Source of the DNA: an uncultured Gammaproteobacteria bacterium | Lineage (GTDB): Bacteria; Pseudomonadota; Gammaproteobacteria; JAKDMP01 | Reading direction: 5' to 3' | DNA length: 64,000 nucleotides | Assembly (NCBI GenBank): GCA_963843735.1 | Contig: CAWJLN010000008.1 | Coordinates: 164,818-228,817 of the forward strand | In this document: positions 1-64,000 of the stretch, piece by piece | How positions within the stretch are numbered: position 1 is the stretch's first letter | Layout of the letters: the number at the start of each line of letters is the position of its first letter | Notes under the pieces: generated by a model | What the model was told of the DNA's origin: nothing | Seen by the model: the letters and a program-made list of their open reading frames with translations, nothing else | Database searches by the model: none | Program-made: the position numbers and the translations under genes

Positions 1-1524
1 AAACTCGGGCATCCGCGCGCGGCGGCTCTCTGGTTGTGCCGGGCGTTGCGCACGGCGCCGGACAATGCAACCGCGGCCTATCGTCTGGGCAATGCGCTGC
101 GCATGGCCGGACGCGAGCGCGCGGCCGAGAAGATACTCGTGCGGCTGACCCGCGAGCATCCGACCTGGGGCGAGCCGGCGCAGAGTCTCGCCTGGCTGCA
201 GCGACGCGCGGGACGGGCCGAAGCCGCCGCTGACACCCTGGAAGGCTGGCTTGTGGCCGTCGGCCCGCAACGAAAAGCCGCGCTCGCGGTGAGTGCGTTT
301 CTGCAGGACATGGGCATGGACGCGCGCGCCGAGGCCTTGCTTGCCGCGGCGCCGGACGACGCCGGTCTCGCAGCCGAGCACGGTCGCCTGCTGGCCAAGC
401 TGGGACGTTTCGACGAGGCCGAAACGCTGCTGCGCAAGGCGGTGAGCAAAGAGCCGCAACAGGCGGGTGCCTGGCTGCGACTTGCATATCTCAGGCGTTG
501 GGAAAATGCGGAGGAGAGTCCGCTCGCACTGTTTGAAAACGGCTTGCGCTCTGCGCGGCTCGATGCTTCCGTGAGTTCCGCCATCGGCTTCGCACTCGCA
601 AAGGTTCGCGACGATCTGGGAGATTACGGCGCGGCCTGGGCGGCGCTCGATCGGGCCAATGCGCTGCGGGCGGAGAGCGCGCGTTTCGATCGCGCGGCCT
701 GGCACGATTACGAGCAGGCGGTTTATGCCGTCTTTACGCCGGAATTCTTTTCTGCGCCTCCCGCCGCCGAAGAGAATCCGGAGGCACCAGTGTTCATCGT
801 CGGTATGCCGCGCAGCGGCACCACCTTGCTGGAACGTCGACTCGGCCGGCATTCGGCGCTACTTCCCGCCGGCGAACTGGAAACGGTGGAGGCGCTCGGC
901 TTCGAACTTGCAGGCAAGCGCGGCTATCCGGCCGGGATCGCTGCACTCGCTACGAATGACTTTGCCGACGCCGCGCGAACATGGCGATCACGGCTTCCGC
1001 TTGCGCTCGCGCGTTCTACGAAAGAGATCGTTGACAAGAATCCGTTCAACTTCGTGCACCTGGGTCTGATCGCGCGTTTGTTTCCGCGGGCACGCATTCT
1101 GCATTGCCGCCGCGATCCGCTCGATACCGCGCTCTCGATCTGGTTTCAGAACTTCGCGCATCCGAAAGGCGATTACGCCTACCGCATGGCGGACATTGCC
1201 TGGATGTATGCCTTTTACCGGCGGATGATGGCCTACTGGGAACGCGTGCTGCCGAGTCCCGTACGCGCGGTGGATTACGAACGCCTGGCGGCGGCGCCCG
1301 AGACGGAACTGCGCGCCGTGTTCGAATGGTTGGGACTGGCCTGGGAGTCGGCCATCCTCGACGACAGCAGCGCCGACGACGGCGCGATCGCTACCGCAAG
1401 CCTGTGGCAGGCGCGCCAGTCGGTCTATCAACATGCGGTTGGACGCGCGCGCCACTACGCGCCGTGGATTGCTCCGCTCAGGGATGCCTTGCGCGCCGAG
1501 GGGATTTTTTCAGAAACGGCGTGA
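1..1524 (+). CDS. TPR-repeat protein with C-terminal sulfotransferase domain; 5' end probably lies upstream of the window (no in-frame stop between base 1 and 34)
   Basis: ORF 34..1524 plus open frame back to base 1; repeated TPR-like A/L-rich helices in the N-terminal half; sulfotransferase-like PAPS-binding motif FIVGMPRSGTTLL and RDPLDTALSIW. Confidence 0.6.
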   Translation, partial: KLGHPRAAALWLCRALRTAPDNATAAYRLGNALRMAGRERAAEKILVRLTREHPTWGEPAQSLAWLQRRAGRAEAAADTLEGWLVAVGPQRKAALAVSAFLQDMGMDARAEALLAAAPDDAGLAAEHGRLLAKLGRFDEAETLLRKAVSKEPQQAGAWLRLAYLRRWENAEESPLALFENGLRSARLDASVSSAIGFALAKVRDDLGDYGAAWAALDRANALRAESARFDRAAWHDYEQAVYAVFTPEFFSAPPAAEENPEAPVFIVGMPRSGTTLLERRLGRHSALLPAGELETVEALGFELAGKRGYPAGIAALATNDFADAARTWRSRLPLALARSTKEIVDKNPFNFVHLGLIARLFPRARILHCRRDPLDTALSIWFQNFAHPKGDYAYRMADIAWMYAFYRRMMAYWERVLPSPVRAVDYERLAAAPETELRAVFEWLGLAWESAILDDSSADDGAIATASLWQARQSVYQHAVGRARHYAPWIAPLRDALRAEGIFSETA

Positions 1525-2971
1525 GTGCGTCGCGGGTCGCGGCGATGGAGGTCATGATTGACGGTTCGTATTTTTTCGTGCCGTTGACGAGGACCGCGAA
1601 AGCACCCCAACTGTCGTCGGGAAGGCGGAAATAACCGGCGAGTGCGAATACATCCTTGCCGCCGTGCAGCGAACCGGTCTTGGCGGCGATGCGTTCCATC
1701 CACGCCCGGTTGCCCGCGTCCCCGAGCATGTGCACGGGCGTGTAGGCGGGAACCGTCAGCGAACCGAGAAAGGTCGGAAAGAGTCCCGGACTCCGATACA
1801 TCGTATCGAGAAGTGCCGTGAGATCGCGGGCGCTCGCACGGCTCGTCAACGTGAGTCCGCTGCCGCTTGCCAGATTCACTTGCGGCGCGTGCTGGTGCAT
1901 CAGGCCGGAGCGGGATTCCAACTCGCGCGCGACTTCGCTGAGCGCGGCGCCTGCTGCGGTGAGGCTCAGGGGTGGCTGCGTGTGATCGCGCAGTAGATCG
2001 AGCGCCAGCGTGTCGGCCATGAAGTTGTTGCTCCAGGTGAGCATGCGCCGCGCGAGCATCCACATCGGTTCGCCATCCACGGACGCGACTTCCCTGCCGA
2101 CGGGCGGATCGTCCCAACTCACGCGAACGCTGCCGTCAACGCGGATGCCGGCCGCGGCGAGAAAGGCGCGCAGCAGTTCACCGGTGTAGCGGTTCGGATC
2201 GCTTACCGCGACGTAGTAACGGCGCGTCGAAGCGCCTGCCGGTACGGTGCCGCTTGCGGTGAGCAGGTCGCGCCCGTCGTGCGTCGCGCGCGACAAACCG
2301 ATCATCCGGCGTCCGCCGCGCACGGTTTTGACGCGGTTGTTCAACTCGAACATGGGCAGGGCGTAGGGTGTTTGTACGACGCGCGCCATGCTGCCCGCCT
2401 GCGGTGCAGGCGTGACCGCGACGGCGGTGTTCGCGAAGTTGACGGCGGCGGAGGACAGTTCGGCGTCATAGGAGTTGCTGCTTTCGGCGATTGCGGCGCA
2501 GCGATCCTTCGGGATGCAGGCGAGCTTGCCGAAGCGGCCCGCGTTCACGACCAGATCGCCGCTGATCCGCGTGATGCCGCGTTCGCCGAGATGCCGCACC
2601 AGTGTTGCAAGCGTTTCGTTGGTGAAGCCCGGATCGCCGGCGCCGGCAAAGACGAGATCGCCCTCGACGATACCGTTCGCGATCTTGCCGGTGGCGAGCA
2701 GGCGGGTACGGAAGCGGTAATCCGTGCCCCAGTGCGCGAGCGCCGCCGCCGTCACGTAGAGCTTGCTGGTCGAGGCCGGAGTGAGCGCCGTGTCCGGGTC
2801 GAGTGCGGCGAGTACCTTGCCGTTGTCGAGGCGTACGACGAGCGCGCTCACGCGGGCGCCCCGGTCGTTCAGATGCGCGAGTGGCGCGAGCGGCGCGGCA
2901 GCGAACGCTGTTCCTCCTGCCGCAAAAAGGCAGGCGACGAATCCGGGGCACCGGCGCAAAATCCGTTTCAT
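1478..2971 (-). CDS. dacB: D-alanyl-D-alanine carboxypeptidase/endopeptidase, PBP4 family
   Basis: 497 aa; signal peptide; active-site STSK motif (ASTSKLYVTAAAL); family-level similarity to DacB/PBP4. Confidence 0.85.
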   Translation of the reverse strand: MKRILRRCPGFVACLFAAGGTAFAAAPLAPLAHLNDRGARVSALVVRLDNGKVLAALDPDTALTPASTSKLYVTAAALAHWGTDYRFRTRLLATGKIANGIVEGDLVFAGAGDPGFTNETLATLVRHLGERGITRISGDLVVNAGRFGKLACIPKDRCAAIAESSNSYDAELSSAAVNFANTAVAVTPAPQAGSMARVVQTPYALPMFELNNRVKTVRGGRRMIGLSRATHDGRDLLTASGTVPAGASTRRYYVAVSDPNRYTGELLRAFLAAAGIRVDGSVRVSWDDPPVGREVASVDGEPMWMLARRMLTWSNNFMADTLALDLLRDHTQPPLSLTAAGAALSEVARELESRSGLMHQHAPQVNLASGSGLTLTSRASARDLTALLDTMYRSPGLFPTFLGSLTVPAYTPVHMLGDAGNRAWMERIAAKTGSLHGGKDVFALAGYFRLPDDSWGAFAVLVNGTKKYEPSIMTSIAATRDALTPFLKKSPRRARHP

Positions 2972-4320
2972 TTCGTGCTTTCGACGCGGGCGCCGATTTC
3001 GCCGCGTGCGAGACGGGCGCGGATGCGTGCGCCGCGCGCGACCGCATTCGCGTCGCGAAGCACGCGGCCTTCGGCGTCGGAGACGATGGCATAGCCGCGG
3101 GCGAGCGTCTGTTCCGGGCCCAAGGCCTGCAGCCGACCGGCGAAGGATTGCAGGTTTGTACGATGTTGTTCCAGCCAGATGTGTTTACTGTGGGCGAGAT
3201 TGCCCTGTAATTGCCCGAGCTGCATTCGCAGCCGCCCGATGCGGGCAGCAGGCGAAATGTGCGCAAGTTCCGCGCGCAGCGTATCGAGGCGGGCACGCCG
3301 CGCGGCAAGGAAACGCGGAAGGGCGTCCGCAAGCCGGCCCGAGAGCTCGTCGAGGCGTTGCGTGCGTTCCTGCAGGCGGCGGTGCGGATGCTGCACTTCG
3401 ATGCGGCGCGCCAATGCCGCGACGGACTGGCGCCGTTCGCGTGCGCCGCGTTGCCAGCCGTGTGCGATGCGTCCCTTGAGTTGCACGAGACGCGCGAGCA
3501 GTTCTCCGGCATCCGGCGTGACTGCTTCGGCCGCCGCCGACGGCGTGGGCGCACGCAAATCCGCCGCAAAGTCGGCAATGGTGAAGTCGGTCTCGTGGCC
3601 GACGCCGGCGACGACGGGAATCTGGCAGGCGCGGATGGCGCGGGCGACGGTTTCCTCATTGAAAGACCAGAGATCCTCCAGCGAGCCGCCGCCGCGAGCG
3701 AGGATAAGCACGTCGCAGTCGCGCCGTGCCGAGGCGAGTGCAAGCGCTTGAACAATCATGCCCGCGGCCGCATCGCCCTGAACCTGTACGGGATAGATGA
3801 GCACGTCGGCCGCCGGATAGCGGCGCGCAAGCACGTTGAGAATATCGCGCAGCGCCGCGCCGGTGGACGAAGTGACGACGCCGATGCGCCGCGGGTAAGG
3901 TGGCAGCGGACGCTTGAGCGCTTGATCGAACAGGCCCTCGTCCGCGAGCCTTTTCTTCAGCGCCTCGAAGGCGCGCTGCAGGGCGCCGAGTCCGGCTTCT
4001 TCCAGCTCCGAGACATAGAGCTGAAACTCGCCGCGGGCGGGATAGATCGAAACCCGTCCGCGCGCGAGCACCTTGAGCCCGTCGGCGAGCGGAAAGCGAA
4101 CGCGCATCGCCTCGCGCTTGAACAAGGCGCAGCGAAGCTGGGCATCCGCATCCTTCAGCGTGAAATAGACGTGACCCGAGCGCGGACGGGCGAGATTGGA
4201 GATTTCGCCCTCAACCGCCACCGTGCCGAAGCCTTCCTCCAGCAGCTGTTTGGCGGCGCCGACCAGCGCCGAAACCGAGAAAACGGGGTTTTCGAGGGCC
4301 GATTCATCGCTCATGTGCAC
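2968..4320 (-). CDS. xseA: exodeoxyribonuclease VII large subunit
   Basis: 450 aa; N-terminal OB-fold region (VSALVGAAKQLLEEGFGTVAVEGEISN) and catalytic core typical of XseA; stop abuts dacB start (operon-like). Confidence 0.9.
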   Translation of the reverse strand: MHMSDESALENPVFSVSALVGAAKQLLEEGFGTVAVEGEISNLARPRSGHVYFTLKDADAQLRCALFKREAMRVRFPLADGLKVLARGRVSIYPARGEFQLYVSELEEAGLGALQRAFEALKKRLADEGLFDQALKRPLPPYPRRIGVVTSSTGAALRDILNVLARRYPAADVLIYPVQVQGDAAAGMIVQALALASARRDCDVLILARGGGSLEDLWSFNEETVARAIRACQIPVVAGVGHETDFTIADFAADLRAPTPSAAAEAVTPDAGELLARLVQLKGRIAHGWQRGARERRQSVAALARRIEVQHPHRRLQERTQRLDELSGRLADALPRFLAARRARLDTLRAELAHISPAARIGRLRMQLGQLQGNLAHSKHIWLEQHRTNLQSFAGRLQALGPEQTLARGYAIVSDAEGRVLRDANAVARGARIRARLARGEIGARVESTK

Positions 4321-4574
4321 ATTGTACTTGCGCTGATCGAAAGAACGAAAGCGGGTAAAACCCCGAAATCGGCTCTATACTTCTGCGTGTTATACGCTGC
4401 GGGTGACGAACCACGGCAAGCTGGTGGGCCGAGTACGTGTTCAAGAACGGCGATCTCGTGAGCATCCGCGAGATCAAAGACAAGCAATAGACCGATTTTG
4501 CTTCTCCGCGCCACGGCGTCGCGGCAGGGGCGGGCGCTACAATAATCCGTTGCCGCACTCGCGACGGAGCGTTC

Positions 4575-7500
4575 ATGGCGCAGCCGGCCGAAAGTCTGAA
4601 AATCGGGTTTCCGCCCTTCGTATTCGGCGGCGAGGCGCCCGTGCCCGAGGGGCTGCGCGCGGCGATCAACCGCGAGTTCCTGGCCGACGAGACGGCGGCG
4701 ATCGAGCGGCTGATTGCGCAAGCGCGCCCGGACGCGCAAACCGCGCAGTGCATCGAGGCGCGAGCGCGGGGCTTGGTCGAGGCCGTGCGCGGCGCTTCGG
4801 GCGATCAGGGCGGGGTCGAGGCGTTCCTGCACCAGTACGACCTGTCTTCCGAGGAAGGCATCGTGCTCATGTGCCTCGCCGAGGCGCTGATCCGCATTCC
4901 CGACGCCGATACCGCCGACAAACTCATCCGCGACAAGCTGGCGCGCGGAAACTGGTCGGAAAAGCTCGGCGAGAGCCGTTCGCTGTTCGTGAACGCATCC
5001 ACCTGGGGTTTGATGCTCACCGGCCGATTGGTGAGCCTGGACGAAGGCGTGGAAAAAAATCCCGCGTCCTTCCTTGCGCGCATGACGCAGCGCACGGGCG
5101 AACCGATCGTGCGCACGGCGATGCGCCAGGCCATGCGCATCCTCGGACGCCAGTTTGTGATGGGCCGCAACATTAAAGAAGCGCTTTCCCGCGCGGGCGA
5201 ACGCGACAACCGCATCTATCGCTATAGTTTCGACATGCTCGGCGAGGCGGCGCTCACCGAGGCGGACGCGCGACTCTTTCACAAGGCGTACCGAGAGGCG
5301 ATCGAGGCGATCGGCGCGGCGAATAAACAAACCGACATCTTCGATGCGCACGGTATCTCGGTCAAGCTCTCGGCGCTTTATCCACGTTATGAACTCGCGC
5401 GCCGCGACGATGCGCTCGGCGCATTGGTGCCGCGGCTGAAGTCGCTTGCCGAAGCGGCCAAGGTGGCCGGCATCGGCCTCACCGTGGATGCCGAAGAGGC
5501 GGTGCGCCTCGATCTTTCACTGGACATCGTCGAGGCCGTGTACCGCGATCCGATCCTGGACGGTTACGAGGGTTTCGGGCTTGCGGTGCAGGCATATCAG
5601 AAACGCGCGCCCGCGGTTATAGACTGGCTCGCGGCGCTTGCGGCGGAGGTCGGCCGGCGCATCCCGGTGCGTCTCGTGAAGGGCGCGTACTGGGACAGCG
5701 AGATCAAGTTCGCGCAAATCGCGGGCCTCGACGACTATCCGGTGTTCACACGCAAGGTCAATACGGACGTGTGCTACCTCGCCTGCGCCAGGCGCATGCT
5801 GGCCGCGGGCGCTGCCTTGTATCCGCAGTTCGCGACGCACAACGCCTATACGCTTGCCGCGATTGTCGAGTTCGCCGGCGCACGCAGGGACTACGAATTC
5901 CAGCGTCTGCACGGCATGGGCGAGACGCTATACGGCGAACTGCTCGACAAGGAGGGCAAGGGGCGGCATTGCCGCGTGTACGCGCCGGTCGGCGCGCATC
6001 GCGAGCTGCTGCCGTATCTGGTGCGGCGCCTGCTTGAAAACGGCGCCAACACTTCCTTTGTGCACCGCATCGGCGATCCACGCGAGTCGATCGAAAAAAT
6101 CGTAGCCGATCCAATTGCGCTTGCCGCTGCGAACGAACCCAAACGGCATCCGAAGATTCCGCTGCCGCGCGATCTTTATGCACCGCTGCGCAGGAACTCG
6201 CGCGGGATCAACACCGCCGATCTCGCCACGCTTGCAGGCTTGCGCGAGAACATGGAGCAGGTGCTGAGCGAAGATTGGCGCGCAATGCCCATCGTGAACG
6301 GAAAGGAACGCAAGGGGCGTTCGCGTCCGGTCAGCGATCCCGCTGACAACCGGCGCATCGTGGGCGAGGTTGTCGATGCCGACGCGGCGGCGGTGACCGA
6401 AGCCATCGGTATCGCACAGGCGGCGCAGCCGCGCTGGGATGCGACGCCCGCCGTCGAACGTGCGGCGATACTCGATCGCGCAGCGGATCTGCTCGAAGCG
6501 CGCATGCCCGAATTCATGGCGCTGTGCGTGCGCGAGGCAGGCAAGAGCATTCCCGACGGCATCGCCGAAGTGCGCGAGGCGGTGGATCATCTGCGCTACA
6601 ACGCCGCCGAATGCCGACGCCAGTTTGGCGCGCCGCTTGAGTTGCCGGGACCGACCGGTGAACACAACGAATTGCAGTTGCACGGGCGCGGTGTGTTCGT
6701 CTGCATCAGCCCGTGGAATTTTCCGGTCGCAATCTTTCTCGCCCAGGTGAGCGGTGCGCTCGCGGCGGGCAACGCCGTGATCGCGAAACCCGCCGAGCAG
6801 ACTTCGCTGATCGGCTGCCGCGCGGTGCAGCTGTTGCACGAGGCCGGCGTGCCGGGCGATGTGCTGCATTTTCTGCCCGGCGATGGGCCCACCGTCGGAC
6901 AGGCCGCAGTAGGCGATCCACGCATCGCGGGCGTCGCCTTCACCGGTTCCACCGAGACCGCGCGCGCGATCAACCTGACGCTCGCCGAACGCGACGGATC
7001 GCTTGCGACCTTGATCGCCGAAACGGGCGGGCAGAACGCGATGATCGTGGATTCTTCGGCACTGCCCGAACAGGTGGTGCTCGACGTCGCCGGTTCCGCC
7101 TTCGGCAGCGCGGGCCAGCGCTGTTCGGCATTGCGAGTATTGTGCGTGCAGGAGGAAATTGCGCCGCGCGTGCTCGAGATACTCGCTGGCTACATGGAGA
7201 CGCTCACCGTCGGCGATCCGGGACTGCTCGCGACCGACGTCGGTCCGGTGATAGATCACGATGCGCGCAAGATACTCGAAGCGCACGCGGAAGCGATTTC
7301 GCGAAAGGGCAAAGTGATCGCGCACGTGCCCTTGCCGGAGGCCTGTTCGGTCGGCAGTTTCGTCGCGCCGCTCGCGGTCGAAATCGAGGGCATCGAAGTG
7401 CTGGAACGCGAAGTATTCGGCCCCATCTTGCACGTTCTGCGCTACCGCTCGCGTGATCTCAAGCGCCTGGTCGAGGCGGTGAACGCGACCGGTTACGGGC

Positions 7501-7760
7501 TTACCTTCGGCGTACACAGCCGCATCGAGGGCGAGGCCGAACGCCTGACCGCGCGCATCGGTGCGGGCAATTGCTACGTGAACCGCAACATGGTCGGTGC
7601 CGTGGTCGGCGTGCAGCCCTTCGGCGGTTGCGGACTTTCCGGCACCGGCCCCAAGGCGGGCGGGCCGCATTATCTCGCGCGCTTCGCCACCGAGAAGACC
7701 GTTACTATCAATACCGCTGCGGTCGGCGGCAATGCAAGTCTGCTCGCGATGGAAGATTAA
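4575..7760 (+). CDS. putA: bifunctional proline dehydrogenase / delta-1-pyrroline-5-carboxylate dehydrogenase
   Basis: 1061 aa intact ORF; PRODH TIM-barrel region followed by aldehyde dehydrogenase domain with catalytic Cys (GQRCSALR) and nucleotide-binding FTGSTETA. Confidence 0.95.
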
Positions 7761-7762
7761 TC

Positions 7763-9127
7763 ATGGCAATCAGCGTATTCGATTTATTCAAGATCGGCAT
7801 CGGCCCGTCGTCCTCGCATACCGTGGGACCGATGCGCGCCGCGCGCCGGTTTCTTCTCGATGCGAAAGAGGCGAAGGTGTTCGGTCGCGCGGCGCGCCTC
7901 GAAGTCGGACTTTACGGTTCGCTTGCGCTTACCGGCAAGGGTCACGGGACGGATCGCGCGGTGCTGCTTGGACTCGCGGGAGAGGAGGCCGACCGCATCG
8001 AACCCGAACGCATCGGGCCGATTCTCGAGGGCATTGCCGCAAGCGGACGCATCGCCTTGCTCGGCGAACGCGAGATTGCGTTCGATGCCGAACGCGATGT
8101 TCTTTTCCATCGCGAGGAGCAGCTGCCGCGCCACACCAACGGCATGCGCTACCGTCTGCTCGGCGCGGATGACGCGGAGCTTTTGAGCGAGGATTTCTAT
8201 TCGATCGGCGGCGGTTTCATTCTGTGCGGCGACGAGGTCAACGGCGGCGATAACGACGTCGCGTTGCCGCATCCGTTTGCCAGCGGTGCGGAACTGCTGG
8301 CGCGATGCCGGGAGACGGGCAAGCGCATTCCCGTGCTGATGCGCGAGAACGAGAATGCCTTCCGGCCGTGGGAGGAAACGCGCGCGGGGTTGCTCCGCAT
8401 CTGGGCCGTGATGCAGGACTGCGTCGAGCGCGGCATAACGAGTACGGAAACTTCGCTGCCCGGCGGACTGCGCGTGCGCCGTCGGGCGCCGGCGCTGCAT
8501 GCGCGCCTCAAGGCCGAGCACGTCGCCAACCCGCTCGACGTCATGGATTGGGTGAATCTCTTTGCGCTCGCCGTCAACGAGGAGAACGCTGCAGGCGGGC
8601 GAGTGGTCACGGCGCCCACCAACGGCGCGGCTGGAATCGTGCCGGCGGTACTCCATTATTACGCTCGTTTCGTTGAAGGCGCGGACGACGAAGGCGTAGT
8701 GGATTTTCTTCTCGCCGCCGGTGCGATCGGCGCTCTTTACAAGAAGAATGCCTCGATCTCCGGCGCCGAGATGGGTTGCCAGGGCGAGGTTGGCGTCGCC
8801 TGTTCGATGGCGGCGGCGGGGCTTGCGACGGCGATGGGCGCAAGCGGCGAACAGATCGAGAATGCCGCCGAAATCGGCATGGAACATAACCTCGGTCTGA
8901 CCTGCGATCCGATCATGGGTCTGGTGCAGATTCCCTGCATCGAACGCAACGCGATGGGTGCGATGAAGGCGATCAACGCGCAGCGGCTCGCCATGCACAG
9001 CGACGGCACGCATCGGGTGTCGCTCGACGAGGTGATCGCCACCATGCGCCAGACCGGGCGCGACATGCAGAGCATCTACAAGGAAACCTCGCTCGGCGGG
9101 CTTGCCGTCAACGTCATCGAATGCTAG
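7763..9127 (+). CDS. sdaA: L-serine dehydratase (iron-sulfur dependent, single chain)
   Basis: Start chosen at ATG 7763 ([24 protein letters not shown], canonical SdaA N-terminus) rather than the upstream 7571 ORF start; about 454 aa with conserved C-terminal block [26 protein letters not shown]. Confidence 0.9.
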
Positions 9128-9172
9128 TAAAATTTCAAATTAATCAGTTTCATAGTCCTTGGGGGTGCGCTT

Positions 9173-9904
9173 ATGCCTGTGGGGAAAAGGCTCTTCGGCG
9201 GCATTGATTATCATCCGTTCAAGCGCGTATTGAACGGTTATCTGTCGGGACCGGCAGGCGGCGAAAATCGGCCCATTTTCTGGGATACAGACGCTGTCTG
9301 CCCGGAGTTGCACAGGCTGGAAGAGGCCTTTCCTCAGATCAGGGCGGAGGTGGATGCACTGCTTGCCGAGCGTACGAGCATGCCTTCCTATCACGAGATC
9401 AACGAGCCCGCTACCGGGATTTCAGCCGGTACCGAAGGGCGCTGGAACGTATTCATGCTGGAGATTCTCGGCCATCGGATGAAAGAGAATCTCGCCCGCT
9501 GCCCGCAGACGGCGCGCACGCTGGCGCGTATACCGCGGCGGATTCAGGCGTTCTTTTCGGTACTCGATCCCGGCAAGTCGGTGCCCCTGCACGAGGGTCC
9601 GTACCTGGGATACCTGCGCTACCATCTCGGGGTGCGCATACCGGCGGAGAATCCGCCGCTGATCCGGGTGGCCGGCCGCCCCTACGTGTGGAAGGAGGGC
9701 GAGGGGGCCGTTTTCGACGATTCCTGGCCGCACGAGGTCGAAAATCACTGCCGCGAATTGCGGGTGGTTCTGATCGTGGACGTGCGCAGACCCTTGCCGT
9801 TGATTCCCGATCTGGTCAATCGCGCCGTGCTCTATGGCGTCGCGGCGCCGCTTTACGGGCGCGCCGTCATCAAACGCGCACGCCGCCACGCGGCTTCCCG
9901 CTAG
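9173..9904 (+). CDS. aspartyl/asparaginyl beta-hydroxylase family protein (2OG-Fe(II) oxygenase type)
   Basis: 243 aa; conserved hydroxylase-family blocks (SVLDPGKSVPLHEGPYLGYLRYHLGVRIP, FDDSWPHEVEN). Confidence 0.6.
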   Translation: MPVGKRLFGGIDYHPFKRVLNGYLSGPAGGENRPIFWDTDAVCPELHRLEEAFPQIRAEVDALLAERTSMPSYHEINEPATGISAGTEGRWNVFMLEILGHRMKENLARCPQTARTLARIPRRIQAFFSVLDPGKSVPLHEGPYLGYLRYHLGVRIPAENPPLIRVAGRPYVWKEGEGAVFDDSWPHEVENHCRELRVVLIVDVRRPLPLIPDLVNRAVLYGVAAPLYGRAVIKRARRHAASR

Positions 9905-9964
9905 CACTGCAATCGGAGTCTCTGGTTCTCATCGACGATTGCGGCCTGATAACATCGCCGCGCC

Positions 9965-12114
<2,150 letters not shown>

Positions 12115-12161
12115 TGACAAAATTATTTTCGTCACTGACCCATCAATTTTGAGGTAAGCGC

Positions 12162-12494
12162 ATGAATTTCCTGATCTCCGATGCTTGGGCTGCACCCGCA
12201 GCGACCGGACCCGCCGGCGGCAACTGGTCGTTCCTGGTTATCATCGTCGTGATTGGCGTGCTTTTTTACTTCATGCTGATCCGCCCGCAGCAGAAACGCC
12301 AGAAGCAGCACCGGCAGATGGTGGAGCAATTGAGCGCCGGCGATGAGGTGGTCACCAGCGGCGGCATGCTCGGACGGGTAACCCAGGTGAGCGATCAGTT
12401 CATCGGGGTAGAGATTGCCAAGGGCGTGGAAATCCGTGTGCAGAAAAATGCGGTCGGTACCGTCCTTCCCAAGGGCACGGTCAAGCACGGCTGA
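12162..12494 (+). CDS. yajC: preprotein translocase subunit YajC
   Basis: 110 aa; single TM helix followed by the YajC motif FYFMLIRPQQKRQK...GDEVVTSGGMLGRV; conserved queA-tgt-yajC-secDF gene order. Confidence 0.85.
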   Translation: MNFLISDAWAAPAATGPAGGNWSFLVIIVVIGVLFYFMLIRPQQKRQKQHRQMVEQLSAGDEVVTSGGMLGRVTQVSDQFIGVEIAKGVEIRVQKNAVGTVLPKGTVKHG

Positions 12495-12551
12495 GCCGCG
12501 AGGAATGAGTAGAGACGGAGTCGCCCCCGCGGGCCGCACAACAGGAAAGCA

Positions 12552-14414
12552 ATGAACCGTTACCCGCTGTGGAAAAACCTGCTGGTCGTCGTGATCGTGC
12601 TCCTCGGCTTCGTGTTCGCGATGCCGAATCTGTTCGGCGAATCCCCCGCCGTGCAGATCACCCGGATCGGTTCCGCCACCCTGCCGGCCGGCGCGCTTGA
12701 TCACGCCGTCGCCGCGCTGGATGCGGCGCATGTGGCGCATGAGCGCATCGTCCCGGGCTCCGACAAGAGCGTCATCGTTTTCGCCGATACCGACGATCAA
12801 CTGCACGCCAGCCAGGTGGTAAAGGATGCGCTCGGCGACGATTATTCCGTCGCCCTGAACCTGGTGCCGAATACGCCCGCATGGATGCAGTCGCTGGGAT
12901 TGAAGCCGATGGCCAAGGGCCTCGATCTCGTGGGTGGCATCTATTTCCGCCTGAAGGTGGATCTGGTGGCGGCGGTCGCGCAATCACTGGACAACGAAAT
13001 GCGCGACATTCAGGGCGCGTTGCGCGGCGCCGACGTGCGCTATTCAAATGCCGTGCGCGACGGCCAGACGCTCAAGTTTTCCTTCCGTGATTCCGCGGCG
13101 AGTTCGCAGGCCGAACAGGTCATTCGCAAGACTTACCCGAATGTCACCTTCAGCAGCTACGACGTAAAGGGCACCACGGTGCTGAATGTCATTCCGTCGC
13201 CCGCGGACCTTCAGCAGATACGCGATCTCGCAGTGGGCGAGAACGTTTCGGCACTGCGCCGCCGCGTGAACCAGCTTGGCGTTGCCGAACCCATCGTGCA
13301 ACGCCAGGGACAGGATTACGTGATCGTCGAGTTGCCCGGCATGCAGAATGCCGCCCGCGCGAAGCAGCGCCTGGGCGATACCGCCACCGTGCAGTTTCGC
13401 ATGGAGTACCTGGGCGCGAATCCCGCCGAGGCGAAACGCACGGGGCATATTCCGCTCGACGCCGAACTGTACGAGAGGAATGACGTGGGGCATCAGGGCG
13501 AGCCGATTCTGCTCAATCGCGAGATCGTGGCCTCCGGGCCGGAGATCACCGATGCGACCAGCGGATTCGATCAACAGAGCGGAACCCCGTCGGTGAACGT
13601 TTCGCTCAATTCCGCCGGTGCCTCGCGCATGGGCGACACCACGCGGCATAATCTCGGCAAACCGATGGCGGTGCTCTACATCCAGAATCGCACCGAGACC
13701 AAGCAGGTCAACGGCAAGCCGGTGCAGACCACCAAGCAGATCAAGCAGGTCATCAACGTGGCGACCATCCGCGGGGTCTTCTCCAACCGCTTCCAGATCA
13801 CCGGCCTGAGTCAGGAGGAGGCGCAGAGCCTTGCGCTCACTCTGCGCACGCCGCTGGCGGCGCCGGTCAGCATCGTCGAGGAGCAGACGATCGGTCCGAG
13901 CATGGGCAAACAGAACATCCGCTACGGTTTCACTGCCGTGGTGATCGGCTTCTTGCTCGTCGTGATCGGCATGGCGATCTACTACAAGGCCTTCGGCCTG
14001 ATCGCCGATGCCGCGCTGATCATGAACCTTATCCTGATCGTGGCGCTGCTGTCCTTGTTGCAGGCGACGCTGACCCTGCCCGGCATCGCCGGCATCGTGC
14101 TCACCGTCGGCATGGCGGTAGACGCGAACGTGCTGATCAACGAACGCATACGCGAGGAATTGCGCGTGGGCTCCTCGCCGCAGGCAGCAATCCAGGCCGG
14201 CTACCAGCACGCCATGGCCACCATCGTGGACGCCAACCTCACCACCCTGATCGCGGGGCTGGTGCTGTTCGCGATCGGCACCGGGCCGATCAAGGGATTC
14301 GCGGTGACGCTTTCGCTCGGTATCGTCACCTCCATGTTCACCGCGATCATGGGTACGCGCGCCATCGTTAATGGCGTATTCGGCGCGCGCCGTCTGAAAC
14401 GTCTGCCGGTGTAG
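12552..14414 (+). CDS. secD: protein translocase subunit SecD
   Basis: 620 aa; large periplasmic domain plus C-terminal 6-TM SecD/SecF family region. Confidence 0.95.
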   Translation: MNRYPLWKNLLVVVIVLLGFVFAMPNLFGESPAVQITRIGSATLPAGALDHAVAALDAAHVAHERIVPGSDKSVIVFADTDDQLHASQVVKDALGDDYSVALNLVPNTPAWMQSLGLKPMAKGLDLVGGIYFRLKVDLVAAVAQSLDNEMRDIQGALRGADVRYSNAVRDGQTLKFSFRDSAASSQAEQVIRKTYPNVTFSSYDVKGTTVLNVIPSPADLQQIRDLAVGENVSALRRRVNQLGVAEPIVQRQGQDYVIVELPGMQNAARAKQRLGDTATVQFRMEYLGANPAEAKRTGHIPLDAELYERNDVGHQGEPILLNREIVASGPEITDATSGFDQQSGTPSVNVSLNSAGASRMGDTTRHNLGKPMAVLYIQNRTETKQVNGKPVQTTKQIKQVINVATIRGVFSNRFQITGLSQEEAQSLALTLRTPLAAPVSIVEEQTIGPSMGKQNIRYGFTAVVIGFLLVVIGMAIYYKAFGLIADAALIMNLILIVALLSLLQATLTLPGIAGIVLTVGMAVDANVLINERIREELRVGSSPQAAIQAGYQHAMATIVDANLTTLIAGLVLFAIGTGPIKGFAVTLSLGIVTSMFTAIMGTRAIVNGVFGARRLKRLPV

Positions 14415-14425
14415 GTAACACGTTA

Positions 14426-15370
14426 ATGGAACTGTTCAAGAGCACGACACACATCAACTTCATGAAGGCGCGCAAGGTCGCGATTGCCATGTCGTTGCTG
14501 GTGCTGGTGCTCGTCATCGTTTCCTTCTTCGTGCGCGGACTCAATCTCGGCGTTGACTTCACCGGCGGCGTAATCGCCGAGGTGACCTATCCGCAGGCGG
14601 TTCCCACCGAATCGGTCCGCAATACGCTGGACGCGGCCGGATTCAAGGACTTTACGGTGCAGAACTTCGGTTCGCCCACCGACATCATGGTGCGCCTGCG
14701 CCCGCGTGCGGACATGGTGCCGGAGGACGAGGCCGCGGCGGTCATCGCGGCGCTCAAGACGGCGAATCCGGGAGTGCAGAAAAAGCAGACGGGTAGCGTC
14801 GGTCCGCAGGTCGGCGGGGAACTCCGCAACCAGGGCGCGCTCGCGTTGCTGGTCGCCTTGATCCTGATCTTCGTCTATCTGATGGTGCGCTACGAATGGC
14901 GGCTCGCGCTTGGCGCAATTGCGGCGACGCTGCACGACGTCGTGTTCCTCGTCGGCATTTTTTCCATCATGCAGTGGGAATTCAATCTCGACGTGCTCGC
15001 GGCTGTGCTCGCGGTGCTCGGCTATTCGGTCAACGACACGGTGGTGGTCTTCGACCGCATTCGCGAGAACTTCAAGCGCATGCGGCGCGGCAGCGCGCTT
15101 GAGGTCATCAACACCGCCGTCAATCAGACGCTTTCACGCACCATCATGACCTCGGGCATGACGTTGCTGGTGGTGGTCGCGCTGCTCGTCGTCGGCGGGA
15201 CCGCACTGCGCGGTTTTTCACTGGCGCTCCTGATCGGCATCATTGTCGGCACCTACTCCTCGATTTTCATCGCCAGCGCCTCCGCCTACATGCTCGGCGT
15301 GGATCGCAAGCATTTCGCCGCCAAGAAGCGGCCCGGTGCGGAGGGTGCGGAGGTCGAAGAGCAGCCCTGA
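14426..15370 (+). CDS. secF: protein translocase subunit SecF
   Basis: 314 aa; SecD/SecF family TM signature (LGYSVNDTVVVFDRIRE). Confidence 0.95.
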   Translation: MELFKSTTHINFMKARKVAIAMSLLVLVLVIVSFFVRGLNLGVDFTGGVIAEVTYPQAVPTESVRNTLDAAGFKDFTVQNFGSPTDIMVRLRPRADMVPEDEAAAVIAALKTANPGVQKKQTGSVGPQVGGELRNQGALALLVALILIFVYLMVRYEWRLALGAIAATLHDVVFLVGIFSIMQWEFNLDVLAAVLAVLGYSVNDTVVVFDRIRENFKRMRRGSALEVINTAVNQTLSRTIMTSGMTLLVVVALLVVGGTALRGFSLALLIGIIVGTYSSIFIASASAYMLGVDRKHFAAKKRPGAEGAEVEEQP

Positions 15371-15429
15371 AATCAGGGACTCGGGATTCGAAGAATCGCG
15401 AGCAAGCTCGCTCCTACAGTGTCTAGGGT

Positions 15430-16233
15430 TTAACGCCTAACGCCCTTCGGCAGATACGGGGCGAGCGTTTTGCCGAGTGCGGCGTGCACGCGCGGGCTGC
15501 CGGCGAGAATGTCGCCGCCGGCGACCGGCCAGCCGGGTCTTCCTGAGAAATCTCCGAACAGACCACCTGCTTCTTCAATCAGGAGGCAGCCCGCGGCGAT
15601 GTCCCAGGGCTTGAGCGCGAGTTCGAAGAAGCCGTCGAGGCGACCGGCCGCGATCCAGGCCAGATCGAGCGCCGCCGAACCCGCGCGACGCAGACCGCCC
15701 GATTGCTCGATCACGGTGCGCAGCATGGTGAGATAGGCGTCGAGGTCGGTGAAATCGCGGAACGGAAAGCCGGTGCCGATGAGCGCGTCCTTGAGTCCCG
15801 GTCGCGGCGTGACGCGGATGCGCCGGTCGTTCAGAAACGCGCCCCGGCCGTGACTCGCCACATACATTTCCTCGCGCAACGGATCGTACACGACGCCGTG
15901 CACAAGCCGGCCGCATTCGGCGATCGCGATGGAAACCGAAAAGGCGGGGAAGCCGTGCAGGTAATTCGTGGTGCCGTCCAGCGGATCAATGATCCACTCA
16001 TAGTCGCTTTTGCCGCCGCTGATGCCGCTTTCCTCGGCGAGGATGGCATGCTCGGGATGCGCCGTGCGGATGATCTCGATAATGGCCTGTTCGGATTTCC
16101 GATCAATTTCGGAGACATAATCGTTGTGCTGCTTAAGCTCCACGTGCAGGACGTCGAGACGATTCATGCCGCGCAGCACGATGGCGCCGCCGGCGCGCGC
16201 GGCGCTCATGGCAATGTTGAGAAGTGGATCCAC
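15430..16233 (-). CDS. suhB: inositol monophosphatase family protein
   Basis: ORF track gives a 416-aa read-through. Trimmed to GTG start at 16233 (MDPLLNIAMSAARAGG...) giving 267 aa; motifs WIIDPLDGTTNYLHGFP and metal-binding DAA residues typical of SuhB/IMPase. Confidence 0.85.
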   Translation of the reverse strand: MDPLLNIAMSAARAGGAIVLRGMNRLDVLHVELKQHNDYVSEIDRKSEQAIIEIIRTAHPEHAILAEESGISGGKSDYEWIIDPLDGTTNYLHGFPAFSVSIAIAECGRLVHGVVYDPLREEMYVASHGRGAFLNDRRIRVTPRPGLKDALIGTGFPFRDFTDLDAYLTMLRTVIEQSGGLRRAGSAALDLAWIAAGRLDGFFELALKPWDIAAGCLLIEEAGGLFGDFSGRPGWPVAGGDILAGSPRVHAALGKTLAPYLPKGVRR

Positions 16234-16285
16234 GGTCAGCTTGGACGGAAGGGCGCGACTAGAATAACAAAGCTGTGCCCTGACG

Positions 16286-17026
16286 GTGATTGAATTGAGC
16301 GGCGAAATCTCGATCGTGCTGGTGGAGACCAGCCATCCGGGCAATGTCGGTGCGGCGGCGCGCGCCATGCGGGTGATGGGCCTTGGGCGTCTCGTGCTGG
16401 TCGCGCCGCGTTGCCGGATCGCAAGCGAGGCACGTGCGCGCGCCTCCGGCGCCGTGGACGTGCTCGACCAGGCGCGTACCGTGGCGACGTTGGCCGAGGC
16501 AATCGCCGGGGCGCGCTTCGTGATCGGCACCAGCGCCCGCGGCCGCAATCTGGGCCCGCCGCCGCTTGCCGTGCGCGCGGGCATGGGTGAGCTTGCGCGC
16601 GAACTGCGGATGGGCGACGTCGCCATTCTCTTCGGGCCGGAGCGCACCGGGCTCGACAACGCGGCGCTCGCGCGCTGCAATCGCCTGTGGCATATCCCGA
16701 GCGCAGAGAGTTATTCTTCGCTCAATCTGGCGGCAGCCGTTCAGGTGGTGGCCTACGAGGTTTTTCTCGCGCGCGGCGGCGATGCTCCGGCCGCCCGGGT
16801 GCATCCCGCGGCCTCGGCCGAGGAGGTGGCGGGCCTGTTGGGCCACTTCGACCGGGCTGCCCGGGCAATCGGCTTTATCGCGCCCGATGCTCCGCGACTT
16901 GCACTGCGCCGGCTGGAACGCCTTGCCCGCCGGGCGCGTCTGGAGGCGAGCGAGGTTAAACTATTACGCGGATTTCTGAGCGCCGCCGAACGCGGCAAAC
17001 GGCCGCCCAAGCGCCATGACAATTAG
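16286..17026 (+). CDS. trmJ: tRNA (cytidine/uridine-2'-O-)-methyltransferase, SpoU/TrmH class
   Basis: 246 aa; SPOUT motifs (IVLVETSHPGNVGAAARAM; ILFGPERTGL; NLAAAVQVVAYE); divergent from suhB as in other proteobacteria. Confidence 0.8.
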   Translation: MIELSGEISIVLVETSHPGNVGAAARAMRVMGLGRLVLVAPRCRIASEARARASGAVDVLDQARTVATLAEAIAGARFVIGTSARGRNLGPPPLAVRAGMGELARELRMGDVAILFGPERTGLDNAALARCNRLWHIPSAESYSSLNLAAAVQVVAYEVFLARGGDAPAARVHPAASAEEVAGLLGHFDRAARAIGFIAPDAPRLALRRLERLARRARLEASEVKLLRGFLSAAERGKRPPKRHDN

Positions 17027-18206
17027 AAAGCCCGTCTATCTCGATTACGCCGCCACCACGCCGGTGGATCCGGCCGTCGTCGAGGCGATGCTGCCCTATC
17101 TCGGTCCCGAAGGCTGTTTCGCCAATCCCGCCTCCGTCAGCCATGCCGCCGGGCGTGCGGCGCGCAAGGCGGTGGAAGAAGCACGCGCCGAGATTGCGGC
17201 GCTGGTCGGCGCCGATTCCGCGGAAATCGTTTTCACGTCGGGCGCGACGGAATCGAACAATCTGGCCTTGAAGGGCGTCATGCACTGCTGCGGATGCGGG
17301 AGGGAGCATCTCGTGAGCGATCGCATCGAACACAAGGCCGTCCTCGATACGGCACATGCGCTCGAAGCCGAAGGCCATGCGGTGACTCTGATCACGCCGG
17401 CGGCGGACGGGCGGGTGAGCCCGGAAGCGCTCAGTGCGGCGATCCGCAAGGATACGCGGCTCGTTTCCATCATGCTCGTCAACAACGAGATCGGCGTAAT
17501 TCAGGACATTGCGGCGCTGGGCGCGGTCTGCCGCGAGCACGGCGTGCTGTTTCATGTGGACGCGGCCCAGGCCGCCGGCAAGATCGCGATCAATCTTGCC
17601 GGGCTGCCCGTTGATCTGATGTCCTTTTCCGGGCACAAGCTCTACGGGCCGAAGGGCATCGGCGCACTTTACGTGCGCCACGCGCCCGAGGTGCGCCTCG
17701 ACGCCATGATGCACGGCGGCGGGCACGAATCCGGTTTTCGTTCCGGCACGCTCGCCACGCACCAGATCGTCGGCATGGGGCGCGCCTTCGCGATCGCGCG
17801 CGAACGTCTGGACGAGGACGCGGCTCATGCCCGCCGCCTGACCGGTCGGCTGCGCGACGGCTTGTCCGCACTGGGCGGCGTCGAGGTCAACGGTCCCGCC
17901 GACGAATACCGTGCCGCCCATATTCTGAATCTTTCCTTCGATTGCGTGGTAAGCGATACGCTGCTTTATTTTTTGACCGATGTCGCCGTGTCCACCGGTT
18001 CCGCTTGCAGTTCTGCCTCGCGTGCGCCTTCGTACATTCTGAAGGCCTTGGGCTACTCCGACGCGCGGGCTCGTTCCAGCCTGCGCCTGAGCGTGGGCCG
18101 TTTCACCACGATGGAGGAAGTGGAATTCGCCGTCGGGCACATCGGCGCGGCGGTCAACCGCCTGCGCGAGATGGCGCCGAAGGCGGATCGTCGGGCCGCA
18201 AGCTGA
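17016..18206 (+). CDS. iscS: cysteine desulfurase, IscS/NifS family (class V aminotransferase)
   Basis: 396 aa; PLP-lysine motif SFSGHKLYGPKG and catalytic-loop cysteine STGSACSSAS. Confidence 0.85.
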   Translation: MTIRKPVYLDYAATTPVDPAVVEAMLPYLGPEGCFANPASVSHAAGRAARKAVEEARAEIAALVGADSAEIVFTSGATESNNLALKGVMHCCGCGREHLVSDRIEHKAVLDTAHALEAEGHAVTLITPAADGRVSPEALSAAIRKDTRLVSIMLVNNEIGVIQDIAALGAVCREHGVLFHVDAAQAAGKIAINLAGLPVDLMSFSGHKLYGPKGIGALYVRHAPEVRLDAMMHGGGHESGFRSGTLATHQIVGMGRAFAIARERLDEDAAHARRLTGRLRDGLSALGGVEVNGPADEYRAAHILNLSFDCVVSDTLLYFLTDVAVSTGSACSSASRAPSYILKALGYSDARARSSLRLSVGRFTTMEEVEFAVGHIGAAVNRLREMAPKADRRAAS

Positions 18207-18213
18207 GAATCGC

Positions 18214-18597
18214 GTGACGACGCTGGATGATTTCGGAGCCCCGGCTCGCGATCATCTCGCACACCCGCGCAATCACGGTGTCTTTCCGCCGGAAACCGCG
18301 GGGATTATTCTGAGCGGTGCAGCCGGGAGTGTTGCTTCCGGCGCCTTCGTTCGTTTTTATTTGCGCATGGAGGATGGGAGCATTGCCGCCGCGCGCTACG
18401 AAGTGCTGGGCGGGCCCGCGCTTATCGCCGCGGCCTCGTACCTGTCGGAACTGTTGCCGGGGCGGTCGGCCAGTCCCGAGGCGATTCCGCCCGGTTTGGC
18501 GCTTGCCGAAACACTCGGCCTGCCGCGCGTGGAGCACGGCGCTGCGCTCCTCGCCGAAGACGCCGCCCGCGCCTGCTTTGAATCGCAGAAAAGTTGA
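18214..18597 (+). CDS. IscU/NifU-N-like protein lacking all three scaffold cysteines
   Basis: 127 aa; GTG start 8 nt after iscS stop; aligns block-by-block with IscU (HPRNHG ~ NPRNVG; GAAGS ~ GAPACGD; LGGPAL ~ YGCGSA; [10 protein letters not shown] ~ HCSILAEDA) but every Cys position is Ala/Gly/Ser. Confidence 0.6.
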
Positions 18598-18625
18598 AAC
18601 GCCTCAAAAAATCCGGGAGACCCGA

Positions 18626-19468
18626 ATGAACGAACGCGAGCTGGAAGAGAGCATTCACACCGATCTCAAGGATCGGCTCACCTATTCGGGTTATCTCTGC
18701 CTCGATCGGCTGTTTTCGGCGCAGCATCCCTTGAGCGAACCCGAGCATCACGACGAGATGCTGTTCATCATTCAGCATCAGACCTCGGAACTGTGGATCA
18801 AGCTCACCCTGCACGAACTCGAGGCCGCCATTCGTCACGTGCAGAACGATCAGCTCGAACCCTGCTTCAAGATTCTTGCGCGGGTGAAGCAGATACAGAT
18901 GCAGCTTTTCAACCAATGGGCGGTGCTGGAGACACTCACTCCCACTGAATACGCCGAGTTTCGCGGCGTGCTCGCCAACGCTTCCGGCTTCCAGTCGGTG
19001 CAGTACCGCGCGCTCGAATTCATGCTTGGCAACAAGTCGGAAGCGCTGCTGCGCGTGTACGCATACGATCCCGAGGCGCACGCCTTGCTGGACGAGCTTC
19101 TGCATCGTCCGAGTCTCTACGATGAATTCCTGCGCTACCTGGCGCGGCGCGGCCTGCCCGTGCCCGGCGAACGCATCGAGCGCGACTGGGCGCAGCCCTA
19201 CGAAAGCCATCCCGGCGTAACCGCCGTTTTCAAGACCATCTACGAAGATTCCCGCACCTGGTGGGATGCCTACGAAATGTGCGAGAAACTGGTGGACGTG
19301 GAAGAATACTTTCAGCTCTGGCGTTTCCGCCACATGAAAACCGTCGAGCGGATCATCGGGCACAAGCGCGGCACCGGCGGTTCCTCCGGCGTGAACTTCC
19401 TCAAGCAGGCCTTGGACCTGACGTTTTTCCCGGAACTCATAGACGTGCGCACCGAAATTGGCGCCTGA
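18626..19468 (+). CDS. kynA: tryptophan 2,3-dioxygenase
   Basis: Start at ATG 18626 preceded by GGGAGA RBS (not the 18317 ORF start); 280 aa; conserved TDO blocks ([37 protein letters not shown]). Confidence 0.9.
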
Positions 19469-19545
19469 CGCACAGGTTTCTGCGCACGCTGTTGCATAAT
19501 GCGATGTCTTGTCGTGCAAGCGGCCTTTCCATAAGGATCTGAACC

Positions 19546-21024
19546 ATGCATGCTGCCGATACCGATGCCGATGTCCGCGATCCCGGGTTTGCCAATTTCT
19601 GGGGACATCCGCGCCCGCTCTGGATGCTGCTGGGCGTCACCGTTTTTTTCAATTTCGCCTTCTACGGTTTTCGCGCCTATCTGGCTCCCTACATCGAGCA
19701 ACAATTCTATTCCGGGCTGGGCGCGGCGGCGGCCCAGAAGCATGCCGATCTTCTGACCAGCGGTTTTCTGGCGCTGATGTATGCCACGCCGATCATCGGC
19801 GGCTATGTCGCCGACAAGATCCTCGGCGAGGCGCGGGCGTTGCTCATATCGCTGTGGCTGGGCGTAGTGGCGCTGGTTCTGATGGCACTGCCGACCCTGT
19901 TCGGTTTTGAAATCGGCATGGCCCTGTTTGCCTTGTCGGTCGGACTCAGCATTCCGTTGACGGTTCTGATCGGTCGCAACTACGCCAGGGGCGACTCCCG
20001 TCGCGAGGGCGGCTACACGCTGTTTTATCTCGCGATCAATCTGGGTGCTTTCATCGCGCCGTTCATCTGCGCGGATTTCATCGGTCATCGCTACGGCTAT
20101 CGCTGGGGTTTCATCGCCGCCGCCGCCGGCATGGCGCTGGCGGCGCTGTTGTTTCATCTGCGTCGTCATGTGTTGCGACCGGCGCTGCCCCGGGGCGAGC
20201 ATCTGCACGGGCCGATGGCCACCGTCTGGGTGCTGGCGGTGATTGCCGTACTGTTGTATCCCACGGCATTACTGCTGGATTTCCCCACGATATTGAGCTG
20301 GGCCATGTATGCGTTGATGGGCCTGCTGGTGCTGTATTTCATCGTGAATTGCGCGCGCCGCCGCGACTCCGTCCAGACGCAACGCTATTTCGCCTTGCTG
20401 CTGTTGTTCGTGGCGCTGGTGGTGTTCTGGGCGTTCAGCTTGCAGGGCGTGACTTCGCTCAATTTCCTCGCCCGCGACTACGTCAACGCGCCGTTCGATT
20501 ACACGCTGTTCCAGTCGGCCAATCCGCTCTTCATCCTGATTTTCGCACCGCTCATGGCGATACTCTGGCCGTGGTTGGACCGGCGCGGAAGAGATCCCTC
20601 GACGCCACGTAAATTCGGCATCGGTCTGCTGCTGGTGGCGCTGAGCTACGGCGTGCTGGTGCTTGCAATTCGTTATCTGCAAGGAGCGCACGGGCGCATT
20701 TCGTGGTGGCCGTTGGCCTTGTGCTATCTGCTGGCCACGCTCGGCGAGTTGGCGCTGTCGCCGATCGGCTATTCGCTGGTTGGTCAGTTGGCGGCGCAGG
20801 AAGACGCCTCGCTCGCCATGGGCGGCTGGTTTTTCGGTGTGGCTCTGGCCTATCAACTGGCCGGCTGGATCGCGACCCAGACTGCATCCGGTGCCGGCGC
20901 ACTGGGCGGCCTGGGCGATTACGCACATGTCTATGGCCTGTTGTTCTGGCTGGGGCTGGCTGTGGCCGCAGTGTTTCTTGTAGCCGCGCCGTGGATACGA
21001 CGTCTGATGCACGGCGTGCGCTAG
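19546..21024 (+). CDS. proton-dependent oligopeptide transporter (POT/PTR2 family, MFS)
   Basis: 492 aa; multi-TM; POT signature region FYGFRAYLAPYIEQQF and GGYVADKILG. Confidence 0.8.
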   Translation: MHAADTDADVRDPGFANFWGHPRPLWMLLGVTVFFNFAFYGFRAYLAPYIEQQFYSGLGAAAAQKHADLLTSGFLALMYATPIIGGYVADKILGEARALLISLWLGVVALVLMALPTLFGFEIGMALFALSVGLSIPLTVLIGRNYARGDSRREGGYTLFYLAINLGAFIAPFICADFIGHRYGYRWGFIAAAAGMALAALLFHLRRHVLRPALPRGEHLHGPMATVWVLAVIAVLLYPTALLLDFPTILSWAMYALMGLLVLYFIVNCARRRDSVQTQRYFALLLLFVALVVFWAFSLQGVTSLNFLARDYVNAPFDYTLFQSANPLFILIFAPLMAILWPWLDRRGRDPSTPRKFGIGLLLVALSYGVLVLAIRYLQGAHGRISWWPLALCYLLATLGELALSPIGYSLVGQLAAQEDASLAMGGWFFGVALAYQLAGWIATQTASGAGALGGLGDYAHVYGLLFWLGLAVAAVFLVAAPWIRRLMHGVR

Positions 21025-21086
21025 CAGGCGGCCGAAAAGCTACTGCGCTCAAGCTGCCTTCGCTCGCTGCGCTTTTAGACCGCCTG
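21025..21086 (+). terminator. long imperfect hairpin downstream of the POT transporter gene (possible terminator or regulatory structure)
   Basis: caggcggccgaaaagc (21025-21040) pairs with gcttttagaccgcctg (21071-21086); no obvious T-tract, so weak as an intrinsic terminator. Confidence 0.3.
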
Positions 21087-21216
21087 CCGGGTGCATTTGC
21101 CACGCTCGGGTGGAGACCTCGGAGCCGGGGTGGCGGTATACTGGGCGACAGCACTGGCGGGCGAAAATTCGCGTGCCGACAAGCATTTTGAACATGATTG
21201 ACAGGAGGAATACCTC

Positions 21217-22305
21217 ATGAATGCGTCGCTCAACCTTGGCATGCAGGTCACCACCTTCGAGAATCCGATGAAGGTGGACGGTTTCGAGTTCGTGGAATTT
21301 GCAGCACCGGATCCGAAGCTGCTGCACGATCTTTTCCCGCGGCTCGGATTCACCGTTGTAGCCCGGCACAAATCGAAGAAAATCACCCTTTATCGCGAAG
21401 GGAAATGCAACTTCCTGGTCAACGAGGAACCGGGTTCGTTTGCCGCCGATTTTGCCGCGAAGCACGGTCCCTGCGCCTGCGGCTTTGCCATTCGTTTCTC
21501 GCGGCCGGGTGCCGAGGTGCTGCGTGCGACGCTCGCCAACGGCGCCGAGGAAATGACGGACAAGGCTTCGAGCCGCGCCATCAGCGTGCCGGTGATCAAG
21601 GGCATCGGCGGCTGCATGCTGTATCTCGTGGATCGTTACGGCGAAAATGGCGAGGTGTACGAAGACGAATACGAGTGGCTGCCGGGCGTGGATCGCAATC
21701 CCGAGGGTTTCGGCCTGACCTTTATTGACCATCTCACCCACAATCTGCATTTTGGCGAGATGGCAAAGTGGGCCGGCTACTACGAACGCCTGTTCAACTT
21801 TCGCGAGATTCGCTATTTCGACATCAAGGGCGCGAAGACCGGTCTCGTTTCGAAGGCGATGACCGCGCCCGACGGCATGGTACGCATTCCGCTCAACGAA
21901 TCCTCCGATCCGAAGAGCCAGATCAACGAGTATCTTGACGAATACAAGGGCGAGGGCATCCAGCACATCGCCTGCTTTACCGACAGCATTTACGAAACCG
22001 TGGAGGCCATGCGCAAGGCCGGCGTCGAATTTCTCGATACGCCCGATGCCTATTTCGAGATGGTGGACGAGCGCGTCCCGAATCACGGTGAGGATTTGGC
22101 GCGTCTCGCAAAGAACAAGATTCTGATCGACGCCGATACGGAGACGAAGAAGAAACTTCTGCTGCAGATTTTTACACAGAACTGCATCGGACCGATTTTC
22201 TTCGAGATCATCCAGCGCAAGGGCAACGAAGGCTTCGGCGAGGGCAACTTCACCGCGCTGTTCGAGTCCATCGAGCGCGATCAGATGAAACGCGGCGTAC
22301 TTTGA
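21217..22305 (+). CDS. hppD: 4-hydroxyphenylpyruvate dioxygenase
   Basis: 362 aa intact; two VOC-fold modules and C-terminal HPPD iron-ligand region (GIQHIACFTD ... FFEIIQRKG ... GFGEGNFTALFESIE). Confidence 0.9.
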   Translation: MNASLNLGMQVTTFENPMKVDGFEFVEFAAPDPKLLHDLFPRLGFTVVARHKSKKITLYREGKCNFLVNEEPGSFAADFAAKHGPCACGFAIRFSRPGAEVLRATLANGAEEMTDKASSRAISVPVIKGIGGCMLYLVDRYGENGEVYEDEYEWLPGVDRNPEGFGLTFIDHLTHNLHFGEMAKWAGYYERLFNFREIRYFDIKGAKTGLVSKAMTAPDGMVRIPLNESSDPKSQINEYLDEYKGEGIQHIACFTDSIYETVEAMRKAGVEFLDTPDAYFEMVDERVPNHGEDLARLAKNKILIDADTETKKKLLLQIFTQNCIGPIFFEIIQRKGNEGFGEGNFTALFESIERDQMKRGVL

Positions 22306-22324
22306 TATGCTGTACGCACCTGTA

Positions 22325-22779
22325 CCCCCTCTCCCTTTGGGAGAGGGTTGGGGTGAGGGTCAAAGATGGTTCAAGGCAAGAATACACCGCTGCCCACCAT
22401 TACAAAGACTGAAGCGAGGCAACTTCGGAGGAAGACTACAGACGCCGAAAATCAATTGTGGTATTACCTGCGTGCAGGTCGATTGGCGGGATTGAAGTTT
22501 AGGCGCCAGCATCCGGCACCGCCTTATATCCTGGATTTTTACTGCGACAGTGCGAAACTCGTTGTGGAGTTGGATGGGGCGCAGCATAGCGCTGGTGCTG
22601 ATTCGGCTCGCACGAATGCGCTGGAACGCAAGGGGCTGAAAGTTATAAGATTCTGGGACAACGATGCATTACTGGATACGCGAAGCGTGCTGGCGGTAAT
22701 TTTGGACGCAGCGCAAGCGAGAACCCTCACCCCAGCCCTCTCCCGGTGGGAGAGGGGGCAGGAAGATGGAGATGAGTGA
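22325..22779 (+). mobile_element. miniature element: DUF559 (Vsr/endonuclease-like) ORF flanked by about 36-bp inverted repeats, inserted between hppD and hmgA
   Basis: Left repeat ccccctctccctttgggagagggttggggtgagggt (22325-22360); right repeat accctcaccccagccctctcccggtgggagaggggg (22724-22758), the reverse complement with a few mismatches; each arm also contains an internal ccctctccc/gggagaggg hairpin. Confidence 0.6.
22366..22779 (+). CDS. DUF559-domain protein (very-short-patch-repair-endonuclease-like fold)
   Basis: 137 aa; core [21 protein letters not shown]...[17 protein letters not shown] typical of DUF559; the ORF C-terminus runs through the right inverted repeat and its stop overlaps the hmgA start. 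Confidence 0.6.
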
Positions 22780-24089
22780 AGAGATGAAAAACCCCGATTA
22801 CATGTCCGGTTTCGGTAACGAGTTTGCGACCGAGGCTTTGCCGGGCGCATTGCCGGTGGGGCAGAACTCGCCGCAGAAGGCGCCGTACGGACTCTACGCC
22901 GAGCAGCTTTCGGGCACGGCATTTACCGCGCCGCGTCATCTCAACCGCCGCAGTTGGCTGTACCGCATTCGTCCGGGGGCGATGCATAAACCGTTCGAGC
23001 TGCTGGACGAGGGGCGCTTCCACAGCCGCTTTGAAGAACAGCCAGCTACACCCAATCAATTGCGCTGGGATCCTTTCCCGCTGCCGAAAAAAGCCGTCGA
23101 CTTCGTGGACGGTTTGTTCACGCTGGCGGGCAACGGCGGCGCGGCCGAACAGGCCGGCTGCGGCATACATGTTTATGCCGCCAACCGTTCCATGCAGAAT
23201 CGCTTTTTCTACAATGCCGACGGCGAACTGCTTATCGTCCCGGAACAGGGCCGGCTGCGTCTGGCGACGGAACTGGGCGTGCTCGAGATCGCACCGCTGG
23301 AGATCGCCGTGATTCCGCGCGGTCTGCGCTTCCGGGTGGAACTGCCAGACGGGGAGGCGCGCGGCTATGTGGCGCGAGAACTTCGGGACGGCGCTGCGCC
23401 TGCCCGAACTCGGTCCCATCGGCTCCAACTCGCTCGCCAATGCGCGCGATTTTCTTTACCCCGTAGCGGCCTATGAAGACGAGGAAGGAAAGTGTGAACT
23501 CGTCGCAAAATTCCAGGGCCACCTGTGGTCGGCGGAGATGGATCATTCGCCGCTCGACGTCGTCGCCTGGCACGGCAACAACGCGCCATACAAATACGAT
23601 CTCATGCGTTTCAACACCATCGGCTCGATCAGCTACGATCATCCCGATCCCTCGATTTTCACGGTGCTGACCTCGCCGAGCGACACGCCCGGCACCGCGA
23701 ACATGGACTTTGTGATCTTTCCGCCGCGCTGGCTGGTCGCCGAGCACAGCTTCCGCCCGCCGTGGTATCACAGGAACGTGATGAGCGAATTCATGGGCCT
23801 GATCCGCGGCGAATACGATGCCAAGGCCGGCGGTTTCCTGCCCGGCGGCGCCTCGCTGCATAACTGCATGAGCGGCCATGGTCCGGACGCGGAAAGCTAC
23901 GAAAAGGCCGTGGCGGCGGATACATCGAAACCACAGCATGTTGCCGACACCATGGCCTTCATGTTCGAAACGCGCCGCGTGATTCATCCGACCCGCCAGG
24001 CGCTCGAAGCGCAGGAACTGCAAGGCGATTACCACGATGTTGGAGCGGAATCGAAAAACATTTCGATCCGGACCGGCCATGATTTCTGA
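22766..24089 (+). pseudogene. hmgA: homogentisate 1,2-dioxygenase, disrupted by a frameshift near 23,367-23,375
   Basis: N-terminal 200 aa ([25 protein letters not shown]...) lie in frame 2 (ORF 22766..23476). The remainder ([27 protein letters not shown] ... HDF) lies in frame 1 (ORF 23367..24089). Junction ...GEARGYV|(C)ENFG fits a 1-nt indel. Confidence 0.75.
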
Positions 24090-24112
24090 ACAAAACACAA
24101 AGGGATTGATGA

Positions 24113-25103
24113 ATGAAACTGGGAAGTTTGAAGGAGGGCGACCGTGACGGCGCATTGATCGTCGTCAGTCGTGACCTCGACCATGCCGTGCGCGCTGCGG
24201 ACGTTGCCGCCAGCCTGCGCGTGGCGCTGGAAGAATTGGGACGAATGCCGCGCCGCGAACTGAGCGGCGCTCTCGGATGCGTTGAATGCCGGCAAGGCGA
24301 AGGGTGCCTTCGACCTCGATCTTGCCGCACTTGCGGCGCCGCTGCCGCGAGCCTGGGAATTTCTCGACGGCTCGGCCTATCTGCCGCATGTCGAGCGCGT
24401 GCGCAAGGCGCGCGGGGTCGAGGTGCCGGATACCTTCTATACCGATCCGCTCATGTACCAGGCGACGAGCGCCGGTTTTCTCGGGCCGCGCGATCCGATT
24501 CCGGTCGCGAGCGAGGATTACGGCATAGACCTCGAAGCCGAAGTCGTGGTGGTGACCGACGAGGTACCGATGGGTGCCACGCCGGAGCAGGCCGGAGAGA
24601 AAATACGGCTCGTCGGTCTGGTCAACGATGTCAGCCTGCGTGGGCTGATTCCCGCCGAACTCAAGAAGGGTTTCGGCTTCGTGCAGAGCAAACCGCGTTC
24701 GGCGCTATCGCCGGTGTTTGTGACGCCGGACGAACTCGGCGATGCGTGGCGCGATTACAAACTCCATCTGCCGATGCTCACCCGCCTCAACGGCAATCGG
24801 CTGGGCGAGGCCGAGTGCGGCGTGGACATGCAGTTCAGTTTCGCGCAGCTCGTGGCACACGCGGCCAAGACGCGATCGCTTGCGGCCGGCACGCTCATCG
24901 GTTCCGGCACCATCGCCAATCAGGACACGGACAAGGGCGCCTCCTGCCTCGCCGAGCAGCGCACCGTGGAAACGTTGCGCGACGGCAAGCCGACGACGCC
25001 GTTTCTGAAATTCGGCGACAGCGTGCGCATCGAGATTCTCGACGCCGCCGGCAAGAGCATCTTCGGCGCGATCGAACAGACCGTGGAGCAATACAAGCCT
25101 TGA
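24113..25103 (+). pseudogene. fumarylacetoacetate hydrolase (FAH) family protein, disrupted by a frameshift near 24,260-24,285
   Basis: N-terminus MKLGSLKEGDRDGALIVVSRDL (FAH-family start) is in the frame of ORF 24113; the remaining about 270 aa (PLPRAWEFLDGSAYLPHVERVRKARG ... EQYKP) are in the frame of ORF 24282. Confidence 0.7.
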
Positions 25104-25743
25104 TCGAACTCTACGACTACTGGCGATCCTCGGCGGCGTATCGCATTCGCATCGCGCTCAATCTGAAAGGTCTCGCCGCACAGCAGCATTTAGTGAACCT
25201 GCGCGAAGGTGAACAGAAGAGTGCAAGCTATCGGCGCATGAACGCGCTTGGCCGCGTGCCGACGCTGGTGGACGACGGACAGGCGTTCACGCAGTCGCTG
25301 GCGATTCTCGAATACCTGGAAGAGCGCTATCCCGAGCCGCCCCTGCTGCCCGAAGATGTCGCCGCAAGGGCGCGGGTGAGGGCGCTCGCTCAACTCGTTG
25401 CCTGCGACATCCATCCGCTGAACAATCTGGGCGTGCTCAAATTCCTCGAGAACGAATTAAAGATAGGTGAGGAGAAGAAATTGATCTGGTATCGCCACTG
25501 GGTGGCAACCGGATTCGAGGCCCTGGAAACTTTGCTTGCCGGCGATACAGCGTAGCGGCCGTTTCTGTCATGGCGATACGCCGGGTCTTGCCGATGTTTG
25601 TCTTGTTCCGCAGATGTATAACGCGCGCCGCTTCGACTGCGATCTTCTCGGCCTATCCGACTATCGTGCGCATTGATGCCGCCTGCGCCGGGTTGGAAGC
25701 GTTTCGACAAGCTGCCCCCGAACGCCAGCCCGACGCGCAGTAG
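25100..25743 (+). pseudogene. maiA: maleylacetoacetate isomerase (GST zeta), two frameshifts (about 25,545-25,560 and about 25,640-25,655)
   Basis: TTG start overlapping the FAH stop; IELYDYWRSSAAYRIRIALNLKG (GST N-terminal domain) is in frame with ORF 24113..25555 up to ...LLAGDTA*. It continues in a second frame (GRFCHGDTPGLADVCLVPQMYNARRFDCDL) and a third (SAYPTIVRIDAACAGLEAFRQAAPERQPDAQ*). Confidence 0.7.
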
Positions 25744-25799
25744 TTTTTCAGCAGCCTGTTAATGCTTCCAGCTACGGAATGACGGAATGAATCAGAGCC

Positions 25800-26885
25800 C
25801 TATGCGGGCAGGGTTATTTCCAGCCATTCCAGATCGTCGGAACAGTCTTTGAAACCCCGCTCCATGCCTTCCGGAATGACGAATGCGTCACCCGCCGCCA
25901 GATTTGTCTCCGGCCGTTCGCAAGTAAGCAGTGTCAGGCGGCCCTGCAATACGAACGTGAACGCGAAGGCTTTGTCCTGAATTGAGCGTTCGCCTGCGGG
26001 TCCGGGCTCCGCGCTGCGGCGGATGACCTGCCCCCCGGCAAGTCCTTTCGTTGCCGTCGCGATGCCGAGATCGCGCGTCTCGAACGCCGATCCATGTCGC
26101 TTTTCCCAGCGGGCTTTGCTCGCCTGGTGGAACACAAAGGTTTGACCGCCGTAATCGCGTTCCGGCAGATGGCGTCCGGTCGGTAGCCGCATGTCGTGAT
26201 CGAGATAGGTCATGTGTGCGGCCGGGCAGCCGATTTCGACGACTTCTAAACCATCCGAGGACTTCAGCACGCGATGGCGGATATGCGGCGGTTGCAGCAC
26301 GCAGTCGCCGGGGCGCATGACAAACGGTTCGCCCTGATCTTCGTACACCAGGCGCACCCAGCCGCGGTAGCAATAGATGAGTTGAAAGTGGATGTCGTGA
26401 TAATGCACGTTGTCGGCGACCGGCCCGCCTTCGGGAATGCGGATGTGAGAGGCGATTGCGTAGCCGCCGAGGCGATCCGAAATCAGATCGCGATACTGCA
26501 TGCCGGCGCGCCCCGATTTCCAGGCATCTTTCCGGTTGTCGAAGCGCTGAATGCTCAGACCGGCTTTCAGCTCGGGTATGACCATGGGTTCTACGCACGG
26601 TCCGAACTCGATGCGCGTGCCATTGGGCGCGGTCAAGGTTTCGCGCCGCATGCCGCTTTCGGTGCCCAGGCGCAGCGTTCCACCGTCGCCTCTATGCGCG
26701 GCGTCCAGGCGCAGGTTCAGGCCGTGGCCGCTCAACTGCGCGCGCAGCGGATTGTCGGCAGGGCTAATGCTGTCGAGGCGAAAGCCCAGTTCGTCAATGA
26801 AAAAGCGCACGGTTTCGGACAGATTGCCGGCCGGCAATACCGATTCGGCCAAAGCGATTTTGGGCGTGTCAGGATGAGTGGACAA
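25800..26885 (-). CDS. bicupin-domain protein of unknown function
   Basis: 361 aa; two cupin-like beta-barrel modules (HYHDIHFQLIYCYRGWVRLVYEDQGEPFVMRPGDCV and FAFTFVLQGRLTLLTCERPETNLAAGDAFVIP). Confidence 0.55.
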   Translation of the reverse strand: MSTHPDTPKIALAESVLPAGNLSETVRFFIDELGFRLDSISPADNPLRAQLSGHGLNLRLDAAHRGDGGTLRLGTESGMRRETLTAPNGTRIEFGPCVEPMVIPELKAGLSIQRFDNRKDAWKSGRAGMQYRDLISDRLGGYAIASHIRIPEGGPVADNVHYHDIHFQLIYCYRGWVRLVYEDQGEPFVMRPGDCVLQPPHIRHRVLKSSDGLEVVEIGCPAAHMTYLDHDMRLPTGRHLPERDYGGQTFVFHQASKARWEKRHGSAFETRDLGIATATKGLAGGQVIRRSAEPGPAGERSIQDKAFAFTFVLQGRLTLLTCERPETNLAAGDAFVIPEGMERGFKDCSDDLEWLEITLPA

Positions 26886-26905
26886 GCGAGGTTCTCCGTC
26901 CGGCT

Positions 26906-27322
26906 TCAGGCGGCAAAGAGACGGGAAAGGTCGCTGAAGCCCTTGAACTCCAGGGCGTTGCCGGAAGGATCGTAGAGAAAGAACGTGCCCTGTTCGCCGG
27001 GCTCACCCTTGAAACGCAGGTGCGGGGCGATGGCGAATTCGACGCCTTGCGCTTCGAGCCGTCCGGCAAGCGCTTTCCATTCCTTCAGCGTCAACACCAG
27101 TCCGAAGTGCGGGACGGGAACGGCATCGTGATCCACAAGATTTTTGTGCGGTGGTTGCGACCGTTGTTCGACGAGATGGCAGACGAGTTGGTGTCCGCCG
27201 AGATCGAAGTCCACCCAGCTTGCATCGCTGCGGCCTTCGTCGCAACCGAGCAACTCGCCGTAGAAGGCGCGCGCCGCGGCGAGATCGTGCACGGGAATCG
27301 CGAGATGAAAGCGCGGCGGCAT
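26906..27322 (-). CDS. VOC (glyoxalase/bleomycin-resistance/dioxygenase) family protein
   Basis: 138 aa; FHLAIPVHDLAAARAFYGELLGC N-terminal VOC module and HFGLVL...GTFFLYDPSGNALEF second half. Confidence 0.7.
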   Translation of the reverse strand: MPPRFHLAIPVHDLAAARAFYGELLGCDEGRSDASWVDFDLGGHQLVCHLVEQRSQPPHKNLVDHDAVPVPHFGLVLTLKEWKALAGRLEAQGVEFAIAPHLRFKGEPGEQGTFFLYDPSGNALEFKGFSDLSRLFAA

Positions 27323-27347
27323 AGGCGTTTTCTCCTTCAGGGTCGTA

Positions 27348-27812
27348 TCAACGTTTCTCGCGCAGCAGGCGGCCCTGCTCGCGCGCCCAATCGTGCTCCC
27401 GGGAGGCCTGGCGTTTGTCGTGCTGCTTGCGGCCCTTGGCGAGGCCGAGCTCGAGTTTGGCGCGCCCGCGCTTCCAGTACAGGCGCAGCGGCACGAGTGT
27501 ATAGCCGCGGCGTTCGACCGCGCCGGTGAGGTGGCGCAGCTCGCTTGCGTGCATCAGCAGCTTGCGGGTGCGGTCGGGCTCGGGCGTGATATGTGTGGAG
27601 GCGCTCGCGAGCGGCGTGACATGGGAGCCGATCAGCCAGGCCTCGCCCGCACGCAGTATGGCGTGCGCTTCGACGATGCTCGCGCGGCCCGCGCGCAGGG
27701 CCTTCACCTCCCAGCCTTCGAGCGCGAGACCCGCCTCGTAGCGTTCTTCGATAGAATAATCATGGCGCGCGCGGCGGTTTTCCGCGATTGCGGCGCTGGC
27801 GGATTTGTTCAT
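27348..27812 (-). CDS. smpB: SsrA-binding protein
   Basis: 154 aa; canonical SmpB ([32 protein letters not shown]...[24 protein letters not shown]). Confidence 0.9.
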
Positions 27813-27886
27813 GCGCCTATTGTATGCGCGAGTAGCGCGCCGGTATCGGCGCGACCCGCGCCACCATTCGAAGATCGGGGAGAAAT

Positions 27887-28324
27887 TTGCGCGAGATTCA
27901 CCGCTCGGCTCTGGTGCCTTACACGGCCGAGGATATGTTCGATCTGGTGAACGACGTCGAGTCGTATCCCCGGTTCCTGCCCTGGTGCCGCAATTCCTCG
28001 GTGCGCGAGCTCGGCGAGGACGAGCGGGAAGCGAGTCTGGAATTTTCGCGCGCGGGGCTGCACCGGCGCTTCACCACCTGCAATCGCCTGGAGCGCGGGC
28101 GCGCGATCAGGATGGATCTCGTCAACGGCCCGTTTCGCGTACTCGACGGGTGCTGGAGTTTTCACAATCTCGGCGAAGCGGGATCGAAGGTCGCGCTCGA
28201 TCTTCGCTTCGAGTTCGCCTCGCGTCTGCTCGAAGCGGTGTTCGCGCCGGTCTTCGCCGAAGTGATGAATTCTCTGGTGGACGCCTTCGTTGCGCGGGCG
28301 CGCGATCTGCATCATGTCGCCTGA
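27887..28324 (+). CDS. ratA: type II toxin-antitoxin-like ribosome-association toxin RatA (SRPBCC / polyketide-cyclase fold)
   Basis: 145 aa; conserved position next to smpB and rnfH; SRPBCC-type sequence ([25 protein letters not shown]). Confidence 0.75.
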
Positions 28325-28580
28325 GCGCGAGATTCATGTCGAACTTGCGGGCGCCGTGCCGTTTCTCGACGGTCCGGTGGGGATGCGGCTTGCGGCGGGC
28401 GCCTGCATGGCCGATGCGCTCGCCGTGCTCGGTGCGGGCGCGGACGATGCTTTTGAATTCGGGATTTGGGGCCGCAAGGCGTCGCCCGCGACGCCGCTGC
28501 GCAACGGAGACCGGATCGAGTTTTATCGCCCGCTTATCGCCGATCCGAAGACAGCGCGGCGCGCCCGCGCGAAACGCTGA
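28314..28580 (+). CDS. rnfH: RnfH family protein (ubiquitin-like fold)
   Basis: ATG 28314 overlapping the ratA stop; [17 protein letters not shown]...GDRIEFYRPLIADPK typical RnfH. Confidence 0.75.
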   Translation: MSPEREIHVELAGAVPFLDGPVGMRLAAGACMADALAVLGAGADDAFEFGIWGRKASPATPLRNGDRIEFYRPLIADPKTARRARAKR

Positions 28581-28595
28581 CGTCCGTTCGATCGT

Positions 28596-28976
28596 CTATG
28601 TTTTTGAAGCGCTTGCCGGAGACGGTGTTGCGGTCTTCCTGGCTTTCGTCTGGGCGCCGGGCGCCTGGGTAATCGGCTGGGAGGTTTCGAAGCTTGCCAC
28701 CTTGTCGTCCTTGAACTGCACCGTCAGCCGGTAGATGAAGGGTTTGGCGCGGGCGCCGCTCTTGTAGTAATAGACGTAATGCCAGGTGTCGGGATAGAAG
28801 GGATCGGCGAGCATCGGGCTGCCGAACAGAAAGCTCACCTGTTTGGTGGTCATTCCGACCCGCAATTTCGCGAGATCGTCGGCCTTCAGATAGTTGCCCT
28901 GAATAACGGGCGGCACATAGACGCAGCCCGCGAAGGCAAGCAGGGCGGCTCCGGCAAGAAGGAATCGGCAGCGCAT
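28596..28976 (-). CDS. bamE: outer membrane protein assembly factor BamE (SmpA/OmlA lipoprotein)
   Basis: 126 aa; lipobox LLAFAGC; BamE fold motif GNYLKADDLAKLRVGMTTKQVSFLFGSP; divergent from fur as in other proteobacteria. Confidence 0.8.
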   Translation of the reverse strand: MRCRFLLAGAALLAFAGCVYVPPVIQGNYLKADDLAKLRVGMTTKQVSFLFGSPMLADPFYPDTWHYVYYYKSGARAKPFIYRLTVQFKDDKVASFETSQPITQAPGAQTKARKTATPSPASASKT

Positions 28977-29040
28977 GGGGCATCAACTCTGGGCATCAAT
29001 GCGTCATAATAACCGGGAAACCCCCTTCAGCCCAAGCCCC

Positions 29041-29487
29041 ATGACGGAAGATCAGGACCTTCGCGATGCCGGGCTCAAGGTTACGGCACCGCGGCTGAAA
29101 ATTCTGCGGGTGCTGGAATCGAGCCCGCGGCGCCACATGGGCGCCGAGGACGTGTATCGCGCGCTGCTCGAAGCGGGCGAGGAACTCAACCTTGCGACCG
29201 TCTATCGCGTGCTCACCCAGTTCGAGACCGCGGGACTTGTTTCGCGCTTGCACTTCGAGGGGGGGCATTCGAGTTTCGAGCTGGATTCCGGCAAGCATCA
29301 CGACCACATCGTCTGCGTCGTTTGCGGGCGAGTGGACGAATTCGTGGACGAGGTCATTGAGGAGCGCCAGGCCGCCATCGCGAAAAGGCTCGGCTACGAA
29401 ATGACCGATCACGCGCTCTACATCTATGGCCTCTGCTCCAAGTGCCGCGCCGAGGGGCGTATCCCGAGCTCCCATGCCACGCCATAA
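29041..29487 (+). CDS. fur: ferric uptake regulator
   Basis: Start at ATG 29041 (MTEDQDLRDAGLKVTAPRLKIL); DNA-binding helix and HHDHxxCxxC metal site (GKHHDHIVCVVCGRVDEF). Confidence 0.9.
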   Translation: MTEDQDLRDAGLKVTAPRLKILRVLESSPRRHMGAEDVYRALLEAGEELNLATVYRVLTQFETAGLVSRLHFEGGHSSFELDSGKHHDHIVCVVCGRVDEFVDEVIEERQAAIAKRLGYEMTDHALYIYGLCSKCRAEGRIPSSHATP

Positions 29488-29531
29488 ATTTATTATATTA
29501 ACAATAACTTATTTGGCTAAATTAGTGTAAA

Positions 29532-31199
29532 TTATTCCGATTCAGCGCGGGCGATAAGCTCGCGCGCATGGCTGCGCGCGGATTCGCCGACGCGCACGCC
29601 GGCGAGCATGGCCGCGATCGCCTCCACGCGACGTTCGGCATCCAGCGCTTCCACCAGCGTCGTGCTCGCGCCGCTCTTGTTTGCCTTGCTGACGGCGTAA
29701 TGATGATCGGCAAGCGCCGCGACCTGTGGCAGATGCGTCACGCACAGTACCTGGCGCCGCGCGGCAAGCGCCTTGAGGCGCCGGCCGACGAGTTCGGCGA
29801 CGCGCCCACTGACGCCCGCGTCCACTTCGTCGAAGACCATAACCGGTACGCCCGCGGCGGCGCTTGCAAGCACCTCGACGGCGAGTGCAAGACGCGAGAG
29901 TTCGCCGCCGGAGGCGACCTGTGCGATGGGGCCGGGCGTTTGGCCGGCGTTGGTAGCGACCTGAAAAACGATGCGTTCGCGCCCGCCGGGCGGACAGGCA
30001 TCATCCTCCACCGGCGTAAGCGCCGCCTCGAAACGCGCTTGCGGCATGCCGAGTTCGCGCGCCGCCTTGGTAACCGCTGCGGCGAAGCGCGGTGCCGCCT
30101 CGGCACGTTTACGGCTCAAAACCGCCGCTGCGTCCCGATAGTCGTTCCTGACTGCCGCGAGCGCGCGTTCCAGCCGCGCAAGCCGGTCGCCGCCTTCGTC
30201 GAGATCGGCAATTTCCGTCTCGACGGTGGTTTGCCTGTCCGCAAGTTCGCCGGGCGAGCAGTCGTGCTTGCGTGCGAGCGCCTGATAGCGGGCGATGCGT
30301 TCGTTCAGCCATTCGAGGCGATTGGGATCCGCCTCGGCCTCGCGGCGGCGATGCAGTTCGCGCACCGCTTCGTCGGCAAACGCTTCGGCCTGGGCGAGCA
30401 GGCCGGTCGTCTCGGCGAGCCCGGCGCCCGCAGGCAGGCGCGCGAGCGCTTCGCGCGCGGTAGCCAATGCGGCGAGAGCCGGAGCCTCGCCTTCGTCCAG
30501 CGCCGCGAGCGCGGCTGCCAACGCTTCTTCGCTGCGTTCGTGGTGGCGCAGGCTGTCGTATTCGCCGTTCAATTCGTCGTACTCGTCTTCGCGCGGCGCA
30601 AGTTCGCCCAGTTCGCGTTGCTGGAAGCGCAGGAATTCCAGCCGCGCGTCGCGCCCGGCGACGGCCTTGCGCGCATCGGCGAGCGCGGCTTCCGCCTCGC
30701 GCACCGCATCGGCAGCAATCGTCACCTGCGCCGCAAGTGTTTCCGCTTGCGCGAAGGCATCCAGCAATTCGCGCTGATACGCAGGGCGGGCGAGGGCGTG
30801 ATGCTCGTGCTGGCCGTGGATTTCGACCAGCGGTTCGCCGAGTTCGCGCAATGCCGCAAGCGGCATCGGTACGCCGTTCACCCAGGCCCGGCTGCGCCCG
30901 TCGCTGCCCATCTGCCGGTGCAGCATCAGATGGTCTTCCAGCGGCAGATCGCGTGCGGCAAGTGCGTCGCGCAGCGCATTGTTTTCGGGCAGGGAAAATT
31001 CTGCACTGACGCTTGCGCGTTCGGCGCCGCCGCGCACCAGCGACGCCGCGCCACGATCGCCGAGCACGAGTCCCAGCGCATCTACCAGCAGAGATTTCCC
31101 TGCGCCGGTCTCGCCGGTGAGCACGGTGAATCCCGCGCCGGGCTCCATCTCCGCTTCGCTGATGACGGCGAGATCGCGTACCGCGAGGCGGGTCAGCAT
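29532..31199 (-). CDS. recN: DNA repair protein RecN
   Basis: 555 aa; Walker A GETGAGKS, long coiled-coil region, C-terminal ABC signature and Walker B (VMVFDEVDAGVSG). Confidence 0.9.
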   Translation of the reverse strand: MLTRLAVRDLAVISEAEMEPGAGFTVLTGETGAGKSLLVDALGLVLGDRGAASLVRGGAERASVSAEFSLPENNALRDALAARDLPLEDHLMLHRQMGSDGRSRAWVNGVPMPLAALRELGEPLVEIHGQHEHHALARPAYQRELLDAFAQAETLAAQVTIAADAVREAEAALADARKAVAGRDARLEFLRFQQRELGELAPREDEYDELNGEYDSLRHHERSEEALAAALAALDEGEAPALAALATAREALARLPAGAGLAETTGLLAQAEAFADEAVRELHRRREAEADPNRLEWLNERIARYQALARKHDCSPGELADRQTTVETEIADLDEGGDRLARLERALAAVRNDYRDAAAVLSRKRAEAAPRFAAAVTKAARELGMPQARFEAALTPVEDDACPPGGRERIVFQVATNAGQTPGPIAQVASGGELSRLALAVEVLASAAAGVPVMVFDEVDAGVSGRVAELVGRRLKALAARRQVLCVTHLPQVAALADHHYAVSKANKSGASTTLVEALDAERRVEAIAAMLAGVRVGESARSHARELIARAESE

Positions 31200-32080
31200 T
31201 CGGGTGCGCGTCCGCCCCAGCCGAGTTTTTCGCGCAAGGTGGCGAAGTATTCATAACCCTGCGGGTGGACCAGACTCAGTTCGTGTTCTGCGCGGGTTAC
31301 GCGCAGTTCGTCGCCGGGCGCGAGCGCAAGCGTGAGCTGCCCGTCGAGTACGGCTTCGGCGCTTTCTCCCGCCTCAAGCAGCGGACGCAGGCGAATCGGC
31401 TGATCTGCAGGCACTACGGCGGGACGTTCGCCGAGACTGTGCGGGCAGATGGGAACGATCGCGAAGGTATCGAGGCTGGGGGCGAGGATCGGTCCGCCCG
31501 CCGACAGCGCATAGGCGGTCGAACCGGTGGGCGTGGCGACGATCAGCCCGTCGCCGCGGGTGCGGCTGAAATAGGCATCGCCGACCCAGGCTTCCACTTC
31601 AAGCAGACGGGAACCGTCGCGGCGCTTGACGACCACGTCGTTCACGGCATGATGGACTTGCGGATTCGTGCCGTCGGTTGCGACGCGGAGCATGGTGCGC
31701 TGTTCCAGCGTGTAGCGTCCGTCGAGCACAGCGCCGAGTTCTTCGGCCAGCGCACCGGAGCGCACGTCGGCGAGAAAACCGATGCGACCGAGGTTGATGC
31801 CGATCAGAGGCACCGATGCCCAGCCGAGCGCGCGCGCCGCGGCGAGCAGCGACCCGTCGCCGCCGACGACGATAGCGCATTCGGCCCACTGCGCAATCCT
31901 TTCCGGCTCGGCTTCGGCAGCGTGGGGCTGGAGTGTCGTGGCATGGCCGGTGGCGAGAATCTCGCAGTCGGCCTCGCGCAATATGCCGAGCACCGCGTCC
32001 ATGACCGCGCCGGTCGCCGGGTCGGCCACCTTGGCGAACAAACCGATGCGCCGGAAAGGCTTTTGCGTCATATTCGGCAC
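31193..32080 (-). CDS. nadK: NAD(+) kinase
   Basis: 295 aa; GGDGS motif (IVVGGDGSLL), NDVVV and TPTGSTAYALSAGGPI blocks. Confidence 0.9.
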   Translation of the reverse strand: MPNMTQKPFRRIGLFAKVADPATGAVMDAVLGILREADCEILATGHATTLQPHAAEAEPERIAQWAECAIVVGGDGSLLAAARALGWASVPLIGINLGRIGFLADVRSGALAEELGAVLDGRYTLEQRTMLRVATDGTNPQVHHAVNDVVVKRRDGSRLLEVEAWVGDAYFSRTRGDGLIVATPTGSTAYALSAGGPILAPSLDTFAIVPICPHSLGERPAVVPADQPIRLRPLLEAGESAEAVLDGQLTLALAPGDELRVTRAEHELSLVHPQGYEYFATLREKLGWGGRAPEC

Positions 32081-32115
32081 CGTAGCACGGTCCGCGTTAA
32101 ATGAAAAAGTGTAGC

Positions 32116-32826
32116 CTACCGGGAAGCGTCGTGCCGGCGTTGGAACTGGCGGGCGCCGAAAAGGTTTTCGAAGCCGGAGGCGCTTTCGGTGGCCGCGGCG
32201 CGCTCTTTGGCGAGCACCTCCAGTCCGCGCTTCACGGCCGGGCGTTCGGCGATCACGGCAACCCAGCGCTTGATACGCGGGTATTCTTCGATATCAACGG
32301 CACGGTTGTGATGCGAACGCAGCCAGGGGAAGATCGCGATGTCGGCGATCGTGTATTCGTCGCCGGCGACGTACTCGTTGCGTGCGAGTTGTTCGTCGAG
32401 CACACCGTACAGGCGGTTGGCCTCCCGCGTGTAGCGCTCGATGGCGTAGCTGATGCGTTCGGGCGCAGAGCCGCGAAAATGATGCACCTGTCCGAGCATC
32501 GGCCCGATGTGGCCCATCTGGAACATCAGCCATTGCAGCACGGCGTAATGTTTGTGCGGTTCGGCAGGGAAGAATCGCTTGACCTTTTCGGCAAGGTAGA
32601 TGAGGATGGCGCCGGATTCGGCGAGCGCCAGGGGCTTGCCGCCGGGGCCGTCCTCGTCCACGATGGCCGGTATCTTGTTGTTCGGGCTGATGGCGAGAAA
32701 TTCGGGCGCGAACTGGTCGCCCGCGCCGATGTTCACGGGATGTGCCTCGTATGCGAGCCCCGTTTCTTCGAGCATGATATGCACCTTGTGCCCGTTCGGG
32801 GTGGTCCAGGAATAAACTTGGATCAT
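32116..32826 (-). CDS. glutathione S-transferase family protein (YfcG/Nu-like)
   Basis: 236 aa; thioredoxin-fold N-terminus (IQVYSWTTPNGHKVHIMLEE) and alpha-helical C-domain. Confidence 0.8.
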   Translation of the reverse strand: MIQVYSWTTPNGHKVHIMLEETGLAYEAHPVNIGAGDQFAPEFLAISPNNKIPAIVDEDGPGGKPLALAESGAILIYLAEKVKRFFPAEPHKHYAVLQWLMFQMGHIGPMLGQVHHFRGSAPERISYAIERYTREANRLYGVLDEQLARNEYVAGDEYTIADIAIFPWLRSHHNRAVDIEEYPRIKRWVAVIAERPAVKRGLEVLAKERAAATESASGFENLFGARQFQRRHDASR

Positions 32827-32888
32827 CGGCTTGTCCTCGTCGCGTGTATGGAAACCATGATAGCCAAACCGCCTTTATGGAAGAGTGA

Positions 32889-33595
32889 ATGACGACCATG
32901 CAATTTGCACAGCAGGGCTTGCAGGACAGGTCGGACGGCCCGCTGGGCGATTTGCGCTGCCGCGGTTTGCGCAGCACGGCGCTTGCGCGTCTGCCGGAAC
33001 CGTCGCGCGCGCTGGCGGCGCTCCTGCCCGAAGGCGCGGCGCTGCTCGAATCGCGCACGGCGCACCCCGGCGCAGGCTATTCCTTTGTCGCCTTTTCTCC
33101 GCTCGCGGAATTGCGCCTGCAAGCCGAAGGCTTGTTGCTGAGCAGACCGGGGCGCGCGACGGAAACGCTTGCGGGACCGCCACTGGCGCGGCTCTTCGCC
33201 TGTCTGGAAGTGGTGCGGACGATGCCGGGCGCGCCCGAAGTGCCTTTCGCTGGTGGCTGGGTCGGTTACGTTGCGCATGAGCTGGGCTGCCGGATGATGG
33301 ACACGGCGCCCGCCGCCGCAGCGCCGCCCGCGCGGCCGCCGGGGCCGCTGGCCGTGTTCCGTCTTTACCGCGACGCGCTGGTGGTGGATCATCGCGCGGG
33401 CACGGCAACCCAGTATGCGAGCGATTGGGGCGAAGGCGCGGATGCGGTCATGGCGCGCCTGCATCATGCGCGCGAACGACTCGGGGCCGACGCGCCGGAA
33501 ATGGCAACGGCGCCGAGCGTCGTAGATAAGCCGGTCGCGACGCTCGATGCCGGAGAGTTCGCCGAACGGCAGGCGGCACTGCAAAAGCTGATCCG
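32889..33595 (+). pseudogene. N-terminal fragment of a chorismate-utilising enzyme (aminodeoxychorismate/anthranilate synthase component I-like); recognisable similarity ends at about 33,595
   Basis: LPEGAALLESRTAHPGAGYSFVAFSPLAELRLQAEG matches the N-terminal region of PabB/TrpE-family enzymes; no chorismate-binding catalytic domain follows. The frame runs on into reverse-strand IS110 sequence (ORF ends 33671). Confidence 0.55.
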
Positions 33596-34500
33596 CGCCA
33601 GTTCCCGCAATCGCTTGCAGCGTTTCGGCGTTGGGAAACCGGTTGCGGTCGTCGCCAATCCACGCCAGTAGGCGCGCTGGTGTAAGTGGACCGCGTGAGC
33701 CGGGAAAACCCTTCCACCAGGCAGTCTCCGGGTGGGTCATAAACACGGCGGGGAGTTCGCGTTCAAGGCGGCTGCGGGTGTGGTGTAGTTCGCGCAGCAG
33801 CGGAATGAGGATTTGTACCTGAACGATATAACCTGAACTCACGGCAGCGCTGGGCATAGGGGCCTGCAATTGCGCATAAATCAGGTCAAGGCGATCCATG
33901 AAACGGTAATTGTTGCGCTTCAAGAACAACTTCAATTGGTGCTTTGTCAGCGTCCGCGCTTGTTCCGGGGTCGGATGGGCTTCCAAGAATGCGAGGCAGA
34001 TGAGAACTCTCCACATGAGCAAATAACCAATTCGCAGCCGGGAAGTACTGGTAGAGCAAGTAATTCAAGCGATTACCGAGCCGACGTTGGTCAACAATCG
34101 TTTTGTCCAATGCCCGTGCCAGTTCGCGCAGATGAAGGACGAGCGGACTGGAGCGCGTGAGCGGTCGGCAGTCTGGGTCTTTGAGGCGCAGCAGGTGTGC
34201 CAGCAAATACGCATCTGACGGGTCCGATTTGGAGTGGCGAGGCCGTCGGTGCGCGACCACCACGGATGGGGTGATATAGAGCGCCCACCCTTGCGCCAGC
34301 ATCCAATCGACCAGTAACCCGTCGGAGCGCTCAATGTTGAACAGAATATTGGCAGCACCGTAGTGGTTGACGAGACTCTCGAAGCGCTGAAAACCGTGGT
34401 TGGACTGCTTAATTTCCAACTGCTGGACAATGGTACCGTCGTCGTCGAGCAGACACAGGTCATGCTTTTCTGTTGCCCAGTCAATACCAAGATAGTACAT
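33596..34500 (-). mobile_element. IS110-family (DEDD) transposase/recombinase gene, truncated at its 3' end and frameshifted (N-terminal ORF 33886..34500, C-terminal part in the frame of ORF 32823..34022)
   Basis: N-terminus MYYLGIDWATEKHDLCLLDDDG (RuvC-like DEDD domain); C-terminal-domain motifs ...LLAWIGDDRNRFPNAETLQAIAGTG stop abruptly at about 33,596 where pabB-like sequence begins. Confidence 0.7.
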
Positions 34501-34519
34501 GGGAAGCTCTCCTTGCTCC

Positions 34520-34900
34520 TACAGCCAAGAATTGCTGCCACATCGCTACGCACATATGCAGGCTACGGCGCTCATGGCGCAACAAGTTTACGATACGCAT
34601 AGAGATGCCCCACATCAGCGAACAGTCGCCCATAGTTCTCGTGGAACGGCAAGCTAAGGGTTCTGCGGATGTGAGTGGCAGACAAGACAAGTATGCCTGT
34701 TGTCTCCTCTGTCCGGCACACGTAGTGAGCGGGCGCATTGCAGCCGACCTTGCAGTCGGCTGCCCGTCCGCACTGCGGACGGCGGCTAGGCTTGGGTCGC
34801 AGGGGTGACGGTGGCCGCTGTCACCAGTCTACACCCCGACCCAGCTTGGAATGAGCCTCGCTCATGACCCAAGCCTAGCCAGCGAGCTAAAACCTTGCCA
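34520..34900 (-). ncRNA. candidate structured non-coding region immediately 5' of the IS110 recombinase (bridge-RNA-like candidate)
   Basis: Cluster of perfect hairpins: gcagccgac/gtcggctgc (34740-34763), ccgtccgc/gcggacgg (34764-34782), ggtgac/gtcacc (34804-34825), and a 15-bp inverted repeat ggctaggcttgggtc (34784-34798) / gacccaagcctagcc (34866-34880); no convincing ORF. Confidence 0.35.
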
Positions 34901-35651
34901 CCTCACGCGCCGGTGGAGGCTTACAATCGCGTCCACGTGGCGCACCTGCGCCGCGATCCGGGGTGATGGCTGGGCGGTGGGCAGGAATGGTCCCGGCGAC
35001 ATGACGCACCTACTTTTCTTACCTTCTGTAAAATTTTCTCCTTTGCATAGCTGATTTTGGCTGCAAAACGATTCTCTGCTGACTCTCTTTGGGCGAATCA
35101 GTACACCTACGTCTTGTCTCATCCGAGGCACAATCTGGACGCAAATCCGGCCAGGTTTTCGATGACGCGGGGCAAATGACAGCGGGTGCTCCTTGAGAGA
35201 TGAAAGGCGGCCAGAAAACGGTTTTCTGGAAATTTTAGTGCGAGTCTTTGCGCCCGTAATTGGCGCCTCTCGTCTGGCGGCTTCTCCCAAGTCTGCCGCA
35301 CTTTCGCTCACCCTCGTACTAAAATGGATTTTTACCGCCAGTTTTTACGCTTTTTTGACGGTTCTTTTTCGCATAATGACCGCATTTTTACGGGTGTGTG
35401 GATTACACTTCTCGCGTAAGGGATGAAGCGAGCAAGGTTTGTAGACATTTGAGTATCGGTCATGCTAAAAGCGAAGATACTCGTCGTTGACGATGAGCCA
35501 GCCATTCGCAAACTGCTTCAGTACAGGCTGATGGGTTCCCTTAATTGCGCTGCTGGGCAAACTTCGTTTCATCTTGAACGAATCCGGTATCGGCAGACCA
35601 ATAGCCAATACCGGATTTGCCAAGCCGAATAAGTGAGGACGGGACAACAAT

Positions 35652-36128
35652 ATGGCTGGCGAACCGGTCATTATGGTACAGATCGCGGATCATGACTGGA
35701 CTCTGAATGCCGTTCATGCTGCTTGCCAGAAAGCCCGCCAGCGTCACTGGATGGTCGCTCTGGTCAGCCTGATTCCGGTGCAGCACACCGCCTGGCTGGG
35801 AACCGACTGGGGTTACATGAACATAAGTCCTCAAGCTGCGCGTGAGCTTGAGGACTATCAGGCGACAGTGCTGGATTATGGCTTGAACTGCGAGATCGTG
35901 CGCTACCAATATACGGACTTCACCGATGCGCTGGCGGATGCGGCAGATCATCTGAATGCCCGGATCGTCTTCGCCCATTTCCCGCATACGCTGATTCCGG
36001 GGTGGCGGCATTTCCTGCTTTGGCTGCTCAACCGGCGTTTGGCGGAACACCAGCGACAGTTGATTCAGCCACCCGTTCGCGTGCTCCACTCTGCGCCGAC
36101 GCTGGCACCCGAAATCGATCCTCTCTAA
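35652..36128 (+). CDS. hypothetical protein, weakly universal-stress-protein-like
   Basis: 158 aa; alternating hydrophobic beta-strand/helix pattern; the overlapping minus-strand ORF 35541..36089 is an alternative; low confidence. Confidence 0.3.
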   Translation: MAGEPVIMVQIADHDWTLNAVHAACQKARQRHWMVALVSLIPVQHTAWLGTDWGYMNISPQAARELEDYQATVLDYGLNCEIVRYQYTDFTDALADAADHLNARIVFAHFPHTLIPGWRHFLLWLLNRRLAEHQRQLIQPPVRVLHSAPTLAPEIDPL

Positions 36129-36232
36129 AGCGTCATCTTGACGGATTTTTGACGACTTACTCCGCCATTCTTGCAGATTTTTGACGCCTGCCTCTGCTAC
36201 AACTATCAGATCATAGGAAACGGAGACATTCG

Positions 36233-36322
36233 ATGGATGGGCTGTTCATGGGTCTGGCTGTGCTCTTTTTTGCCCTCTGCTGGGGCTTGATCGAACTGGC
36301 CGACCGGATTTCAGGAAGTTGA
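36233..36322 (+). CDS. 29-aa hydrophobic small ORF immediately upstream of kdpF (not in ORF track; below length cutoff)
   Basis: ATG 36233 with GGAAACGGAG RBS; MDGLFMGLAVLFFALCWGLIELADRISGS*; stop 36320-36322, one nt before the kdpF ATG. Confidence 0.35.
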   Translation: MDGLFMGLAVLFFALCWGLIELADRISGS

Positions 36323-36323
36323 G

Positions 36324-36416
36324 ATGAACTGGTTGTACCTCATCGCGGGTCTGGTGGCGCTGCTGCTGCTGATCTATCTGGTGGTCGCGCTGCTGAAACC
36401 GGAGTTGTTCTCATGA
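36324..36416 (+). CDS. kdpF: potassium-transporting ATPase subunit F
   Basis: MNWLYLIAGLVALLLLIYLVVALLKPELFS (single TM, KdpF-like length and C-terminal ALLKPE.F); stop overlaps kdpA ATG. Confidence 0.7.
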   Translation: MNWLYLIAGLVALLLLIYLVVALLKPELFS

Positions 36417-38166
36417 TTCCGATCCCTAACGGAATATTGCAGATCGCTTGCTACCTTGCCGTGCTGTTTCCTGCTGGTGAAGCCGCTTGGCGCGTATATG
36501 GCGAACGTCTACGCCGGGCGGTCGATAGTCAACCGGGTGTTTGCCCCGGTCGAGCGTTGGCTGTATCGTCTACTCGGCACGCGCGCCGATCTGGAGATGA
36601 ACTGGAAAACCTACGCGCTGGCGCTGCTGGTCTTCAACGCTTTGGGGCTGCTGGCGGTTTATGCCTTGCAGCGATTGCAAGGGTCGCTGCCGCTCAACCC
36701 GCTGCATCTCGGCGCGGTGTCGCCTGATTCAGCTTTCAACACGGCGGTCAGCTTTGCCAGCAACACCAACTGGCAGGGCTACGGCGGCGAAACCACCCTG
36801 AGTTACCTGACGCAGATGGCCGGACTGACGGTGCAGAACTTCGTGTCGGCGGCGACAGGAATGGCGATTTTGATCGCGCTGATTCGCGGTTTGGCGCGCC
36901 GCACGATGCAGACGATCGGCAATTTCTGGGTCGATCTGACGCGGACGATCCTCTACATCCTGCTGCCACTGGCGATCATCGGCGCGGTGTTCCTGGTGTC
37001 GCAAGGGGTGGTGCAGACTTTCGCCAGTTCCCAAACGGCGCAGTTGGTCGAGCCGGTGCGCGCTGCCAACGGCAGTACCGCCACCGAGCAGCAGATCGCG
37101 GTTGGCCCGGTGGCCTCGCAGGTCATGATCAAGCAGTTGGGCACCAACGGCGGTGGCTTCTTCAACACCAACTCGGCGCACCCTTTCGAGAACCCAACGC
37201 CGCTGTCGAATTTTGTCGAGCTGCTGGCGATCCTGCTGATCCCGGCGGCGCTGTGCTATACCTTCGGCCAAATGATCGGTGACACACGGCAGGGCTGGGC
37301 GCTGCTGGCGGCCATGACGCTGGTGTTCGTCGTGCTGCTGGGCGTGACCTATGCGGCGGAGCAAAGCGGCAATTCGCGCTTCCCGGCGACAGTCGATCAA
37401 AGCGCCAGCGCTGCCCAGTCGGGCGGCAACATGGAAGGCAAGGAAACCCGCTTCGGCATCGCCAATTCGGCGCTGTGGGCAACGGCGACGACCGCCGCGT
37501 CCAACGGTTCGGTCAATTCGATGCATGACTCGTATACGCCGCTCGGCGGCCTCGCCCCGCTGTGGCTGATCCAGCTGGGCGAGGTGATTTACGGCGGTGT
37601 CGGCTCCGGCCTGTACGGGCTGCTGATGTTCGCCATCGTGGCGGTGTTCGTCGCCGGGCTGATGGTCGGGCGCACGCCGGAATATCTGGGCAAGAAGATC
37701 GAAGCCTACGAGATGAAAATGGCGTCGATTGCCATCCTGGTGCCGCCGGTGCTGGTGCTGCTGGGGACGGCGGTCGCGGTGGTCGCGCAGCCGGGACGTT
37801 GCCTCAATCCTGAATACGCAGCCCGCCGCGCACGGCTTCAGCGAAGTGCTGTACGCCTTCTCGTCGGCGGGCAATAACAACGGCAGCGCCTTCGCCGGGC
37901 TGAACGCCAATACGCCGTTCTACAACATCGCGTTAGGGATCGCCATGCTGTTCGCCCGCTACTGGGTGGCGCTGCCGGTGCTGGCAATCGCCGGGTCGCT
38001 AGCACAGAAGAAGATCATCCCGGCCAGCGCAGGCACGCTGCCGACCCATACGCCGCTGTTCGTCATCATGCTGATCGGAATTGTGGTGGTCGTCGGCGCG
38101 CTGACGTTCTTCCCGGCGCTGGCGCTGGGGCCGATTGTCGAACATCTCATGATGGTGAGTCGCTGA
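36413..38166 (+). pseudogene. kdpA: potassium-transporting ATPase subunit A, two frameshifts (about 36,465-36,475 and about 37,795-37,805)
   Basis: N-terminus [18 protein letters not shown] in the frame of ORF 36413; the body ([13 protein letters not shown]...EMNWKTY...[27 protein letters not shown]...) in the frame of ORF 36456..37877; the C-terminal 120 aa ([34 protein letters not shown]...) in the frame of ORF 37729..38166. Confidence 0.85.
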
Positions 38167-38238
38167 CCCATATTTGGGCACGATATATCGTGCCCCTAGG
38201 GAACGCACACATCGTGTGTAGCAAGCGAAGAGGAAATC

Positions 38239-40323
38239 ATGTCCCTTGAAACTCGTGCCAGCGCGCGACCGCTGTTCGATCCCGAAATCATCGGGCGGGC
38301 GGCGGTCGATGCCCTGCGCAAACTCGATCCGCGCAACCAACTGCGCAACCCCGTGATGTTCATCGTCGAGGTGGGTGCGGCCTTCACCACGCTGCTGTTC
38401 CTGCAAGCCGTACTGACTCCCTACGGCGAATTTCCGCCGCAGCGCGCGGGCTTCATTCTGGCGATTGCCGTCTGGCTGTGGTTCACGGTGATTTTTGCCA
38501 ACTTTGCCGAGGCGATGGCCGAGGGGCGCGGCAAAGCCCAGGCCGACGCGCTGCGCAAAGCTCGGCGCGACGTAACCGCCAGGAAGCTCAGCAGCCCGTC
38601 GCGCGACGGACAGGTCATGTCGGTTTCGGCGACCACGCTGCGCAAAGATGATCTGGTGCTGGTCGAAGCGGGCGACACCATCCCCGGCGATGGCGAAGTG
38701 ATCGAGGGCGTAGCCTCGGTCGATGAGAGCGCCATTACTGGCGAAAGCGCCCCGGTGATCCGCGAGAGCGGCGGCGACCGCAGTTCGGTCACGGGCGGCA
38801 CGCGTGTATTGTCGGACTGGCTGGTGGTGCGCGTCAGCAGCAATCCCGGCGAGGCGTTCCTCGACCGCATGATCGGCATGGTCGAAGGGGCGAAGCGCCA
38901 GAAGACGCCCAACGAGATCGCGCTCAATATTCTGCTGGCGGCGCTGACCATCGTTTTTCTGCTGGCGACAGTGACGCTGCTGCCCTATTCGATTTATGCC
39001 GTGACTGCGACCGGGCAGGGCAGTGTCATCACCGTGACGGTGCTGGTGGCGCTGCTGGTCTGCCTGATCCCGACCACCATCGGCGGCTTGCTCTCGGCGA
39101 TTGGCATCGCCGGGATGGATCGCATGATCCAGGCCAACGTGATCGCGGTGTCCGGGCGCGCGGTCGAGGCGGCGGGCGATGTGGACGTGCTGCTGCTCGA
39201 CAAAACCGGGACGATCACGCTCGGCAACCGGCAGGCGACCGACTTCCTCCCTGCGCCCGGTGTACCCATCGAGCAGTTGGCCGACGCCGCGCAAATTTCC
39301 TCGCTGGCCGACGAGACACCGGAAGGCCGCAGCATCGTCGTGCTGGCGAAGGAGAAATACAACCTGCGCGGGCGCAGCCTGGAAGATGCCACGTTCATCC
39401 CCTTCACCGCGCAGACCCGCATGAGCGGCATCAATCTGGATGGGCGCTGCATCCGCAAAGGCGCGGCGGACGCGGTGAAAGCCTATGTCGAAGACCTGGG
39501 CGGGCAGTTCCCATCAGCGGTGCAGACCTGCGTCGAGGACATCGCCCGCAAAGGTGCGACGCCGCTGGTGGTGGCCGAGAATCGGCGCGTGCTGGGCGTG
39601 ATCCAACTGAAGGATATTGTCAAAGGCGGCATCAAGGAGCGCTTTGCCGAACTGCGCCAGATGGGCATCAAGACCATCATGATCACGGGCGACAATCCGC
39701 TGACCGCTGCCGCCATCGCCGCCGAAGCCGGGGTCGATGACTTTCTGGCGCAGGCCACGCCCGAAGCCAAGCTCAAACTGATCCGCGAGCATCAGGCGGG
39801 CGGGCGGCTGGTCGCCATGACGGGCGATGGGACGAACGATGCTCCGGCACTGGCGCAGGCCGACGTGGCCGTTGCCATGAACACCGGCACGCAGGCCGCC
39901 AAAGAAGCGGGCAACATGGTCGATCTCGACTCCAACCCGACCAAGCTGATCGAGATCGTCGAGATCGGCAAGCAGTTGCTCATGACGCGTGGCTCGCTGA
40001 CCACCTTCAGCATCGCCAACGACGTGTCGAAGTATTTCGCCATCATCCCGGCCGCTTTCGCGGGAACGTATCCCCAGTTGGGCGCGCTTAATATCATGGG
40101 CTTGGCGACGCCGACCAGCGCGATTATGTCGGCAGTGATCTTCAACGCGCTGATCATCATTTTCCTGATCCCGCTGGCGCTGCGCGGTGTGCCCTACCAC
40201 CCAATGAAAGCCTCAACGCTGCTGCGCAACAATTTGCTGATCTACGGCCTGGGCGGGCTGATCACGCCATTCATCGGCATCAAGTTGATCGATCTGATTC
40301 TGGTCGCTCTGCATTTAACCTGA
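38239..40323 (+). CDS. kdpB: potassium-transporting ATPase subunit B (P-type ATPase)
   Basis: 694 aa intact; DKTGT phosphorylation motif ([13 protein letters not shown]), TGDN and [19 protein letters not shown] motifs. Confidence 0.95.
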
Positions 40324-40381
40324 GTCATGACCGTAGAAGCGATTTGCCAGGTCGCCCCTACAAAACAGAAAGCAACATATC

Positions 40382-41033
40382 ATGAATACCCGCATGAACA
40401 TCGATTGGCAGCAGGTCGTCCGCCCGGCGGCGGTCGCCCTGATCATCTTCACCCTCTTGACCGGGCTGCTGTATCCCGCGCTGATTACCGGGATCGCGCA
40501 GAAGGTGTTTCCGCATCAAGCCAACGGCAGCCTGATCACCGACGCCACCGGCAAGGTCGATCGGTTCGGAACTAATCGGCCAACAGTTCACTAACCCGGC
40601 TTATTTCTGGGGACGGCTGTCGGTGACTGCGCCCGTGCCCTATAATGCAGCGGCTTCGGCGGGATCGAACCTTGGCCCGCTCAATCCGGCGCTAATTGGC
40701 GCAAACGGCACAATTCAGCAGCGGATCGACACGCTGAAAGCGGCGGATCAGGCGGCGGGCGTGACCAATCCGCTGCCGATCCCGGTCGATCTGGTGACAG
40801 CTTCGGCCAGCGGGCTTGATTCGCAGATCAGTCCAGCGGCGGCGCACTATCAGGTGGCGCGGGTGGCGGCTTTGCGCGGCGTGAGCCAAGCAACCATTCA
40901 GGCGTTGGTAGACGAATTCACCGAAGGGCGCTGGTTAGGGCTGCTGGGCGAGCCGCGCGTCAATGTGCTGGAACTGAATCTGGCACTCGATCAGCGCTAC
41001 CCCCTGGCAGCAAAGTCGGCGGATAATCAATAG
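40382..41033 (+). pseudogene. kdpC: potassium-transporting ATPase subunit C, frameshift near 40,557-40,565
   Basis: N-terminal TM and [14 protein letters not shown] in the frame of ORF 40382..40594; the rest ([28 protein letters not shown]...[20 protein letters not shown]...VLELNLALD) in the frame of ORF 40623..41033. Confidence 0.8.
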
Positions 41034-41064
41034 TAGGAGTTGATAGTTATCAACCCCTGAAGGA

Positions 41065-43758
41065 TTGATCCATCCAATGGGCGATAAGCGTCCCAATCCC
41101 GACGAACTGCTGGTGCGGTTGCAGCAGGAAGACCTGCGCCGCCAGCGCGGTCGGCTCAAAATTTTTCTAGGCGCGGCGGCGGGCGTCGGCAAAACCTACA
41201 GTATGCTTCAGGCGGCACACGATAAGCTGGCCGAAGGCGTTGAGGTGGTGGTCGGCTACGTTGAACCGCACAGCCGACCGGAAACTGCCGCTCTACTGGA
41301 AGGGCTGGAGGCGATTCCGCCGCTGCTGGTGGAGTATCGCGGCACGCGGCTGAGCGAGTTCGATCTCGACGCTGCGCTCAAGCGGCACCCAGCGCTGATC
41401 CTGGTCGATGAACTGGCACATACCAATGCCGAGGGGATGCGCCACGCCAAGCGCTGGCAGGATGTGCTGGAACTGATCGAGGCGGGCATCAACGTCTACA
41501 CAACGGTCAACGTGCAGCACCTCGAAAGCCTGAACGATGTGGTTGCCCAGATCACCGGGACGATTGTCCGCGAGACGCTGCCCGATGCCGTGCTGGAACA
41601 GGCCGACGAGATCGAGCTGATCGATCTGTCGCCTGACGACCTGCTGCTGCGACTGCGCGATGGCAAAATCTACGCGCCGCAGCAGGCGGAGCAGGCCATG
41701 CGCAGCTTCTTTCGGCGCGGCAACTTGATGGCGCTGCGCGAACTGGCGCTGCGCCGTACCGCCGAACGAGTCGACAGTGATATGCAGAGCTACCGGCAGG
41801 ATAAGGCGGTCGAACCCGTATGGCCTGCCGGAGAACGGATTCTGGTCTGCATCAGTCCGAGTCCCATGTCAGCGCGGATCGTGCGCGCGGCCAAACGGAT
41901 GGCCGCTGGGCTGCACGCTGAATGGATCACGGTGTACGTGGAAAAGCCGCGAGCGGCACCGCTGTCGGACAGCGCCCGCAGTCGCATGATTCAGACGCTG
42001 CAACTGGCCGAGCAGCTTGGCTCGGAGACCGTCACCCTGAGCGGACACGATGTGGCTGAAGAAATCCTGACCTTCGCTCGGCAGCGCAACGTCACCAAAA
42101 TCATCGTCGGCAAACCGATCCACCCCACCTGGCGCGATACGGTTTTCGGCTCGGTGCTCAACCGGCTGGTGCGGCTCAGTGGGGACATTGACGTGTACGT
42201 CATCAGCGGCGAAGGCGAGACGACCCGCCCGCAGACTTATCCGCGTTGGCGGCGACCGCGCCAACCGGTGCGCTACGTGTGGACGCTGCTGATCGTCGCG
42301 GCCTGCACGGTGCTGGCGGCGCTGATGTTCCCGTATTTTGCCCCGGCCAACGTGGTCATGGTTTTTCTGGTGGGGATCGTGATCGTCGCCACTCGCTTCG
42401 GACGCAGCCCAGCGATTCTGGCGTCGATCATCAGCGTGATCGCCTTCGACCTGTTCTTCGTGCCGCCGCAGCTTACTTTCGGCGTCAGCGATACCCAGTA
42501 TCTGGTCACCTTCGCCGTGCTGCTGCTGGTGGGGCTGACCATCAGCAGCCTAACGGTGCGTATCAAGGAGCAGGCCGAAACCGCCCGCGAGCGCGAACGG
42601 CGCACCGCCAGTCTGTACGGGATGAGCCGGGAGTTTGCCAGCGCTAACACGATTGATGCTCTGGCGCAGACCGCCATTCAGCATCTTGAAGACGCTTTTC
42701 ACAGCCGGGTGGCACTGCTGCTGAATGAGGCCGACGGTCAGCTTAAAACTCATGGCTCGGACAGTATTCAGGATAATCTGACCGCCCATGAACAGAATGT
42801 CGCCCGCTGGGTCTACGATCATGGACAGGTGGCCGGACGCGGCACCCAAACGCTGCCGGGATCGCAAGGACTGTATCTGCCGCTCAACACTTCCCAGGGG
42901 CGGATGGGCGTCCTGGGCATTTATCCGAGCGTGCCCGATCAGTTGTTGTCGCCCGATCAGATGCATCTGCTGGAAGCCTATGCTAACCAAACAGCAGTCG
43001 CCATCGGGCGGGTGAAGTTCAGTCAGGAGACCGAGCACGCCAGGATACAGGTCGAAACCGAACAGCTTCGCAGTTCGCTGTTGAGTTCGGTGTCGCACGA
43101 TTTGCGCACGCCGCTGGCGGCCATCACGGGCGCGGCCAGCGGCCTGATAGAGAGCGCCGCGAACCTCGATCCGGCGCAGCGCGAACTAGCGCAAATCGCC
43201 TATGAGGAAGCCGAACGCCTGAACCGCCTGTTAGGCAATCTGCTGGAAATGACCCGGCTGGAGTCGGGCGGCGTCCGTGTCGATAAAGAATGGCAGCCGC
43301 TTGAGGAGGTTATCGGATCAACACTGGCGCGGATGGATACGGCTTTCGACGACCATCCGCTGTCCACGCATCTACCCGACGATCTGCCGCTGGTGCCGAT
43401 TGACGGCATCCTGATCGAACTGGTGTTGGTCAATCTACTGGAAAATGCCGTAAAATATACCCCGGTCAGTGTACCGATTGATATATCGGCCTTTGCCGAA
43501 CCGAACGAGGTCGTGGTCGAGGTGGCAGATCGCGGCGCGGGCATCTCGCCAGGAGAAGAGCAGCGCATCTTTGAGAAATTCTATCGCAGCCGCCCGGCCA
43601 CCACCGGAGGTGTCGGGCTGGGATTGACCATTTGCCAAGCGATTGTCGAGGCGCACGGCGGGCGAATTTGGGTCAGTAATCGCCCGGGCGGGGGTGCCGT
43701 TTTCCACTTTACCTTACCATTGGAGGGGCAGCCGCCTCAAGTGAGTACCGACGCATGA
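41065..43758 (+). CDS. kdpD: sensor histidine kinase KdpD
   Basis: 897 aa intact; N-terminal KdpD P-loop domain (GAAAGVGKT), Usp-like domain, 4 TM, GAF-like region, HisKA (SVSHDLRTPLAAI) and HATPase (GVGLGLTICQAIVEAHGG). Confidence 0.9.
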   Translation: MIHPMGDKRPNPDELLVRLQQEDLRRQRGRLKIFLGAAAGVGKTYSMLQAAHDKLAEGVEVVVGYVEPHSRPETAALLEGLEAIPPLLVEYRGTRLSEFDLDAALKRHPALILVDELAHTNAEGMRHAKRWQDVLELIEAGINVYTTVNVQHLESLNDVVAQITGTIVRETLPDAVLEQADEIELIDLSPDDLLLRLRDGKIYAPQQAEQAMRSFFRRGNLMALRELALRRTAERVDSDMQSYRQDKAVEPVWPAGERILVCISPSPMSARIVRAAKRMAAGLHAEWITVYVEKPRAAPLSDSARSRMIQTLQLAEQLGSETVTLSGHDVAEEILTFARQRNVTKIIVGKPIHPTWRDTVFGSVLNRLVRLSGDIDVYVISGEGETTRPQTYPRWRRPRQPVRYVWTLLIVAACTVLAALMFPYFAPANVVMVFLVGIVIVATRFGRSPAILASIISVIAFDLFFVPPQLTFGVSDTQYLVTFAVLLLVGLTISSLTVRIKEQAETARERERRTASLYGMSREFASANTIDALAQTAIQHLEDAFHSRVALLLNEADGQLKTHGSDSIQDNLTAHEQNVARWVYDHGQVAGRGTQTLPGSQGLYLPLNTSQGRMGVLGIYPSVPDQLLSPDQMHLLEAYANQTAVAIGRVKFSQETEHARIQVETEQLRSSLLSSVSHDLRTPLAAITGAASGLIESAANLDPAQRELAQIAYEEAERLNRLLGNLLEMTRLESGGVRVDKEWQPLEEVIGSTLARMDTAFDDHPLSTHLPDDLPLVPIDGILIELVLVNLLENAVKYTPVSVPIDISAFAEPNEVVVEVADRGAGISPGEEQRIFEKFYRSRPATTGGVGLGLTICQAIVEAHGGRIWVSNRPGGGAVFHFTLPLEGQPPQVSTDA

Positions 43759-44474
43759 GCAGCCCAGCCGACGACCAACCCCAATCGCCGCTGATCCTTG
43801 TCATCGAGGACGATCCCCAGATGCGGCGATTTTTGCGGGCGACGCTCACGACCAACGGCTATGCGTTTCTGGAAGCAACCACCGCACTGGAGGGCATCAA
43901 GCAGACGACTCTGCATCACCCCGATTTGATCATTCTGGATTTAGGACTGCCCGATCTGGATGGCCTGGAAGTGACCCGACAGCTTCGTGAATGGACAAAC
44001 ACACCGATTGTGGTGCTGTCCGCGCGGGATCGGGAAGGTGACAAGATTGCGGCCCTGGATGCGGGCGCGGATGATTACCTGACTAAGCCGTTCGGCACCG
44101 GCGAACTGCTGGCGCGGATGCGGGTAGCGCTGCGCCACGCAATTTTAGCCATCCAAGGTGACGATGAACCCGTTTTTAAGACCGGCGATTTACGTGTTGA
44201 TCTCGCTCATCGGCAGGTGTTTGTAAAAGATCAGGAAGTTCACCTGACACCCATCGAGTACAAACTGCTGCTGACGCTGATCCAGCACGCCGGCAAAGTG
44301 GTGACCCGTCGCCAGCTTTTGCACGACGTGTGGGGGCCAAGCTACGTGACCGAGACTCACTATCTACGCATTTACATGGCGCAGCTCCGCCACAAATTAG
44401 AAACCGATCCCGCCCGCCCTCGCTATCTCATCACCGAAGCTGGCGTCGGCTACCGCTTGAAAATCGAAATGTGA
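43755..44474 (+). CDS. kdpE: two-component response regulator KdpE (OmpR family)
   Basis: 239 aa; receiver domain (ILVIEDDPQMRRFL...DLIILDLGLPD) and winged-helix output; start overlaps kdpD stop. Confidence 0.9.
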   Translation: MSSPADDQPQSPLILVIEDDPQMRRFLRATLTTNGYAFLEATTALEGIKQTTLHHPDLIILDLGLPDLDGLEVTRQLREWTNTPIVVLSARDREGDKIAALDAGADDYLTKPFGTGELLARMRVALRHAILAIQGDDEPVFKTGDLRVDLAHRQVFVKDQEVHLTPIEYKLLLTLIQHAGKVVTRRQLLHDVWGPSYVTETHYLRIYMAQLRHKLETDPARPRYLITEAGVGYRLKIEM

Positions 44475-44865
44475 TTACTGCGTAGCTCACGTAGTTTGAA
44501 TAACGTCCATAAAGGTATATTGCTCAACATCTCCTTGGGACTGACTATATCGAACATATCTATCGGTATGCGTGAGGATTAGCGTTTGCCTGAAATAGAT
44601 TATCACTCCCGGCGTGCTCATTTCCCACTCCAACCTCCAATTGATAACGCCGGTGTCATTGCTCTCAGCCTCTCCTCAACTAAAGCAGCGCAACGGTTTT
44701 GCTTTTGTCTTGTCTCATTCTTGGGAGGCAATGACCGGCTATAATGACTTGATCTTGTGACGCGTTCACGCTCGAAACGACAGAAGCTCATGCCCGTCCT
44801 CTCAGCCGGCATCCGCACCAGAATGCCAACCAACTCAAGTTGGTTTGACAAACTTATAGTCAAAC

Positions 44866-46311
44866 TCAACCTGCGTCGATGAGCCAGCGCCAAACTACCG
44901 CCAACGCTTCCACATCGGCGCGCTGATAGGCGCACGCTCGCGCCAGTGCCTCAGAATCATTCTCCATCCGCCACGCCTGATAATCGCCCCAGGCTTGCTG
45001 TGCGTTCGACCCGTCCGGCCAGCGATAGCCGAAATAGTTCGCCACTGATTTGATGCTGCGGCTGCGCACGGGCAGCATGACCTTCCGCTTGAAGGTCTGG
45101 AGCAGATCGTGCATTCGCGGCTGCAACACGGCGACCGCATCGGCGGGTGCGGTGCTACGCAGGCGCTCCTGCTCAAAGCCGCTCCAGTGATAGACCCGCC
45201 CGTCGAGCCGCTCGGCGGCCTTCGCTACCAAGCGCCAGCCCGCGTCGCTGTCCGGGATGATGAGGATGGCGCGGCCATCGGGCAAGGTCAACGCTTCGCC
45301 GTCGAAATAAGCCGAGACCACCGCCACCCGCACCTGCCCGTCGCCCTCTGACCAGCCGAAGCACCAGGGACGCCCCACCGCATCGCCGGTCATCTCGGTT
45401 TCGATGTCCAGCATCACCCCCGGCGGCAGATCGTCTATGACTTGATCGTCACGCCGGATCGGCTCCTGCTGTTGATGCGCGCGGGCGCTGTCGAGGTAGG
45501 CGCGGGCTTTGGCCGCCCCAACTCCGTCGAACTTCCGCAGTTCCGCCGCCGACAGCGCCAGAACATCGGCCAATGTCCTTATACCGTCTCGCTGGAAATG
45601 CGCCCAGGTCTTGCGCGTCAAATCCGGCAGCAGCGTGATGTCGCCCGCCGCCTCGGCGATCTGCTGGCAAGCGGTGTGCCAGCCGCACTGCTCGCAGTGG
45701 GACGCCAGAAAGATTGGCGGCGCGTCGGCCAGCGCCAGCGTCTCGGCGACCTGCTGGAACGCCCCGAACAGCCACGCTTCGTCGAACTCATGCGTCAGTC
45801 GGCGCAGCGGATAGCCGTCCGCATCCCGCCCCAGCCAAAATTCCCCGGCGACCGGCTCCGGCTGCACCGCTTGCAGCAGCCACAGGTAAAAATCGAGCTG
45901 GAGGCGGTCGGCGGGCTGTACCTGCGCCCGCTGCTTGATCTCGACCGGCACGTACCAGCCGCGACCGGGCACGCGCACCAATCGATCCACCCGCCCACGC
46001 GCCCGCACCGGCGGATCGAGCGGGACAGTGCGTTCCAGCGCGGCATTGCCGATGGCGTCCGCGCCCTGCGCCATCAACTCATGCGTGACCTGCGCCGCTT
46101 CCGCCCAGGAAGTCGTCGTAATGCGCCGCTGGGCACCCGCCGCAAACTGCACGACCTGCTCGTGCGCCAGCCCGGCCATTTGTGCCCAGGATGGCGGCGG
46201 CTCGTGATAGTCGGCGCGCTCGCCATGCTGATCAAGCCAGATGCGCCGCTGGCACTGATCGAGCGCCCGCAGCGTGTAGGCGGTGATGGTCGGCAGCCTG
46301 TCTCCGGTCAT
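44866..46311 (-). CDS. TM0106-type RecB-family nuclease: Cas4-like PD-(D/E)xK domain with four Cys, helix-hairpin-helix, and C-terminal RNase H-like (YprB-type) exonuclease domain
   Basis: 481 aa; N-terminal LRALDQCQRRIWLD (first Cys), catalytic GRVDRLVRV...YVPVEIKQ, Fe-S Cys triad HCEQCGWHTAC; HhH LADVLALSAAELRKFDGVGAAKA; acidic DIETEMTGD of an RNase H-like fold; start overlaps the stop of the upstream STAND gene (ATGA). Confidence 0.7.
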   Translation of the reverse strand: MTGDRLPTITAYTLRALDQCQRRIWLDQHGERADYHEPPPSWAQMAGLAHEQVVQFAAGAQRRITTTSWAEAAQVTHELMAQGADAIGNAALERTVPLDPPVRARGRVDRLVRVPGRGWYVPVEIKQRAQVQPADRLQLDFYLWLLQAVQPEPVAGEFWLGRDADGYPLRRLTHEFDEAWLFGAFQQVAETLALADAPPIFLASHCEQCGWHTACQQIAEAAGDITLLPDLTRKTWAHFQRDGIRTLADVLALSAAELRKFDGVGAAKARAYLDSARAHQQQEPIRRDDQVIDDLPPGVMLDIETEMTGDAVGRPWCFGWSEGDGQVRVAVVSAYFDGEALTLPDGRAILIIPDSDAGWRLVAKAAERLDGRVYHWSGFEQERLRSTAPADAVAVLQPRMHDLLQTFKRKVMLPVRSRSIKSVANYFGYRWPDGSNAQQAWGDYQAWRMENDSEALARACAYQRADVEALAVVWRWLIDAG

Positions 46312-49300
46312 TGATCGAGCGCCGCCAGCACCTCGTCGGCATCGACCTGCCCCCAGTGATAACCCATCGCCGCGCTGTCGCTTTTGGCGCGGCTGGCTTC
46401 GCTGCGCGCCTGATCCTTGTCGCTCGCGCGCAGATGCGCCCAGGCCAGCCCGACCCGGATGTCGGCTTCGTAGATGCGGAAGCCGCCGGCGAGCGCGTAG
46501 CCGAGCACTTCGTTGAGGTCGTTGAAAGCGCTGGCCGGGTCGTTCATGAACCGGGCGTACCAGCGACCGCGCGCCAGCAGCGCCTCGATCAGCACATCAC
46601 GCTGCTGGATGCCGTGGGCGAGGCTGAGCGCCTGATCGTAATGGGCGCGGGCGGAGTCATGATCCCCGGCATCAGCGTCCAGATCGCCCAGCACGCGGTG
46701 ACTGCCGCTGAGATCGCCTTTCCAGCCATTGCGCTCGCAGATAGTCAGGTTGGCCTCGCTGACGCGGCGGGCATAGGCGGCATCCCCGGCGCGGCGCTGA
46801 TGCTCGGCGTGGAAAATACCACGCAGACCGTAAAGGTACTGCTTGTTCGGGTCGATCTTGCGTTCCAGCGCCTCGGCGCGGGCGAATTCAGCGGTGGCTT
46901 CGGCCAGCCCACCGCGCAGGTGCAGCGCACGGGCCAGAGTCGTCCGCGCGTCTCTCTCAGACGTATAGCGAGGGTTTTCATGCATTGTTAACTTGGCTAA
47001 CGCCGCCGCTACGCGCGTTGCTACTCCAGCGCCACGCGCGAGCAACTCCAGCGCCACGCGCGCTACTTCTACGCCCCGGTCGAGCTCGCCAAGGTAGATG
47101 TAGAGCGAGGTAAGGATCAGGTAGTCGATACTACCGTTGAACCAATCATCAGCACTAGCATTGACCTGGATAACACGCTCAATAAATGGCACGGCTGCAC
47201 GCAACCGCCCCAGGCTCATCAGGCACAAGCCGATGGCGCTAAGGATGATGCGCTGGTTGCCGGGACTGCTGACCGCCGGGTCGTGACTCAGGTCGCCACC
47301 AGGGAAGAATTCGGTCATCAGCGCAAGATCCGTCTCCCACGCGCCGAGAGCATAGACGAGTACACCTCGCTGACCCAGATAAATCCGTTTCCTATAGACT
47401 TGCCATGCTTCGTCATACGCTCCAGCATGGCACAGATGATGCACGATCTCGATGTAGGGCGCGAGGTCGTCCAGCGTCGGGAAGCGCGGCAGGCTTTGCT
47501 TGGCGTCGGCCTGATAGTAGTCGGCGATCTGACGGTGGGCGGCGGCGCTGCTGCCGCTTTCCAGCCGCTCGGCGTAGTGCGCCCGGATCAGCGGGTGGGC
47601 GCTGTAGGCGGCAGCGCCGTCCTGCGTCACCCAGCGCGAATCAGGCGGCGCGCGATCAGGCCCGCGACCAGCGCGGCGAAAGCGGCATCGTCCAGCCCGG
47701 TCAGCGGCGCGTTGAGGGCGGTGGCGTCGGTGGCGGTGCGGAACACTTTGCCGAAGGCAGCTTTCGCGCACGGGCAGGCGGAAGGCGCTGAAGATCAGCA
47801 GGAAGGCGCGTTCGGCTGCGCTCAGATGCTCGTCGTAGCGGCGCAGCACCCGCGCCACCCGCTCGTAATGGTCGTCACTCGCCTGCGGTGCGGGCAGGTC
47901 GCCGACGTGCGCCACGTCGCCGCCGAAACGCTCAGCCAGATATGATCCGAGCAGGCTCAAGGTCAGCGCGTGGCCGTCCCAATCGCGCACCACCCGATCC
48001 AGCGCTGCGTCGCTGCCGGTCACGCCGACCCGCCGCAGCAAGTCGCGCCCGTCTGCTTCACTCAGGCGGGTCACGTCGCGCTGGCGATAGGTGGTGTGCG
48101 CCAGCAGATCGACCAGCGGCGCGCGGCTGGTGATCAGGCAGACCGAGTCGTGAAAGGGCGAGGCGAACAAGTCGAGGAAGTCGCGCAGCGCCTCGCTGAT
48201 GATCAGGCCATAATCGTCGCCGGTGTCGTGCTGCATGACCTCGAAGCCGTCCAGCACGAACACGCAGCTCTTGGTGCTCAACAGCCCGGCCAGCAAGCCC
48301 GCCCGCGCTGAGGCCGAGGTCACAGTCTTCGCCAGCGCTGCGCCGCCCAGGTAGGTCAGCGCCGCCTCGAAGAATTCGTCGCTGCTGCGCTGCTCGTAGA
48401 ACGACCACCAGAAGACCGCCGTCGGGCGATTCGATCCGCTGAGGATGGCATCGAGCGCTTTGCGGGCGAGGCTGGTCTTGCCCTCGCCGCCGAAGCCGAT
48501 CAGCCCGGTCACGCGGACGGCGGAGTCGGCGTAGTCAGCGGCGATGCTCGCCAGCAAATCGGCGCGCCCGACCCACTCCGGCAGCACGTCCGGCGCGCGG
48601 CTGAGGTCGAAGGCGGCAGGCGTCGGCGCAGCCTTGACCTGCTGCTGCTGCTGGTCGGTTAAGCGTGGCGTGGTGCTTTCCTGGCGCGGATATGCCTCAT
48701 ACAGTGTCAAACTGAGTGGCACGAGGCTCAGCACCCGCGCGTTGACGCCGAAGGCCGTGTCGCGATCTTTGCTGCTCGCCAGCGGATACCAGGTTTGGGA
48801 GATGAGGCCAACGACAACATTGTTTTCCACATCCAGCACCGCCGCGCCGCTCATCCCTTTATCGATGTCGTCCGATTTCAGTTGCAGTGGTTCGGTCAGC
48901 CAGTTTTCGTCTTCCGGCGCGAAAGTCGAGCCGACGATGACCCCTGAAGCGTAGTTGATCTGGAATTTGTCGAGGCGACGATAGCCCCAACTCTGAAAAC
49001 GGTCACCGTCCGCTTCATCCCCGCTGCCGAGGTGCGCATACTTGCCCGGCTCGACTGGCGATAGACCCGCCGTCAATTCCAGCAGCACGATGTCGTCGTC
49101 ATGGTCAGGCAGGCAGCCCACAACGCGCGCCTCGCGCCGTTTTTCCTCCTCGCGGCGTGCTTGCGGAAAATAAACGCGGATGGTCTGCCCGATGCAGTCG
49201 CGCGGGTGACTCTCGCCATCAATGGCGTTGCGGACGACATGAGCACAGGTCGCAATCTTCCCATCGTCGGAGACAACAACTCCTGTACCGATGATGGCCT

Positions 49301-49370
49301 TGTCCGCGTTGCAGATACCAATGGTGAACTCACGCAACCGCTGGTTGATGACATGCCTATCCTGGCTCAT
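46308..49370 (-). CDS. three-module protein: N-terminal trypsin-like serine protease, central STAND/NB-ARC-type P-loop NTPase, C-terminal TPR/alpha-solenoid repeats (Avs/NLR-like architecture)
   Basis: 1020 aa intact; protease triad candidates TCAHVV (His), DIVLLEL (Asp), GMSGAAV (Ser); Walker A GFGGEGKTSLA and Walker B CVFVLDGFE; winged-helix/arm region and about 350 aa of helical repeats at the C-terminus. Confidence 0.8.
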   Translation of the reverse strand: MSQDRHVINQRLREFTIGICNADKAIIGTGVVVSDDGKIATCAHVVRNAIDGESHPRDCIGQTIRVYFPQARREEEKRREARVVGCLPDHDDDIVLLELTAGLSPVEPGKYAHLGSGDEADGDRFQSWGYRRLDKFQINYASGVIVGSTFAPEDENWLTEPLQLKSDDIDKGMSGAAVLDVENNVVVGLISQTWYPLASSKDRDTAFGVNARVLSLVPLSLTLYEAYPRQESTTPRLTDQQQQQVKAAPTPAAFDLSRAPDVLPEWVGRADLLASIAADYADSAVRVTGLIGFGGEGKTSLARKALDAILSGSNRPTAVFWWSFYEQRSSDEFFEAALTYLGGAALAKTVTSASARAGLLAGLLSTKSCVFVLDGFEVMQHDTGDDYGLIISEALRDFLDLFASPFHDSVCLITSRAPLVDLLAHTTYRQRDVTRLSEADGRDLLRRVGVTGSDAALDRVVRDWDGHALTLSLLGSYLAERFGGDVAHVGDLPAPQASDDHYERVARVLRRYDEHLSAAERAFLLIFSAFRLPVRESCLRQSVPHRHRRHRPQRAADRAGRCRFRRAGRGPDRAPPDSRWVTQDGAAAYSAHPLIRAHYAERLESGSSAAAHRQIADYYQADAKQSLPRFPTLDDLAPYIEIVHHLCHAGAYDEAWQVYRKRIYLGQRGVLVYALGAWETDLALMTEFFPGGDLSHDPAVSSPGNQRIILSAIGLCLMSLGRLRAAVPFIERVIQVNASADDWFNGSIDYLILTSLYIYLGELDRGVEVARVALELLARGAGVATRVAAALAKLTMHENPRYTSERDARTTLARALHLRGGLAEATAEFARAEALERKIDPNKQYLYGLRGIFHAEHQRRAGDAAYARRVSEANLTICERNGWKGDLSGSHRVLGDLDADAGDHDSARAHYDQALSLAHGIQQRDVLIEALLARGRWYARFMNDPASAFNDLNEVLGYALAGGFRIYEADIRVGLAWAHLRASDKDQARSEASRAKSDSAAMGYHWGQVDADEVLAALDQ

Positions 49371-49714
49371 GGCTTGCCCCAGGTCAGTTTGACGGTGATG
49401 GTCGCCTCGGCACTGGTCGTCACCACCGCATCCAAACCGGCATTGAACTTGATGCCGAACTCGACCTCTGCGCCCGAAAGCGACTGCGGGTTGTCGGCGT
49501 CGTGCAGATCGTTGACCAGCATTTCGGTTTTGCGCGCGATTTTGTAGATGGTGTGGAAGGCTTCGAACAGCAGGTCGTCGGAAAGCTGCTTGACGACCTC
49601 CTGCGCTCGTCCGCTGCGTGTAGTTTCCTGCAAGCCGCCTTGCTCGGCAGACGGTTTGGCAGTGATCTCGACCTGGATCGGGCGGTTGTCATCAGTGAAG
49701 TGACGGGCATTCAT
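49367..49714 (-). CDS. small protein (115 aa) translationally coupled to the protease-STAND gene; function unknown
   Basis: Stop overlaps the STAND gene ATG (ATGA); mixed charge, predicted helical (MNARHFTDDNRPIQVEITAKPSAEQGG...); no motif I can name with confidence. Confidence 0.5.
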   Translation of the reverse strand: MNARHFTDDNRPIQVEITAKPSAEQGGLQETTRSGRAQEVVKQLSDDLLFEAFHTIYKIARKTEMLVNDLHDADNPQSLSGAEVEFGIKFNAGLDAVVTTSAEATITVKLTWGKP

Positions 49715-49908
49715 CAGGCGCTCCTGGAGGTGAGTATTAAGCTGATATCATCTATAGTATAGAAGGATTTGGTGAGCTCAGCTCAGAAAACGGTTTTCCA
49801 ATGATGCCGTCATTCGATCTTCTATCCGCAGCGCATGATTCAGTTCCAGCCCCTACCCCACCTATCATTCGCCAGAAAACCCATACAGTTTTCCCCCAAT
49901 CAGCCAAT

Positions 49909-50631
49909 TTACTTCGAGATGACTTCCTCGACCAGTGCCGCCAGCCCACTAGCACTGGGATCATCATCGACCAGCCACTCCCGCGCCAGCTCCTCACGCC
50001 CCGCAAATTCCCGTTCGGCATAGTCGGGAAAGCGCAGATACAGCCAATGGCGCATAACGCCATACAGGCGGCGCTCCTGGGTGGCCTCATCGTCTGGATA
50101 CCACTCCTCCAGCAGCTCGCAGAGCTTGACCCGCAGATCACCCGGCAGTTCCTGCCGAGCCGCCTCGTGGCAAAGCATCTGCGACAGTTCCTCGAATTCC
50201 AGCCGTTCGGCAAACGGCAGCTCAAACGGCAGTACCCGCGTACAGTCTGCCGCTAGGACGATGCGTTCGGTTTTCGTGTTCAAGTCGATGGCCTGAAAAG
50301 TATGCGGGTCGATTGACTCACCCAGCACCAGGAGCTTCCCCTCAGCATCGCGCACCAGATGCCCGGAACCAACTTCGTGGAAGAACCGATCCAATAACTC
50401 AACTTTGATCTGAAGCGCCACTTCAATTTGTGACGGGGTTAACGTGCTCAAGGGGATCAGCTGGACATGCTCACGCTCGACACCGTAGACGCTGTGATCG
50501 AGGAATAAGGTCTCGTACCACCCACTCACCGCTAAATCTTCAATGACCGCCGGTTGGTCGATCACCAGGCCCGATTCTGGGTCGTGGTAGCGGACATGAA
50601 CGACATCATAAATCAGAGGACGACGTGACAT
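49909..50631 (-). CDS. hypothetical protein (240 aa), same strand and about 195 bp upstream of the small-protein/STAND/nuclease operon
   Basis: Long ORF with a coherent hydrophobic pattern; acidic C-terminus; no recognised domain. Confidence 0.4.
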   Translation of the reverse strand: MSRRPLIYDVVHVRYHDPESGLVIDQPAVIEDLAVSGWYETLFLDHSVYGVEREHVQLIPLSTLTPSQIEVALQIKVELLDRFFHEVGSGHLVRDAEGKLLVLGESIDPHTFQAIDLNTKTERIVLAADCTRVLPFELPFAERLEFEELSQMLCHEAARQELPGDLRVKLCELLEEWYPDDEATQERRLYGVMRHWLYLRFPDYAEREFAGREELAREWLVDDDPSASGLAALVEEVISK

Positions 50632-51005
50632 CCGATTGAACTCCTACTCTATTTAGGCACTCAGGTCATGATCTTCCTCTCTACTCCAGCTCACCCGACG
50701 AGTTTTCCATTAAGCAGCGGTTGAACTTTCTGGGCAACTTCCCTCAGAATCATTCTGGGGAAACCGCTGGGGAAAATCCATCAACAGCCGCCCCAAAGGC
50801 CATTTTAAGCCCCAAATCGGCTCGCAGGTGGAATTACACATGCAGGAGGCTTTACGGCGCTTCTAGCCCCGATTTTGTGCGTTTCTGACCCCTTCTACTT
50901 GCCAGTTTCCTCGCTTACTAGTAGAATAGAGTTGCTATTTGAACCGATCTGAAATGTCCTGAACCGACCCCCTTTTCCGGTTTCCTATTCCCAGGATATT
51001 TCTCC

Positions 51006-51587
51006 ATGACTCAATCCCTCCCGCTCACTAACAGTTCCAAGCTCGCCCTCGTCGATGACGACCTGTTCGATGACTTATCTCGCTATCGCTGGCGGCTCAA
51101 CAGCTACGGCTATGTTGTGCGTTCGTATCGCACCGACGCTGGTCGGAACACCTATGTCTGCCTTCATCGCCAGATCATGAACGCTCAGCACGGTCAATAC
51201 ATTGACCACAGGAACAACGATAAGTTGAACAATGTCCGCGCCAATCTCCGCTTCTGCTCCCAGAGCCAGAACCTCGCCAATCGACGCCTCCACCAGAACA
51301 ACTCCTCCGGCTTCAAAGGCGTGATTTTCCAGCACGGGAAATGGCACGCCCGCATCCAAAAAGACCGCCGTGACCTCCATCTCGGCTTCTACGCCGATCT
51401 CCGCTGTGCCGCTCTCGCCTACGACTGTGCGGCCAAACTGCTCTACGCCGATTTCGCTCGCCTCAATCTCCCCGACTGCCCTACCCCACCCGACATCGAG
51501 GCCAAGGTGCTGCATGTACCTCACCCGCCACGCCGCCACGCTGAGCGTGCGGTTTCATCACTTCCATCACCGCTGTATACAAACTGA
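51006..51587 (+). CDS. HNH endonuclease with AP2-type DNA-binding domain (free-standing homing-endonuclease-like)
   Basis: 193 aa; HNH_3-like YVCLHRQIMNAQHGQYIDHRNNDKLNNVRANLR and AP2 domain SSGFKGVIFQHGKWHARIQKDRRDLHLGFYADLRCAALAYDCAAKLLYADFARLN. Confidence 0.7.
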   Translation: MTQSLPLTNSSKLALVDDDLFDDLSRYRWRLNSYGYVVRSYRTDAGRNTYVCLHRQIMNAQHGQYIDHRNNDKLNNVRANLRFCSQSQNLANRRLHQNNSSGFKGVIFQHGKWHARIQKDRRDLHLGFYADLRCAALAYDCAAKLLYADFARLNLPDCPTPPDIEAKVLHVPHPPRRHAERAVSSLPSPLYTN

Positions 51588-51664
51588 TCGAGCGCATCCA
51601 AAAGGCGGGCAACAAACCTGTTCGTATAGCCTATATCAGTGATTTCGATCCCGCAGGTGCGTCG

Positions 51665-52225
51665 ATGCCGCTGGCCTTCTCCCGCAAGCTCGAATTCATG
51701 CTGGTCAAGTACCTCGGCGATAAGGTCGATGTGCGGCTCAAGCAGATTGCCCTCAATCAGCAGCAGGTCGAGCAGTACGACATCGTGCGCGTCCCGATCA
51801 AGGAGACTGAGCTGCGCGCCGGTCGCTTTGAGGCTACTCATGGTGGCGTGGGCGGTGCCGAGCTGGACGCTCTCGAAGCGCTGCACCCTGGCACCCTGGC
51901 GGCGATGGTCGAGAATTTCTTCGAGGACTACTACAGCCACGATGCTGCCCGCTTCGCCGAACGGCAGGCCCGCGCGCTGCGCCAAGACGTTCAGGAACAG
52001 CTTGAGGCTATCCGCGAGGAATATGCCGAACAGTTCGACGCCCTGAAAGCCGCGCTGGATGAGATGCGCGCTGTGAAGCCAAGCCAGCGCTATACCGTCG
52101 AGGCGTTCAAGGCGGAAGTCGAAGAAACCGACGACTGGCTGTTCGACAGCAGCCGGGACTATTTCGAGCAGCTAAAGTCGTATCAGGCGCACAAGAATGG
52201 GCACAACCTGGCGGACGCCCGATGA
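51665..52225 (+). CDS. hypothetical protein (186 aa), possibly phage-related
   Basis: ATG 51665 with AGGTG RBS; acidic and coiled-coil rich; no recognised domain. Confidence 0.4.
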   Translation: MPLAFSRKLEFMLVKYLGDKVDVRLKQIALNQQQVEQYDIVRVPIKETELRAGRFEATHGGVGGAELDALEALHPGTLAAMVENFFEDYYSHDAARFAERQARALRQDVQEQLEAIREEYAEQFDALKAALDEMRAVKPSQRYTVEAFKAEVEETDDWLFDSSRDYFEQLKSYQAHKNGHNLADAR

Positions 52226-52243
52226 GCCCGCGTTGATTCAGTT

Positions 52244-53470
52244 TCAGGCAGCGCCCTCCCCTACCCGTTCCAGCCATTCTTCCTTGAGCAGACAGCAAAT
52301 CTCCACTGGCTGCCCGTACACGTCCCCCAGCACCCGCTTGATCAGCCGAGCCAGCCGGTAGCGCAGCAGATCGCGCGCGTAAGCCTGAAAAGCGACCAGC
52401 ACGAAAGTGTGGGTGTCTGGCTCGAAATCGACCAGCACTGCGGGTTGGAGTGCCTGATAGAACGAGCCAGAGTCCATTTGTAGTTGCAGTTGATGAGCCG
52501 CCCACAGCCAGGCGTCCTTCACCGTTTCCCCGGCTTCGCTGAAGCGCGTCCAGGGGATATTCAACCGTTCCGTTGTCGGCAGTGGGGTTTCTTGGACAGT
52601 TTCCGGCGCTTCGTCCAACTCCGTCTCGGTGAATATCGCCCAGGCTTGCGGGTTCGAGGCCGCTGGCGCGGCGGCCACCAACTCGTTTGCCAGCGCCCGG
52701 ACGACATAGTTCCAACTGTGCCCCCGCGGCACGCAGCGGTCGAGGACTTCGCGGACTTGGATTGCTCCCAGCCGGTCAAGCTGTGTCCGTAACAGCGGCT
52801 GAATGCTCTTCTTTAAATGGCCGAAGCGTTTTTCGTAAGTGGCAAATATCTGAAAATCGGAATCATCGTCCGGGTGGAGGGTGGGCTCAGGTTGAGACTG
52901 ATCTTCTGAAATGGATTCTGATGAAGTAGTCTCTGTATCCGTAGAAGACCCTACGCAATGTTCAGTATCCATACCGGGCAATGTTAAGGATCGATCCTTA
53001 ACATTGTTGGGGATCGATCCTTGACATTGTTCAGGATCGCCCTGCCCGAGCAGCCGTTGGATCGTTTCCAGAAAAACGTCGCGGTTGACCCGGTAATGGA
53101 CAGTCGGCGCGCCGGTCTTGTGCGCCTTCTTGACCACCGTTTCGATGCCCAGGTCATGCAGCGTGAACTGCGTCCGTTTGACACGCGGATCGCCCTGTAC
53201 GATGCGGCGCACCTGCGCCTCGCTCAGGCCGAGTTCGGCTTGCCAATCGGCATAGCTTTTGTAGAACCAGCCCTCCGGGTCTTGGGTGCGTTCCGACCAG
53301 TAGAGAATCTGGTTGAGCAGCATGGCGGCCAGATGATCATCGTCGAACAATTTGAGAAACGGTTTGGGGCACACACTGACGGTATTGTCACTGTAGGACT
53401 CGCCGAGCAGCGCTAACACTGCTTTGCGGAAACTAGCGCGGGGTTTGGGGTGTGGTAAAGTCATTTGCAT
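52244..53470 (-). CDS. putative replication initiator (N-terminal winged-helix-like DNA-binding region, acidic Ser/Thr-rich linker, C-terminal DnaD/DnaB_2-like domain)
   Basis: 408 aa; the C-terminal third has the YE..FG...L...W pattern of DnaD-like replisome-organiser domains (ATYEKRFGHLKKSIQPLLRTQLDRLGAIQVREVLDRCVPRGHSWNYVVRAL); the linker coincides with the DNA repeats at 52955-53035. Confidence 0.5.
   Translation of the reverse strand: MQMTLPHPKPRASFRKAVLALLGESYSDNTVSVCPKPFLKLFDDDHLAAMLLNQILYWSERTQDPEGWFYKSYADWQAELGLSEAQVRRIVQGDPRVKRTQFTLHDLGIETVVKKAHKTGAPTVHYRVNRDVFLETIQRLLGQGDPEQCQGSIPNNVKDRSLTLPGMDTEHCVGSSTDTETTSSESISEDQSQPEPTLHPDDDSDFQIFATYEKRFGHLKKSIQPLLRTQLDRLGAIQVREVLDRCVPRGHSWNYVVRALANELVAAAPAASNPQAWAIFTETELDEAPETVQETPLPTTERLNIPWTRFSEAGETVKDAWLWAAHQLQLQMDSGSFYQALQPAVLVDFEPDTHTFVLVAFQAYARDLLRYRLARLIKRVLGDVYGQPVEICCLLKEEWLERVGEGAA
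52955..53035. repeat. iteron-like palindromic repeats inside the replication-initiator coding sequence (candidate origin)
   Basis: caatgttcagtatcc / caatgttaaggatcgatccttaacattgtt (perfect 26-bp palindrome aatgttaaggatc|gatccttaacatt at 52980-53005) / ggggatcgatccttgacattgttcaggatcg; motif (c)aatgt(t/c)aag(g)atc occurs about 4 times in both orientations. Confidence 0.5.
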
Positions 53471-54013
53471 CGATCCTTCAATCGAGTATAAGTGAGACGC
53501 CTGTTCATCGGCGCTGATCGACCAGATCAGCCCACTACCAGGGCATCAGTGCTTGCTCCTACCCAAACAGATCGATGTAATGGGTTGAAAAAAAGGAAAA
53601 TTAAACCTTAGGCTCGCAGGGCTTGCCTTTTTCAGGCATTTACGTTACCATTTGAGGTAACAAAGCCTCGGGCTATTTGCCCTGCGGGCCGCATATACAA
53701 TCTGTAGGGCAAAAGTGGCTTCGTTGCTTGGTCGGCATGTGGAAGCCTCTTTTTGCGTTAGGGTGCTGCACTGTTTCTAAGTGTCCACCATCGACACTGC
53801 TACATAATTCGGCTACATAAATCACTCCTCAAATAAACAGCCCCAAAGGCGGAAAGCTGCCGTTTGTGGCCGATCTTCAGTCCCAAGAAGTCATTCTCAA
53901 AACGGCGTTGGTAGTCATTACTAATCTGATCACCAACGTCTAAAACTATACCCGAAAACGGGCGATTTAAGCAAGCAATTCGATCCTGCCCTACTCGGCC
54001 TCTGGCGATCAGC

Positions 54014-54454
54014 CTAATCGAAAAAGCTGCTGGCATAGTTCTTCAAGAAGTTGTCGGCGACAGTCTTGGCGCTGGCTTTGCTGCTGCCGGTGATGACCAC
54101 GCCCGGCTCATCGCTGGGCGCTGAGTGCATCCGGGGCGCACCTAGTGGCGGCTGGATCGGAACATTGCCTTGTGCCAGCAGCAGCGCTTCCAGGCGGCTG
54201 ATTTGTTCCTGTAGCCGCTGCTCAGTCGGCACGGGAACGGGCTGTAGGGCTTCGCGTACCCAGGGGAATAACTCGAACAAAACCACGGTCTGCCCGGCGC
54301 GCAGGTCGCAAATCAGGCGAATACCGTCACGGATAGTTTTCGCAAATAAGCGTTCTTGTTTCAAAACTTCAATCTGCTCTATCAAAGCGTCTTCTTCTGT
54401 TTTAGTTGTGTCCAACCAAAACATGAACTTAAGTCGGAATCCCTGTTTGGACAT
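54014..54454 (-). CDS. hypothetical protein (about 146 aa from the second Met), divergent from the MerR-like gene
   Basis: ORF 54014..54514; internal start MSKQGFRLKFMFWLDTT... is more plausible; no recognised domain. Confidence 0.3.
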   Translation of the reverse strand: MSKQGFRLKFMFWLDTTKTEEDALIEQIEVLKQERLFAKTIRDGIRLICDLRAGQTVVLFELFPWVREALQPVPVPTEQRLQEQISRLEALLLAQGNVPIQPPLGAPRMHSAPSDEPGVVITGSSKASAKTVADNFLKNYASSFFD

Positions 54455-54590
54455 TTGCGATACTTTCAGTCTAGGCTTACACTTAGTGCAACTGTCACTT
54501 AGTGATAGTAACATAAAATAGGCGTTTATCCAAGCTGATGATCATCGTAGCATTAAACTAGTTTCATTTGGGCTTTGAGTTTACATGGAT

Positions 54591-54849
54591 GAGCGCTCAC
54601 TGGACGTTAAATGTGACGGTAAAGACCAAGTAGGGCTAACTCATCCAGGAATTGATGCTTGGTGGAGCCAAAATCGGAGGCTAATGGACTTAGAGATAGC
54701 GAAAACGAGCGCTCACTGGACATCAAATGTGACAGCCTTTCCAATGCCCACCAGCTTGTGCTACAACGCAATTCTCAATTCATGTTAAATTAGAGCTTCT
54801 TGGACTTAGAGATATGCTGAGTGAGCGCTCACTGGACGTAAAATTTGGC
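54591..54849. repeat. three about 27-bp direct repeats about 116 bp apart in the divergent intergenic region (candidate operators / regulator binding sites)
   Basis: gagcgctcactggacgttaaatgtgac (54591-54617), gagcgctcactggacatcaaatgtgac (54707-54733), gagcgctcactggacgtaaaatttggc (54823-54849); copies 2 and 3 are each preceded by ggacttagagata (54686, 54802); the gagcgctc core is palindromic. Confidence 0.6.
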
Positions 54850-54865
54850 AACCATCTCTTAAACA

Positions 54866-55429
54866 GTGGGTAATTTCCAAATGGCATATACAACCAATGA
54901 CTTGAAAACGTTGTTTAACGTTGCTCCAGAAACAATTCGGAATTGGACGCGAGAGTTTGCTCGCCACTTATCGGTTACGGCTAATCCTGAGAATGGCCGT
55001 ACTCGGATTTACAATGAGGAAGACCTCAAAATTATCGATCTCGTTCATCAGATGCGTGATCAGGGCCATCCTTATGAAGAAATTCATGCTGCGCTGGACG
55101 CAGGGCAGCGTGGAGCAGGCCCAGGCGTATCCCCTGAGGAACTCAAATCGATAGTCACAGGGGAGACTGAACGGCAGCTTTCCCTCGAAATTCAAATGCT
55201 GCGCCGTCAGCTTGCTATTGCGGACGAACGACTTCAGGAACTGGATGCGCTGCGTGAGCAGAATATCCGCCTGGATGCCGAGAAAGAAGCGGAAAAACGT
55301 CGCACTGATGAAATCAGCCTTCGGTTGAATGAGACTCAAGAGAAACTTGAAGCGCTTCTACGGGAGGTTGGACGCGCTTATCACGAGGGTTATATGGATG
55401 CTCTGAAAGAGAGCAAAGATCAAGATTGA
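54866..55429 (+). CDS. MerR-family helix-turn-helix regulator with C-terminal coiled coil
   Basis: 187 aa; N-terminal YTTNDLKTLFNVAPETIRNWTREF (MerR-type HTH) followed by a heptad-rich region (QLSLEIQMLRRQLAIADERLQELDALREQNIRL...). Confidence 0.65.
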   Translation: MGNFQMAYTTNDLKTLFNVAPETIRNWTREFARHLSVTANPENGRTRIYNEEDLKIIDLVHQMRDQGHPYEEIHAALDAGQRGAGPGVSPEELKSIVTGETERQLSLEIQMLRRQLAIADERLQELDALREQNIRLDAEKEAEKRRTDEISLRLNETQEKLEALLREVGRAYHEGYMDALKESKDQD

Positions 55430-55599
55430 GGTTCCTTGAGCCAGTTCTATCCAACTAGAGCTGAACGTGTGCCATGTCAGAATGTATCCGAAGCTTCGAC
55501 AGACTTTTCGCGGGAAATGTGGCACGATAGATGGTATCTGGTTCATCTGACAAGTTTGGTGCTAGACAGTGGAGTTGGTGTTCACTCTCTAATTTGGAG

Positions 55600-55905
55600 T
55601 CATAACATGAGTGCACTTGAGAGAGAGAGATTATTGAGAAGTTTCACCAGTTGGACAAAGATGCGCAGCAGCGAGTACGAGCGCTGATTGATCAGGAAGC
55701 AGAAGGCGGGCAGGGCGTCCGCGCTGTCGGGATCATCCACCAGCGAGGCGAAAATCACCGCCCGCGCCGCCACCAACGGTCGCCGCGCCCACCACAGATG
55801 CAGCGTGGACGGATGCCCGTGCCGGATGGATTTCTCGCGGGCGCTGGCGACATCGATCGCTTCCAGCGGCAGCGCGACTTCGATCAGCTTTTTACGAGTG
55901 GTCAT
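55600..55905 (-). pseudogene. N-terminal fragment (about 100 aa) of a DUF1156-family protein (putative defence-associated methyltransferase); body of the gene missing
   Basis: [59 protein letters not shown] is the conserved DUF1156 N-terminus; similarity decays after about 65 aa and the ORF stops at 55600, whereas full-length members are several hundred aa longer. Confidence 0.55.
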
Positions 55906-56348
55906 GAGGCGTTTTCCGGTGAAACTAGGGTAATTTGGTCATTAAAACGTTTGAGGTCGGCTGTATTCAGGGTCAATAGGGTGTCGATGCCGTATACCAG
56001 CATGGTCGCGACGATGTTGGTGTCATGCACCTGCTTGCCCGCCGTCGGATAGGTTTTCAGGAGTTCCAGTAATTTGACACGCACAGCGACGGTTTCGTCG
56101 GCAATCTGAAACAGCGGCGTGATTTTGTTGATTTCATCGACCACTTCCCCCATCGTCAGCGGTATTTTGAGCGTTTTCGGATGCGTCGCTTGCACCATAA
56201 ATTCGCGGATGACCTGCCCATTGATCCACAGTTCGGTATTTTCGCGCAGCATTCGCCGGAACAGGGTGTCACATTCGGCGTGCAGGTTCATATCGGTGAA
56301 GACCGTGCGCAGCAAAATATTGGTATCGACAAAGGCTTTAACGGCCAT
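55902..56348 (-). CDS. vapC: PIN-domain ribonuclease toxin VapC
   Basis: Start at [13 protein letters not shown] (Met 15 of ORF 55902..56390); PIN acidic residues (D in VDTN, E in ...HAECD..., D in VHDTN...). Confidence 0.8.
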
Positions 56349-56568
56349 CGTCGTCGTACCAATCCTCACGGCGCACCGAAGGCGCTTCATTCATCGGATT
56401 ACTCAGCGTCGCCGCGTCCAGCAGTTGCAATTTTTCATCGACGGTCAGCGGGCGCTGTTCGGCACGGCGTGCCAGCACCCGAACAATCAGGGTCTTTTGT
56501 TGCTCTTCTGGGAGCTGCTCAACCAGTTCAATCAGTTGCTCGTAGTCAATTTTCAACTGCACAGCCAT
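56338..56568 (-). CDS. vapB: VapB-type antitoxin (small DNA-binding protein)
   Basis: 76 aa; overlaps the vapC start by 11 nt; typical toxin-antitoxin gene organisation. Confidence 0.55.
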   Translation of the reverse strand: MAVQLKIDYEQLIELVEQLPEEQQKTLIVRVLARRAEQRPLTVDEKLQLLDAATLSNPMNEAPSVRREDWYDDDGR

Positions 56569-59500
56569 TATCGTGGCTCCTCGCTCATTGCCAGTAGGTC
56601 ACCTAGATTATAGTTCACGCTGGTCACATTCAAGTCGGGTTCGCGGCTGAACGGTTGGCGCACATACCGCGCCGGACGCGCCGCCTGTCCCTCAATCTCC
56701 ACCAGCGCCAGGATAAACTGCTCTTGAGTATTGAACGCCGTCAAAATCTCGTTGCGCGTCACTGTGACGGTATGCGCATCCGGCGCGCCGCCCCTTCACC
56801 TCGATGAAGCGCAGCCGCCCACTGCGCCCGTCGCGGCTCTCAATGTCATAGCCGATCTTCGCGCCGCTCACATCGCGCGGATCATTCCCCAGCGCGATCT
56901 CAGCTTCCGTCACCGCCCGCATGGCGATCTGCTCCGTGATGCGAGTGTCCAGAGTTGCTGCTAATCCGTCACTATCCGTCACTAGCCCGATGGGGACGAT
57001 CAGCGCCCCACCCATGATGGTTGGCGGCGCGGCGGTGATTTGCCGCTCCTGCTCAAGCTGGATTTTGCGCTGCTTCAGCCGCTCGGCCAGCCGATCCGCC
57101 CGTTCCTGCGCCCGCCCGGAATTGAGCTTGGCGTTAGGCTTGCCTGCTTGTTCCTGCGCCCGTAGTTCGCCTGCGCGGAAGTCCCAGTAGTTGATTTCTT
57201 TGGTCAGCCGCTCCTGCACCGCCGCCTCAATTTTGGCAATCAGTTCCAGCCGCCGCTGGCGTACCCGCTCCAAGTGCGGCGGCACCAGTTGCTCAATGGC
57301 GTAGGCTGTCGCCTGCCGTTCTAACGCCGTCCCCTTCAGCCAGTCCCGTTCCAATACCGGACGCAGCAGAGCGATTTCTTCGGCAGTTGCCGGTCGGTAG
57401 TCGAGATAGAGTGCGCCCCCGCCCGCTCGCACTTTTCCCTCGGCATCAATCTCCACAAAATGCACCTCCCGCGAGATGATTCTTCTCTCAAAACCGGGGG
57501 TTGGCGCTGCATCCCGGATGGCTTGTTCCAGGTAGAACAGGGCGCGGGGCTGGTCGCCTGCGTCCGTCTCATCGATCAGGATAGCACCTTGTTGCAGCAC
57601 GTCCCGGAATCGTTCTAGCAGCAGCCCAATGGTCGCATCGAGCAGGGGATGACCAGGGCAGATAAAGGCCGCAGGCGGCAGGTTCAACTGGTTGATCAGG
57701 GATTTCTCAAAACAGATACGCTCATACCGGGTGCTGATCGCGCCCAAACCGCGCTCTTTAGCCCAGTGGCGAATGCTGGCTGGGACGTTGTGGATGGCGT
57801 AGCGCCCGCTCTCGCGCTCATAGATTGTGCCGCCAAGCTGCTCGAAAGCTTGCAGGAAAAATGCTTTGATGTAGTAGGGCTGCAAACGCCGGGCAGAAGC
57901 GCGCTCCATCTCCTCGCGGATACGAATAATCTGGCTCACATCGAGCTGCGTTTGTACCAGCGATTCCCGTTCAAGCAGGTCGCGTACATGTTCCCGATCC
58001 ATAACATTGTCAACCACCTGCTCCAGGCGCGCCCGGATGGCTGGATCATTGCCATAACGCACTGCTTCTACCAACAGCTTGCGCAGCGATGTTTCCTGAA
58101 ACAGCTTGCCCAATACATCGAACACCTGCCCATCGAGGGCATGACGCTCGGCTTCCAATTTCTTCAAGAGCCGCTGGTAAACGCCGCCTTCACGCGTTTC
58201 GCCTGCTACCAGATTCCAGAGATGGCAAATCTCAGTCTGCCCAATCCGGTGAATCCGCCCGAAACGTTGTTCCAGTCGGTTGGGATTCCAAGGTAGGTCA
58301 TAGTTGACCATCAGATGAGCGCGCTGAAGATTGATACCTTCGCCAGCGGCATCCGTTGCCAGCAGGATGAATACCTCCGGGTCGTTGCGGAATTGATCTT
58401 CGATCCGACGACGTTCGTCACGTGGTACGCCACCATGAATGCAGACAATCGGTTCGGTTCGACCGAGCAGGGTGGTCAGCCGTTCCCGCAGATAATTGAG
58501 CGTATCGCGATGTTCGGTGAAAATTACCAGTTTGCGCAGCCCTTGAATGGGATCGCGCATTTCTGGAGTGTCTTGCAGCAAACGGAGTAACTCGTTCCAC
58601 TTTCGATCCGTACCACTTCGTCTTAACTGAAGTGCCTGCTGCTCCAGCGTTCGTAAACTGGTAATTTCCGCTTGTAGTTCGGTGATGGTTCGGGCAGCGG
58701 TCGCGCTGTCCACGAGTTCCATCTCAACTGCCTCGACTTCAGCATCGGGAGCATCGTCTATATCATCCCAGTAATCTTCATCCAGAACGGGATATTCAGT
58801 GAGGGGCAGTTCGCGGCTGTGTTGAACATCTTTTAAGCGTTTTTCGAGCCGTTCTTTCCACCGCTTGAGCGATTGGTAAATGGCTTCTGGGGAGGAAGCT
58901 AACCGTCGTTGCAAAACGGTCAAGGCAAAGCCGATAGTACCTTTGCGGCCATCGTTTTCAAGTTGATCAGCCCGGTTAAACTCTTCCCGCACATAATCCG
59001 TAACAGCCTCGTAGAGAACCGCCTCTTCGGAGGAGGGGGCATGGTTGACGGTATAAGCTCGGCGTTCCGGGAACAGCGGCTTACCATCGAATTTGAGCAG
59101 TTTCTCCTTGACCATTCGACGCATTAAGTCGGAGACATCCACCCGATGAACTCCATCCCGGAACCGGCCTTCAAATCGATCTGCGTCGAGCAGAGCCAGA
59201 AAAAGCTGAAAAATCTTCTTCTTTGCCATTGTGGGGCGTGGCAGTCATCAGCAGCAGGTGGCGAGTGAGAGTCCCCAGTAATTTGCCCAGCTTGTAGCGT
59301 TTCGTCTCTTTCAGTTCGCCGCCAAAGAAGGAGGCCGATAACTTGTGGGCTTCGTCACACACCACTAAATCCCAATCAGTTGCTTGCAGACGGGTTTGCA
59401 AATCTTCGCTGAGGCTGACCTGATCCAGGCGGACGATAAGCTGGTCATATTCGGCGAAGGGATTACCACTGCGGGCCGTCTCCGCCATTTCCCGGCTGAG

Positions 59501-60094
59501 AATCTTGAAGTCGAGTTGGAATTTAGTCCATAGCTCGTCCTGCCATTGTTCCGTCAGGTTGCCTGGAGCGCAGATCAAACAGCGCTTCACATCTCCCCGA
59601 ACGATCAACTCACGGATCAGCAGCCCGGCCATGATCGTTTTCCCAGCACCGGGATCATCGGCCAACAGATAACGCAGTGGTTGGCGTGTGAGCATCTCAT
59701 CGTAGACAGCTGTGATCTGATGGGGGAGGGGTTCGATCAAGGAAGTGTGGACAGCCAGCAAAGGATCGAAGAGGTGAGCCAAGTGAATCCGATAGGCTTC
59801 CGACACAAGGCGTAGAAGCGCGCCGTCCGCGCTGAAAGCCCAACGCCGTTCGTTGGTGACAATTTCGAGCAGCGGCTCATCGCTGCGGTAGACGAGCTGT
59901 GAGCCGAGTTGCCCATCAGCACGCTTGAAAATGACTTCGACGGCAGTCGCGCCATGCTGTTGCGCATCAATCAAAGTCACAGTTTGCTGGGGGACGAGGC
60001 CACGAACCTGAATGCCACGTTGTAAATCTTCGAGTTTAATCATTTGAGGGTTCAGTAGATCAAGTAATGCCAACCTGAAAATAGCTATGTACAA
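56568..60094 (-). pseudogene. SNF2-family helicase with C-terminal DUF3883-like (restriction-endonuclease-like) domain; at least two frameshifts
   Basis: N-terminal part (ORF 59171..60094) has DEXH helicase motifs DDPGAGKT, DEAHK, TATPHNG. Middle/C part (ORF 56692..59229) has HELICc motifs (LLATDAAGEGINLQ, NYDLPWNPNRLEQRFGRIHRIGQ) and ...GYDIESRDGRSGRLRFIEVKG. The tail continues in the frame of ORF 56568..56762 (TVTRNEILTAFNTQEQFILALVEIEGQA). Frameshift 1 is in an A5/T5 run at about 59,209-59,215; frameshift 2 at about 56,775-56,795. Confidence 0.75.
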
Positions 60095-60500
60095 TCAATA
60101 GTTATGAAAATTACTTTACTCTCATGAGAGTAGCTTGTCTAGACGCGATCTCTTAAGGGTGGTTTACCTAAATGAATGGGTGTTTCGGTGACTTCACAGC
60201 CACGCCATTTCCGCATTTTCCTCTCTTCGCTTGGCGCTATGGCCGAGGAGCGCCTACTGGCATTGCAAGGATGTGAACCCGACGAATTTCCTCTGCCGAC
60301 TGAGAATCTTCTCGTTATTATGGAAGCCACAGAGCTGAGGTAGACAGAAAAGCACCTGGAGAATTCAGTAGAGGAAACGCAACTTGCTCATCGTTTTAGT
60401 TGACTGGAACCAACAGCACCGGAATAGGTTCCAGCGATCCGCAAGCAAGAAGGGGAGGGGGCGTCAGGCTTATTTCAACCGGCAAGAAGGTGAGATAGGC

Positions 60501-61049
60501 TTACTCTGGGAACATATCTCGGACAGCCATTTTGAAGCCAGGCAGCACCTCGCCGCCGTCGATGACTTCATCGACACCCATTATTTCAACTGGCTGATCA
60601 GGGGCATACACTTCGACGGTTTGGCGCTGAGGACGAACCAGCCAGACGAGCACATCTGCTTCGGCATAGATCGCTAGTTTCCGCCGGATGGCTGGTTCCC
60701 GGTCGGTAGGGGAGACTACCTCGACCACCGGATCAGGGGCTAGAGGGTTATAGCCTTCACGGGCAAGATGATCCTGTCGCGCCGCAGCGACGAAGGCTAC
60801 ATCGGGCGACAGTTTCCGACCTACAACGAGGTAACCGGCACCTTCCCCGGTAACGCGCCCCAACTTGCGGGAGCGAACGAAAGCCAACAAGGCAGCAGCG
60901 ATCACAATCGCAATTTCGGAGCAAAAGGCGTTGGAAGGCACTTCGATGATCTCCCCGTCGATGAATTCAAACCGCAAATCGGCGTTTTCGGGCAAGGCGA
61001 TATAGTCATCAAAGTCCTGAGCGCTCACACCGGTCTTTTGGACAGCCAT
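60501..61049 (-). CDS. Uma2-family (DUF820) PD-(D/E)xK endonuclease
   Basis: 182 aa; FEFIDGEIIEVPSNAFCSEIA ... YLVVGRKLSPDVAFV ... VVEVVSPTD (catalytic D..E.K-like arrangement typical of Uma2). Confidence 0.75.
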   Translation of the reverse strand: MAVQKTGVSAQDFDDYIALPENADLRFEFIDGEIIEVPSNAFCSEIAIVIAAALLAFVRSRKLGRVTGEGAGYLVVGRKLSPDVAFVAAARQDHLAREGYNPLAPDPVVEVVSPTDREPAIRRKLAIYAEADVLVWLVRPQRQTVEVYAPDQPVEIMGVDEVIDGGEVLPGFKMAVRDMFPE

Positions 61050-61248
61050 GTTTCGTATGACCTATCTACTCCATATCGAGTATAGCACGTCAAATCAGGC
61101 GCGCAGCGTGAGCGGAAGTCCGTCAAGGTGAATGCGGTATCACTGGGGAACAACCCGCCCAAAAGCATCCATCATACCAATGTCGAGGCTTTCGCGATCC
61201 GTGTGCAGCATATAATACTCGCGGCGTTTATCGGCATGATGAAGTGTC

Positions 61249-64000
61249 TTATACTGATTTGCCCCCGGAGTTTAGACCAGCTTGAGTGAGAGTTGAGCTT
61301 GATCTCGAATTAGCTGCCGCGCTGTTTTTCATCACCCGCCAAAGGATAAGATGACCATTACCCACCTTGTCATCCGTTTCCAGAAAAGAGACCTCGGTTA
61401 GTTGGGTGTCGAGATGGGCAGCATTATACCAATCCGCGATGGCGCGCAGGCTTTCTGGTGAAAAAACGCTGTAATGTAGTATGACTGGCGTCCCGGCAGC
61501 AAACGCACGTGCCGGATGCGTTGAGCGAAGCTCATAATGTTTGATGTGTTCTTCTATCGGTGTGATTGGACGCCCGTGATCGGTAGGTTCGGCATCCCGC
61601 TTGGGCACAATCGCCAGGATGTACCCATTCGGGCGGACAACGCGACACCATTCTTCAAGTGCACCCAACGGATTAGCGATATGTTCCCAAACATGAGAAC
61701 TTAACACGAAATCCTGACTGCTATCGCGCACCGGAATATCTTCTGCTGAAGCAGGAATATCGATGCGGGCCCAGTCTCCGCACATTTGAATCTGGGAAGC
61801 TCTGTAAAAATCGAAGTCTTCAGCGTCGAGTTCTCGCGTCAGACCGACGTTTTTCGTCTGGAGTTCGAAACGGGTTATGCGCCGCCGCGCCGATCTCGAG
61901 ACCTTTCAATCCATCAAGAAATTGGTGGGCAAGGGGCGATTCCCGAAACCGTAGGCTGCGATTACTGGGAGTTGTAGGTTCAGCAAGCGCCGGCTTTACC
62001 TGTTCACGCAGAATTTGTTGATAAACGCTTAGCGTATGTGCACTTTGTGCCTCGGATGTATAACGCGCCAGAACATCCCGCCGGGCATTTTTGCCGAGTC
62101 GCTCCCGCACTTCAGGATCGGTGATCAGAATGCGTAGGTAGGTATACCAATCATCTGGTTCAGTCGCCAGGAAACCCGTTTCGCCGTGACGGATCGCGAT
62201 GCGGAAATCCTCGGTCGAGGAGGCGATAGTGGGAACTTCGACAATAGCGGCCTCAAAGTATTTGAGGGCACTTTTACCTAAGGTAAACGGATTGATTGCC
62301 AGAGGGGCAATGTTCACGTCAAAATGCGCCGTATCTTCAACAAGCTGCTCCCACGACGTGTATTTAGATCGCTCTACCTGAGCCGCAAAAAGGGATAATT
62401 CCGGGGGGAGCTCAAGAAAACCCTGAACGATGAGCCTTACCGTGGGAAATTCGCTCAGGATGCGTGCCAGGGCAGGAACAGCAGCGGCGAAATCTTGTTG
62501 GTGGGTGGGTGATCCGCTTAGATAACCGATCCGTACCTCTGAAGTTGGCTGTTTTTGTTGCAATGCCTGCTCTGCCAACTCTAATTGGCGATCATTCAAC
62601 CCGTTACGGATGACAAATGCCTCTTTTCCCTGCCTTCGTGCACTATTTGAGATATGTTCCGTGCTGCCAATGAAAAAGTCGCAGCAGCGCAGCATTTGGC
62701 TGTACCCACTCATTCCCGCTACATAGGTTTCCAGTTCATGCCCCGCAAGCGTTGAGGCCGTATTGATGTATTGCAGCATCGATGTGTCGAAAATAAGATC
62801 GTCTATCTCAAACACGATGGGAATGCCGAGATTACGCGCTTCTTTCAAAAAAGGAGCCATTTCGGGGGTATAGGCTACGCGAGCAAAAACCACAATATTG
62901 AATTGCAGCGCTCGCTGGGGCATCATGAGGAACTCTCGCTCGTCGATCCAATTGGTTTTGATATTCTTCTTCTGAAGCTGCTCCTGGATATTGAATACGC
63001 GATAGCGCTTGCTCGATATTTCTGGAACAGGAACAATAAATAAGATGGTGAAATTGCTGAGCATGGGTCGCTGGCGGCTTTCCGGGAATTTCTGCCGAGC
63101 GAGCGCTTTCTTTACGCCGTTCTGAGCTCGGCTGGGAAAATAGCGCCGCTCTCCTCGCAACCAGCGATAAAGGCGGTTGGCGAAGGGAATAACGCCTTCT
63201 GTGCGCAGAATACTGAATGATGTTCGCAGCAGCATAAAGACTCGCTCACGGCTTCGCTGGATTGTGAACAACCGGTGAGACGGCAAAAATTGTAAGCTGC
63301 TTTCTTTCGTTGGTACGATTTGATCATCATAAAGGCCCATAGCGAGGGTAGTCTGTGCACGGAGCTCCTCAATTTGCGCAGTGTACGCCTCAGCAAGCTT
63401 GATACGTTTTTCTTTTTCCCGCCTTAGAGCTGTCTCCAATATGGCCTGAGTTTCACCCCCGCCCGCGATGGAGCTGTTTTTAATCGTTTCATGCTGCTCG
63501 ATCAGAAGTGCGTTCTCCTGACGCACCTGTTCAAGTAGGCTGCGGCTGTTGAGAATTTCGCGTTGCTGATTCCACATATGATTGCCATAGTCCCGGAGAA
63601 TCTGAGGGAGTACCGGCGGGCGTCGTTGAAAAATCATCGCCCAAGCAGAGATATACGAAGCATCTAGTTCAGGGACATAAATCAACCCATGCTGGGCAAA
63701 TCTCTCGATCCAGTATCCGGGTTTTTGCACATTGACATGCGTCGGCTCAGAGAAATCGTCGGGTGTTGACGAAAATACAATGGTATCGCCCCAGCGGGAT
63801 AAGTTTGCAATGGCGACATCGGCCTCCGATTCGGAGAGATGTTCAAGCACTTCAATGCAGGTGATAATGTCATAACGTTTCGTGACCGCGTTTGGGTTGA
63901 GTACATTGTCGATGCTAACGTATGGTTTGAGATGATCGGGTACCTGGCTTACAGCATATTCCGAGATGTCAAAACCTTCCGCCGCGACACCGTAGTTACG
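61249..64000 (-). pseudogene. partial multidomain protein: class I SAM-methyltransferase (N-terminus beyond window end) - coiled coil - GT1/GT4 glycosyltransferase - second class I SAM-methyltransferase; frameshift near 61,855-61,875 between ORF 61820..63850 and ORF 61249..61785
   Basis: Window end region encodes ...DIITCIEVLEHLSESEADVAIANLSRWGDTIVFSSTP (MTase post-motif-II). GT1 C-terminal domain (EAAIVEVPTIASSTEDFRIAIRHGETGFLA). Second MTase motif I GLEIGAAAHNPF, then in the next frame ...IDIPASAEDIPVRDSSQDFVLSSHVWEHIANPLGALEEWCRVVRPNGYILAIVP. Confidence 0.65.

Follow-up and report, generated by a model that had tools for sequence, protein, structure and literature searches.

A candidate iteron-type replicon with its putative origin embedded in the initiator gene

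The minus-strand gene at positions 52244..53470 of the 64-kb stretch of DNA analyzed here (the window), together with the elements in and around it, very probably forms, judging from sequence comparison, the central part of a theta replicon of the iteron type, with plasmid or phage ancestry and an origin embedded in the initiator gene (rep). The principle of an origin lying in the linker-coding part of an initiator gene is already textbook knowledge (lambda, SPP1, pSK41), and the core finding thus confirms what is known more than it surprises. It is of value for a candidate minimal replicon, composed of rep, iterons, unwinding tract, and leader, that is delimited base by base for Chloroflexota, a little-studied phylum from which no iteron replicon that has been characterised came up in our literature search.

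The initiator gene and its product

A preliminary description of this DNA had proposed a replication-initiator-like open reading frame at 52244-53470, which we confirmed on the minus strand; it encodes 408 aa if translation begins at the first ATG. Codon 3 (53464) is the likelier start, given an AAGGA Shine-Dalgarno sequence (53474..53478, minus strand) 9 nt upstream and an identical database protein (P0001) of 406 aa, the length obtained from this position. The product matched the profiles phrog_9773 (‘replication initiation O-like’; 1.2e-22, aa 36-192) and phrog_6493 (‘DnaD-like helicase loader’; 1.2e-19, aa 32-260), shared, across aa 11-173, ~35% identity with replication proteins of staphylococcal phages, retrieved phiMR11, phage 37, X2, and SU1 in tblastn searches at E about 1e-16, and aligned with a Bacillus plasmid DnaD-domain protein over aa 25-255. 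By these matches it is a replication initiator homologue.

The AlphaFold model of the product comprises three domains, which we assign as a winged-helix N-domain (aa 11-143), a weakly indicated helical DnaD-like domain (about aa 203-265), and a C-terminal domain (about aa 300-408), with a disordered linker at aa 144-202 and a second linker at aa 266-293. The C-terminal domain had initially been read as DnaD/DnaB_2-like, an assignment that we revise: the DnaD-like part lies mid-protein, and by profile and modelled fold the C-terminal domain is DnaA-domain-I-like. Its family profile matched PDB 4tps (4tps_B, E 7e-7), Foldseek aligned it with DnaA domain I at a TM of 0.84-0.87 and an rmsd of 1.3 Å, with DciA the next match, and DnaA domain I of B. 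subtilis superposed on the C-terminal ~80 aa with 23% identity. The Pfam family DnaA_N (PF11638) was matched at E<=1 by 12 of the 21 family members, two of which exceeded its gathering score of 24.6 bits (P0011, 27.4; P0023, 28.1), while the window protein alone fell below the Pfam threshold for this family. Some 190 cluster representatives (E<=0.001) matched the C-terminal half, most of them with an equal C-terminal placement, and a few were DnaA itself. An N-domain of the phage-organiser type joined to a DnaA-domain-I-like domain at the C-terminus is an uncharacterised combination, and it raises the testable idea of a mobile replicon that recruits helicase without a loader gene.

Iterons and a GC-poor tract in the linker-coding DNA

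Viewed on the coding strand, the DNA encoding aa 145-175 (52947..53038, minus strand) consists of four head-to-tail 23-bp units, every one of which is dyad-symmetric: unit 0 (53038-53016, GATCCTGAACAATGTCAAGGATC), unit 1 (53015-52993, GATCCCCAACAATGTTAAGGATC), unit 2 (52992-52970, GATCCTTAACATTGCCCGGTATG), and unit 3 (52969-52947, GATACTGAACATTGCGTAGGGTC). Their consensus, GATCCTnAACAATGTnnGGnATC, is symmetric, with high-information positions at A2/T22, C5/G19, C10/G14, and A11/T13 and a repeat core of ACAWTGT. Tandem Repeats Finder (TRF) reported a period of 23, 2.5 copies, and 85% matches. The half-site CAATGTTAAGGATC (<=3 mismatches) occurred nine times in the 64 kb, six of these clustered at 52956-53038, against an expectation of 2.4 per whole window, and nine matches were reached in none of 100 shuffles. 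The preliminary description had recognized about four repeat copies in both orientations; the repeats stand, with six half-sites clustered, but are better described as four tandem dyad units, and the perfect palindrome among them, first given as 26 bp, measures 28 bp (52979-53006).

Several observations bear out the earlier view that the repeats do not reflect a peptide motif. Units 0 and 3 share one reading frame and units 1 and 2 occupy the other two, an arrangement for which a peptide repeat cannot account. Self-identity of the array reached 0.60 at lag 23, relative to a background of 0.256 +/- 0.05 at which all other lags remained, and since 23 is no multiple of 3, this peak marks a DNA element. 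The four-unit array was found in register, at the same place, in all 14 homologous loci examined, which comprised full-length homologues with an intact reading frame and 41-57% amino-acid identity. Codon identity at identical residues was 0.75-0.86 across aa 141-182 and 0.66-0.71 from there to aa 202, in comparison with 0.36-0.6 elsewhere in the gene, even though amino-acid identity was lower in these parts. A peptide-repeat origin is ruled out by the 23-bp period running through all three frames and by the frozen synonymous sites, and sequence comparison identifies in the array a DNA element that is conserved and under synonymous constraint, as indicated by its fixed place in homologues, its periodicity at lag 23 only, and its frozen codons. 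As a point against the replicon reading, one metagenome-assembled genome (MAG) carries eight copies with very similar iterons, a number that is difficult to square with autonomous plasmids that are all compatible.

Immediately 3′ of the iterons, read along the coding strand, lies a GC-poor tract (52799..52946, minus strand), a candidate DNA-unwinding element of the AT-rich kind that the preliminary description had proposed seeking beside the repeats. The two lowest-GC 40-bp windows of rep (52899-52938 and 52824-52863; 35% GC) fall within it, and the dip in GC to 0.37-0.43 right behind the array is kept across 10 loci. Its A+T content is only about 60-65%, and stretches richer in A+T occur in the intergenic region upstream of rep (53565-53604, 28% GC). 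The array and the tract together encode exactly the disordered linker, which confirms the earlier placement of the repeats in linker-coding DNA (AlphaFold pLDDT about 30 at residues 144-202); the part encoded by the tract is acidic and Ser/Thr-rich. Ten nucleotides after the last iteron is a conserved 12-mer, ACAGAGACTACT (52925..52936, minus strand), a candidate single-strand or unwinding-element motif that is the sole match to ACAGAGAYTAC (<=1 mismatch) in the window and that is present in distant relatives as one to three tandem copies at the same place. Distant relatives, among them orf16 of the Staphylococcus phage phiMR11, gp16 of phage SU1, and a Bacillus plasmid DnaD-domain gene, have tandem arrays of 23/24-bp units at this position. 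In these relatives, whose hosts span 30 to 69% GC, most arrays are then followed by ACAGAGAYTAC repeats; in one of them the repeat period is 13, which does not fit a peptide repeat. An array common to so broad a superfamily of phage and plasmid initiators, mostly accompanied by this motif, would allow origins to be predicted from sequence. No DnaA boxes were present within several kb of rep, leaving an involvement of host DnaA unsupported.

Other functions for the array were weighed. It might instead be a different kind of protein-binding site (a ParR-like centromere, an autoregulatory operator, or a site of copy control or incompatibility only), as type II centromeres are typically also built of tandem repeats on the 20-bp scale and iterons often double in copy control and initiation. 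We consider this very unlikely: the array is unchanged in the window and in two homologous loci (L001 and L033) despite their loss of ParM/ParR, it always sits at the boundary of the N-domain and linker, including in phage relatives whose examined stretches show no par genes, the GC-poor tract and the 12-mer come after it in every case, and it lies 430 nt into rep and not at the promoter, where an operator should lie. The perfect 28-bp palindrome, which could form strong mRNA hairpins, would also suit elements acting as RNA (ribosome-pausing or attenuating hairpins) or a dif- or res-like recombination site of that length. This seems scarcely credible, as what has been kept is base identity at symmetric positions and an exact 23-bp spacing through all four units rather than mere complementarity, the module has no conserved recombinase gene next to it, and relatives of the initiator family in which the array sits have proven origins inside the gene (PMC5703833, PMC6316719). 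An origin bound by the initiator is the reading that we retain.

Leader RNA and genomic setting

Upstream of rep is a conserved, apparently structured leader RNA of ~325 nt (53476..53800, minus strand). A hairpin resembling a terminator and a conserved mini-ORF motif (SD-ATG-stop) come before it, at about 53830-53870. An Rfam search of 49-57 kb left the leader unmatched and returned only two sub-threshold chance matches. Its structure was judged by pair counts on a MAFFT alignment (core ~330 columns), in which G-U cells exceeded A-C cells (99 vs 25); RNAalifold energies did not discriminate between strands (-116.9 vs -120.3), and it is the G-U excess alone that favours the rep-sense strand. 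A small hairpin in the leader is predicted to sequester the rep Shine-Dalgarno sequence that serves the ATG at 53464, and this long structured element probably controls Rep expression after transcription by such sequestration of the ribosome-binding site. A possible operator at the start codon, suggested by an extra match to the 10-mer ATCGATCCTT at 53469-53478, was rejected, as the match is essentially the conserved Shine-Dalgarno AAGGAT.

Further upstream is a conserved 166-aa gene of unassigned function (54014..54514, minus strand; 36-54% identity), which in relatives invariably opens the rep-side operon, and the position of a divergent gene encoding a MerR-type HTH and coiled coil (54866..55429, plus strand) is likewise conserved. 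The gene downstream of rep in the window (51665-52225, plus strand) is convergent, and no gene for a loader or helicase was identified beside rep in the window or in the loci of relatives. Directly upstream of rep, seven relatives (L002, L005-L007, L011, L012, and L034) carry a ParM-like/ParR-like (RHH) cassette (PDB ParM 4xhp, E 3e-6; phrog_691, 1e-9); PIN toxin genes are also carried by relatives. The cassette is absent from the window copy, as it is from L001 and L033.

The locus had first been interpreted as belonging to a prophage or phage-like island, with the gene and its internal origin derived from an integrated lambdoid-style temperate phage. The nearest annotated relatives of the N-domain are indeed phage replication proteins, the neighbours include a fragment that matches a PHROG of phage ‘topoisomerase’ and an HNH endonuclease (phrog_99, 3e-30), and the rep locus lies in a low-GC island. 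We nevertheless find this origin improbable: a scan of the ORFs between 36.5 and 63.9 kb detected no gene for capsid, tail, terminase, lysis, or integrase functions, no tRNA was detected in the window, searches of phage and plasmid collections returned no near-identical DNA and no near match among 50,697 phage records, IMG/VR yielded only distant N-domain relatives (24-33% identity), and the ParM/ParR-like partition and PIN toxin genes of relatives form a plasmid-type maintenance set. The module might still derive from a plasmid-prophage of the N15/P1 type. With partition genes in relatives and no phage structural genes seen in the neighbourhood scanned, the module looks to be in a plasmid-type replicon setting rather than a prophage.

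The window copy of this plasmid-type module is probably integrated or degenerate, since it is without the ParM/ParR cassette of most relatives and lies inside a low-GC island adjoining chromosomal-looking genes. It may also be inactive, given the missing partition genes and the gene fragments that flank it. The low-GC island extends past the end of the window. The locus was also considered as an active origin of the whole contig, for which cumulative GC skew gave no support: it rises over 1-44 kb and dips only locally, with no replicon-scale switch at the locus.

Proposed mechanism and comparison with known systems

In the mechanism that we envisage, dimers of the winged-helix N-domain (aa about 11-143) would bind the four dyad-symmetric iterons (53038-52947), and the resulting nucleoprotein complex would melt the adjoining GC-poor tract from 52946 to about 52800. 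The 12-mer at the start of the tract probably acts on single-stranded DNA; Rep proteins are known to bind specific ssDNA in the DNA-unwinding element (DUE; PMC4081077). The C-terminal part, combining the DnaD-like helical and the DnaA-domain-I/DciA-like domains, would then recruit the host replicative helicase and primosome, a role suggested for the latter domain by its fold alone. Iterons and unwinding tract would be tolerated inside rep because they encode only a disordered linker of a dispensable type. A bolder and rather doubtful extension is that the fusion of winged-helix, DnaD-like, and DnaA-domain-I/DciA-like parts constitutes a hitherto undescribed, self-sufficient initiator class for hosts with DciA-type helicase loading that loads host DnaB directly without DnaA or a loader, with ACAGAGAYTAC as the single-strand unwinding element of the superfamily and the ~325-nt leader as a new copy-control RNA. 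If true, this would provide the first usable minimal replicon for Chloroflexota.

In fold, the C-terminal domain resembles DnaA domain I and the N-terminal KH-like domain of DciA, which contact the replicative helicase or accessory proteins (PMC5448010). It differs in context, as here it ends an iteron-binding initiator of plasmid or phage type that has neither AAA+ nor DnaA-box-binding domains.

In lambda, the central part of gene O holds four iterons and an AT-rich tract, and the N-domain of its product binds the iterons while the C-domain recruits the helicase machinery (PMC7466680). The lambda-O-like character proposed in the preliminary description thus holds for the layout, in which four dyad-symmetric iterons and then a GC-poor tract occupy the linker-coding middle of the initiator gene, but not for membership in the O family by sequence. 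The window protein matched no Pfam family at E<=1, neither it nor the 21 family members matched Phage_rep_O (PF04492), and the sole signals related to O were the PHROG ‘O-like’ matches and marginal fold matches to O proteins in BFVD (E 0.1-0.2). The window rep also differs in having no P-like loader gene downstream and in its plasmid-like context.

The closest analogues are the RepA_N initiator of pSK41, SPP1 G38P, and the staphylococcal phage replisome organisers. In pSK41, the middle of rep holds four Rep boxes, which encode a linker that can be dispensed with, and the C-terminal domain (CTD) is host-specific (PMC5703833). Features common to this type and the window family are an N-terminal DnaD-like winged helix, four central semi-palindromic direct-repeat boxes, an origin-encoded linker, a distinct C-terminal domain for host interaction (a proposed role in the window family), a type II ParM/ParR system nearby (in relatives, for the window family), and RNA-level control on a long rep leader (probable in the window family; PMC5703833, PMC7145576). 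They differ in that the pSK41 CTD binds DnaG, whereas here a DnaD-like part and a DnaA-domain-I-like domain make up the C-terminal region, in that pSK41-type hosts are Firmicutes and the host phylum here is assigned as Chloroflexota, and in the period of 23 and ACAWTGT core of the window repeats; RepA_N (PF06970) gave no Pfam match in the window protein or the 21 family members.

Among the replisome organisers of Firmicute phages, oriL of SPP1 lies within gene 38 (PMC6316719) and an in-gene origin has been proposed for ORF20 of 80alpha (PMC5499656). The phage proteins are about 255-270 aa long, and genes for a loader or helicase come after theirs, in contrast to the window protein, which is longer, has the extra DnaA-domain-I-like domain, and has no such gene adjacent. 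The location of the origin within the gene is nonetheless a likeness to SPP1 G38P, 80alpha ORF20, and phiMR11 orf16, the last of which also has a homologous N-domain and, together with SU1 gp16, shares the order of a 23-bp array and then ACAGAGAYTAC repeats.

An initiator gene with iterons in its linker-coding DNA

The open reading frame named in the preliminary description is real: rep occupies 52244-53470 of the minus strand, with 408 codons counted from the first ATG. Its likely start is the third codon, an ATG at 53464 with AAGGA 9 nt upstream, and the identical protein in the database (P0001) is 406 residues long. In an AlphaFold model resting on a 21-sequence alignment, Rep comprises a folded N-domain of winged-helix type (aa 11-143), a disordered segment (aa 144-202, pLDDT about 30), a helical domain (aa 203-265), a second linker (aa 266-293), and a folded C-terminal domain (aa 300-408). 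The window protein found nothing significant in Pfam or NCBIfam, and its proposed homology to replication initiators was borne out by PHROGs (phrog_9773 'replication initiation O-like', 1.2e-22, aa 36-192; phrog_6493 'DnaD-like helicase loader', 1.2e-19, aa 32-260), by tblastn (replication proteins from phage SU1 and the Staphylococcus phages phiMR11, 37, and X2, 34-38% identical over about aa 11-173; a 'DnaD domain protein' from a Bacillus plasmid, 30% identical over aa 25-255), and by Foldseek against viral models (phage replication initiators and replisome organisers, E about 1e-5). By its profile matches, Rep falls among the phage replisome organisers and DnaD-like initiators defined by PHROGs. 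Membership in Phage_rep_O and in RepA_N was rejected by sequence, because DnaA_N was the only Pfam family matched meaningfully.

The C-terminal domain, previously taken as DnaD-like, instead resembles DnaA domain I by profile, Pfam family, and fold. The Rep family profile matched domain I of B. subtilis DnaA (4tps_B, E 7e-7), DnaA_N scored above gathering in two homologues and at E<=1 in 12 of 21, and the C-terminal model superposed on 4tps with a TM of 0.84-0.87 and an rmsd of 1.3 A, the next fold match being the helicase partner DciA. DnaA domain I and DciA are both helicase-contacting modules (PMC5448010). Searching 1.84 billion cluster representatives with the C-terminal half retrieved 191 proteins at E<=0.001, a few of them DnaA itself and most 350-450 aa long and matched at their C-terminal ends; the family is real, though small and uncharacterised.

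The repeats noticed earlier are far beyond chance. The half-site CAATGTTAAGGATC occurs nine times in the 64-kb window at <=3 mismatches, six of these within 52956-53038, against an expectation of about 2.4 for the whole window, and none of 100 shuffles reached nine. Tandem Repeats Finder (TRF) called an array of period 23. The palindromy also holds, with the perfect palindrome measuring 28 bp (52979-53006) rather than 26, and what had been read as about four copies in both orientations is, on the coding strand, four head-to-tail 23-bp units that are each dyad-symmetric: GATCCTGAACAATGTCAAGGATC (unit 0, 53038-53016), GATCCCCAACAATGTTAAGGATC (unit 1, 53015-52993), GATCCTTAACATTGCCCGGTATG (unit 2, 52992-52970), and GATACTGAACATTGCGTAGGGTC (unit 3, 52969-52947), all on the minus strand. 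A period of 23, not divisible by 3, spreads the units over all three reading frames, in line with the differing frames noted earlier; only units 0 and 3 share a frame, and the resulting peptides are DPEQC and DTEHC. The placement within linker-coding DNA was likewise correct, the array and the GC-poor tract beyond it encoding exactly the disordered segment, aa 144-202.

The 46 bp at 52993-53038 contain five GATC sites, occurring as GGATCGATCC at the unit junctions, a consequence of the iteron consensus that would matter if the host methylates GATC. One further half-site, CAATGTTATGGATC, with one mismatch and GGGAACATGT after it, lies some 5 kb from the array at 57996-58009 (minus strand), within a helicase gene; the number expected by chance is about 0.02, and it is possibly a secondary Rep site or a coincidence.

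Conservation of the array and the adjoining tract

A 5.8-billion-protein collection yielded 28 homologues, the named ones from Chloroflexota MAGs. We set 14 homologous loci (41-57% amino-acid identity; handles listed: L001, L002, L005-L012, L014-L016, L033, and L034) in the 23-bp register, and the four-unit array was present at the same gene position in all 14, including the frameshifted L012. The unit consensus is GATCCTnAACAATGTnnGGnATC (matrix of 10 non-redundant loci x 4 units), with information concentrated at the symmetric positions A2/T22, C5/G19, C10/G14, and A11/T13, as would be expected of a site bound by a protein dimer. At lag 23 the 92-bp segment matched itself with a mean identity of 0.60, versus 0.256 +/- 0.05 in other 92-bp windows of these genes, and at all other lags from 15 to 35 it stood at background. 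Wherever amino acids agree in a codon alignment, the share of codons that agree too was 0.75-0.86 over aa 141-182 and 0.66-0.71 up to about aa 202, compared with 0.5-0.6 in the N-domain and 0.36-0.5 in the C-terminal half. Amino-acid identity in the linker (0.31-0.59) is below that of the N-domain (about 0.6-0.85), and high codon identity despite this is the mark of an overlapping DNA-level constraint on the iterons and the adjacent tract.

The preliminary description had named an AT-rich element beside the repeats as something to look for, and a GC-poor tract does lie directly past the array. Ten nt beyond unit 3 is ACAGAGACTACT (52936-52925, minus strand), followed by the GC-poorest part of rep (35% at 52899-52938 and at 52824-52863, in a gene of roughly 60%); a conserved dip to 0.37-0.43 GC, at +90 to +150, comes just past the array in the 10 loci. 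The 11-mer ACAGAGAYTAC, allowing up to one mismatch, occurs in the 64-kb window solely at 52926-52936, beside the iterons. At the same tolerance it is found on the sense strand at the same position in loci of 30% to 69% GC from Staphylococcus phages, Bacillus plasmids, and metagenomes, and in the close Chloroflexota family it is degenerate (CCAGAGACT / CAAAGAYT). The 12-mer ACAGAGAYTACW stands directly past the iterons (window 52925-52936, minus strand) and in one to three tandem copies in relatives (L018 5565-5588, L019 3219-3242, L025 2840-2875, L040 1915-1938, L041 1903-1938, L042 3370-3393). Because the motif recurs at a 13-bp period in L021 and L022, it cannot be a mere peptide repeat, and the constraint on it acts on DNA rather than peptide. 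Throughout the superfamily it is possibly the element that is recognised as a single strand in the unwinding region.

Tandem arrays of 23 or 24 bp were also present right where the coding sequence of the N-domain ends in distant N-domain relatives from metagenomes and IMG/VR (about 24-43% identity; L017, L018, L019, L023, L026, L036, and L038). Past the array, TRF found two to three copies of ACAGAGAYTACW in L018, L019, L026, and L036, and L017 has a one-mismatch copy. Comparable arrays occur in orf16 of Staphylococcus phage phiMR11 (23 bp x 3.2 copies), gp16 of phage SU1 (23 bp x 4 and 12 bp x 3.2 copies), and a DnaD-domain gene of a Bacillus toyonensis plasmid (23 bp x 2.8 and 12 bp x 2.8 copies). 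The arrangement belongs to a superfamily much wider than the close homologues.

Upstream leader and genomic setting

Between rep and the gene before it lies a segment of roughly 520-600 bp that is conserved at the DNA level even where the Reps are about 50% identical. Its final stretch of about 325 nt (window 53476-53800, minus strand; L001 7645-7995, L002 7655-7995, L005 9672-9994, L034 9665-9995) forms a conserved non-coding leader with a predicted multi-branched fold of 83 pairs in a 13-sequence alignment. The proposed structure leaves 89% of cells paired, versus 35-45% for registers slid by 1-3 columns, and has 14 versus 4-9 pairs changed on both sides, figures from few and related sequences, eight of them from one MAG, scored on the alignment that yielded the structure. 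G-U cells outnumber A-C cells 99 to 25, in favour of the rep-sense strand. Five pairs covary in one hairpin (arms GGTGTC / GATACC / GATATC / GGCATC), a small 3' hairpin is predicted to sequester the Shine-Dalgarno sequence, and Rfam gave no match for the leader. Most simply, the leader serves rep as an element of translational or copy control, a role like that of the pSK41 rep leader, which is the target of RNAI (PMC5703833); it is a candidate for a new regulatory RNA in this replicon family. At its 5' edge, just past a terminator-like hairpin, an SD-like AGGAG is followed after 5-7 nt by an ATG and immediate stop (ATGTAA/ATGTAG; 53830-53870, minus strand), kept at aligned positions in L001, L002, L005, L007, and L034 and a candidate start-stop mini-ORF or promoter element.

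In relatives, the module runs from a divergent MerR-like gene through a 140-166-aa gene, a ParM-like actin (381-387 aa; PDB 4xhp ParM E 3e-6; phrog_691 1e-9), and a CopG/Arc-like RHH protein (64-68 aa) to about 520 bp of non-coding DNA and rep. The window, L001, and L033 are without the ParM/ParR pair and keep the rest. Because of this ParM/ParR-type module and because IMG/VR holds only distant N-domain relatives, the backbone is plasmid-like. No phage structural, lysis, or integrase genes were detected among the scanned ORFs, and the earlier assignment to a prophage was dropped, yet the module could be part of a plasmid-prophage. The phage and plasmid collections held no near match, the window no tRNA, and the locus neither a replicon-scale GC-skew inflection nor a nearby DnaA box.

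The rep gene lies in a low-GC stretch, with a GC content of 0.50-0.58 between about 49 kb and the end of the window, versus 0.60-0.68 over 1-49 kb, where kdpA/kdpB, kdpD, and a response-regulator gene lie. The window copy lacks partition genes and has gene fragments all round. On the lower-coordinate side is a defence-like minus-strand cluster (44866-49714) of a PD-(D/E)XK/Cas4-like and RNase_H_2 nuclease (44866-46311), a 1020-aa trypsin-like protease-STAND NTPase-TPR protein (46308-49370), and a Trypco1 protein (49367-49714). Convergent with rep at 51006-52225 (plus strand) are an HNH endonuclease (phrog_99, 3e-30) and, after it, a 186-aa ORF that matches a phage 'DNA topoisomerase' PHROG (7.6e-9) over its C-terminal third alone; an unrelated HNH gene lies downstream of rep in L002-L004. 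The higher-coordinate side carries the conserved 166-aa gene, the divergent MerR-type gene, and apparent gene decay (55600-60094) that includes a 101-aa DUF1156 fragment and an SNF2/ResIII helicase in two pieces (ORFs 59171-60094 and 56692-59229, Helicase_C and NOV_C being in the second). A PIN-domain gene (55902-56390) lies in the same stretch, and Uma2, a methyltransferase fragment, and a glycosyltransferase are also on this side. PIN-domain genes also adjoin the module in L001 and L033 and are non-orthologous.

In one MAG of an uncultured Chloroflexia bacterium (CAWFCF01), the ParM-ParR-leader-rep module occurs in eight copies spread over eight contigs (L005-L012), with 76-98% DNA identity, similar iterons, differing flanks, and frameshifts in L006, L011, and L012. 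Homology is limited to roughly 1.3-4.8 kb round the module in most pairs and reaches 4.5-8.6 kb in three. Eight copies are hard to reconcile with eight compatible plasmids and suggest that the copies are integrated, that strains are mixed, or that the module is a mobile cassette.

Proposed mechanism and relation to known systems

The computations demonstrate initiator homology, a domain layout, and, in linker-coding DNA, a four-site array that is strictly periodic, symmetric, conserved, and constrained at synonymous sites, with a likewise conserved GC-poor tract and motif after it. The best-supported reading of the locus is an iteron-type theta replicon with its origin embedded in the initiator gene, and the symmetric array and GC-poor tract uphold the lambda-O-like arrangement first proposed. 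By analogy with lambda O, pSK41 Rep, SPP1 G38P, and the 80alpha ORF20 proposal, N-domain dimers would occupy the four units, and the resulting complex would melt the adjacent GC-poor tract. The 12-mer may serve as a single-strand contact, as TrfA and RepE contact the single strand in plasmid unwinding elements (PMC4081077), and the DnaD-like and DnaA-domain-I-like C-terminal domains might recruit the host helicase and primosome.

The locus is likened here to lambda O/ori-lambda (PMC7466680), pSK41 Rep (PMC5703833), and SPP1 G38P/oriL (PMC6316719), and a comparable in-gene arrangement has been proposed for 80alpha ORF20 (PMC5499656). In the phage relatives, loader or helicase genes adjoin the initiator, whereas the rep family described here is without any. 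The literature searched describes no iteron replicon for Chloroflexota. The finding is solid and its underlying principle classical; new in it are only the fusion to a DnaA-domain-I-like domain at the C-terminus, the host range in Chloroflexota together with a ParM/ParR backbone, the leader RNA and its conservation, and the recognition of 23/24-bp iterons, mostly with the ACAGAGAYTAC motif, as common to the wider superfamily.

Follow-up and report, generated by a model that had tools for sequence, protein, structure and literature searches.

The locus lies on the minus strand of the window (the whole 64-kb stretch of DNA that was analysed) and consists of a helicase gene read in three frames (60043-56568), a gene for a VapB-like protein, a PIN/VapC gene and the start of a gene for a DUF1156 methylase (Table 1). 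Pfam searches matched SNF2-rel_dom, Helicase_C, NOV_C (the former DUF3883) and DUF1156, and the PADLOC profiles named the helicase and the DUF1156 gene as HmaA and HmaB. Every feature that the initial annotation had described here, an SNF2 helicase with a DUF3883-like C-terminus followed without gaps by vapB, vapC and a DUF1156 N-terminus, was confirmed. The junctions, in order, are TAATG (hmaA/vapB), an 11-nt overlap (vapB/vapC) and ATGA (vapC/hmaB), and the resulting hmaA-vapB-vapC-hmaB' operon would be translationally coupled. The restriction-like defence locus proposed at the outset, with a helicase, a DUF1156 methylase and, when complete, a DUF499 ATPase, proved to be the published Hma system (Payne et al. 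2021, PMC8565338; Liu et al. 2024, PMC11232893), which under another name is the type-1 DUF499-centred BREX-related (BR) system (NAR 2026, PMC12839542). The locus is an Hma system, that is, a BREX-related helicase–methylase–ATPase system, without the methylase body and the ATPase: one further, partly deleted member of an anti-phage system that is already known.

Table 1 Features of the hma locus, its neighbours and the other broken reading frames in the window
Feature	Position	Strand	Evidence or sequence
hmaA, SNF2 helicase with C-terminal NOV_C (PD-(D/E)xK) nuclease	56568..60043	-	PADLOC, Pfam, tblastn
Helicase piece 1	60094/60043-59171	-	Pfam SNF2-rel_dom/ResIII; PADLOC HmaA profile 1-281, 458 bits
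Helicase piece 2	59229-56692	-	Pfam Helicase_C and NOV_C; HmaA profile 274-1104, 1083 bits
Helicase piece 3	56762-56568	-	HmaA profile 1110-1172 of 1176, 62 bits
Frameshift 1, T5 (coding strand) or A5 (plus strand) run with one T surplus	59209..59213	-	GAAGATTTTTCAGC
Frameshift 2, one surplus T, outside any homopolymer	56778	-	GCCGGATGCGCATACC
vapB-like antitoxin gene (putative), 76 aa, embedded cargo; start overlaps hmaA stop (TAATG)	56338..56568	-	
vapC-like PIN toxin gene (putative), 148 aa, embedded cargo; overlaps vapB by 11 nt and hmaB by ATGA	55902..56348	-	
hmaB 5' stub, codons 1-68 of DUF1156 N6-adenine methylase	55702..55905	-	Pfam, PADLOC, DNA alignment
Breakpoint, hmaB joined to unrelated DNA	55701..55702		tblastn and DNA alignment
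MerR-like HTH and coiled-coil gene, convergent with the hma operon, 272 bp from the breakpoint	54881..55429	+	Pfam MerR_1
orf166, 166 aa, divergent from the MerR-like gene	54014..54514	-	tblastn
kdpA frame break			profile 4-431 and 437-548
kdpC frame break			profile 2-46 and 45-182
hgmA frame break			profile 2-197 and 197-273
fahA frame break			codon-usage segmentation and Pfam
STAND gene, two breaks forming a compensating pair	47634-47757		
Methyltransferase frame break	near 61865		

As assembled, hmaA is distributed over three frames (60043-59214, 59213-56779 and 56777-56568), which together cover positions 1-1172 of the 1176-position HmaA profile (PADLOC PDLC00659). Removal of two single-base insertions restores a protein of 1157 aa, and only in this corrected form does the gene encode a Swi2/Snf2 core with a C-terminal NOV_C nuclease at the HmaA length of about 1150-1200 aa. 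A tblastn search against 80 genomes covered HmaA residues 1-1156, and the corrected protein was aligned over its full length to 80 loci and 120 proteins. Of its residues, 91% were equal to one of the four closest homologues, and we found no low-identity stretches and no further lesion. The corrected sequence contains every one of the catalytic motifs DDPGAGKT, DEAH, QRFGRIHRIGQ, GYDIES, IEVK and TRNEIL (E at K+15), the nuclease residues being assigned as in PMC11232893; motif I, motif VI and the D/E-x-K/E nuclease residues of the SNF2, Helicase_C and NOV_C domains are thus conserved as in known Hma systems. The last catalytic Glu of the nuclease is out of frame in the assembled sequence. The middle helicase piece is on record as an 816-aa protein (P0099). 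Assignment of the helicase to DISARM (DrmD) or to BREX type 3 (BrxHII) was considered and rejected: the middle piece (845 aa) scored 237 bits with DrmD and 226 with BrxHII in PADLOC, as against 1083 with HmaA, and its downstream partner is a DUF1156/HmaB gene rather than a DISARM or BREX component.

The genome collection yielded 599 Hma relatives, from which 80 loci, belonging to many bacterial phyla and to archaea, were kept. Intact relatives have the order hmaA, cargo, hmaB (920-1020 aa) and hmaC (about 1090-1110 aa). Comparison with such intact loci, which the initial annotation had suggested, showed that our locus follows the same order on one strand, and matches the HmaA profile end to end and the N-terminal part of the HmaB profile, up to hmaB codon 68, where it ends. 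The DUF1156 open reading frame (55905-55600) has 101 aa, but DNA alignment showed that its last 33 codons are unrelated sequence, the homology to hmaB stopping after ...CCCGCCTTC at 55702. Hence the first about 100 aa of a DUF1156 protein, as originally described, shrink to codons 1-68, while the absence of the body was upheld. The stub matches Pfam DUF1156 (E=2.6e-26) and positions 6-67 of the 967-position PADLOC HmaB profile, and is 91% identical to residues 1-68 of the HmaB of L004, the closest HmaB; an exact-sequence look-up of it returned no record. When the full HmaB proteins of L002, L004 and L068 were searched by tblastn against the 64-kb window, only residues 1-61 to 1-69 were recovered (1-68 for L004). 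An apparent extension to residue 88, seen by tblastn with distant relatives, was discarded as weak chance similarity, because L004 HmaB and the DNA alignment fix the break at codon 68. In place of a DUF1156 protein of about 920-1020 aa with an N6-adenine methyltransferase core, the locus therefore retains codons 1-68 only; about 870-950 codons are missing, and no such core occurs anywhere in the window. Likewise, tblastn of the HmaC proteins of L002, L004 and L068 gave no match in the window, which contains no DUF499 STAND/ORC-like ATPase of about 1090-1110 aa.

The two small genes between hmaA and hmaB resemble a VapBC type II toxin-antitoxin module, in that the gene for the 148-aa PIN protein overlaps a 76-aa gene directly before it and the pair is kept together in L082, L083 and L103. 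They differ from it in that both proteins fall under the NCBIfam cutoffs and the antitoxin belongs to no Pfam family, so that the toxin-antitoxin pair is putative. The vapC-like product matches Pfam PIN (E=5.5e-7, 30.6 bits against a gathering cutoff of 23.6) and, under threshold, the NCBIfam VapC family TIGR00028 (39 bits against 73.6); the vapB-like product, with no Pfam match, shows a weak NCBIfam VapB15 N-terminal match (E=6e-4, 20 bits against 80). VapB homologues were found directly upstream of VapC homologues in L081, L082, L083 and L103. We discarded the idea of a vapBC lineage tied to Hma, as 22 VapC relatives from metagenomes (L082-L103), at most 57% identical, have no Hma neighbours and lie outside Hma loci. 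By sequence comparison, the pair appears to be a generic cassette.

The slot that the pair occupies has been published as an embedding hotspot (Liu et al. 2024, PMC11232893; bioRxiv 10.1101/2024.01.29.577857), with rates of embedding between hmaA and hmaB of 62.7% and 66.5% in two publications. Among the relatives, 59 of 66 loci carried 0.3-6 kb of cargo there, about 88% of it on the same strand, including Schlafen/HATPase_c_4, GHKL, AAA_21, GmrSD, YhcG, Macro, MNT/HepT and PIN proteins. Embedding is the norm in these systems and the toxin-antitoxin pair, earlier read as part of a decayed locus, is no sign of decay. Like published cargo, it is a same-strand, tightly packed cassette, and PIN/toxin-like proteins have been reported in this slot, e.g. 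HEC-03 (ABC ATPase and PIN). Here, however, the partner of the PIN protein is a small VapB-like protein, in a classical two-gene toxin-antitoxin layout, rather than an ABC ATPase, and, unlike published embedded cargo, this VapC has its closest relatives outside Hma loci. The putative VapBC pair would be a normal passenger in the hmaA-hmaB slot, probably serving as a second defence or addiction layer.

The nearest gene beyond the breakpoint encodes a MerR-like protein. Its homologue in L105 lies downstream of hmaC and is convergent as here, although only 29% identical, while that in L004 lies upstream of hmaA and is 40% identical. The adjacent orf166 had no Pfam, PHROG or NCBIfam match, but showed by tblastn 45% identity over 99 aa to L004 301-5, which adjoins the L004 MerR-like gene; the MerR-like/orf166 pair thus also stands beside hmaA in L004. 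Judging from these arrangements, the MerR-like gene was probably an original neighbour of the Hma locus. The proposal that inactivation followed acquisition of the neighbouring STAND system or a prophage found no support. The closest relatives, too, have this MerR-like gene of the junction beside their Hma genes, which points to a local deletion. Around the breakpoint there were no convincing att-like or IS-like repeats, the window contains no tRNA genes, and no phage DNA match was obtained for 49.7-55.7 kb nor any Rfam family in 49-64 kb. Exact-sequence look-ups of the MerR-like ORF (from its GTG start) and of a Rep-like protein returned no record.

The initial annotation correctly reported at least two frameshifts in the helicase, one of them in an A5/T5 run, and took them as a mark of decay. 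A codon-usage Viterbi segmentation with Pfam checks, adopted after a GC3-based scan had been dropped as too noisy, revealed further broken frames in hgmA, fahA, kdpA, kdpC, the STAND gene and a methyltransferase gene, about one break per 8.6 kb; one more Viterbi candidate, at about 18.59 kb, was dismissed, since a NifU-like gene and a distinct tryptophan dioxygenase gene account for it. At frameshift 1, omission of one T gives ...NGKEEDFQLFLALLDADRFEG..., identical to the closest homologues P0001, P0002, P0003 and P0005; a 193-aa query crossing the site found no independent near-identical sequence over it. Frameshift 2 lies within the NOV_C nuclease, past the catalytic E-x-K (IEVK) and before the fourth catalytic Glu (TRNEIL). 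There, L081, an independent Logan contig from run ERR11571143 that shares 99.5% identity with the window along 1005 nt, has GCCGGA-GCGGATACC, which lacks the surplus T and gives the intact frame RRAGADTVTVTRNEIL. L081 differs from the window at three more bases directly beside frameshift 2, and may therefore represent the allele of a different strain instead of proving an error.

Given that housekeeping genes are broken at a similar rate, both frameshifts of hmaA most likely reflect errors in the consensus of an assembly full of frameshifts, not decay, and we infer that this holds also for frameshift 1. Genuine decay, in which an orphan helicase-nuclease took two real frameshifts after the loss of hmaB and hmaC, leaving all but vapBC dead, is the less likely explanation. 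Both frameshifts do exist in the sequence, such breaks are about five times as dense in hmaA as in the window on average (two in 3.5 kb, where 0.4 would be expected from about 7 in 60 kb; Poisson P about 0.06), the second would cost the nuclease its fourth catalytic Glu and its last strands, and loss of the self-protecting methylase could select for loss of the effector. Nevertheless, the same breakage affects housekeeping genes of the window, the independent L081 is in frame at the second site, the corrected HmaA is otherwise free of defects and agrees with close homologues at 91% of its residues, and HmaA alone is non-toxic in E. coli (PMC11232893). In this assembly, where core metabolic and transport genes are equally broken, frameshifts are not readable as pseudogenisation.

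In our overall account, to which we assign a probability of roughly 0.7, the Hma system was partly deleted, VapBC is a passenger and the hmaA frameshifts are most likely assembly errors. One rearrangement would have removed everything past hmaB codon 68, hmaC included; in its simplest form this would be a deletion of several kb in a locus like that of L105, the closest relative, with the MerR-like gene convergent downstream of hmaC. A local deletion is favoured because a MerR-like gene such as the one found beside the junction is an Hma neighbour in the closest relatives as well. The truncation is without independent support because neither L081 nor L104 crosses 55701/2, and an assembly chimera or collapsed join at that point, the real genome having a complete hmaB followed by hmaC, has to be weighed. 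The assembly is error-prone, and two independent short ERR11571143 contigs end about 105-120 bp before the junction, one on each side, as at graph branch points; yet small-indel errors do not imply structural ones, the ORF runs cleanly through the join, and the MerR-like gene beside it is a known Hma neighbour in relatives, which fits a simple deletion. We consider a chimera very improbable. The absence of the hmaB body and hmaC refers to the window, which is 64 kb of a 238-kb contig, and both could lie outside it. A large inversion or translocation that broke the operon inside hmaB would leave the rest of hmaB and hmaC there, and the window layout can be derived by inversion from L004, where the MerR-like/orf166 pair is upstream of hmaA and co-directional. 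However, a simple inversion from an L004-like order predicts hmaB from codon 69 onward immediately upstream of hmaA, near 60.1-60.5 kb, and it is absent there and throughout the window, which leaves such a rearrangement with an equally slim chance.

The stub could also stem from cargo exchange, through a one-sided event that left hmaA-vapBC-hmaB(1-68) joined illegitimately to flanking DNA. In L017, L019, L052 and L067, the cargo is flanked by additional hmaB 5' stubs and hmaA 3' fragments, which have diverged from the resident copies (77-93% identity at the DNA level), and the L019 stub of 194 nt nearly equals in extent the 204-nt stub found here. Against this, no more than 4 of about 66 loci bear such scars, those loci have a full hmaB behind the scar, which is lacking here, and the agreement in length may only mark the end of sequence conservation, so that we regard this origin as improbable. 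These duplicates in several relatives hint at a cassette-swap route. The stub can be viewed as a recombination scar instead of random debris, a doubtful but conceivable reading, if cassettes swap between Hma alleles by homologous recombination, with the hmaA 3' end and the first ~200 nt of hmaB as conserved anchors. Such exchange may leave diverged duplicate anchors and, occasionally, a one-sided deletion, perhaps as here; the Hma embedding literature examined, one item of it a preprint, contains no description of it.

The type-1 BR system, proposed to act like restriction-modification, comprises a Swi2/Snf2 helicase with an active C-terminal PD-(D/E)xK nuclease, a DUF1156 N6-methylase and a DUF499 ATPase (PMC12839542). 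From the literature, in an intact Hma system the methylase HmaB would mark self DNA, the STAND-like ATPase HmaC would scan and recognise foreign DNA, and the helicase-nuclease HmaA would translocate along and nick it. Unlike these systems, our locus has hmaB cut after codon 68, no hmaC in the window and two single-base insertions in the assembled hmaA, so that the modification and scanning arms are missing and the effector arm alone is left. Under partial deletion, the methylase/ATPase-dependent, restriction-like mode would be lost. HmaA is of full length and, its two insertions aside, undamaged, and may still work. If both insertions are consensus errors, the remnant would encode a working HmaA plus VapBC. 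By analogy, it may still function in defence, because Halomonas HmaA alone protects against phage T4 by experiment (PMC11232893), a report with which HmaA-only remnants are in keeping. The locus carries little biological weight in itself, being one more Hma locus with a VapBC-like passenger in a known hotspot and with methylase and ATPase lost. In published Hma surveys, hmaB and hmaC are missing from about 15-20% of hmaA loci.

Four tightly packed reading frames were found on the minus strand at 55600-60094. The initial annotation had described them as a frameshifted SNF2/DUF3883 helicase, a VapBC module and a DUF1156 N-terminal stub packed without gaps, and Pfam, PADLOC and the ORF coordinates confirmed all of these elements, joined in order by TAATG, an 11-nt overlap and ATGA. 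The domain assignments were likewise upheld, NOV_C being the family earlier named DUF3883. The helicase was assembled as three pieces which consecutively covered a single PADLOC HmaA profile (positions 1-1172 of 1176), the third yielding no match in a Pfam search. For piece 2, identity as DrmD or BrxHII was rejected (237 and 226 bits, respectively, versus 1083 for HmaA). The claim of at least two frameshifts, one in an A5/T5 run, also held, and removal of two 1-base insertions restored a 1157-aa HmaA. On these profile matches, the locus is assigned to the Hma (helicase, methylase, ATPase) system, first predicted by Payne et al. 2021 (PMC8565338), characterised in part by Liu et al. 2024 (PMC11232893) and re-described in 2026 as a type-1 DUF499-centred BREX-related system (PMC12839542). 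It is an already known kind of system, partly deleted.

Coordinates of features in the window and of extra hma fragments in related loci
Feature	Position	Strand	Remarks
Helicase piece 1	60094/60043-59171	-	SNF2-rel_dom + ResIII (Pfam); HmaA profile 1-281 of 1176, 458 bits; corrected start ATG at 60043
Frameshift 1	59209-59213		T5 run
Helicase piece 2	59229-56692	-	Helicase_C + NOV_C (Pfam); HmaA profile 274-1104, 1083 bits
Frameshift 2	56778		extra T
Helicase piece 3	56762-56568	-	HmaA profile 1110-1172 of 1176, 62 bits
vapB-like gene	56568-56338	-	76 aa; directly downstream of hmaA
PIN-domain (vapC-like) gene	56348-55902	-	148 aa; Pfam PIN above threshold
DUF1156 ORF	55905-55600	-	101 aa; first residues: Pfam DUF1156 E=2.6e-26, PADLOC HmaB profile 6-67 of 967
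Junction	55701/2		
Short ORF (MSALERE...)	55611-55702	+	continues past a (GA)6 run
MerR-like HTH/coiled-coil gene	54881-55429	+	convergent with hma operon
Direct repeats	54555-54853		three, 116-bp spacing
166-aa ORF	54014-54514		divergent from MerR-like gene
DnaD/O-like initiator gene	53470-52244		
Palindrome cluster	52947-53038		inside initiator gene
Contig L081	56827-55822		run ERR11571143
Contig L104	54438-55596		run ERR11571143
Uma2-family endonuclease gene	61049-60501		
Trypco1 small protein	49714-49367	-	
Trypsin-like protease/NB-ARC-NACHT/TPR STAND protein	49370-46308	-	1020 aa
PD-(D/E)xK (Cas4-like) + RNase_H_2 protein	46311-44866	-	481 aa
hgmA break	near 23.375 kb		homogentisate dioxygenase; HgmA_N 2-197 / 197-273
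fahA break	near 24.25 kb		fumarylacetoacetase; N-terminal and catalytic domains in different frames (Pfam)
kdpA break	near 37.8 kb (37790-37815)		Pfam profile 4-431 / 437-548
kdpC break	near 40.555 kb		Pfam profile 2-46 / 45-182
Trypsin-STAND gene, compensating pair	47634-47757		alternative frame reads sensibly (codon-usage Viterbi segmentation, direct translation)
Methyltransferase domain break	near 61865		codon-usage Viterbi segmentation, direct translation
Extra fragments, L017	16315-17039		hmaB 5' stub and hmaA 3' fragment
Extra fragment, L019	15363-15647		hmaB 5' stub
Extra fragment, L052	15117-15194		hmaB 5' stub
Extra fragment, L067	15972-16064		hmaA 3' fragment

A scan with one genome per species returned 599 relatives of the corrected HmaA, and the 80 loci kept span archaea and many bacterial phyla, nearly all aligning across almost the full protein. 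Intact homologues in the protein database were at most 82% identical, and most belonged to metagenome-assembled genomes of Anaerolineae and Aggregatilineales. The comparison with intact loci showed the anticipated helicase/DUF1156/DUF499 layout in full in the relatives, namely hmaA (~1160 aa), hmaB (920-1020 aa) and hmaC (~1090-1110 aa) in that order, with optional cargo in either gap, the HmaC of the closest relative (locus L105) carrying DUF499 and HEPN_Swt1; the hmaB body and hmaC were absent from the window. On contigs as long as 2.6-3.0 Mb, several Moorella thermoacetica genomes encode 283-aa proteins (P0123, P0124, P0126, P0128) ~80% identical to the HmaA segment with helicase motifs II-III, and their HmaA may also be split or shortened.

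The missing DUF1156 body was confirmed, as only hmaB codons 1-68 occur in the 64-kb window. This stub is 91% identical over residues 1-68 to the HmaB of L004, its closest relative, and DNA alignment with L004 and L002 showed that homology stops exactly after ...CCCGCCTTC (position 55702), the last 33 codons of the ORF being unrelated to hmaB. Because tblastn searches of the window with complete HmaB and HmaC proteins (three of each) matched nothing beyond the stub, neither the methylase core nor the ATPase is present in the visible sequence; the same result ruled out a simple inversion, within the window, from an L004-like gene order. The junction is most simply explained by the loss of several kb from an L105-like locus, with the deletion extending from hmaB codon 69 to a point ~270 bp past the MerR-like gene. 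The rest of hmaB and hmaC could instead have been relocated outside the window, or the junction itself could be an assembly chimera; the independent short contigs L104 and L081 end ~105-120 bp from it, on opposite sides. We found no evidence linking the truncation to the STAND gene or to a prophage, so that the proposal of inactivation after acquisition of either was not borne out. The short plus-strand ORF leads into the breakpoint and then into antisense hmaB, and could represent the 5' part of a gene severed by the same rearrangement.

MerR-like homologues adjoin Hma in both of the closest relatives with flanks available. In L105 the gene (21032-21511) lies downstream of hmaC and is convergent, as in the window, and in L004 it is found upstream of hmaA beside a homologue of the 166-aa ORF, the pair occupying L004 5-899. 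This HTH and coiled-coil protein is seen at different ends and in different orientations of Hma loci, paired in L004 and the window with homologous ORFs of no assigned family, and may be a regulator or an island-level companion of these loci. The direct repeats between the 166-aa ORF and the MerR-like gene (core GAGCGCTCACTGGACRTHAAATKTGRC), whose sequence is borne out by L104, could be operators or iterons.

The frame breaks in the window extend well past the hma locus. Judging from Pfam profile coordinates for single genes continued in another frame, and from codon usage, there are at least 7 breaks outside hmaA in ~60 kb, one per 8.6 kb; the 2 breaks in the 3.5 kb of hmaA, versus 0.4 expected, are a higher but not significant density (Poisson P ~0.06). 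The indel rate of the assembly seems to be about one per 8-9 kb, and pseudogene calls anywhere in the window are therefore unsafe. The independent contig L081 (1005 nt, 99.5% identical), which runs from the hmaA 3' end through vapB and vapC into the start of hmaB, lacks the extra T of frameshift 2; it reads RRAGADTVTVTRNEIL, agreeing over this stretch with the HmaA homologue P0003, and its RRAGAD start is common to L004. No independent sequence was found across frameshift 1. The corrected HmaA shows no other lesion: 91% of its residues are matched by one or more of the four closest homologues, the match never drops below 45% in any 20-residue stretch, and the protein retains the helicase motifs as well as the nuclease residues D, E-x-K and E (K+15). 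Frameshift 2, if real, would deprive it of the fourth catalytic Glu. Real decay of the helicase, as the initial annotation had proposed, is accordingly unlikely: housekeeping genes are broken too, L081 is in frame at the second site and the corrected protein is otherwise undamaged, so the hmaA indels are most likely consensus errors.

The hmaA-hmaB gap holds 0.3-6 kb in 59 of the 66 fetched loci with both genes, and ~88% of its ORFs share the strand of the hma genes, in many cases beginning at the hmaA stop. This cargo corresponds to the "embedding" phenomenon published by Payne et al. and is very diverse: Schlafen AlbA_2 + HATPase_c_4 proteins (14 loci), GHKL proteins of ~1400 aa (8 loci), AAA_21 ATPases, GmrSD, YhcG nuclease, Macro-domain and PDDEXK_3 proteins, an MNT/HepT pair (L030) and PIN proteins, including a VapBC-like pair in L063. 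Insertions have been reported in 66.5% of loci and the region termed a hotspot (Liu et al. 2024, PMC11232893). Relatives of the window VapC were found on 22 metagenomic contigs (identity up to 57%), none of them with hma genes beside it and three with a VapB-like gene next to it, which makes the vapBC pair a generic PIN cassette of two genes that came to occupy the hmaA-hmaB slot. With the PIN domain above its Pfam cutoff and the NCBIfam VapC and VapB15 models below their own, the VapBC family assignment is only moderately firm.

In four relatives the cargo is flanked by additional fragments that sit between hmaA and the full hmaB and have diverged from the resident copy (77-93% DNA identity); the L019 stub (194 nt) is almost equal in length to that of the window (204 nt). 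They resemble scars left when different Hma alleles recombined, which suggests that cassettes move between alleles via recombination through the conserved hmaA/hmaB ends; the papers on Hma embedding consulted here do not discuss a mechanism.

In the intact family, a restriction-modification-like mode has been proposed in which self DNA is methylated by HmaB, scanning and recognition fall to HmaC, and restriction to HmaA (PMC12839542). In experiments, HmaA alone lowered T4 propagation ~100-fold, a protection requiring motif VI and the NOV_C nickase, and was not toxic; hmaB or hmaC is missing from 15-20% of hmaA loci (PMC11232893). Compared with intact Hma, the window has lost the modification and scanning arms, and the remnant may be a stand-alone HmaA effector with a co-transcribed VapBC-like module.

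G+C falls from ~0.64 to 0.50-0.60 over 49000-64000, up to the window end. This stretch contains the Hma remnant, the Uma2-family gene, a glycosyltransferase-methyltransferase gene and, leftward beyond the 166-aa ORF, the DnaD/O-like replication initiator and an HNH endonuclease; it resembles an island of 15 kb or more gained by horizontal transfer, with no integrase or tRNA gene visible in it. Three adjacent minus-strand genes in host-like high-GC DNA (44866-49714) look like a separate defence-like module. Within the initiator gene, the cluster of near-perfect palindromes (CAATGTTAAGGATCGATCCTTAACATTG and similar) resembles an origin lying within its own initiator gene.
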